Positions 1-17,875 of a stretch of DNA of 17,875 nucleotides are shown here, piece after piece. The notes under the pieces are model-generated. The model did not search any database, had not been told where the DNA came from, and saw only the letters and a program-made list of their open reading frames with translations. How positions within the stretch are numbered: position 1 is the stretch's first letter; every line of letters starts with the position of its first letter. The DNA is from Candidatus Hermodarchaeota archaeon. GTDB taxonomy: Archaea > Asgardarchaeota > Hermodarchaeia > Hermodarchaeales > Hermodarchaeaceae. The DNA lies in contig JAEOTO010000020.1 of the NCBI GenBank assembly GCA_016839805.1, positions 1 to 17,875 of the forward strand. Reading direction: 5' to 3'. Position numbers and translations under genes: made by a program.

Positions 1-141
1 AATCGGTTAAAAGCAAAAAAAACAATTTAACTATTTTATACGTAAAAGGAGTAAATTTTATATGCCGCAATAACCACTAAGAAAAAAGAGAGTAGAATCC
101 GTACCTCTCACAAGATAAAGACCAGAACCTACTGAGAGTGA

Positions 142-936
142 ATGGCAGTGCATGACACTTCCAAAAGCATGGATGAGTCATTAGACGCAAGGAGTATTAT
201 GACACTGGTAGTAAGTTACGTGTTCTTTAGTATCGGATTTTGGATAACGATCCAATTGGCCACTTTCAATTTTTATCACTCGGGATCACAACTAGGTTGG
301 TTTTTCCTTGGATGGAATCCTGCGGATCTAATATGGATGCACACTCTGAAATATGGACTGAGATTGTATGTGACCTTGGTTCCACTATTGACGATAATGG
401 GAATCAGTATCGGCGTGTATGCCTGGTTTTTAGAAGCCAAAGTCCGAGTATGGATGACCTTGCTGAAAACAATAGGATTGAGTCTCGCCTTTGCGCTTCC
501 CCTCATTGTACTATTGGTTTTCTTAATGCAGGGATTTTGGGATTTAATCAGTTTCCTCCCGTATTTACCATATTCTAATTATTACCTGATTATGATTGGA
601 TTCTTTTATACGATTTTATTTGTGTATTTGACAGCCATAGTGGTATTCAGTTCCCCAACGCCATTTTATATCGCCAATGAAATAATCCGAAACCCCATGT
701 TCTGGATGCTTTACTCTGGGTTCTTCATAATTTTAGTTGTGACCTTAGTTCCCTTTGTAGACTCCCTGATTACTGATTCGTGGCAGTACCTACCAGCCGA
801 AGTATATGCGTCTAGATGGATGGCTGGAATAACGATGGCATCGCTTCCTGTTGCTTTTGTACTCCCAGCGTTTCCGCTTCTTTTCAGCAGTTCAGATTAC
901 TATCCCAAGTTGGCCGATTCAAAACCACTTGCCTAG
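142..936 (+). CDS. Polytopic integral membrane protein, unknown function
   Basis: 264-aa ORF with about 6-7 hydrophobic segments; no recognisable family motif. Confidence 0.75.
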   Translation: MAVHDTSKSMDESLDARSIMTLVVSYVFFSIGFWITIQLATFNFYHSGSQLGWFFLGWNPADLIWMHTLKYGLRLYVTLVPLLTIMGISIGVYAWFLEAKVRVWMTLLKTIGLSLAFALPLIVLLVFLMQGFWDLISFLPYLPYSNYYLIMIGFFYTILFVYLTAIVVFSSPTPFYIANEIIRNPMFWMLYSGFFIILVVTLVPFVDSLITDSWQYLPAEVYASRWMAGITMASLPVAFVLPAFPLLFSSSDYYPKLADSKPLA

Positions 937-950
937 AAAGTGTGGATTAA

Positions 951-2198
951 TCAAGACGGATTCGATTTGAGCGGTTTGAATTTAAGAAAGACAACAACCA
1001 CCACCACAATGACACCGATAAGCCCACCAGCAATAAGGAAACCCAAGACCAATCCCAAGCCGGAACTACCGGCTGTTATCGTTGCCGAGGGGAGGATGTA
1101 GTTCTCAATGAGTGAAAATATGTCTAAATTGTTGCTAGCAGCTGTGATGACTACGATCATGTCGTGGTTGGGAATGACGAAGATATGCTGATTCTCATAG
1201 CCGTGCGCTGCATAAGCCTCCATATTGGGACGAATCCACCATTGATATCCATAACCAGTATTCGTATTCAAGATGACTTGTTGCGAAGAGGAGGCAGCAA
1301 CCCAAGAGGAGGGGAGAATCACGGTCCCATCCCAGGTTCCACGATGCAGATAAAGAAATCCGAATTTGGCCATATCCCTAGGTCGGAGCTGTAGACCTGA
1401 TCCACCGCATTGAATGCCGTTTGGTGAATTTTGCCAAGTATAATCGGTGATGCCTAATGGCGTAAATAACTGAGCTTCTGCAAAGGCAAGGGTTGTCATG
1501 TTAGTTGCTTGTGCAACAATTGCGGAGAGAAGGTGTGATCCTCCAGTATTATAGGCCCATTGTTCGCCCGGATTATATTCCATGGGTCGGTCGATAACGA
1601 ACTGCTCCCAATCGGGGCTAGTCGTCATGCGATACCAGTCGTTATTGGGATGTGTATAGGGGTAAGTCGATTCATCCCATGGGAGACCGGAGGTCATAGT
1701 GAGGAGGTCTTCTACAGTAACAGCTTCTTTGCGGGCATCAAGGTTATCGATTGTCATATGGGGGAAGAAGTCCACCATATAGTCGTGAATCGAAAGATAT
1801 CCTTGTGAAACGGCAATACCAATTAGCGCAGATGTGACACTTTTAGTGCAAGAAAAGATGTTTCGGGTTTGATTAATACGATTTGAGACATAGAAGTAGT
1901 TCTCATATACTAAATACCCGTGGCGAATTATTAGGACGGAACGGAGAGTCGCACTGGATTCCCATCCACTGATATAGTTCTCCATTTGAGGGTACCAGGT
2001 TGAATCCAGACCCTGAGACTCGGGGGTGGCGGTTAGCCAGCCTGAGGTAGGCCAATAATCTGGTTCACTGACCTGGGCATTAACTTGAACCGGTAAATAA
2101 TTACTGAAGATGGTAATAAGAAAGCATAGTAGAATTAACACACCGAACTTCCTAGAAGACATGTTAATCTCTTCCGATGAATAATTCCACAGAATCAT
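951..2198 (-). CDS. Serine hydrolase, beta-lactamase class C/NylB-like family; secreted and C-terminally membrane-anchored (likely start ATG at 2162, MSSRKF)
   Basis: SxxK motif FSCTKS, LLTMTSG, PGEQWAYNT (catalytic Tyr), RDMAKFG, YGYQWW, AHG; N-terminal signal peptide; C-terminal TM helix followed by a basic tail (KFKPLK). Confidence 0.92.
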   Translation of the reverse strand: MILWNYSSEEINMSSRKFGVLILLCFLITIFSNYLPVQVNAQVSEPDYWPTSGWLTATPESQGLDSTWYPQMENYISGWESSATLRSVLIIRHGYLVYENYFYVSNRINQTRNIFSCTKSVTSALIGIAVSQGYLSIHDYMVDFFPHMTIDNLDARKEAVTVEDLLTMTSGLPWDESTYPYTHPNNDWYRMTTSPDWEQFVIDRPMEYNPGEQWAYNTGGSHLLSAIVAQATNMTTLAFAEAQLFTPLGITDYTWQNSPNGIQCGGSGLQLRPRDMAKFGFLYLHRGTWDGTVILPSSWVAASSSQQVILNTNTGYGYQWWIRPNMEAYAAHGYENQHIFVIPNHDMIVVITAASNNLDIFSLIENYILPSATITAGSSGLGLVLGFLIAGGLIGVIVVVVVVFLKFKPLKSNPS

Positions 2199-2335
2199 CA
2201 GGTAAAAAGTTAATGAAAACAGCTAGTTAGTAAATAGGCTGAAAATTAAAAAGATAGACTTAATTCCGAATTGATTGGTTCGGAAACCGAAACATAGAGA
2301 AGATATGATAGAATCGGTTCGATTTTCGATCAAAC

Positions 2336-3133
2336 TTACTTTCGAGCAGGTTGACTATATTTATCCAAGACCTGCCAAGCTACGGGTTTTATTGCGGGTT
2401 CGGTGAGATTGATTGGCATAGGATAACGAATGCCGACTTTCGTACCAGCCTTATCGAGAGCGTCGATTGTGTCGTGGAGCATCTCCACAGGCAATGAAAA
2501 GATTATTTCATAGTCTTGAACCGCGGCATAAACGCGATCGCCTGCACCAGGAATGACGACATTGGGTTTCCGAGAAAGAATGGTTTGGAGAATACCATTA
2601 ACACAACTTGCCGCTAGACCCATTTGTTTTGTGAGGATTGGTGCACCGGATTTGTAGATATTGGCTTGGATGAGTCGCATGATCTGAGTTGAATTGCCAT
2701 GGATGAGGACCACATCAGGTTCAACTTTTGTCCAACCTAAAGGTGAGATAATAATGCCTTCATATTCCCCAGGTGTTAGCATAGGAAAGTGTTCTCGCAT
2801 TGTGGCTGTTGCTGCGTCGGTTTCATAATAGTCCATGGCTCGAAAGGCTTCAATAAATCCCTGGTCATCTTTAAGTTCGTGGAACCCGTAAGCGACAAGA
2901 TTAGGGGTGCAGTTCATGTCTTCGGCGGTTAAACCCATGGTCCAACCGATTCGTCGTGAAAAGGTGTACCCTTGACACATTGTGATTTTCATGTTAAACA
3001 CATTAGGGCGTCGTGTCTTCTCAGGGAATTGGTCTTTACTTTTTACAAGCCGTATTGCTAAGGGAAAGGTTTGGAGACGAAGTTTCTCAGAAAGTATTCG
3101 GCCGTATTGATGGTACTGTTCAAATTTTGACAA
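2336..3133 (-). CDS. DUF169 family protein (ArCR, Cys-containing)
   Basis: L..FPLAI, conserved CQ...RR.G, later C residues (NCTP, ASC), PDVVLI.G...QIMRL and PGAGDR...E.IFSLP pattern typical of DUF169. Confidence 0.8.
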   Translation of the reverse strand: MSKFEQYHQYGRILSEKLRLQTFPLAIRLVKSKDQFPEKTRRPNVFNMKITMCQGYTFSRRIGWTMGLTAEDMNCTPNLVAYGFHELKDDQGFIEAFRAMDYYETDAATATMREHFPMLTPGEYEGIIISPLGWTKVEPDVVLIHGNSTQIMRLIQANIYKSGAPILTKQMGLAASCVNGILQTILSRKPNVVIPGAGDRVYAAVQDYEIIFSLPVEMLHDTIDALDKAGTKVGIRYPMPINLTEPAIKPVAWQVLDKYSQPARK

Positions 3134-3148
3134 GGTATGTTCATTCCA

Positions 3149-4402
3149 TTATTTGTGGTTCGCAATTACTTTCTCAGTTTTTTGAGCATGATAGATTAAA
3201 TAGATAATCCCAAAGTTGATAGGAAGTATAAGGCTACTAGCAATCAGGGGAAGAGCTGGTTGGAATGCGTAACTAAGACCACCAATATAGGGCGTAAGTG
3301 GTGAAATTGCCCGAGATGTCAAGACGAATGTAGCGAATGCATTCGGTAATTGACTGGGATGGATCTGATGAGAGATGATGGCGTTTGTGAGGATGTAACC
3401 TCCATAAGATAAACCTCGAATAACATAGGCTAGGGGAAGAAAGATGGGAACAGGGATGATGAATAAGAGCGCGTAGTAACTTATGGATCCAAGGATTGGT
3501 ATAGTAAGCATCTTAGTATAACCCCATCGATCGCCAGCAACTCCGAGGAGAGGCCCGAGAATAGCGCCACTAGCACTAAGTATGGTAAAGAGGACACCGA
3601 TTGTGGATTCCTCCAAACCAAATTTATCGTAGAGATAGAGGGGAACGAAGAAATCTGCGAAGGTGTAGACTGAAAATACGACACCCATGAAAATAGTCGT
3701 AAAAATGAATACTCGATTTTTAATGAAATCCCACCGCCAACGCCTTTTAAGACCTTCAGATTTCTGCGGAACAGCTGTGAGCGGAAAAAGAAGAAGTGTA
3801 CTAATGATATAGCAGATTACTGAGACAAGAAAAAGATTCGAGTAACCGAATAAGGAGATTATTAGGCCACCAATTGTGGGAGCAGGAATACCAGCGAAGG
3901 CAGAAGAGCTCGCAATGAGAGAGTATCCAATCCCGCGTTGTTTTCGACTAGTAACATGGGATGTATAAGTTCGAAATGGCGCCGAAGCTAATAATGCTGT
4001 TCCTTCAAAGAAGGCTGCAAGTAGTGCCCACTGCCATCCAAGAGTTTGGGCGAGGATGTAAATAATCGGTGCGGGAATAACGATTATCCAACCCAAAATG
4101 AGGAGTGGTTTTACACCAAAACGTGTGGTAAGGACTCCTCCTAGTCCTGTCCAAAGGATCCCACTTGCCATCATAATCGAGGAAAAGAGTCCTGCCTGAA
4201 CGGGGGTCGCCCCAATGCTAGTGAGGAAGATGCTAAGGAAATTCGTATAAAGACCTAGACCAAAAAACCACATGAAATTTGAGACTAATAGAAAACCATA
4301 ACTCCGTCGAGGGTGGTCAAGTATATCTGAATCCGATTCGACGGAACCAATCTCTTTTCCATCCAATTCGTAACCTAGGTTATTTTGCTCCATACGAATC
4401 AA
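3149..4402 (-). CDS. Major facilitator superfamily transporter (likely start ATG at 4393)
   Basis: About 12 TM helices; motif A-like loops GGVLTTRFGVK and GVAGDRWGYTK; RG.GYS in the N-terminal half. Confidence 0.92.
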   Translation of the reverse strand: MIRMEQNNLGYELDGKEIGSVESDSDILDHPRRSYGFLLVSNFMWFFGLGLYTNFLSIFLTSIGATPVQAGLFSSIMMASGILWTGLGGVLTTRFGVKPLLILGWIIVIPAPIIYILAQTLGWQWALLAAFFEGTALLASAPFRTYTSHVTSRKQRGIGYSLIASSSAFAGIPAPTIGGLIISLFGYSNLFLVSVICYIISTLLLFPLTAVPQKSEGLKRRWRWDFIKNRVFIFTTIFMGVVFSVYTFADFFVPLYLYDKFGLEESTIGVLFTILSASGAILGPLLGVAGDRWGYTKMLTIPILGSISYYALLFIIPVPIFLPLAYVIRGLSYGGYILTNAIISHQIHPSQLPNAFATFVLTSRAISPLTPYIGGLSYAFQPALPLIASSLILPINFGIIYLIYHAQKTEKVIANHK

Positions 4403-4515
4403 ACTTAATCTTAGTAGCAGATCAGACCCTGGATGTACCCTAATTAATTTTGCAATAAGTGAATTTTGAAGTCATGATTGGCTTCCTTTGTTAAAAACAG
4501 AAACCGAAAAGAGCT

Positions 4516-5016
4516 TCAGTAATTCTGAATGCGATTGAGGAAAGTATGTGGACTTTCAATTATCTTAATTTTAATTGGATTAAAGACCACTTGAACCCAG
4601 GGTTTGTCATCACCTCGTCGGTCTCCTTCAATGATGAATTCTTTCACAAGGTTTCCGTAACTTGGAGCGACACTGTTCAAGTGAGGATCAGTATCCAATA
4701 ACCGAACTCCACTGGCAGCATCAGATAGAATAGTTGCGATAAGAAACCCAGGGTGTTCATTCTCTAGGGAATAAGCGGTTTGGAGTCCGGATTGACCTTG
4801 GAAGAAGGTAAAATCATTATGTGTTTCAATTGCATCCATAAAGATTTCATAACTGAGTTGTAGGTTTCCAACCTTCCGGAGAATGACCAACACTGTTACG
4901 AAGGGACCATGCCCTGCGAATTCACGATCGCGTCCATCCACGTAGGGTGGATAGAATGGTTTTGAAGGTGAGATTTTCACATCGATTTCTTTTGAGAACG
5001 GCTGTTCCAATTTCAT
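4516..5016 (-). CDS. Hypothetical beta-rich protein (DREFxGHGP motif)
   Basis: 166-aa ORF with ATG start in an otherwise unoccupied interval; motifs DREFAGHGP, MDAIET.D.T, DTD, LVKEF...GD..GDD. Confidence 0.7.
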   Translation of the reverse strand: MKLEQPFSKEIDVKISPSKPFYPPYVDGRDREFAGHGPFVTVLVILRKVGNLQLSYEIFMDAIETHNDFTFFQGQSGLQTAYSLENEHPGFLIATILSDAASGVRLLDTDPHLNSVAPSYGNLVKEFIIEGDRRGDDKPWVQVVFNPIKIKIIESPHTFLNRIQNY

Positions 5017-5207
5017 TTTAATACCTATTATTAAGAGTATGTTCCACGGTTTTCAACTTACGGGAACCTTTAGGGTGAAAAAACTGCGATAGCCGGGAAG
5101 AACCAACGTTTTTAGGAACTTTTGGGTTCGGATTTCCTCAGAATTAGTATCCAATTCAAAAAACATAAACTCTAATATTAATGAAGAATTGATGAGGCTG
5201 ACAAGTC

Positions 5208-5372
5208 ATGGATGAGGAAAGTGAACTAAGTTGGAATGATGAAGAAATATCTTCACCTCTCAACCGTTGGCTCATTAGATGTTGTGCAGTCCTTATTATC
5301 GTCATCTTTATTACAGCATTAGTATTAGGATACGCTTCCTGGTTCTTCCCCTATCCATCCCCTTTCCCTTGA
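5208..5372 (+). CDS. Small single-pass membrane protein (54 aa), not in the ORF track
   Basis: ATG 5208 to TGA 5372: MDEESELSWNDEEISSPLNRWLIRCCAVLIIVIFITALVLGYASWFFPYPSPFP; acidic N-terminus, one TM helix, Pro-rich tail; AT-rich TATA-like TAATATTA at 5173-5180. Confidence 0.65.
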   Translation: MDEESELSWNDEEISSPLNRWLIRCCAVLIIVIFITALVLGYASWFFPYPSPFP

Positions 5373-5396
5373 ATTTTAAAATGGATAATAGTTGAC

Positions 5397-5403
5397 TTTA
5401 TTA
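5397..5403 (+). promoter_or_regulatory. Putative archaeal TATA box for ncRNA element 1
   Basis: TTTATTA located 21-27 nt upstream of the GGGAAG start of the structured element. Confidence 0.35.
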
Positions 5404-5423
5404 GATTTTTCCCGTTTAAGAAA

Positions 5424-5678
5424 GGGAAGTGGAACGGCTCCCCGGACATCCGAATGGACCAAGAGGTTGGAGGGAAATTGGAGCATTCGGTCCAGGTTTT
5501 CCAAGATTTCCAATGCTTGGGGGCCTACTGCTGGTGGACAACGGATTTCGGAAATTTTGAAAGTCAGACATCCTTTGGGGAGCCGTCTTCGGTGTCAGCT
5601 TGTTGACCTTGGAGGAATAATCTTGAACATGCTGATACAGTGAACCTCTTGGTTGTCATCCGCGTCCTTCCTGGTACG
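5424..5678 (+). ncRNA. Unclassified structured RNA, element 1 (about 255 nt, possibly extending to about 5790)
   Basis: Closing helix GGGAAG 5424-5429 with CTTCCT 5667-5672; 13-bp helix 5434-5446 with 5574-5586; hairpins 5473-5511 and 5592-5638; 11-bp perfect complement 5458-5468 with 5643-5653 crossing the first helix; G-U pairs favour the + strand; no credible CDS. Confidence 0.6.
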
Positions 5679-5834
5679 TTTCAGCAAGTAGAAAGTCTGT
5701 AATTCAGAGGTATATAGTCGTGGATACCGGCAAGTTCGAAAAGTAGTCTTTCAAGCTAAAAGAACAACAGGAAACCGAACTTACTGGTTCATTATTCATC
5801 CGATGAAAACTCGTAGAAGAAGAAGCCTATCTTG

Positions 5835-6812
5835 TTATGCTCCTGCTTGCTCTAAAATCTCGTCCAGTAGAATCTCCCTTAGACCTTTGAAGTGTCGCAT
5901 AGGATAGAGTACAAGAATTTCCACTTGATCAACCATCGGGCCACGTTTGATTCCATGGGCAATTCGTTCAAACAAATTCATATTATCAACGACAAAGGTA
6001 CTGAAAAGAATCGGTTCCGTGGCTGAAGTATAGGAATACCAATGCTCACGGGGGAACTGTTTTTCAAGCCATTCGACTAATTTTTTTGGTTCTACTTGAT
6101 TTTCGTCATAGGTGATTCGTGTTACGTATGATATGTTTCCACCGGAATTCAAGTTCCATATCGTACGAAAATGTATAGGTTCACTATAAGCACGATTTTC
6201 TGGCGGAATATCGTTCCGTATTATAAAGGCCCTAGTTGTACTCTTGTTTCCACCTAGCGTGTCGAGAACTCGTCGGATAGTTCGTGCAGTTAATCCAGTT
6301 CGTTTTGCTAGTTCCACTATAGACATACGAGCGTCTATTCTTAATTCCCGTAAGACTTTCAGTTGGAGCGGTTTGAACTCAATTTTTCCACCTTTTTCAG
6401 TTAATAGAGTGTGGATTTCAACCTGAGCAACTCCATCTAATCCGCGAAGGAACCTACTTAGATCAGCCAGTCCTTGGGCTCCCACATATTCTCCGAATAG
6501 CATTACGTCCCCACTAGATAGAAAAGCAGCTCGATGAACCATTGGATTAGTGCCAATCGTAGTAATGAGAACTTCATCGTCGTTGGATCCATCAGTTGTA
6601 ACAAAAGCCACAAACATTTCGGCATCGATCATCCCAAGACTTAACCAAATTCCAAACCGTTTGAGAATACCACATTTCTGAAGCTTGGTGACTCGCTTCT
6701 TAATTGCGTTGGCACTGAGGTTAAATTGTCTAGACAATGCCTCGTACGAGATGCGGCAATTTGCATCTAATTCGTAGAAAATCCCTTTGTCAATTTGGTC
6801 CACCGCAGACAC
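5835..6812 (-). CDS. Tandem (two-module) Lrp/AsnC-family winged-helix transcriptional regulator (alternative start GTG at 6803, MDQID)
   Basis: Two HTH modules, DQIDKGIFYELDANCRISYEALSRQFNLSANAIKKRVTKL and LQLKVLRELRIDARMSIVELAKRTGLTARTIRRVL, each followed by a RAM/ferredoxin-like domain. Confidence 0.88.
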   Translation of the reverse strand: MSAVDQIDKGIFYELDANCRISYEALSRQFNLSANAIKKRVTKLQKCGILKRFGIWLSLGMIDAEMFVAFVTTDGSNDDEVLITTIGTNPMVHRAAFLSSGDVMLFGEYVGAQGLADLSRFLRGLDGVAQVEIHTLLTEKGGKIEFKPLQLKVLRELRIDARMSIVELAKRTGLTARTIRRVLDTLGGNKSTTRAFIIRNDIPPENRAYSEPIHFRTIWNLNSGGNISYVTRITYDENQVEPKKLVEWLEKQFPREHWYSYTSATEPILFSTFVVDNMNLFERIAHGIKRGPMVDQVEILVLYPMRHFKGLREILLDEILEQAGA

Positions 6813-6814
6813 CG

Positions 6815-6958
6815 CGTACCAGGAAAGTAGTATCCTACCGAGTAGGGGAAGCTAGCTAACTGATAATTCAAGGCTATCAGTCTTAAGCTCTACTCGACAG
6901 CATTAAGCGAAAGAAAGTTCTTCGATTTAAGCTAAACCGTAGCTGCATTCCTTCCCAG
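6815..6958 (-). ncRNA. Unclassified structured RNA or leader, element 2 (about 144 nt, four-way junction)
   Basis: On the - strand: closing helix 6958-6951 with 6826-6819, arm 6946-6942 with 6901-6897, arm 6896-6890 with 6845-6839 (inner helix 6881-6875 with 6865-6859), hairpin 6838-6827. The arms abut without linkers, and G-U pairs favour the - strand. Confidence 0.55.
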
Positions 6959-6969
6959 ATTTCTCAGTA

Positions 6970-7413
6970 TCAGGGAGGTAATAACAGTTCAAATATTTTT
7001 CGAGATGGAGGTTTTGAAAATGAATGAGACGCTGTCCAAAGACAATCGTGCTTTATAACATCCAATGTGAATCCAGATTGATGTAGTCGCAAGAGATATT
7101 GCATTAATTCAATCAATCTAGATAATGTGTGCCCTAAATTATCATCCTTAGATGAATCCTGTGAATTATCCAAGGTTTCATCACGAACCTCTTTGCGGTG
7201 GGGTAACCAGACTTCCACTTCGATGGATACCATCTTGGGATCCTTTGTTGTCCGAAGTAAGAGTATTCGAAACGAACTGGTTTGCATGAGAGGAGTAACT
7301 GATTCCCCCAATTCAGATAATAATGAAGAGTTAACAGGGGAGGTAGTGATTTGCTGGTATTTTTGCATCAGTTCTTCAAGCTTCATCATTAATTCTTTTT
7401 TATCCCCTCCCAA
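6970..7413 (-). CDS. Hypothetical soluble protein (likely start ATG at 7389)
   Basis: ORF with natural composition filling the interval; no family recognised. Confidence 0.7.
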   Translation of the reverse strand: MGGDKKELMMKLEELMQKYQQITTSPVNSSLLSELGESVTPLMQTSSFRILLLRTTKDPKMVSIEVEVWLPHRKEVRDETLDNSQDSSKDDNLGHTLSRLIELMQYLLRLHQSGFTLDVIKHDCLWTASHSFSKPPSRKIFELLLPP

Positions 7414-7562
7414 GGTGAGTTATTTATTCATGGCAACCGCAGGGTTCGGAAATAATACAAAGGTCCCTGTTCTAGGGAGAAATTGTAAATCGTCTGGTTC
7501 GTTTTAATTCATTCTAAAGTAATTGGATATTTTCACCCAAATGATAAATCTCTTATGCAAGC

Positions 7563-9011
7563 ATGGGGAAACTAATGACATGTTCATGTATGGATGGAAA
7601 TAGATTGGTTAGAAAAAGATTCCATCCAAGACCCAGCTTCACCATTTTCATTTTGGTATCGCTCATGCTAGCCCCAATATGGATCCAAATCTCATATGAA
7701 TTACCGAAAACATCGAACAATAACCATCCATCATCAACAGAATATCATAGAGGATCTAGCCTAGAACAGCCAACCAATCTGGAACACATGCAGATAGAAA
7801 AAATGTGGAACCGAACCTACAGCCGTTCGATGTACGATATCGGGTATGGGATAATCGAATGTCACGATGGTGGATTTGCGATAATTGGGGCTACCCAGCA
7901 AACAAGCATGGAAATGAGTCACCGATACAATTTATGGCTAATCCGAACAGATGCCTCAGGAAACGAGCGCTGGAACACTAGTTTTGGCCAAATAGGTTAC
8001 GATGGAGGGTATGATCTCGTTGAATGCCCTGACGGTGGATTCGCTCTTCTGGGATATTCAATGAACAATCAAAGTGATGCATCTGATATCTTTGTGGTGA
8101 GAACGGATGCCCAGGGGGGCCTCCTTTGGCATAGAATTCATCAAGTCACTGGTTCAGATTCAGGCTATTCGATTATACGGGTCCGTGCAGGTGGCTTTGC
8201 AGTGCTATGTAATCTCATGTTTCGTGAGACATATTTACTTCGAATTGGTGAGGATGGATCTTGGTTGTGGAACCAAACCTTTCCAGTGCCATCTCTTCGT
8301 ACGAATAAGGGACTTGTTGAATGTCCGGATGGAGGATTTGCATTTATTGCTAGTAATGATCCCCTCCGATGGTCCAGTGTAGGACTGTTTCGAACTGATG
8401 CGAATGGACAAATGTTATGGAATCGCTCATTTGGTGATGTTTCAGACACATATTCTGGACGAGGGTTGGTGCTATGCTCTGATGGAGGATTCGCCTTCAC
8501 CGGAGGTATATGGACAACAAATACAAATAATTGGGATATATGGTTGGTTCGTTCCGATTCTCAAGGTACCCTCTTATGGGATCGAAGTTTCGGAAGTTTG
8601 GAGTATGAAATTGCATATTCAATAACTCAAATCCAGGGAGGAGGATTCGCGTGTACAGGAATAGTGGAAACCGCTGAGGGATTTCATAATATCAGATTAG
8701 TAATTACGGATCCATTAGGAGAAACACTATTGGATCATAGAATTGTATGCTATAGTAATTATCGAGCATATTCTATTGTCGAATGTAAAGATGGAGGACT
8801 GGCATTTACCGGGGGATTTGATGAGGGAGATACTGGAATGAACTTGATATTATTCCGAATACCTGGAAACCCAAATTCGATTCTTACTAATCGAGTTGTG
8901 TGGGTTATTCTCGTTTTATTGCTTCCTCTGATGACTAGTGTCCTAGTGGTTTGGATTGCACTTCATTTTCTTCGATCAAAGGGCAAACAAAAGAAGGCCA
9001 AATCGCCGTAG
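7563..9011 (+). CDS. Cell-surface beta-propeller-like repeat protein with N-terminal signal/TM and C-terminal TM anchor
   Basis: About 7 repeats of about 50 aa, consensus D.GY.I.EC.DGGFA..G......WL.RTD..G..LWN.TFG; C-terminal TM followed by RSKGKQKKAK. True start may be downstream of 7563. Confidence 0.85.
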   Translation: MGKLMTCSCMDGNRLVRKRFHPRPSFTIFILVSLMLAPIWIQISYELPKTSNNNHPSSTEYHRGSSLEQPTNLEHMQIEKMWNRTYSRSMYDIGYGIIECHDGGFAIIGATQQTSMEMSHRYNLWLIRTDASGNERWNTSFGQIGYDGGYDLVECPDGGFALLGYSMNNQSDASDIFVVRTDAQGGLLWHRIHQVTGSDSGYSIIRVRAGGFAVLCNLMFRETYLLRIGEDGSWLWNQTFPVPSLRTNKGLVECPDGGFAFIASNDPLRWSSVGLFRTDANGQMLWNRSFGDVSDTYSGRGLVLCSDGGFAFTGGIWTTNTNNWDIWLVRSDSQGTLLWDRSFGSLEYEIAYSITQIQGGGFACTGIVETAEGFHNIRLVITDPLGETLLDHRIVCYSNYRAYSIVECKDGGLAFTGGFDEGDTGMNLILFRIPGNPNSILTNRVVWVILVLLLPLMTSVLVVWIALHFLRSKGKQKKAKSP

Positions 9012-9114
9012 AGTATTCCTGATGAGTTACCGGTATCCTAAGCTTTTTTTGGGATTTCACAATGAAACACCAATGATGGTTGTTTCCGACTCATGAACGA
9101 GGAGACTCACTGAA

Positions 9115-9468
9115 TTGATTGTCAAACATATTCGCGACAACCTGAGTAACCGTGATGGTACCTTACGTCTCCTAGGAATCTGGGATGATACTCTAAACCC
9201 TGGTACGTTAGTTGATCCTCATTCTCACCCCAATATTGAAGAAGTCTACTATATCCTTGAAGGTAAAGGGGAAGTCTTGGTAGGTCAAGAAACCCAACTT
9301 GTTAGCCCTGGACACATCATCTACATCCCCCCGAATACCATACACACAATTAGACCACGAGAGAATAAACCCCTTAGATGGATTACGATAGCAATTGCGA
9401 TTGATTCCCAATCCGAGCCTTCAAAAATAAAATCTAAACCACGTACACAAGAACCCTATATCGTTTGA
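9115..9468 (+). CDS. Cupin domain protein
   Basis: Metal-binding motifs PHSHPNIEEVYYILEGKG and GHIIYIPPNTIHTI; SD-like GAGGAG at 9099-9104 before the TTG start. Confidence 0.9.
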   Translation: MIVKHIRDNLSNRDGTLRLLGIWDDTLNPGTLVDPHSHPNIEEVYYILEGKGEVLVGQETQLVSPGHIIYIPPNTIHTIRPRENKPLRWITIAIAIDSQSEPSKIKSKPRTQEPYIV

Positions 9469-9561
9469 ACACGAAAATTGTAGAGTCCAGAGTTTTGTAG
9501 ATTGTAAATTTAATAGAGGGCACTGAGACTTATACTTGAAAATGTAAATGGACGGATCTTA

Positions 9562-10047
9562 ATGCCAAAGGATGATCAAGAAAAATCATGTTTGTCAGAT
9601 TTAGGCGGATTAATCCAATTATTTGGCGGGATCCTTGTTTTAGGGGCTCAAGTCACCCTGTTTTTTTTCCTTCAAGGCTTCTTAGCCTGGATCACCACGC
9701 AGCCTCCAGATCTGCAGATTCTTTTTGGCCAGCTAGCATTGATGCTTTTAATCTCAATCGCCATCATGGTAATCTGTGGAATTGTAACTATTCTAGCGGG
9801 TTTTATATCGTTTTACCGTAGTGGGACTCTTGGTGGATTTCTAGCCCTGTTTTTGGGAATTATTGTATTAGCCGTTGGTATCTGGTTAACTTTCGGTCTG
9901 AGTCTTTATCCCGGTCCCCTTCAATATGCTAGCGGGGTGCTGGCAATAGTAGGTGGCATTGTAAGTATCATTCCAGCATGGAAGCCACCTCAAGAACCTG
10001 AAAGTCGAAGACAACGCGATCAACGAGAACGAGAAAAACGGAAATAA
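9562..10047 (+). CDS. Four-TM Gly-rich membrane protein with basic C-terminal tail
   Basis: 161-aa ORF, four hydrophobic helices, RRQRDQREREKRK tail. Confidence 0.8.
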   Translation: MPKDDQEKSCLSDLGGLIQLFGGILVLGAQVTLFFFLQGFLAWITTQPPDLQILFGQLALMLLISIAIMVICGIVTILAGFISFYRSGTLGGFLALFLGIIVLAVGIWLTFGLSLYPGPLQYASGVLAIVGGIVSIIPAWKPPQEPESRRQRDQREREKRK

Positions 10048-10147
10048 ATGATTTGAATTTGGATGAGGAACCGGAGGTCGAGGGCGGGTTATTAGCTCTT
10101 TGCACTGCATGAAATATGGTGATACAAGGAAGGAATGTGTTGCTGAA

Positions 10148-11554
10148 CTAGCTAAGAATTCGCCTAAAGGAATAGCGTGAAAATACGAAAATAATGGGTA
10201 GAAAGACCAATGCTCCAAATATGATAGTTGCACCCTTAGCTATCAGAAATAGTTGATAACGAATTAGCATCTCAGATACTGTTGAGACATAGAGATTGCT
10301 GTTCAAATACACCGTAGACCCATCTAAGGTGTAATATACTAACTGAGATGCTGATTGGAATTTTTGTAGATGAACAAGATAGCTGTATTGGGAATCAATC
10401 ATCACAAGATCGACATACGAATTCTGTGTGGGGATATCAGTGAGTAGGATTGGGGAGTCCCAACTCGTGCCAATTCGCTTCATAATATAGAAACGAATTA
10501 GTAAGTTCCAGGAAGAAGCCACAAAGTTAGGAGGGGGAATAAAATGTTCTTGCCCTAAGAGTTGAAGGTTATTATCTGAATCCACTTCCAAATCGAAGAG
10601 TCGTCCGGGAATTTGATCAAAATGAGTAGTTGCACTCCACGTTTGGTTATAGTAGGATCGGTGAAAAATATCACCTGAATATTCACACCATACAACATGA
10701 ATTGTTTCATCCGGACTCATAACCACCAACCATTCATCAAGACCCCAGGTGCCATTATTAACCAGTACGTCTTGAGACCAGGATCCATTGCGATAGGAAC
10801 GAAATGCTAGCCCAAAGTTATCTTGACTGTAATTATCCCAGAAAAAGTAAAGGTGGTCATCGAAACCTGCCAAGAGCTGTGATCGTTGTAGATAATGAGC
10901 ACCCTCAGCTGTCTCATCTAACAAGGTTACTGGAGGTAACATCGATCCAACTTGCCAACACTGGAGTTGCCACTGAGAATCAGATAGGTGGTTGAGATAA
11001 AAGGCATGAAGAGTGCCATTCAACCCATATTGGAGTTGAAATTTGGATACCACATGGGTATTGGGAAGTATTTGGATGGTTGACCAGGCTGTGTTATTGT
11101 ACACTCGAAGATAGCCTTGTCCATCTCTTGGATCAAAATACCAATTAGGGAGGGGTTGAATCCACCCAATAGCGATATTTCCTGTTGAATCACATGTCAG
11201 GGTGGTTCGAATATCTTCAGAATAAGACCAGATTTGATAAGGTAACCAATTGGTTCTAAATGGTTCTGATATGAGTATCGGATCAATATCGTGAGTAGGG
11301 GCCTGGTATTTCATGACACAGCGTACGGAACCATTGGGGAGAGAGATTACTTCTCCCCAGCATACTTGTAACTGGTTAGCCCCATCTAATTCCGCTTGAG
11401 GGGATATTGGACCAATTGCCGGTTGATAATACAACCCATCTATTGCGGGGGCAGTCATAACGGATACAAAAAGGAAGACCCCAATTATCATCACTTGGAA
11501 AAGAATAATCAGAGTAGGCTTAAGCGATTGTGAAGAATTAGGGCTCCTTGTCAA
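10148..11554 (-). CDS. Cell-surface beta-propeller/BNR-like protein with N- and C-terminal TM segments (start reassigned from 11791 to TTG 11554)
   Basis: Repeats of D..G..H..W...Y......WS; TTG 11554 is in frame and overlaps the upstream TGA (TTGA coupling), and is followed by a signal-like hydrophobic stretch. Confidence 0.75.
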   Translation of the reverse strand: MTRSPNSSQSLKPTLIILFQVMIIGVFLFVSVMTAPAIDGLYYQPAIGPISPQAELDGANQLQVCWGEVISLPNGSVRCVMKYQAPTHDIDPILISEPFRTNWLPYQIWSYSEDIRTTLTCDSTGNIAIGWIQPLPNWYFDPRDGQGYLRVYNNTAWSTIQILPNTHVVSKFQLQYGLNGTLHAFYLNHLSDSQWQLQCWQVGSMLPPVTLLDETAEGAHYLQRSQLLAGFDDHLYFFWDNYSQDNFGLAFRSYRNGSWSQDVLVNNGTWGLDEWLVVMSPDETIHVVWCEYSGDIFHRSYYNQTWSATTHFDQIPGRLFDLEVDSDNNLQLLGQEHFIPPPNFVASSWNLLIRFYIMKRIGTSWDSPILLTDIPTQNSYVDLVMIDSQYSYLVHLQKFQSASQLVYYTLDGSTVYLNSNLYVSTVSEMLIRYQLFLIAKGATIIFGALVFLPIIFVFSRYSFRRILS

Positions 11555-12204
11555 GGTAGTACACCTTCCCAAAGTAATTGTATCCGATAATGTGGTGGGG
11601 GTTGATTTCGCCAGTCTCGTTGTTGAAACGTGGTAAATAGAAACCATAGGAAGATACCGATCATGAAAAGGGTGATAATGGAAGTGAGATAGAGGAATAA
11701 CGCACTTATGAACACCGATAAGCTGGTTAGCATACCTAACAAGAAAGTGCAGGAGTTGGCTATTACCGTAGTGGCTCCAATGAATTGCCAATGATTGAGG
11801 GGACCAAGCTCGTTTGTTGTTCTACCTGGTATTTGGAGAAACCATTTGGTTCCACTTCGCCAGAACCAGAATTCGAGGAGAATAGGAGCTAAGAAAAATC
11901 CGATGAACACACCCCAGGGATTGTAAGCAAGGTTAATTCCTAGGTGAAGAAGAACAGTGTATGAAGGTGATGTTATGGGGCTGATGAAAAGGCCAAAGAG
12001 TAAGATGGCAATTCCAAAGGATAAGGGTGTGCTGATGACCTGAACAAAACTCATGTAACCAAGAATATGGACAGCGCGGATATTCCCTAGTTGGCGTTTG
12101 AGTATCTGGTGCCAGACGAGGCCCTCAATGAAGGCACTCATGGCCCAGCTAGCTAACAGCGATCCTAATAACAGGTAAATTTCGTATGAATATAGCACGC
12201 TCAT
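11551..12204 (-). CDS. Polytopic membrane protein, unknown function
   Basis: 217-aa ORF with about 5 TM helices; stop overlaps the start of the downstream surface protein. Confidence 0.75.
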   Translation of the reverse strand: MSVLYSYEIYLLLGSLLASWAMSAFIEGLVWHQILKRQLGNIRAVHILGYMSFVQVISTPLSFGIAILLFGLFISPITSPSYTVLLHLGINLAYNPWGVFIGFFLAPILLEFWFWRSGTKWFLQIPGRTTNELGPLNHWQFIGATTVIANSCTFLLGMLTSLSVFISALFLYLTSIITLFMIGIFLWFLFTTFQQRDWRNQPPPHYRIQLLWEGVLP

Positions 12205-12300
12205 AACTATGATCCCTCACCGTTGCACCAAATGCTAGAAGGAAGAGCAGGCTTTTTAGATTGTGCTGTGGGCAAATAAATATTGAATTCATTGGAAGTG

Positions 12301-12753
12301 ATGTTCGTGAGTTTGGATGAGTATCGGGCAAAACGCGATTTTAGCAAAACTTCTGAACCCCCTCCAGAAGTCAAGGTTAGTGCTGGTAACTTATATGTAA
12401 TTCAACGGCATGAAGCCAGAAATCTGCACTGGGACCTTAGACTAGAACAGAATGGAGTTTTAGTGAGTTGGGCAGTACCTAAGGAACCACCCACAAAAAA
12501 AGGGGTCCGTCGACTAGCCATTCAAACAGAAGATCATCCATTAGAGTATGCTAGTTTTTCGGGGACAATTCCTGAGGGCGAATATGGTGCTGGGAAAGTG
12601 GAGATTTGGGATAGGGGAAATTTTGAAACGGAGAAATGGGAAGAGAAGGAGATCATCGTGATTCTACATGGGAAGCGCTTAGAGGGACAATATTGTCTTA
12701 TTCGGTTTCAAAAAGTCAAGGACGGTTGGCTGTTCTTCCGCTGTGGACCGTAA
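12301..12753 (+). CDS. Stand-alone DNA 3'-phosphoesterase (LigD PE domain)
   Basis: LDEYRAKRDFSKTSEP, VIQRHEARNLHWDLRLE, SWAVPK, RLAIQTEDHPLEY, GTIPEGEYGAGKVEIWDRG are diagnostic LigD_N/PE motifs; no ligase or polymerase domain is fused. Confidence 0.93.
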   Translation: MFVSLDEYRAKRDFSKTSEPPPEVKVSAGNLYVIQRHEARNLHWDLRLEQNGVLVSWAVPKEPPTKKGVRRLAIQTEDHPLEYASFSGTIPEGEYGAGKVEIWDRGNFETEKWEEKEIIVILHGKRLEGQYCLIRFQKVKDGWLFFRCGP

Positions 12754-12861
12754 GAGGCCTTTTTGTCGAGGCAATCTTGTCACATAGACAATCTTTTAGG
12801 TTTAAACAGAGAATTATACATATTCGTTAAAGTCACGTTTTGACTGGAGAGAAGCCATCAG

Positions 12862-13722
12862 GTGAAGCTGGTCACCTACGTAACAGATGCTGGTCCCCGC
12901 GTTGGTTGTATTGATGATGGAGAGGTTGTACCAACACCCGGCATCCCGGATATAATTAACTTATTCTACGATCCCTCATTGGAACACTCCATTGAAGCGG
13001 CCTTGAAAGGACGGATTGATGCACAACCCCTTAACGAAGTGGAACTTCTTGCACCGATCCCCAGGCCCACCAAAATCATCGCTATTGGACTCAACTATCG
13101 TGATCATGCTGAGGAAACAGGGCAAAAACTACCTAAAGCCCCTATCTTATTTTCAAAACCACCAACTGCTGTTATTGGTCATGAGTCGAATATCATTATC
13201 CCTGACGGTGCTTCACAGGTTGACTACGAAGTAGAGCTCGGCGTTGTTATGGGTAAGGGTGGACGGAATATTCCTGTCGAACTTGCTTTAGACTATGTAG
13301 GTGGTTATACCGTATTCAACGATATATCTGCACGGGACTATCAATTTCGTGATGGGCAGTGGTTCCGAGGTAAAAGCTTTGATACTTTCGCTCCAATGGG
13401 TCCATGTCTCACCCTCCCGGATCAGATTCCTAATCCCCAAGAATTGAAGATGCAACTTCGACTTAATGGAAAAACGCGTCAAAAAAGTTCAACGGCAAAC
13501 ATGGTTTTTTCCGTTGCCGAGTTGATAGCTGATATTTCCCAGGTCATGACGTTTGAACCAGGAGATGTTATAGCTACTGGCACGCCCTCTGGCGTTGGGT
13601 TTAAAGTTAAACCGAAGCCCATCTTTCTTCAAGATGGCGATTTAGTTGAAGCAGAAATTGAGGGAATTGGTATACTCCGGAACCCTGTTATAAAAAAATC
13701 ACACATTCCCCTAGATTCTTAA
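12862..13722 (+). CDS. Fumarylacetoacetate hydrolase family protein
   Basis: KIIAIGLNYRDH, DYEVELGVV, NDISARD, GKSFDTFAPMGP, GDVIATGTPSGVG; SD-like GGAG upstream of the GTG start. Confidence 0.95.
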   Translation: MKLVTYVTDAGPRVGCIDDGEVVPTPGIPDIINLFYDPSLEHSIEAALKGRIDAQPLNEVELLAPIPRPTKIIAIGLNYRDHAEETGQKLPKAPILFSKPPTAVIGHESNIIIPDGASQVDYEVELGVVMGKGGRNIPVELALDYVGGYTVFNDISARDYQFRDGQWFRGKSFDTFAPMGPCLTLPDQIPNPQELKMQLRLNGKTRQKSSTANMVFSVAELIADISQVMTFEPGDVIATGTPSGVGFKVKPKPIFLQDGDLVEAEIEGIGILRNPVIKKSHIPLDS

Positions 13723-13756
13723 TCCATGATTAAGAACCCGTATACGGGAAATTCTA

Positions 13757-14725
13757 ATGCCGTTAACTGGTGTGGATTTGTTGCTCACTTATCAATGCAC
13801 AAGTCGATGCCACCATTGTCTTTACCGAGCGGGTTCGCATCACCAAGATTTAATGTCAGAACAACAATTTCATGCTATCCTCGAATCCCTCGAAGGATTC
13901 CCTCTTCGTTGGATCATGCTGTTTGGTGGAGAACCGCTTCTTTTTCAAGATCAACTATACCAATGGATTAACACGATTTCTAAGCGATTTCCATCTGTGA
14001 ATAGAGGCATTATCACTAACGGTTTCTGGGCTAAAACGGCTGAAGACCGTAGACAGATCCTAAGGAAATTAAGTGCAGCTGGACTAACCCACCTATCACT
14101 AAGTTATGACAGCTTCCATGCCCGCTTCGTTAATCCCGAATATATCCAAAGGATTTTGAATGAGTTAAAAACTGATGATTTCCAAAAAGTGACAATTGAT
14201 TCCTACTTCCTCTTTGGAGAAAATGCACAAAACGATTACAATTACAAAACCAATAGACTGCTTGAGCAATTAAATATCCCATCTTTTGTGGTACTTCAAA
14301 AGTTTAACGTGTTAACAGTAGGACGAATGGTTGATCACCTTCAAGGCAATTCGACCCTATACACTTTCGATGATTCACCTTGTCAAGTACCCTATTGGTT
14401 AGGATCCAGCCTTGCTCAATTATCAACCATCGAAATTGACAGTGCCGGATATGTTACTCTTTGTCCTGGTATTACGATTGGTAACATGCACCAAATGCCA
14501 CTTCATGAAATTATCTCATCCTATAATCCAATTCAACATCCCATAATCCATGCCCTTACTAGCACAGGTATTGGGGGACTTATTCAACTAGCGCAAGAAC
14601 ACAATGTAAAAATATCGACCTTAAAGGTCAGTAGTGCCTGTCATGCCTGTTACATACTCCGTCGTGCTTTACTTGACACATTTCCAAACTACCTCGCACC
14701 CCGACATCTATATGGATCTGATTAG
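13757..14725 (+). CDS. Radical SAM protein with C-terminal Cys-containing (SPASM/twitch-like) extension
   Basis: CxxxCxxC (CTSRCHHC), GGEPLL, ITNGFWA, LSYDSFH; C-terminal PC..., LCPG..IGN, CHAC. Confidence 0.92.
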   Translation: MPLTGVDLLLTYQCTSRCHHCLYRAGSHHQDLMSEQQFHAILESLEGFPLRWIMLFGGEPLLFQDQLYQWINTISKRFPSVNRGIITNGFWAKTAEDRRQILRKLSAAGLTHLSLSYDSFHARFVNPEYIQRILNELKTDDFQKVTIDSYFLFGENAQNDYNYKTNRLLEQLNIPSFVVLQKFNVLTVGRMVDHLQGNSTLYTFDDSPCQVPYWLGSSLAQLSTIEIDSAGYVTLCPGITIGNMHQMPLHEIISSYNPIQHPIIHALTSTGIGGLIQLAQEHNVKISTLKVSSACHACYILRRALLDTFPNYLAPRHLYGSD

Positions 14726-16689
14726 GATTCTGGATTATTTTCCTCATTAGAATAGTCGAGTAACTGTTTTTGCTGTTCAGTGTGCGAATCGCGTTTTGAG
14801 AGTTTAAATTCCGATTCATCGGTAGTGAAAGGTTCATGGGATTTGTCCGAGAGGAATATGTCAAGCCCTCGTGACTGTTTCCGAGGAAACTCGATTTGCA
14901 TAGGACCCAAAACCTGTTCAAAGGCCATGTCAAGTTTCCTGATATAATCAGGCACATCGATTTCATTTCGTGTAGCCATACGAGTGGGCTTTACACTAAA
15001 AGTTCGGGCACCATACCGGAAGGGTTTCACCTTTACAAAGCCGATTTCATCTCGTTTCTTTACTTTGATACCTTTATCTTTCAGTTGCTCAAGGGCTTGA
15101 TAGGGTTGTGGAAGTCCCGCTCCTTTTCGGCGTTCCTTATCTGCCCTCCAAAGTTTCACTCGATATTCAAGATCTTCAACGGTGAATTCACGCCGACGAA
15201 GCTTGGATATCTGTTGTTTAAGAATCTCAATAATCTTAGGACCAACTTGGGCTAGTTTTTTAGGGTTATCAATACCTTTGAGAGGTTTGACAGCTTCTAG
15301 AAAGATTTGGCGGAATCGTGGAGGCGTGCTGGATTTTCCTAAAGTAATTCCTTTAATGTCGGGTGTTCCATCGGGAAGCATTCCGAAATAGGCTTTCTTT
15401 GCAGAACTAAAGACACAGAGTGGATACACCACATCTACAGCAAGAATGAGATCGAGCTCATCTTTTACTTTTGCAATGAGCCAGTTGATCTGTTTAAGAG
15501 TTGGTTGGTCCAAAAAAAGCGAATCGGTATCACCATAGATAGGACGCATACCCTTCTCAACAGCGTAATCCCAGCTGTTTCGTAATGACCATCGCCCATA
15601 GGCCATCATGGACTCTGCAAGGGGAGGAGATGCAAGACCATGGATTCGAATAGTTACGCCACCACTACTCACCAATAAAAATTTCAGAAGATCTGAGATA
15701 ATTTGTGCTTTCTTGCGTTCCTCAGTAGGTATATCCTTCTGGCGGCTTAAGGGTTTAAACCAATGAATACGTAAATCTTTAAGTGCACCAATCAAGGCAC
15801 TGAAGATACCACGACGATGTGTACAAACATAGTGGGGCTCATCAGGTACCTGATTAGATTGACATTCAGGGTGACCACAATTCATTGTCTCATAAGCGAG
15901 ATTATATCGATCAATCAAGCTCGGATATAGTGACTCGAAATCCACAACTGTCATGTTATAATAGACACCGGGTGTTGGTGCTATTGTCAAGGCACCTTCC
16001 ACGCGATGAGGTGTGTGCCCCAGTGTAAGTTCTTCTGGATTAGGGATTAAAATATCAAGGTGCCGATAACTGGTGTGTAGCATCGACCGAATCCAATCAG
16101 AAACGCTCCGGCTTTTCAAGGCGCGTTGGAAAGGAATATTAGCAATTCGAGCAAGCATAACACCCCAGAGTAGTCTGGAATCATCATATTTTTCTTCAAT
16201 ACGCAATAGGTCCCGAGGTATTTCTGGTACAGGTTGAATCGCGTAGCTGAAGAATTCCTTCAATAGATCAAATTTCAGGGGATCTTCATCAGCGGTTTGC
16301 GCAAATTTTGTGTTAAATGCATCGAGTTGATTCCTTGGTAAATGTAAGTTAAGTTGATGTCCTTTCAGTGTTGGCTTGTGAGGACACCAGAATCGGAGCA
16401 GCTGATCATAAATATAGCTTGATGCTGGTTTAAGGTCACGTTCCCATTCTCGCTCAGTTTCCACCATACTATCCATTGGAATAGAGGCTACTGTGAGAAA
16501 CTCGTCGTTCATCAAGTCTTTTCGTTTAACTTGCGTTCCTAAGCTGGCGGGTAAGGCATAGAAATGCGGGGTAAAATCATCATGAACTGTGATCAGCTGT
16601 TGTTCGGGTGTCTGTAAATATGTAAGCTCAACGCGCCCAAGAACAGCATCATAGGCTGCATCCAATAACCAGAGGTGACTATCAGACAT
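14722..16689 (-). CDS. polB: Family B DNA polymerase, PolB1-like, lacking the 3'-5' exonuclease domain and with divergent motif B
   Basis: Motif A DFESLYPS (about 15919-15942), motif C YGDTDSLF (about 15514-15537), KKAYFG, PolB1-type YETMNCGHPEC...HYVC and LKDLR; no ExoI DIE motif; 655 aa. Confidence 0.9.
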   Translation of the reverse strand: MSDSHLWLLDAAYDAVLGRVELTYLQTPEQQLITVHDDFTPHFYALPASLGTQVKRKDLMNDEFLTVASIPMDSMVETEREWERDLKPASSYIYDQLLRFWCPHKPTLKGHQLNLHLPRNQLDAFNTKFAQTADEDPLKFDLLKEFFSYAIQPVPEIPRDLLRIEEKYDDSRLLWGVMLARIANIPFQRALKSRSVSDWIRSMLHTSYRHLDILIPNPEELTLGHTPHRVEGALTIAPTPGVYYNMTVVDFESLYPSLIDRYNLAYETMNCGHPECQSNQVPDEPHYVCTHRRGIFSALIGALKDLRIHWFKPLSRQKDIPTEERKKAQIISDLLKFLLVSSGGVTIRIHGLASPPLAESMMAYGRWSLRNSWDYAVEKGMRPIYGDTDSLFLDQPTLKQINWLIAKVKDELDLILAVDVVYPLCVFSSAKKAYFGMLPDGTPDIKGITLGKSSTPPRFRQIFLEAVKPLKGIDNPKKLAQVGPKIIEILKQQISKLRRREFTVEDLEYRVKLWRADKERRKGAGLPQPYQALEQLKDKGIKVKKRDEIGFVKVKPFRYGARTFSVKPTRMATRNEIDVPDYIRKLDMAFEQVLGPMQIEFPRKQSRGLDIFLSDKSHEPFTTDESEFKLSKRDSHTEQQKQLLDYSNEENNPES

Positions 16690-16816
16690 ATGTAGGTATC
16701 TCCAAGGCTACGCCAAGAATGAGGAATTCCCCTTGCTTTAAGGTTGTGCTCGATGTCACATGATTGAATGCCATAATCAGTAGAGCATTATAGAGGTTTG
16801 GAATAACCTGACAATC

Positions 16817-17440
16817 ATGACATGGCTTGATAAGTTCAAAACAGCCTTACAACGTTTTATCGGTAGTCCAGTTAAGGAGCAAGTCTTAGAAGATATAAGC
16901 ACTATTTCCGCTAAAAGTAGTCCAATACGCAAAGCCGAATGGATAAAGGCTACCATGGACAGACTGGACACATTAGTTAAAGATGATGAAACACGCCGAG
17001 AAATCCTCTTATGCTGTTCCCACCGATTCCCAAAAACTCGAATTCAAAAGCTTAAGAAAGAATATCGTAGACTCGGTGACCTTGACGCGTTACTTCAACT
17101 AATGCATAAAGACAATTCTTGGGAAGGACTTTCATATTATGAGTATCCCAAACGGGAAGGAAATATCATTTACGTAACCAAAATCCCTTTCAATCCGAAA
17201 AAATATGAAACGGCAACAACTGAGGATGAGAAGCGTCAGGCATATTGCCATTGTGGCTGGGTGAAAGCTACAAAAGAGCCGATTTCAAAGACCTTTTGTT
17301 ACTGTGGCTCAGGCTGGTATAAGACGTTATGGGAAGAAATCTTCGAAAGACCTGTGAAGGTCGAGATAGTTACTACTGTTGCCAGTGGCGACTCGGATTG
17401 CACCTTTGCCATTCACCTTCCCTCGAATCTAACCCAATAG
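16817..17440 (+). CDS. Cys-rich V4R-like (DUF6144-type) protein
   Basis: CCSH, YCHC, FCYCGSGWYKTLWE, PVKVEIV.TV..G...C.F.I C-terminus. Confidence 0.7.
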   Translation: MTWLDKFKTALQRFIGSPVKEQVLEDISTISAKSSPIRKAEWIKATMDRLDTLVKDDETRREILLCCSHRFPKTRIQKLKKEYRRLGDLDALLQLMHKDNSWEGLSYYEYPKREGNIIYVTKIPFNPKKYETATTEDEKRQAYCHCGWVKATKEPISKTFCYCGSGWYKTLWEEIFERPVKVEIVTTVASGDSDCTFAIHLPSNLTQ

Positions 17441-17498
17441 GAGAACGGACTTCACAACTTGAATTCAATCGAGATTGGATTTCTGAATAATCTGAGAC

Positions 17499-17875
17499 TC
17501 AGAAATAGATGGGAAGTATTGCTGCCATGATCCAAGCGAACAGCAAGGCATTGAACAGAACAGCTATGTAGAAGCGGTTACTGAGGCGATAGGACCAGGC
17601 GATGACCGTTGTAGAGACAGCAAAGAATGGGATAAATATGTAGAGGAAGATAAGCTGGAATCCAATGGAACCAGATATCAATGCACCCCCAATTGCTACG
17701 CTTCCTATAACTTGAATAATTATGATTGAAGCGTAAAGCAAGATTTTTATGAAGATTGCCTTAACGGTCCAGAAGGTTTGCGTTGAATACCACGTCTCTT
17801 TAGGAGTAGTTCGTAAAAGTCCCATAAGCCATAATCCTTCAATTAAGACGAATGGGAGTAGTAGTAAGAAATATA
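17499..17875 (-). CDS. C-terminal multi-TM portion of a membrane protein, 5'-truncated by the window edge
   Basis: The frame stays open upstream of ATG 17825 to the window end (YFLLLLPFVLIEGLWLM...); hydrophobic helices ending NALLFAWIMAAILPIYF. Confidence 0.75.
   Translation of the reverse strand, partial: YFLLLLPFVLIEGLWLMGLLRTTPKETWYSTQTFWTVKAIFIKILLYASIIIIQVIGSVAIGGALISGSIGFQLIFLYIFIPFFAVSTTVIAWSYRLSNRFYIAVLFNALLFAWIMAAILPIYF

Follow-up and report, generated by a model that had tools for sequence, protein, structure and literature searches.

A candidate small RNA family of Hermodarchaeia associated with genes for basic micro-proteins, with one copy retained after loss of its upstream gene

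The DNA examined here, referred to as the window, is a stretch of 17,875 nucleotides from a Candidatus Hermodarchaeota archaeon (GenBank assembly GCA_016839805.1, contig JAEOTO010000020.1, positions 1 to 17,875; genome G000 below). The region of interest surrounds a minus-strand gene (5835-6812) whose 325-aa product is a regulator carrying two HTH domains of the AsnC/Lrp type (PF13404 and PF13412, each matched in two stretches). This gene is syntenic in the genus. Upstream of it lies a conserved 147-aa ORF on the same strand (6970-7413) that belongs to no Pfam family and is also syntenic across the genus. On the other side, a long intergenic region is followed by a 166-aa ORF without a Pfam family (4516-5016); relatives have a methyltransferase gene at that place. 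Further along, the window encodes a stand-alone LigD 3'-phosphoesterase (PF13298, 12283-12753) and a family B DNA polymerase that is short, at 655 aa (PF00136, 14722-16689).

A preliminary description of this DNA had proposed two homologous structured RNAs pointing inward at the regulator: element 1 on the plus strand (5424-5678) and element 2 on the minus strand (6956-6815), with a common closing helix beginning in GGGAAG, an identical 11-nt 3' end and a TTATTA box upstream. As landmarks these are accurately placed. GGGAAG is present at 5424(+) and 6956(-), the 11-mer at 5668-5678(+) and 6825-6815(-) with no other copy in the 2.3-Mb genome, and TTATTA 21-28 nt 5' of both elements, and the ORF between them does carry two AsnC-type HTH stretches. 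As signs of homology they failed. BLAST revealed no similarity between the two elements, and the 11-mer match is at chance level: inverted matches of this length number 63 in the window, and in 4.6% of trials an 11-mer was common to the two intergenic regions after shuffling. Conservation was lacking as well. The 11-mer of element 2 was found in 1 of 11 relatives, the sister species only, and its GGGAAG and TTATTA in 0 of 11; the GGGAAG and TTATTA of element 1 were found in 0 of 10. The second TTATTA, read as a promoter box, consists of two Leu codons at the end of the 147-aa ORF. Folded as drawn, the elements were only weakly better than shuffled sequences (z -1.35, 18/200 and z -1.74, 8/200).

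With regard to known RNAs, the preliminary description was right in recognizing none. A covariance-model search with Rfam 15 gave no match to either element at E<=10 except for 17 nt in element 2 (E 5.4), which we regard as chance, and ARAGORN found neither a tmRNA nor a tRNA in the window. The possibility that the region supplied a missing RNase P or SRP RNA was rejected, as the genes for both (RF00373 and the archaeal RF01857) are encoded elsewhere, on contig C22. The same contig carries a tRNA-Pyl(CUA) gene (C22:264781-264858), from which we infer that the organism probably uses pyrrolysine.

The nature of element 1 became clear from comparison with relatives. It was matched in 10 of the 14 genomes of the same genus, and in nine of them it is split into two pieces about 1.2 kb apart, separated by a minus-strand gene for a 406-aa beta-lactamase-family serine hydrolase. 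This gene has been deleted in G000 and in the sister species G013. What remains is a 67-nt relic of its start and end (5593-5659, minus strand), in which the SD-ATG and stop contexts are those of the intact gene in relatives, together with its Shine-Dalgarno sequence AGGAAGG (5666-5678, minus strand), whose reverse complement overlaps the 11-mer. In the relatives, the RNA described below starts 8 nt past the hydrolase stop codon. Element 1 is consequently not a single unit and merges three things: a minus-strand RNA (5586-5434) and, between 5593 and 5678, the relic and the Shine-Dalgarno sequence of the lost gene. The closing helix proposed for it would join that Shine-Dalgarno sequence to a pyrimidine tail. 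The 255-nt span approximates the probable extent of a transcript (about 5686 to 5420), but on the opposite strand.

The structured RNA core comprises 153 nt (5434-5586, minus strand) and consists of two stacked 10-bp closing helices, P1 and P2, a three-way junction and the arms P3 and P4. In nine further genomes the core is 81-89% identical, compared with 65-68% for the Lrp region. The minus-strand fold was better than those of shuffled sequences (z -3.34, 0/200), and 99.2% of cells were paired (33 pairs, 11 genomes). Within the subfamily of the window RNA alone covariation is weak, with one pair changed on both sides (84/500 shuffles). A 34-nt loop in the P3 arm (5514-5547) is near-invariant and includes the motifs CCGUUG.C and GUAGG; its invariant columns were defined over 22 copies from two paralogous subfamilies. 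The P4 arm (5455-5494) has a CU-rich, variable loop with an anti-SD-like CCCUCC and ends in CCUCUUGG, which, like CCGUUG.C and GUAGG, is invariant over the two subfamilies; (U)CCGUUG occurs in subfamilies C and D too. The core is followed by a pyrimidine/U-rich tail (5418-5433), the probable 3' end or terminator, and a U-rich tract follows P1 in every paralogue.

Both strands fold well, and folding energy leaves the strand undecided. We assign the RNA to the minus strand because single-sided changes gave G-U in 10 pair columns and A-C in 1 (the structure having been derived on the minus strand), and because the paralogues are all in the sense of their upstream gene and end in a U-rich tract. 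Since frame-breaking indels occur within the core across relatives, it is not coding. An 83-aa plus-strand ORF over element 1 was considered as a hidden peptide and rejected in view of frame-breaking indels and non-synonymous drift, as was a 31-codon frame in the relic. An 11-bp helix between 5458-5468 and 5643-5653 is perfect only in G000 and G013 and has several mismatches in the intact genes, and was therefore dropped as a family feature. In both deletion genomes the invariant AACCUCUUGGU of the RNA has a perfect complement of 11 nt in the relic, which is missing from the intact genes; this is possibly a pairing gained after the deletion and possibly chance.

The deletion made it possible to compare how each part of the locus has changed in the two genomes that lack the gene. 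Between G000 and G013, the RNA core is identical at 151 of 153 positions (98.7%), the SD/leader at 96.8% and the promoter/operator region at 95.5%. The relic is identical at 56 of 67 positions (83.6%), with mostly non-synonymous changes, flanking intergenic DNA at 81.6% and the third codon positions of the Lrp gene at 75%. The difference between RNA and relic is significant (Fisher p 5e-5). Because the RNA and its promoter stayed near-identical after the deletion and the relic did not, the RNA is selected independently of its former host gene. The comparison shows that purifying selection on RNA and promoter persisted once the coding sequence was gone. The genes downstream vary among the genomes.

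The promoter in question is a BRE/TATA-like sequence, CACGA.TATATA (5711-5722, minus strand), kept in 10/10 genomes. Archaeal TATA spacing places the predicted start near 5686, which would give a transcript of about 270 nt. Next to it are two operator-like palindromes (5724-5790): GAAC-N6-GTTC at 5777-5790 and a near copy at 5724-5737 that abuts the promoter. In GAAC-N6-GTTC the half-sites are fixed and the spacer is variable in 10/10 genomes. The adjacent double-HTH regulator would be the obvious candidate to bind these sites, and the link to the regulator that the preliminary description had raised as a possibility is probably right for the RNA in element 1, by way of conserved palindromes at the promoter predicted to drive it. 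Alternatively, the promoter could have been kept for the 166-aa ORF, which lies on the same strand 400 nt downstream, or transcription of the Lrp gene could read through, with the RNA forming the 3' end of that mRNA.

Element 2 is the TATA promoter of the Lrp gene together with a conserved 5'-leader hairpin. Within the promoter region (6901-6947, minus strand), the block TGCAG.TA.G is conserved and a TATA box occupies 6930-6925, which predicts a start at 6901; the first 55 nt of element 2 would accordingly lie upstream of the start site, which does not fit a discrete RNA gene. Its real part is the hairpin in the leader of the Lrp mRNA (6839-6896, minus strand), whose upper stem is variable. 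Over 12 genomes its 7-bp basal helix, CGAGUAG/CUACUCG, shows 96.4% pairing and two compensatory pairs (7/500 shuffles). The hairpin is a cis element, real though modest, and bears no relation to element 1. Two covariance models of the RNA family, run on element 2 with filters off, gave background scores. A two-member family flanking the regulator is thus hardly credible: an 11-mer present only twice in the genome and similar GGGAAG starts speak for it, but the match is unconserved and without a model score, and the ends of element 1 lie far apart in relatives. The claim of a new ncRNA family survives for element 1, which contains one without an Rfam match, and not for element 2.

Other contigs carry the true paralogues of element 1. 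A first covariance model (R1) detected a paralogue in G000 (C27:34490-34639) and in ten other genomes. The C27 copy lies about 185 nt 3' of a conserved ORF for a 45-aa basic protein, with a second short ORF in between. A model built from paralogues only, without the subfamily of the window RNA (R2), recognized the window RNA with an E value of 1.9e-12, and found four copies in this genome and matches in 18 of the 19 genomes of the class. The other three copies in G000 follow genes for ~45-aa basic proteins. Genomes have 2-5 copies, which are divergent and occupy fixed orthologous sites. An apparent tandem copy (L280:5053-5209) proved to be a scaffold artefact at an NN join between the sequences of two strains. 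Across three subfamilies the closing helix covaries at 5 of 11 pairs (0/500 shuffles, a control inflated by relatedness). No Rfam match was found for the paralogous RNAs. In G000 there is also a GC-rich structured island (C33:54254-54380) that gave no R2 match and is probably a different RNA.

In terms of distribution, R2 gave only two marginal matches (E 0.006-0.008) in 144 genomes searched outside the class. When 596 Gb of GTDB genomes were scanned with a 31-nt degenerate pattern of the conserved loop, it matched 9 times, each time in an archaeal MAG; two of these are titled Hermodarchaeota/Hermod and the rest Promethearchaeota, Thorarchaeota or uncultured archaeon. A 14-nt pattern had 119 matches in viral contigs, which were taken as chance since the pattern is too short. 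By these searches, the RNA family is found only in Hermodarchaeia. Literature searches yielded no regulatory RNA described for Hermodarchaeia and, with thin coverage of subscription journals, no description of this RNA.

All 36 non-hydrolase matches of R2 at E<1e-3 are located about 50-225 nt 3' of a small-protein gene on the same strand (11 of the 36 were not used in building R2; one reverse-strand shadow was omitted and coordinates were compared by hand), while the 11 hydrolase-type copies are without a small-protein ORF. There is one RNA subfamily per protein subfamily, and the interiors of the subfamilies differ strongly. G000 has four genes for these class-restricted basic proteins of about 45 aa, which carry the motif ER...G..NP...SR (C27:34168-34644, C23:7976-8820 and C13:10218-10500). 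Closed-stem RNAs follow three of the four; the C13 gene is followed by a 16-bp terminal hairpin with CGUUG.

A profile of the small proteins found 1-6 copies in 18 of the 19 class genomes, while 381 genomes from the rest of the phylum yielded no credible match. Against 1.8 billion representatives it matched 16 short proteins, in addition to two repeat-rich false matches. There was no Pfam match at E<=1, NCBIfam gave chance matches only, and searches with the ESM Atlas, PDB sequences and Foldseek were likewise without a match. The structure model consists of two helices and is of low confidence (pLDDT 62). The basic composition of the protein and the position of its gene suggest that it may bind RNA. 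No conserved pairing helix was found between the small ORFs and their 3' RNAs.

Several further features of these cassettes were noted. At B-type loci a second ORF of about 27 codons is kept (C27:34332-34415 in G000), preceded by an SD-like GGTGGT, and a AUGAUGUCAC motif precedes the RNA at the C27 B-type locus. A promoter-like motif, CCCATCGA.T.ATA, stands ahead of C- and D-type small ORFs (L183, L216-L223); its presence in both tandem cassettes suggests co-regulation. Genes for a PDYWP-type serine hydrolase and a DUF362 protein repeatedly adjoin small-protein/RNA cassettes (L169, L170, L177, L178, L257), and such hydrolase neighbours may explain how one RNA came to lie behind a hydrolase gene.

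The nearest known arrangement is that of CcaF1 (DUF1127) and CcsR in Alphaproteobacteria, where a small-protein gene is followed by a structured 'cuckoo' sRNA in its 3' UTR (PMC8034643). Both systems have a same-strand sRNA 3' of a small-protein gene, a CU-rich anti-SD-like loop and several paralogous loci per genome. However, the small proteins found here are without DUF1127, and the CCUCCUCCC motif of the cuckoo (CIN1) RNAs is absent, the loop having a variable CCCUCCAACCUC instead. CcsR comprises tandem two-hairpin RNAs, whereas the Hermodarchaeia RNA is one closed three-way junction of 120-155 nt. The window copy, moreover, is archaeal, follows a hydrolase gene and survives its loss; going by position, the 36 paralogous copies would lie in the UTR of a small-protein gene, as CIN1 RNAs do, and the window copy would not. 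As the DUF1127 domain and the cuckoo hairpins are both absent, the family is not a member of CcsR/cuckoo. Bacterial 3'-UTR-derived sRNAs such as that of glnA (PMC9731577) are likewise encoded at the 3' end of a metabolic gene, whose promoter and terminator they share; they are short seed-plus-terminator molecules, in contrast to the large, closed and highly conserved fold in Hermodarchaeia. The U-rich tract straight after the element resembles archaeal terminators, U-tracts recognized by aCPSF1 (PMC8716108), but a terminator corresponds to the tail only and leaves the conserved 153-nt fold unexplained. The RNA is a new family in a known kind of layout.

Some other RNAs are similar in outline. 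Y, vault and 6S RNAs are about 100-180 nt long, and in each the 5' end pairs with the 3' end to form a long helix; those of the Y and vault type further possess a U tail and a loop rich in pyrimidines, and function as RNPs. The Hermodarchaeia RNA is alike in size and paired ends, and shares the pyrimidine-rich loop and U tail with Y and vault RNAs, but its fold is branched rather than rod-like and has no Rfam match. Inspection of the alignments revealed no Ro-binding helix with a bulged C, and a Ro60/TROVE gene was not found in the genome, which is 87% complete.

Taking these results together, our tentative preference, to which we assign a probability of about 0.45 on the basis of sequence comparison, is that the window RNA is a trans-acting, Lrp-controlled sRNA that binds a protein. 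It is one of four paralogues in a Hermodarchaeia-specific family, whose small RNAs would be encoded at transcript 3' ends. Transcription would begin from the TATA promoter at 5716 and end at the U-rich tail, and the neighbouring Lrp-type protein would control it by way of the GAAC-N6-GTTC sites. The 20-bp closing helix would make the RNA stable, and its action in trans would depend on protein binding through the invariant loop motifs. As these motifs are invariant behind unrelated upstream genes, a shared partner is favoured over a gene-specific role, and the likeliest partner would be the family's own ~45-aa basic protein. The window copy, having no small ORF of its own, may then serve as an extra partner or a decoy under a different signal. 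A broader version, in which the ~45-aa proteins and their cognate closed-stem RNAs form an Asgard-specific RNP that acts on a core machine such as the ribosome, and in which the RNA freed by the deletion has become a gene of its own under a transcription factor and titrates or retargets the partners, seems doubtful to us.

Other modes of action have to be weighed against protein binding in trans. The RNA might instead act by base pairing, its CU-rich P4 loop covering GGAGG-type SD sequences as in CcsR, and protein would then only mature or stabilize it. CCCUCC is indeed unpaired, within a loop, in most copies of subfamilies A and B and is complementary to the UUGGAGGGA ribosome-binding site of D-type small ORFs; the presence of SmAP/Lsm genes and the CcsR precedent (PMC8034643) also speak for base pairing. 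CCCUCC has nevertheless been lost in 4 of 11 A copies while adjacent motifs are invariant, subfamily C has a purine-rich tract instead and no conserved target was found, so that we consider base pairing unlikely, although it ranks ahead of the remaining alternatives. Just below it we place a cis-acting 3' element that stabilizes the upstream mRNA, sets its 3' end or aids its translation, and that in G000 now serves a read-through Lrp mRNA or attenuates the downstream gene. Such a role agrees with the constant position directly 3' of a same-strand gene and ahead of a U-tract, and with the C13-type small ORFs, which have just a terminal hairpin, with CGUUG in a related stem. It accounts poorly for an RNA and an internal promoter/operator that were kept nearly unchanged after the host gene was lost, for 153 nt with invariant loops, far in excess of the needs of a terminator, for downstream genes that differ among genomes and for the lack of any conserved pairing between small ORFs and 3' RNAs.

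A further reading takes the RNA as an aptamer or self-processing ribozyme from an undescribed class, with the loops as tertiary core. In its favour, unpaired residues stay invariant in two arms of the three-way junction, pairing across the arms is possible, and the layout of subfamily C resembles a pseudoknot. We consider this reading improbable, as no Rfam ribozyme or riboswitch matched at E<=10, the subfamily interiors differ strongly and a 3' position is unusual for a prokaryotic riboswitch. More remote still is an element acting at the level of DNA, such as a MITE or an inverted repeat bound by a protein. Inverted repeats of 10-17 bp at the termini, in several copies per genome, would suit it, but the changes tolerate G-U on one strand and orthologous positions are fixed across the genus. 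The many near-identical copies at variable sites expected of a MITE were not seen, and the few copies per genome are divergent. A box C/D or H/ACA guide was rejected, as the alignments have no conserved boxes and 23S matches in relatives are of 7-8 nt, at chance level. In a variable 23S region of three relatives (L179:~1590, L180:2228-2260, L181), (A)CAACGGA and CCU(A/G)CU are complementary to two invariant motifs of the RNA; guiding through UCCGUUG(U) and AGUAGG would involve matches of 6-8 nt that run in parallel order and in part fall inside a stem of the rRNA, and amounts to no more than a weak lead.

Asgard archaea are the closest prokaryotic relatives of eukaryotes. The family described here, though confined to one class, is a strongly conserved, multi-copy RNA family without an Rfam match and is tied to a family of unannotated micro-proteins. 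Its parts are small: the RNA has 155 nt and the peptide 45 aa, with one regulator and two operator sites besides, so that binding and structure would be testable in vitro without culture of the organism. The deletion of the hydrolase gene is a natural experiment, which shows that the RNA is selected for its own sake and in which a 3'-UTR element is found turning into an apparent stand-alone RNA gene.

Follow-up and report, generated by a model that had tools for sequence, protein, structure and literature searches.

A discrete family of PolB1-like DNA polymerases without an exonuclease domain in Hermodarchaeota and Bathyarchaeia

The window analysed here, a 17,875-nucleotide stretch of genomic DNA from a Candidatus Hermodarchaeota archaeon, encodes on its reverse strand a PolB1-like family-B DNA polymerase of 655 aa from which the exonuclease domain is absent, and which belongs to a discrete family of such short polymerases found in one Asgard family and in part of the Bathyarchaeia. 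We consider it likely that this is a real and selected enzyme which polymerises DNA and which has a specialised accessory role, most likely DNA synthesis tethered to the clamp in situations in which proofreading would be a disadvantage. Archaeal family-B polymerases have been sorted into PolB1, PolB2 and PolB3 together with seven minor groups, B4 to B10 (PMC7544198). No description of an exonuclease-less PolB1-like group was found in the main PolB surveys and literature searched, the supplementary tables of PMC7544198 excepted, and within that literature the short PolB1-like family is probably undescribed.

Results

The gene is an intact open reading frame at 14722..16689 (-) with a stop-free translation of 655 aa, in which all strings quoted by an earlier sequence-only reading (LLDAAYD, HFY, WERDLK, YIYD, QPVPEIPR at residues 152-160, MLARIA, SVSDWIRSML and LIP) were located. 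Pfam analysis of the 655-aa protein returned PF00136 alone (residues 186-586, 74 bits against a cut-off of 23), with the exonuclease domain (PF03104) absent from the results. In a profile-profile alignment (hhalign) against 14 full PolB1s, residues 4-165 corresponded to PolB1 columns 50 to approximately 243, with QPVPEIPR, the equivalent of the PolB1 strand leading into ExoI, falling on PVPDIRRVAIDIEV; approximately 190 PolB1 columns carrying ExoI (DIEV), ExoII (NGDxFD) and ExoIII (YCxRD) were then skipped and the alignment resumed at residue 172. The first part of the N-terminal domain, as delimited by hhalign and by a model of this region (residues 1-160, ending in QPVPEIPR; 16210..16689 (-)), is thus joined to the second half of the same domain by a linker of 12 residues (161-172, DLLRIEEKYDDS; 16174..16209 (-)), which occupies the place of the PolB1 exonuclease domain of about 190 residues. 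The second half is formed by the post-exonuclease helices (residues 173-230, MLARIANIP...SVSDWIRSML...LIP; 16000..16173 (-)), which were assigned by alignment with 1s5j and PolB1 and match the PolB1 segment LxRISRxPMEDVxRQGVSxWIRN, and it is followed by the palm, fingers and thumb (residues 231-605; 14875..15999 (-)) recognised by PF00136 and NF004417. The sequence-only reading had placed a linker of about 15 aa at 16165-16210, coordinates that encode residues 161-175 and are in agreement with this layout. The family alignment of 26 sequences shows no variation at W82, E83, Q152 and P155 of the N-terminal domain.

Structural modelling gave the same picture. The top PDB sequence match was 1s5j (Sso Dpo1; E 3.8e-61), aligned from chain residue 394 onward. 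In the full AF2 model (pLDDT 86.5) residues 151-169 form a coil, the linker being coil in both the full-length and the N-terminal models, and the full model contains no additional beta-sheet domain such as the RNase H-fold exonuclease that would have contradicted the sequence-only reading. Structure comparison of the full model (VIA) yielded a Z of 35.4 to 1s5j versus approximately 24 to PolB3 and Thermococcales PolB enzymes. When the first 200 residues were modelled alone, 195 of them could be aligned to 1s5j_A chain residues 48-480 (Z 12.0) with the exonuclease domain skipped, and every match with a Z of at least 5 was a family-B polymerase. The palm, fingers and thumb fold, with PF00136 above its gathering score, thus identifies the protein as a family-B polymerase, and the ExoI (DIE), ExoII (NxxxFD) and ExoIII (YxxxD) motifs of PolB1 are missing from it, as had been claimed from the sequence. 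As the exonuclease domain is absent, the short polymerase cannot proofread. Provision of the activity by a separate gene was ruled out, as no stand-alone PolB-type exonuclease was detected in the genome, where matches to PF03104 and PF10108 are confined to the full PolB1.

The short polymerases form a discrete family. The exonuclease-less architecture is common to more than 100 full-length orthologues of 630-660 aa, and orthologues at 41-91% identity were recovered from JGI, NCBI, ENA and Logan assemblies. Scores in a 50% cluster library fall from at least 394 bits within the family to at most 305 bits beyond it, and the same gap was seen in genome searches. The family is present in 19 of the 19 sampled genomes of the host's own Asgard family (Hermodarchaeota), in 21 of 201 Bathyarchaeia sampled across the class and in 50 of 121 sampled within one order, and was not found outside the Hermodarchaeota family and part of the Bathyarchaeia, the other sampled Asgard families being without it. 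Five further candidates for independent exonuclease-less PolB1s (P0178, P0139, P0263, P0248 and P0187) proved to be truncated or intein-bearing ordinary PolB1s with exonuclease matches. Comparison with a 92% identical orthologue gave an overall dN/dS of 0.094, with values of 0.07 for residues 151-175, which include the linker, and 0.048 for the palm, fingers and thumb.

Motifs were counted over 111 full-length members, 35 of the Asgard type and 76 of the Bathyarchaeia type. Motif A (DFESLYPS; 15919..15942 (-)), with catalytic D250 and steric-gate Y255, was found in 110 of the 111, and the DTDS of motif C (YGDTDS; 15520..15537 (-)), with catalytic D387 and D389, in all 111. Both motifs are invariant in the family alignment, and the motif A and C aspartates are intact as the sequence-only reading had stated. 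D250, D387, D389, Y255, K336, K432, Y434, R307 and K312 are invariant across members that are only 41-47% identical, the steric-gate Tyr, the motif B Lys, the KxY motif and the basic fingers residues all being held throughout the family. Motif B (KFLLVSSGG; 15658..15684 (-)) is non-canonical: Lys, Ser and Gly of the consensus KxxxNSxYG are retained, whereas Asn is replaced by Val and Tyr by Gly (PolB1 motif B being KVFLNASYG in the 14 PolB1s compared). The change from Asn to Val occurs throughout the family and that from Tyr to Gly is confined to the Asgard branch, as all 35 Asgard-type members read K...VS.GG and those Bathyarchaeial members in which motif B was found read K...VS.YG. The altered motif B, which was not weighed when the sequence-only reading called the enzyme active, could impair dNTP binding, and Gly in the Asgard branch suggests a roomier pocket for the nascent base pair. 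A small residue at the Tyr position need not abolish activity, since the RB69 Y567A substitution is reported to be without effect on the catalytic parameters of that enzyme (PMC3792054).

A cluster of C271-x-H273-x2-C276...C289 (15823..15879 (-)), invariant in the family, is a candidate metal site, and the CxHxxC...C pattern is also found in non-Sulfolobales PolB1, CPHxEC...HWIC being invariant or nearly so in the 14 PolB1s. Two PIP-like motifs follow the thumb. The proximal one (SRGLDIFL, residues 606-613; 14851..14874 (-)) contains a short helix in the AF2 model (609-613), and its pattern [LIM]xx[FYW][hydrophobic] occurs in 110 of the 111 members where PolB1 has its C-terminal LxxLExFM. The terminal one (QKQLLDY, residues 640-646; 14749..14772 (-)) lies in a disordered acidic tail, pLDDT being below 50 over residues 605-655, and lacks the second aromatic residue of the PIP pattern Qxx[LIM]xx[FY][FY]; Qxx[LIM]xx[FYW] is present within the last 30 aa of all 35 Asgard-type versus none of the 76 Bathyarchaeia-type members. 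The motif patterns suggest that the polymerase may bind PCNA, the host gene for which is located at L176:1498-2253, and the terminal box gained by the Asgard branch suggests a stronger recruitment to this clamp.

With respect to its relatives, the short polymerase scored 332.8 bits on the PolB1 equivalog model NF004417 (cut-off 780), matching model positions 424-849 only, as compared to 974-1091 bits for full PolB1s encoded in the same genomes, and its palm, fingers and thumb are 34-40% identical to those of the PolB1 of its own genome. PolB1 and the short family were recovered as a clade in two trees of B1-3 (SH-aLRT 100 and 99), with a long stem branch for the short family (1.2-1.4 changes per column). 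In the polymerase-domain tree the Bathyarchaeia and Asgard groups show reciprocal monophyly; in the full-length tree their relationship is a polytomy. The description of the protein as a PolB1 derivative was thus borne out as regards its likeness to PolB1 and the missing exonuclease, while derivation from within PolB1 is one of two placements that AU tests do not reject (duplication of a Bathyarchaeia PolB1, p=0.13; sister of PolB1, p=0.50).

The host genome also carries a full PolB1 with ExoI-III and two inteins, PolB2, PolD and a Y-family polymerase, and five complete Bathyarchaeia genomes have the same complement; given these polymerases, the short enzyme is accessory, which is how the sequence-only reading had seen it. 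Its neighbours in the window encode a radical SAM protein and DUF6144, and those in Bathyarchaeia include radical SAM, lipoate ligase, JAB and oxidoreductase genes. When the ORFs of 80 related loci and of the window were clustered, no repair or damage-response gene was found to be conserved beside the polymerase gene across the family. In 11 of 18 Asgard-type loci a gene for a LigD 3'-phosphoesterase is found no more than a few kb away; it is convergent, separated by unrelated genes and absent from the Bathyarchaeia loci, and was rejected as an operon partner and read as synteny among close relatives. A promoter scan returned sites no more numerous than in shuffled sequence.

Discussion

The short length of the protein, and nothing else, speaks for an artefact of assembly or for an internally deleted pseudogene in decay, a reading that is scarcely conceivable given that 26 aligned orthologues from independent assemblies, five closed Bathyarchaeia chromosomes among them, have this junction in common, that the junction is free of stops, 16165-16210 being ordinary sequence without N, and that the gene evolves at a dN/dS of 0.09. 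Conservation and dN/dS together rule out the assembly break for which the sequence-only reading had recommended a check. It is also very unlikely that the protein belongs, as a divergent form, to the known PolB2 (Dpo2) group, in which the exonuclease has decayed to varying degree, even though the short polymerase is likewise without ExoI and ExoIII at a similar length of ~640 aa, and a DxD motif is kept in some basal PolB2s (PMC11791011). The PolB2-type models NF004416 and NF004418 gave just 66.6 and 50 bits, while the PolB2 that coexists with the short polymerase in this genome reached 375 and 361 bits; motif C is YGDTDS and not the HxxxD of PolB2 with its single aspartate (HGIVD in the genome's own PolB2); starred branches separate the two in two trees; and an AU test rejected a joint clade (p=0.011). 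RadA-like (iRadA) or PPB2-like (arCOG07300) clusters are neither conserved in the 80 related loci nor adjoining in the window. PolB2 membership was ruled out on motif C, profile scores, trees and AU test, and the separation from PolB2 that had been proposed from the sequence stands.

More weight is due to two functional alternatives. The C-terminal half of Pol epsilon is inactive and provides a model for a polymerase that is catalytically dead or crippled and has a structural or regulatory role, such as binding PCNA, primer ends or another polymerase. Such a fate is rather unlikely for the short polymerase, although both departures of motif B, family-wide Val and Asgard-branch Gly, and the long family stem would fit it, and although PolB2 was long thought inactive on similar grounds (PMC7544198). 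PolB2 is active despite larger active-site changes (PMC8764526), RB69 Y567A is reported to retain its catalytic parameters (PMC3792054), and the invariance of the catalytic, KxY and fingers residues among distant members and the polymerase-domain dN/dS of 0.048 likewise argue against a dead enzyme. Participation in normal replication, as a Pol-alpha-like primer extender or a lagging-strand polymerase proofread in trans by PolB1 or PolD, would be consistent with the constant co-occurrence of PolD and full PolB1 in the genomes examined, with the clamp-binding-like motifs, with the housekeeping, non-mobile contexts and with the presence of the gene throughout the sampled Asgard family of the host. 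We regard this as improbable, since occurrence in about one tenth of the sampled Bathyarchaeia and absence from the other sampled Asgard families is unlike that of a core replication component, no link to primase or replisome genes was seen in the window, and the genome encodes no stand-alone PolB-type exonuclease.

The reading we prefer is thus a clamp-tethered accessory polymerase. Polymerisation is probably retained, because the metal-binding aspartates, the steric-gate Tyr, the motif B Lys, KxY and the fingers residues are invariant, and these residues together with purifying selection point to catalytic activity. Since the host has PolD, PolB1, PolB2 and a Y-family polymerase, the role would be specialised, probably error-tolerant DNA synthesis, and not bulk replication. 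Candidate tasks would be mismatch or lesion extension, lesion insertion and repair gap filling, tethered to the clamp, and the Asgard branch would perform them with a motif B pocket changed from Tyr to Gly and with the added PIP-like box of its tail. Lesion bypass is a task for which PolB2 and the Y-family polymerase would make a further enzyme partly redundant. Observations that sit less easily with this explanation are the lack of conserved repair-gene neighbours, the altered motif B and an NF004417 score far below the cut-off.

To our knowledge, the non-proofreading family-B members described so far have all kept a decayed or inactivated exonuclease fold. The short family indicates that a PolB1-type enzyme can lose its exonuclease domain entirely and yet be held for long under strong selection in two distant archaeal lineages, and with it the repair repertoire of Bathyarchaeia and of a single Asgard lineage would gain one more polymerase. 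The family is also a clear candidate case of a gene passed between Asgard archaea and Thermoproteota, and as a natural minimal family-B polymerase it offers a tool for determining how fidelity and DNA handling depend on the exonuclease domain. Natural archaeal polymerases that combine the lack of an exonuclease with an altered nucleotide pocket also hold practical interest where modified nucleotides are to be incorporated. A bolder and tentative scenario is that the family is an old B1-3 lineage, sister to all PolB1 and not a recent truncation, which dispensed with its proofreading domain completely, was transferred horizontally between the ancestor of a single Asgard family and Bathyarchaeia, and carries out PCNA-tethered, non-proofreading work beside PolB2 and the Y-family polymerase. 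If this were true, the Asgard branch would, by the change from Tyr to Gly, have acquired an enzyme dedicated to lesion insertion or to the tolerance of mismatches, and the family would represent an archaeal counterpart of the eukaryotic B-family division of labour, reached by domain excision and not by inactivation.

Among known systems PolB1 (Dpo1, 1s5j; NF004417, NF004419 and NF004415) is the best match of the short polymerase in sequence, profile and structure. Both share the N-terminal domain fold, a helical segment equivalent to the one that precedes ExoI in PolB1, the KxY motif, motifs A and C, a C-terminal motif of LxxF type and the CxHxxC...C cluster. Unlike PolB1, with which it coexists in the same genomes, the short polymerase is without the exonuclease domain of ~190 residues, has Val for the motif B Asn, in the Asgard branch also Gly for the motif B Tyr, and sits on a long stem. 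PolB2 (Sulfolobus Dpo2) is likewise a family-B paralogue that does not proofread, is of similar size and is retained alongside replicative polymerases (PMC8764526, PMC11791011), and this translesion extender polymerase is likely the functional analogue of the short polymerase. PolB2 keeps a decayed exonuclease domain, an HxxxD motif C and a D(K/R) motif and is encoded in an operon with iRadA and PPB2, whereas in the short polymerase the domain is wholly gone, motif C is canonical, iRadA and PPB2 are not neighbours and the phylogenetic position is separate. In eukaryotes Pol zeta (Rev3) and Pol alpha are also family-B enzymes without proofreading that perform specialised synthesis beside proofreading replicases, namely mismatch or lesion extension and primer extension (PMC7544198, PMC2275142); unlike the short polymerase, both retain the exonuclease fold in inactivated form and bear metal-binding domains for B-subunits at their C-termini.

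Domain architecture and conservation of the short polymerase

The window is a complete 17.9-kb contig (C7) from a 2.3 Mb assembly that is 87% complete, and it carries at 14722-16689 (-) an intact open reading frame of 655 aa, whose translation contains every sequence string quoted in the sequence-only reading. The sole Pfam match was the PF00136 polymerase domain (residues 186-586), no exonuclease domain being detected by this search. PolB1 models ranked top in the NCBIfam search, NF004417 scoring 332.8 bits over model positions 424-849 of 858 only, far under its cut-off of 780 bits; the PolB2-type models NF004416 and NF004418 gave 66.6 and 50 bits, respectively. Among solved structures, Dpo1 of Saccharolobus solfataricus (1s5j) gives the best sequence match, residues 173-603 aligning to chain residues 394-828; approximately 220 residues are therefore absent before the palm.

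An alignment of 26 members of the exonuclease-less PolB1-like group (hereafter the short family) was compared, profile to profile, with one of 14 full-length PolB1s from Bathyarchaeia, other Thermoproteota and Asgard archaea. Short-family residues 4-165 matched PolB1 columns 50 to approximately 243, with QPVPEIPR aligned to the PolB1 consensus PVPDIRRVAIDIEV, the strand bearing ExoI; approximately 190 PolB1 columns, including ExoI (DIEV), ExoII (NGDxFD) and ExoIII (YCxRD), had no short-family counterpart, and the helices MLARIANIP...SVSDWIRSML, from residue 172 on, matched again. The AlphaFold2 model built from the short-family alignment was confident (mean pLDDT 86.5), with coil at residues 151-169 and no extra sheet domain, and its best structural match was 1s5j (Z 35.4, rmsd 3.0, 501 residues aligned), Thermococcales PolB enzymes lying well below at approximately Z 24. 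Residues 1-200, modelled separately (pLDDT 84) and searched against 48,161 representative chains, again matched 1s5j_A best (Z 12.0, 195 residues aligned), all remaining matches with Z ≥5 being N-terminal domains of family-B polymerases. Model residues 3-200 stretch over chain residues 48-480, so that neither half of the N-terminal domain is missing and only the domain between them is skipped. The sequence-only reading had described the proofreading domain as cleanly deleted and had proposed alignment and modelling against Dpo1 as a check; with ExoI-III in the profile gap and the domain skipped in the N-terminal model, that wording is fair, and we hold the architecture and family assignment with high confidence.

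An assembly artefact was rejected as the source of this architecture, which recurs in more than 100 proteins of 612-686 aa from JGI, NCBI, ENA and Logan assemblies (Asgard MAGs, 56-91% identity to the window polymerase; Bathyarchaeia, 41-48%) and is encoded on five closed Bathyarchaeia chromosomes. The DNA at 16165-16210, encoding the proposed linker (residues 161-175), is ordinary and contains no N. The gene is under strong purifying selection, dN/dS against a 92% identical orthologue being 0.094 for the whole gene, 0.048 for the polymerase domain, 0.072 for the linker (151-175), 0.24 for the N-terminal domain and 0.17 for the tail. A same-genus orthologue (L149, G235:C73:5875-9957) is a 708-aa ORF with approximately 24 extra residues that split the match near residue 255.

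Distribution and phylogeny

The short form is a discrete, patchily distributed family. An exhaustive 50% cluster library yielded about seven full-length representatives (394-1123 bits), followed by ordinary PolB1s of 800-1000 aa (≤305 bits) matched only from residue 170 on. It was found in all 19 sampled genomes of the Asgard family to which the window belongs (genera g1 and g2) and in none of 132 other Asgard genomes, where the best matches were full-length PolB1-like proteins (≤297 bits). Sampling recovered it in 5/121 Thermoproteota genomes at phylum level, 21/201 Bathyarchaeia genomes at class level and 50/121 genomes in the order of genome G001, the Bathyarchaeia counts being lower bounds, as some of these genomes may be incomplete. 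Two loci encoding the short polymerase at 42% identity (L077 and L081) occur in MAGs labelled bacterial (Krumholzibacteriaceae and Acidiferrales) and are probably mis-binned Bathyarchaeia contigs.

Two IQ-TREE phylogenies (LG+C20+F+G4 by PMSF, quick search) were computed, one of 67 full-length rows and one of 40 rows cut to residues 172-605, the polymerase region. In both, the short family was monophyletic (SH-aLRT 100), its stem being long (1.2-1.4 changes per column), and formed with PolB1 a single clade (support 100 and 99), apart from PolB2 and from a PolB3-type clade. That the short family might belong to PolB2 was rejected, as a joint clade failed the AU test (p=0.011) and the separate clade, profile scores, motif C and neighbouring genes all speak against it, in agreement with the sequence-only reading, which had set the enzyme apart from PolB2 and had called for this phylogeny. 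The same reading had termed it a PolB1 derivative; the grouping with PolB1 stands, and strict derivation is one possibility. AU tests rejected neither a short family sister to a single clade of all full PolB1s (p=0.50) nor one joined to Bathyarchaeia PolB1 (p=0.13). The short family is therefore PolB1-like, sister and nested placements both being compatible with the data. Asgard members formed a single clade (support 99-100), and Bathyarchaeia members, depending on the tree, were united (support 91) or left in a polytomy, for which the simplest reading is one ancient transfer, in either direction, between Bathyarchaeia and Asgard archaea.

Four Thermoproteota family-B polymerases of 772-807 aa (L168, L174, L172 and L173, from G038, G022, G090 and G018), placed within the PolB3-type clade, retain an intact YGDTDS and have no recognisable ExoI motif; possibly they correspond to basal PolB2 forms with a conserved DxD, which have been mentioned previously (PMC11791011). 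One Thermoproteota genome encodes, besides a normal PolB1, a highly divergent PolB1-like paralogue (L175, G073:C1:1486000-1490800; 796 aa, 32% identity, long branch).

Active site and C-terminal motifs

Across the 26 aligned members the residues of motif A (D250, Y255), motif B (K336, S341, G344), motif C (D387, D389), KxY (K432, Y434) and the fingers (R307, K312) are invariant, and DTDS and DFESLYP are found in 111/111 and 110/111 full-length members, respectively. Motif B is non-canonical, Val replacing the conserved Asn in every aligned member; its Tyr is retained (K...VS.YG) in those Bathyarchaeia members in which the motif could be located and is Gly in 35/35 Asgard-type members. In RB69 gp43 this Tyr lines the nascent-base-pair pocket. 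The Y567A substitution is reported to leave the catalytic parameters of RB69 gp43 unaffected (PMC3792054).

Between motifs A and B, residues 271-289 (15823-15879 (-)) hold an invariant C-x-H-x2-C...C, which may be a metal site; it is shared with non-Sulfolobales PolB1 (CPHxEC...HWIC), to which it ties the short family, and was not found in the aligned region of S. solfataricus Dpo1. An [LIM]xx[FYW]-hydrophobic motif near the C-terminus occurs in all but one member, at the position occupied in PolB1 by the C-terminal LxxLExFM, and a disordered acidic tail ending in Qxx[LIM]xx[FYW] is present in 35/35 Asgard-type as against 0/76 Bathyarchaeia-type members. From their sequence, both motifs are read as PIP-like. 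In the Asgard branch, the replacement of Tyr by Gly and the gain of a second PIP-like motif suggest further specialisation after transfer.

Genomic context and other polymerases of the hosts

The polymerase gene is monocistronic, with a convergent radical SAM gene and a divergent DUF6144 gene, and clustering of the ORFs of 80 related loci revealed neither a repair partner conserved across the family nor a RadA-like or PPB2-like neighbour. A stand-alone LigD 3'-phosphoesterase gene (12283-12753 (+); PF13298, 139.9 bits) lies 2 kb away and recurs in 11/18 Asgard-type loci; being non-operonic and absent from the Bathyarchaeia loci among these 80, it offers no more than a weak hint. Its homologue in one relative (L047:2899-4392 (-)) contains a LAGLIDADG intein. 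The window also encodes large predicted membrane-anchored or secreted proteins of 482 aa (7563-9011 (+)) and 547 aa (10148-11791 (-)), neither with a significant Pfam family; the many DGGFA-type repeats of the former suggest a beta-propeller-like repeat protein.

The accessory status proposed in the sequence-only reading was borne out by its suggested check for a separate replicase. The window's genome encodes a full PolB1 of 1665 aa (contig C49, L101:2116-7113 (-); NF004417 974 bits) with a PF03104 exonuclease retaining ExoI (LDIEV), ExoII (NGDNFD) and ExoIII (YNWQDA), together with a 735-aa PolB2 (contig C17; NF004416 375 bits, motif C HGIVD), PolD DP2, a Y-family polymerase and PCNA; a stand-alone PolB-type exonuclease was not found in this genome. 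Two inteins split the full PolB1, the first, with a LAGLIDADG domain, within motif B (KVFLNA / C...HN / SYG) and the second approximately 20 residues downstream (AAE / C...GN / SITALGRY). Each of the five complete Bathyarchaeia genomes has, in addition to the short form, PolD, a Y-family polymerase and a full PolB1 of 863-903 aa (1044-1092 bits). An intact PolB2-type gene is present in three, a 509-aa ORF matching just the first part of the models in a fourth, and none was found in the fifth. In every host examined, then, the short polymerase supplements full PolB1 and PolD and does not replace them.

Proposed function and relation to known polymerases

The short polymerase combines a PolB1 polymerase core and N-terminal domain with conserved catalytic residues, has no editing domain, and resides in hosts with proofreading replicases. 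The observation of the sequence-only reading is thereby confirmed and its interpretation partly supported, activity and strict descent from PolB1 being its inferred portions. The enzyme is probably catalytically active, and would be a polymerase unable to proofread, which PCNA may recruit through the C-terminal PIP-like motifs and which could serve wherever DNA is to be made and editing brings no benefit. It might extend mismatched or damaged termini, insert nucleotides opposite lesions or synthesise short repair patches, and we propose a role specifically in lesion tolerance or repair only tentatively. Comparable work is done by PolB2 and Pol zeta (PMC8764526, PMC2275142).

The published surveys consulted (PMC7544198, PMC4104785, PMC11791011, PMC12680538) define B1-B3 and B4-B10, describe decay of the exonuclease domain for B2/G2 only and do not mention an exonuclease-less PolB1-like group, which may be counted there under B1. 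By likely function the short polymerase is closest to PolB2/Dpo2, yet it fails every PolB2 feature tested, namely motif C, profile scores, clade and operon; by descent and fold its closest relative is PolB1 (Dpo1), of whose defining features it lacks two, the exonuclease domain and an equivalog score.

Follow-up and report, generated by a model that had tools for sequence, protein, structure and literature searches.

The window analysed here is a 17,875 nt stretch of DNA from a Candidatus Hermodarchaeota archaeon (contig JAEOTO010000020.1, assembly GCA_016839805.1). Its reverse strand carries the gene for P0001, a family B DNA polymerase whose features are listed in Table 1. Pfam gives PF00136 alone (family B DNA polymerase), with 74 bits against a gathering cut-off of 23. 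P0001 scores 332.8 bits with NF004417, the archaeal PolB1 equivalog model, over profile positions 424–849 of 858 only, i.e., the polymerase half, and falls below the equivalog cut-off of 780 bits, which applies to the whole protein. The scores with the PolB2 models NF004416 and NF004418 are 66.6 and 50 bits. The closest sequence in the PDB is PolB1 of Saccharolobus solfataricus (1s5j, 210 bits). The AF2 model of P0001 (pLDDT 87.8, pTM 0.82) displays the right-hand palm, fingers and thumb fold and has the same protein as its top structural match (Z 35.2, rmsd 3.1 Å, 503 aligned residues). Solved family B polymerases give Z values of 22–35 overall, and the 9N and KOD complexes give about 24. The best matches from NCBIfam, the PDB and structure comparison are thus all PolB1. 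Among sequencing runs, the P0001 stretch is matched in sediment metagenome DNA runs only. The neighbouring genes are mostly metabolic and encode a radical SAM protein, an FAA hydrolase, a LigD_N protein, a DUF6144 protein and an alpha/beta hydrolase.

Table 1. Features of the P0001 gene in the window (all on the reverse strand)
Feature	Positions	Strand	Evidence or conservation
Whole gene, P0001, 655 aa exonuclease-deleted, PolB1-derived DNA polymerase	14722..16689	-	ORF, Pfam, NCBIfam, AF2, structure match
N-terminal domain, aa 1–151, beta-rich, retained	16237..16689	-	AF2 model, hhalign, structure match
Deletion scar, aa 152–176: QPVPEIP (leads into ExoI D-I-E in PolB1), short linker, post-exonuclease helix	16162..16236	-	Global hhalign
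Motif A, DFESLYP (D250 metal ligand, Y255 steric gate; Glu252 for PolB1 Ala)	15922..15942	-	Invariant in 120 relatives
Fingers helix N segment, LKDLRIHWFK; K304, R307 and K312 pair with motif B at the triphosphate	15754..15783	-	R307, K312 invariant
Motif B, KFLLVSSGG, K336–G344: Asn to Val340, Tyr to Gly343; Lys336 and Gly344 kept	15658..15684	-	HMMER, hhalign, codons
Tx2GR motif as MAYGR: Thr to Met362, plus Met361	15592..15606	-	Alignment; fixed in the Gly-bearing clade only
Motif C, YGDTDS, aa 385–390 (D387, D389), intact	15520..15537	-	Invariant in 120 relatives
KxY/KKxY motif as AKKAY; PolB1-invariant Asn (RKKNY) is Ala433 family-wide	15388..15402	-	K432, Y434 invariant
PIP-like box 1, QSRGLDIFL, aa 605–613	14851..14877	-	Aligns with the ..L.DF. 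C-terminal end of canonical PolB1 and Bathyarchaeia members
PIP-like box 2, QKQLLDYS, aa 640–647; tail extension of the Asgard clade only, consensus QKRLxD[YF]	14749..14772	-	Alignment

The 3'-5' exonuclease domain is wholly absent from P0001, as the initial annotation had proposed. Pfam shows no match to the exonuclease domain PF03104 in P0001, and structure comparison agrees. In the global hhalign profile alignment approximately 190 PolB1 residues are missing (positions about 193–385 of P0129), and every conserved column of ExoI, ExoII and ExoIII is a gap in P0001.

Motif B of P0001 is KFLLVSSGG, encoded by AAA TTT TTA TTG GTG AGT AGT GGT GGC. The canonical PolB1 motif is KxxxNASYG; the Ala/Ser position is Ser in P0001. 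With respect to the family B motif KxxxNSxYG, P0001 keeps the Lys and the last Gly but has Val for Asn and Gly for Tyr, so that the motif is altered and not absent. The alignments agree on this reading, which had been made initially from the sequence: HMMER aligns KFLLVSSGG to motif B of 1s5j (KVFINATYG) and also to that of KOD, and hhalign aligns it to KV..NASYG of 21 canonical PolB1 proteins. In the AF2 model the motif sits in a predicted fingers helix (residues 322–348). The range first given for it, 15658–15690, needs a small correction, as the motif occupies 15658–15684 and the excess encodes L334–L335. The correspondence of KxxxNSxYG to K560/N564/Y567/G568 of RB69 gp43 matches the published numbering (PMC3564110, PMC5009745).

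Other parts of the active site are strongly conserved. Among 120 relatives there is no variation at D250, Y255, K336, G344, R307, D387, T388, D389, K432 and Y434, and almost none at K304; the first basic residue of the helix N segment is Lys in place of the PolB1 Arg. The steric-gate Tyr of SLYP was correctly noted as kept, since all of DFESLYP (aa 250–256) is invariant. The Ala to Glu change in motif A (Glu252) is specific to the family when compared with PolB1. The clade with Gly in motif B is alone in having M246, M361, M362, M381 and G451 as fixed residues. The four gains of Met adjoin motif A, Tx2GR and motif C and are found in the same clade as the Tyr to Gly change. A C-x-H-x2-C...C cluster after motif A was considered as a novelty of the family and rejected, because canonical PolB1 has this cluster as well.

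In the phylogenetic tree the exonuclease-deleted family, which comprises Hermodarchaeia and Bathyarchaeia members, is monophyletic (SH-aLRT 100). It branches from within the PolB1 sequences, with moderate support (SH-aLRT 83–95) and a root on one long PolB2 branch. By sequence, P0001 is a descendant of archaeal PolB1. The two changes in motif B have different distributions. Asn to Val is common to the whole family apart from one subclade, which has returned to the canonical N-A-S-Y-G. The same change is found in a sister clade with intact ExoI–III, and PolB2 homologues display K...V..FG in 101 of 103 sequences. The change is therefore neither tied to the loss of the exonuclease nor unique. Gly at the Tyr site is present in 41 of the 43 Asgard sequence clusters, and a single Tyr to Gly change is placed at the base of the Asgard clade; most family members (Bathyarchaeia) still have the Tyr. 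Within these alignments, Tyr to Gly alone is special to the Asgard clade. The initial annotation had taken the two substitutions together with exonuclease loss. Both substitutions are real, but their histories are separate.

All 19 genomes of the GTDB family to which the window belongs carry the gene with its frame intact, and it is missing from each of the 282 other Asgard genomes sampled. The ratio dN/dS over the gene is 0.09–0.12 in six pairs. There is synonymous turnover at Val340, where four codons are in use, and at Gly343, where GGT, GGA and GGC all occur. These results, i.e., the conservation of V-S-x-G-G in Asgard orthologues and the low dN/dS, come from a check suggested at the outset, when orthologues with NxxYG were named as the sign of a private decay mutation. 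The 41 Gly-bearing clusters are 56–91% identical and come from independent assemblies. Recurrence of the variant in all of them with differing codons shows that it is not the product of chance or of sequencing error; together with the intact frames and the purifying selection, this dismisses a private decay mutation, a pseudogene or an assembly error in this metagenome-assembled genome.

The C-terminal tail of P0001 is disordered in the AF2 model except for one helix (residues 607–613), which lies in PIP-like box 1. Both PIP-like boxes are conserved in the Asgard clade. In comparison with the pattern Qxx[LIM]xx[FY][FYLW], QKQLLDYS fits at positions 1, 4 and 7 only, and SRGLDIFL fits at positions 4, 7 and 8, without the Gln at position 1. 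The predicted complex of the tail with the organism's PCNA has a score of 0.60, compared with 0.08 for the best control, although this may echo a memory of solved PIP-PCNA complexes. Of 80 solved complexes, 58 reach the mark used for this prediction, as do 2 of the 110 mismatched pairs (run agreement at least 41%, partner pLDDT at least 38). The modelled complex gives a hint that the tail may bind PCNA.

Four further DNA polymerases are encoded in the same genome: PolD, a Y-family enzyme, a PolB2 and a canonical PolB1 that bears an intein (974 bits). The true PolB2 of this genome is P0121, which scores 375 and 361 bits with NF004416 and NF004418 and has HGIVD as motif C. No damage-response or accessory gene of the iRadA, PPB2 or PBP1/2 type is linked to the P0001 gene, and the neighbourhood shows no conserved accessory subunit, RadA-like protein or small helical partner.

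P0001 is an additional copy of the replicative polymerase of this archaeon. Its loss of the proofreading domain and of two normally invariant base-pair-checking residues points to a repair polymerase that probably stays bound to the clamp and tolerates errors. More fully, P0001 would be an active, PCNA-tethered, non-proofreading enzyme with relaxed base-pair checking and tolerance of mismatches or lesions, a reading that is given a probability of about 0.6. In the proposed history, a clean deletion inside the gene would have removed the whole 3'-5' exonuclease domain from a PolB1 ancestor. The pocket, whose geometry is read from the alignment, would then have been remodelled in two steps. The first, family-wide, would be the replacement of the motif-B Asn, which in RB69 makes a water-mediated contact to the beta-phosphate, by Val, the same state as in PolB2. 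The second, in the common ancestor of the Hermodarchaeia clade, would be the replacement by Gly of the motif-B Tyr, the "back wall" and minor-groove sensor of the nascent base pair, and would have been accompanied by the four changes to Met. With no proofreading and no geometry check by Tyr, mismatched or damaged pairs are expected to be inserted and extended far more readily than by PolB1. Selection of dNTPs over rNTPs should persist with the retained steric-gate Tyr, and one or two of the PIP-like boxes would provide the tether to PCNA. The role may be short-patch, error-tolerant synthesis on the clamp (lesion or mismatch extension, repair gap-filling) beside PolD, PolB1, PolB2 and PolY. The low fidelity proposed for P0001 is an analogy to the RB69 Y567A and phi29 Y390S mutants.

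Several observations speak against this reading. Asn to Val is by itself no marker of an error-prone enzyme, because the sister clade has it together with ExoI–III. The subclade that reverted to N-A-S-Y-G indicates that Val is not strictly needed for the role of the family. With PolB2 and a Y-family polymerase already encoded in the genome, a further translesion enzyme would be partly redundant. The mostly metabolic neighbourhood, with no linked damage-response or accessory gene, also counts against it.

An error-tolerant enzyme must be weighed against a specialised one that is not especially error-prone, in which the motif-B changes retune dNTP affinity, translocation or substrate range (e.g., to work at low dNTP concentrations, to fill gaps, to displace strands, or to use a primer or template of an unusual kind), and proofreading is dispensable or supplied in trans. 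The sister clade with Val and an intact exonuclease agrees with this, as does the retention of Tyr by the Bathyarchaeia majority. The motif-B Asn touches the triphosphate and not the base pair (PMC3564110), and the Met substitutions may compensate to preserve the shape of the pocket; the four gains of Met might refill the Tyr cavity and restore selectivity. The only longer or fused relative found, P0122 (1532 aa), has a PriCT_1 primase-type region. A LigD-type 3'-phosphoesterase gene lies approximately 2 kb from the polymerase gene in 11 of 18 Asgard loci; however, the two genes are convergent and not co-transcribed, and the synteny may reflect close kinship only. No exonuclease partner acting in trans is evident nearby, and a small residue at the equivalent Tyr cut fidelity in both enzymes for which data were found (RB69, phi29). 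On balance the specialised enzyme is rather unlikely.

A non-catalytic or barely active paralogue, which would serve as a scaffold on PCNA or the replisome, is clearly less probable still. The C-terminal half of Pol epsilon is inactive and provides a model for a paralogue of this type. Two residues usually called invariant are missing from P0001, other DNA-contact residues invariant in PolB1 are altered (N433A, K451G, Y353A), and PolB2 was once predicted to be inactive on similar grounds (PMC7544198). Nevertheless, PolB2 turned out to be active (PMC8764526), and dN/dS for the whole P0001 gene is about 0.1. Across about 40% sequence divergence there is no change in the Asp residues that bind metal, the steric gate, the general-acid Lys, KxY or the basic residues of helix N. 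This alternative, raised in the initial annotation, is thus unlikely because all catalytic and dNTP-binding residues other than Asn and Tyr are invariant. Judged by these residues, P0001 would be catalytically competent.

A broader proposal is only tentative and somewhat less probable than not. The Hermodarchaeia may have as a core gene a proofreading-free family B polymerase in which the minor-groove back wall has been removed by Tyr to Gly and the pocket repacked with Met. This would represent a new route to family B translesion synthesis or mismatch extension, distinct from PolB2, Pol zeta and the Y-family, perhaps suited to template adducts that are bulky or lie in the minor groove, with an ancestor acquired by transfer between Bathyarchaeia and Asgard archaea.

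The motif-B Tyr and Asn have been treated as invariant signatures of family B and are central to models of base selection. The lineage described here lacks both and has also dispensed with proofreading; it occurs naturally, is strongly constrained by purifying selection and is found throughout one Asgard family. This provides an evolutionary experiment on how the fidelity of family B is built up, with paired natural controls: the Bathyarchaeia with Tyr, the subclade reverted to Asn, and the exonuclease-proficient sister clade with Val. P0001 also adds a fifth DNA polymerase to the repertoire of these particular Asgard archaea, which bears on how replication and repair are reconstructed for the archaea related to eukaryotes. 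Enzymes of this kind might be useful scaffolds for the acceptance of modified nucleotides.

A literature search found no description of an exonuclease-less PolB1-derived family, although this absence is not proof that the family is unpublished. The text and supplements of Kazlauskas 2020 do not mention Bathyarchaeota or an exonuclease-less PolB1 group, and a 2025 paper on Asgard replication does not mention Hermodarchaeota. Of the known systems, archaeal PolB1 (S. solfataricus Dpo1, 1s5j) is the closest, and has in common with P0001 the N-terminal domain, palm, fingers and thumb, as well as SLYP, YGDTDS, the C-x-H-x2-C...C cluster and a PIP-like C-terminal end. P0001 differs in that the exonuclease domain is gone, NAS-Y has become VSS-G, motif A has Glu for Ala, KKNY is KKAY and the Thr of Tx2GR is Met.

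Archaeal PolB2 (Dpo2) is, like P0001, a family B paralogue with an absent or decayed exonuclease that is found beside replicative polymerases (PMC8764526, PMC7390963, PMC11791011). The Sulfolobus enzyme is an active, exonuclease-less, damage-inducible extender in translesion synthesis (PMC8764526, PMC7390963), and PolB2 was long thought inactive because "invariant" residues are missing (PMC7544198). The link of P0001 to Dpo2 through the motif-B Val is drawn from the 103 PolB2-type homologues and from the papers; a sequence search of the PDB gave no PolB2 structure. PolB2 has usually lost the first Asp of motif C and has an aromatic residue (Phe) at the motif-B Tyr site, whereas P0001 has an intact DTD and Gly. 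PolB2 is in an operon with iRadA and PPB2 (PMC11791011), unlike P0001, whose locus has neither.

Pol zeta (Rev3) and Pol alpha have family B cores without active proofreading, as does P0001, but they keep an inactivated exonuclease fold where P0001 has deleted it. They retain the motif-B Asn and Tyr, and have Cys-rich C-terminal domains and accessory subunits, none of which is found in P0001. Pol zeta is a family B extender of mismatches and lesions (PMC7544198).

Laboratory mutants provide the comparison for the motif-B Tyr. Y567 of RB69 is a minor-groove sensor, and N564 touches the beta-phosphate (PMC3564110); Y567A raises the error rate, and mismatches are incorporated approximately 10-fold faster (PMC5009745). 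In phi29, Y390S does not discriminate against dA opposite 8-oxoG (PMC1976434). These mutants, along with RB69 L561A/S565G/Y567A and phi29 Y390F, are active with weaker base-pair discrimination and altered handling of 8-oxoG (PMC5009745, PMC3799440, PMC1976434). They share with P0001 the replacement of the equivalent residue and a small side chain. However, they are mutants of proofreading replicases, whereas P0001 adds Asn to Val, the exonuclease deletion and the nearby Met changes, and its change is natural, ancient and under selection.

The only Pfam match of P0001, the short family-B DNA polymerase encoded in the window, is the polymerase domain PF00136; no exonuclease domain is matched. 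The NCBIfam PolB1 equivalog NF004417 scores 333 bits (cut-off 780 bits) over the C-terminal half of the model only, and PolB2 models give 50–66 bits. Global hhalign alignment shows that the N-terminal domain of the family profile follows PolB1 as far as QPVPEIP, which in PolB1 runs into the ExoI D-I-E. In the family the alignment stops there, approximately 190 PolB1 residues with ExoI–III have no counterpart, and the match restarts at the helix before the palm. A check of conserved columns agrees that ExoI–III are missing. Confidence is high for the AlphaFold model, which was built from 120 relatives (pLDDT 87.8, pTM 0.82) and has a tail that is disordered from residue 605. Its best structural match is Saccharolobus solfataricus PolB1 (1s5j; Z 35.2, rmsd 3.1 Å, 503 residues), followed by Thermococcales PolB complexes (Z ~24). 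The profile and model matches thus show that P0001 derives from PolB1 by clean removal of the proofreading domain, and the exonuclease loss proposed in the initial annotation is a true absence of the domain.

Homologues of P0001 form two groups, an Asgard clade (56–91% identity, 645–664 aa) and a Bathyarchaeia clade (41–48% identity, ~615–650 aa). In an exhaustive 50%-identity library, about seven family clusters score at least 394 bits, and canonical PolB1, next in the ranking, reaches at most 305 bits. The polymerase-domain tree places the family, monophyletic with SH-aLRT 100 and on a long stem, inside PolB1 diversity; three full-length proteins, P0255, P0242 and P0250 (784–847 aa), make up its small sister clade. 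Within the window's GTDB family, all 19 species genomes (72–91% complete) have the gene. Sampling of 282 genomes across 29 further families in that phylum gave none, and sampling of the class containing a Bathyarchaeota chromosome gave 22 carriers among 201 genomes. This patchy distribution implies that the gene moved between Bathyarchaeia and the Hermod ancestor, in either direction. Five complete Bathyarchaeota chromosomes each have a PolB of ~900 aa and the short form. Four of them carry a further PolB (~770–790 aa in three), which is read as PolB2-type; one of these, G001, has a match to NF004416, the model for PolB2, and K...V..FG is found in a PolB2 homologue of 765 aa from Bathyarchaeia. 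A 1532-aa metagenomic protein, P0122, has a PriCT_1 primase-type N-terminal region fused to a family member (42% identity, motif B KLITVSSYG). The contig that encodes it, 11.8 kb long, also holds small genes of no assigned function together with one MazE-like and one TIR/TPR gene, which makes it a possible mobile element. Kazlauskas 2020, the 2025 Asgard replication study and further full-text searches yielded no description of the exonuclease-less PolB1-derived family.

Coordinates and properties of P0001 and related features
Feature	Position	Strand	Basis or description
P0001 gene	14722-16689	-	ORF, 655 residues
Motif B KFLLVSSGG, residues 336-344	15658-15684	-	translation and alignments
Cys/His cluster, aa 271-289	15823-15879	-	C271, H273, C276, C289
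P-H-F site, aa 42	16564-16566	-	N-terminal motif
PIP-like QSRGLDIFL, P0001 tail			aligns with C-terminal PIP-like end of PolB1 and Bathyarchaeia members
QKQLLDYS, P0001 tail			Asgard-clade-only extension, clade consensus QKRLxD[YF]
Stand-alone LigD_N (LigD-type) 3'-phosphoesterase gene	12283-12753	+	PF13298, 140 bits
Own-genome canonical PolB1	L007:2116-7113 (contig C49)	-	1665-aa precursor, intein and LAGLIDADG insertions
Own-genome PolB2, P0121	L008:1758-3965 (contig C17)	+	375 bits to NF004416
P0122	L110:2707-7305	+	primase-type fusion

The motif B reading KFLLVSSGG is confirmed by translation, by HMMER, which pairs it with KVFINATYG of 1s5j and also with the motif B of KOD polymerase, and by profile-profile alignment against 21 canonical PolB1 proteins, where its partner is KV..NASYG. 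The interval first assigned to it, 15658-15690, also takes in L334-L335. The Lys and last Gly are unchanged, and Asn, Ala and Tyr are replaced by Val340, Ser341 and Gly343. Motifs A (DFESLYP, which includes the steric-gate Tyr255) and C (YGDTDS) are both intact. Between motifs A and B is an invariant Cys/His cluster, a possible metal site; it is rejected as a special trait of the family, since canonical PolB1 profiles have the same C-x-H-x2-C...C pattern. At residue 42, P0001 reads P-H-F where at least 90% of relatives read P-Y-F; the equivalent P36-Y37 of Thermococcales PolB lines the uracil-sensing pocket.

Val340 and Ser341 are present in 120/120 of the first-retrieved family members, and Asn and Ala occupy these sites in 100% of canonical PolB1 sampled. 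A small subclade inside the family (P0126, P0392–P0399) has the canonical KLLLNASYG; the closest relative of this subclade, P0045, reads KLLLVSSYG. In the P0126 cluster (7 members covering the motif), two residues have reverted to give N-A-S-Y-G, and gene conversion with PolB1 is a possible route. In the sister clade, too, the motif-B Asn is missing, with Val or Leu in its place (KVLLVSSYG, KIAVLTHYG and KIGLLTHYG in P0255, P0242 and P0250), with ExoI (DIE), ExoII (NGDxFD-like) and ExoIII (Yx3D) intact. These three proteins, with unusual motifs A (DVHSLYP, DFTSLYP and DFRGLYP), are an undescribed PolB1-like group. K...V..FG is present in 101 of 103 PolB2 homologues, which fits the remark of Kazlauskas et al. 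that B1 and B2 are similar in motif B (PMC7544198). Because PolB2 and the exonuclease-intact sister clade share the change, Asn to Val is not a unique change, nor does it go with exonuclease loss, and this half of the original motif-B argument is weakened. Tyr to Gly has another history and is peculiar to the Asgard clade: Tyr occupies site 343 in every Bathyarchaeia member, in the sister clade and in PolB1, and the Asgard clusters have Gly (41/43) or Phe (2/43). A single Tyr-to-Gly change, placed on the Asgard stem (which has full support), suffices on the tree, with one later change to Phe.

In 18 Asgard loci, Gly343 is encoded by GGT, GGA and GGC, and Val340 by GTG, GTT, GTC and GTA; dN/dS is 0.09–0.12 (Nei-Gojobori, six unsaturated pairs). 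With this codon turnover and dN/dS, the gene cannot be a decaying pseudogene, nor the motif a private mutation; the variant is under selection and conserved. The Asgard and Bathyarchaeia clades have fixed differences at only 17 positions. Gly343 is accompanied among them by Met246 (four residues before the motif-A Asp), Met361-Met362 (Tx2GR Thr to Met), Met381 (before motif C) and Gly451. Family-wide differences from PolB1 in substrate-contact motifs are Glu252 (motif A), Lys304 (fingers helix N), Ala353, Pro383 and Ala433 (KKNY). Tx2GR and KxY contact the primer terminus and duplex. Together, these changes suggest that the surroundings of the catalytic centre, itself intact, were remodelled in a coordinated way.

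The RB69 gp43 equivalents cited in the initial annotation, K560, N564, Y567 and G568, match the published numbering (PMC3564110, PMC5009745). K560 is the general acid, N564 reaches the beta-phosphate via water, and Y567, a minor-groove sensor, makes up the middle of the base-pair pocket's back wall (PMC3564110, PMC5009745, PMC3799440). Y567A has a higher error rate, binds mismatched DNA better and incorporates mismatches ~10-fold faster (PMC5009745). In phi29 polymerase, Y390S no longer discriminates against dA opposite 8-oxoG, and Y390F alters extension preference (PMC1976434). Sulfolobus PolB2 (Dpo2), an exonuclease-less PolB, is an active translesion-synthesis extender (PMC8764526, PMC7390963). 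By analogy with these enzymes, P0001 would be active and non-proofreading and would tolerate distorted base pairs, with rNTP exclusion probably retained through Tyr255. A mutator or translesion phenotype may follow, and the initial interpretation as a whole is partly supported.

The predicted complex of P0001 residues 590–655 with the PCNA of the same genome reaches 0.60, compared with 0.08 for the best control (run agreement at least 41%, partner pLDDT at least 38). Of 80 solved complexes, 58 attain the 0.60 mark, as do 2 of 110 mismatched pairs. Because PIP-PCNA complexes are solved, the score may simply reproduce known structures; the prediction lends weak support to binding of the tail to PCNA.

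The same genome encodes a canonical PolB1 (974 bits to NF004417); unlike this paralogue, P0001 has no intein or LAGLIDADG insertion. The genome's PolB2, P0121, has motif B KFLLVVSFG and motif C HGIVD. It is flanked by a clostripain-type peptidase upstream and an aminotransferase downstream, with no recognisable iRadA or PPB2 among the adjoining genes. PolD DP2 and a Y-family polymerase are additionally encoded.

The P0001 gene stands alone. An alpha/beta hydrolase is upstream in 15 of 18 Asgard loci, and an FAA hydrolase is downstream on the opposite strand in 11 of 18. The LigD_N gene is convergent at ~2 kb and is the downstream neighbour on the other strand in 11 of 18; this adjacency may represent a functional link to end-processing repair, or close kinship alone. 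PolB2 operons carry iRadA and PPB2 (PMC11791011), whereas in the Asgard loci neither these nor other polymerase accessory genes are linked to the P0001 gene. P0001 differs from PolB2 in operon, profile score and motif C, and from PolB1 in NF004417 score and exonuclease domain. By analogy, it would work like an exonuclease-less B-family repair polymerase.
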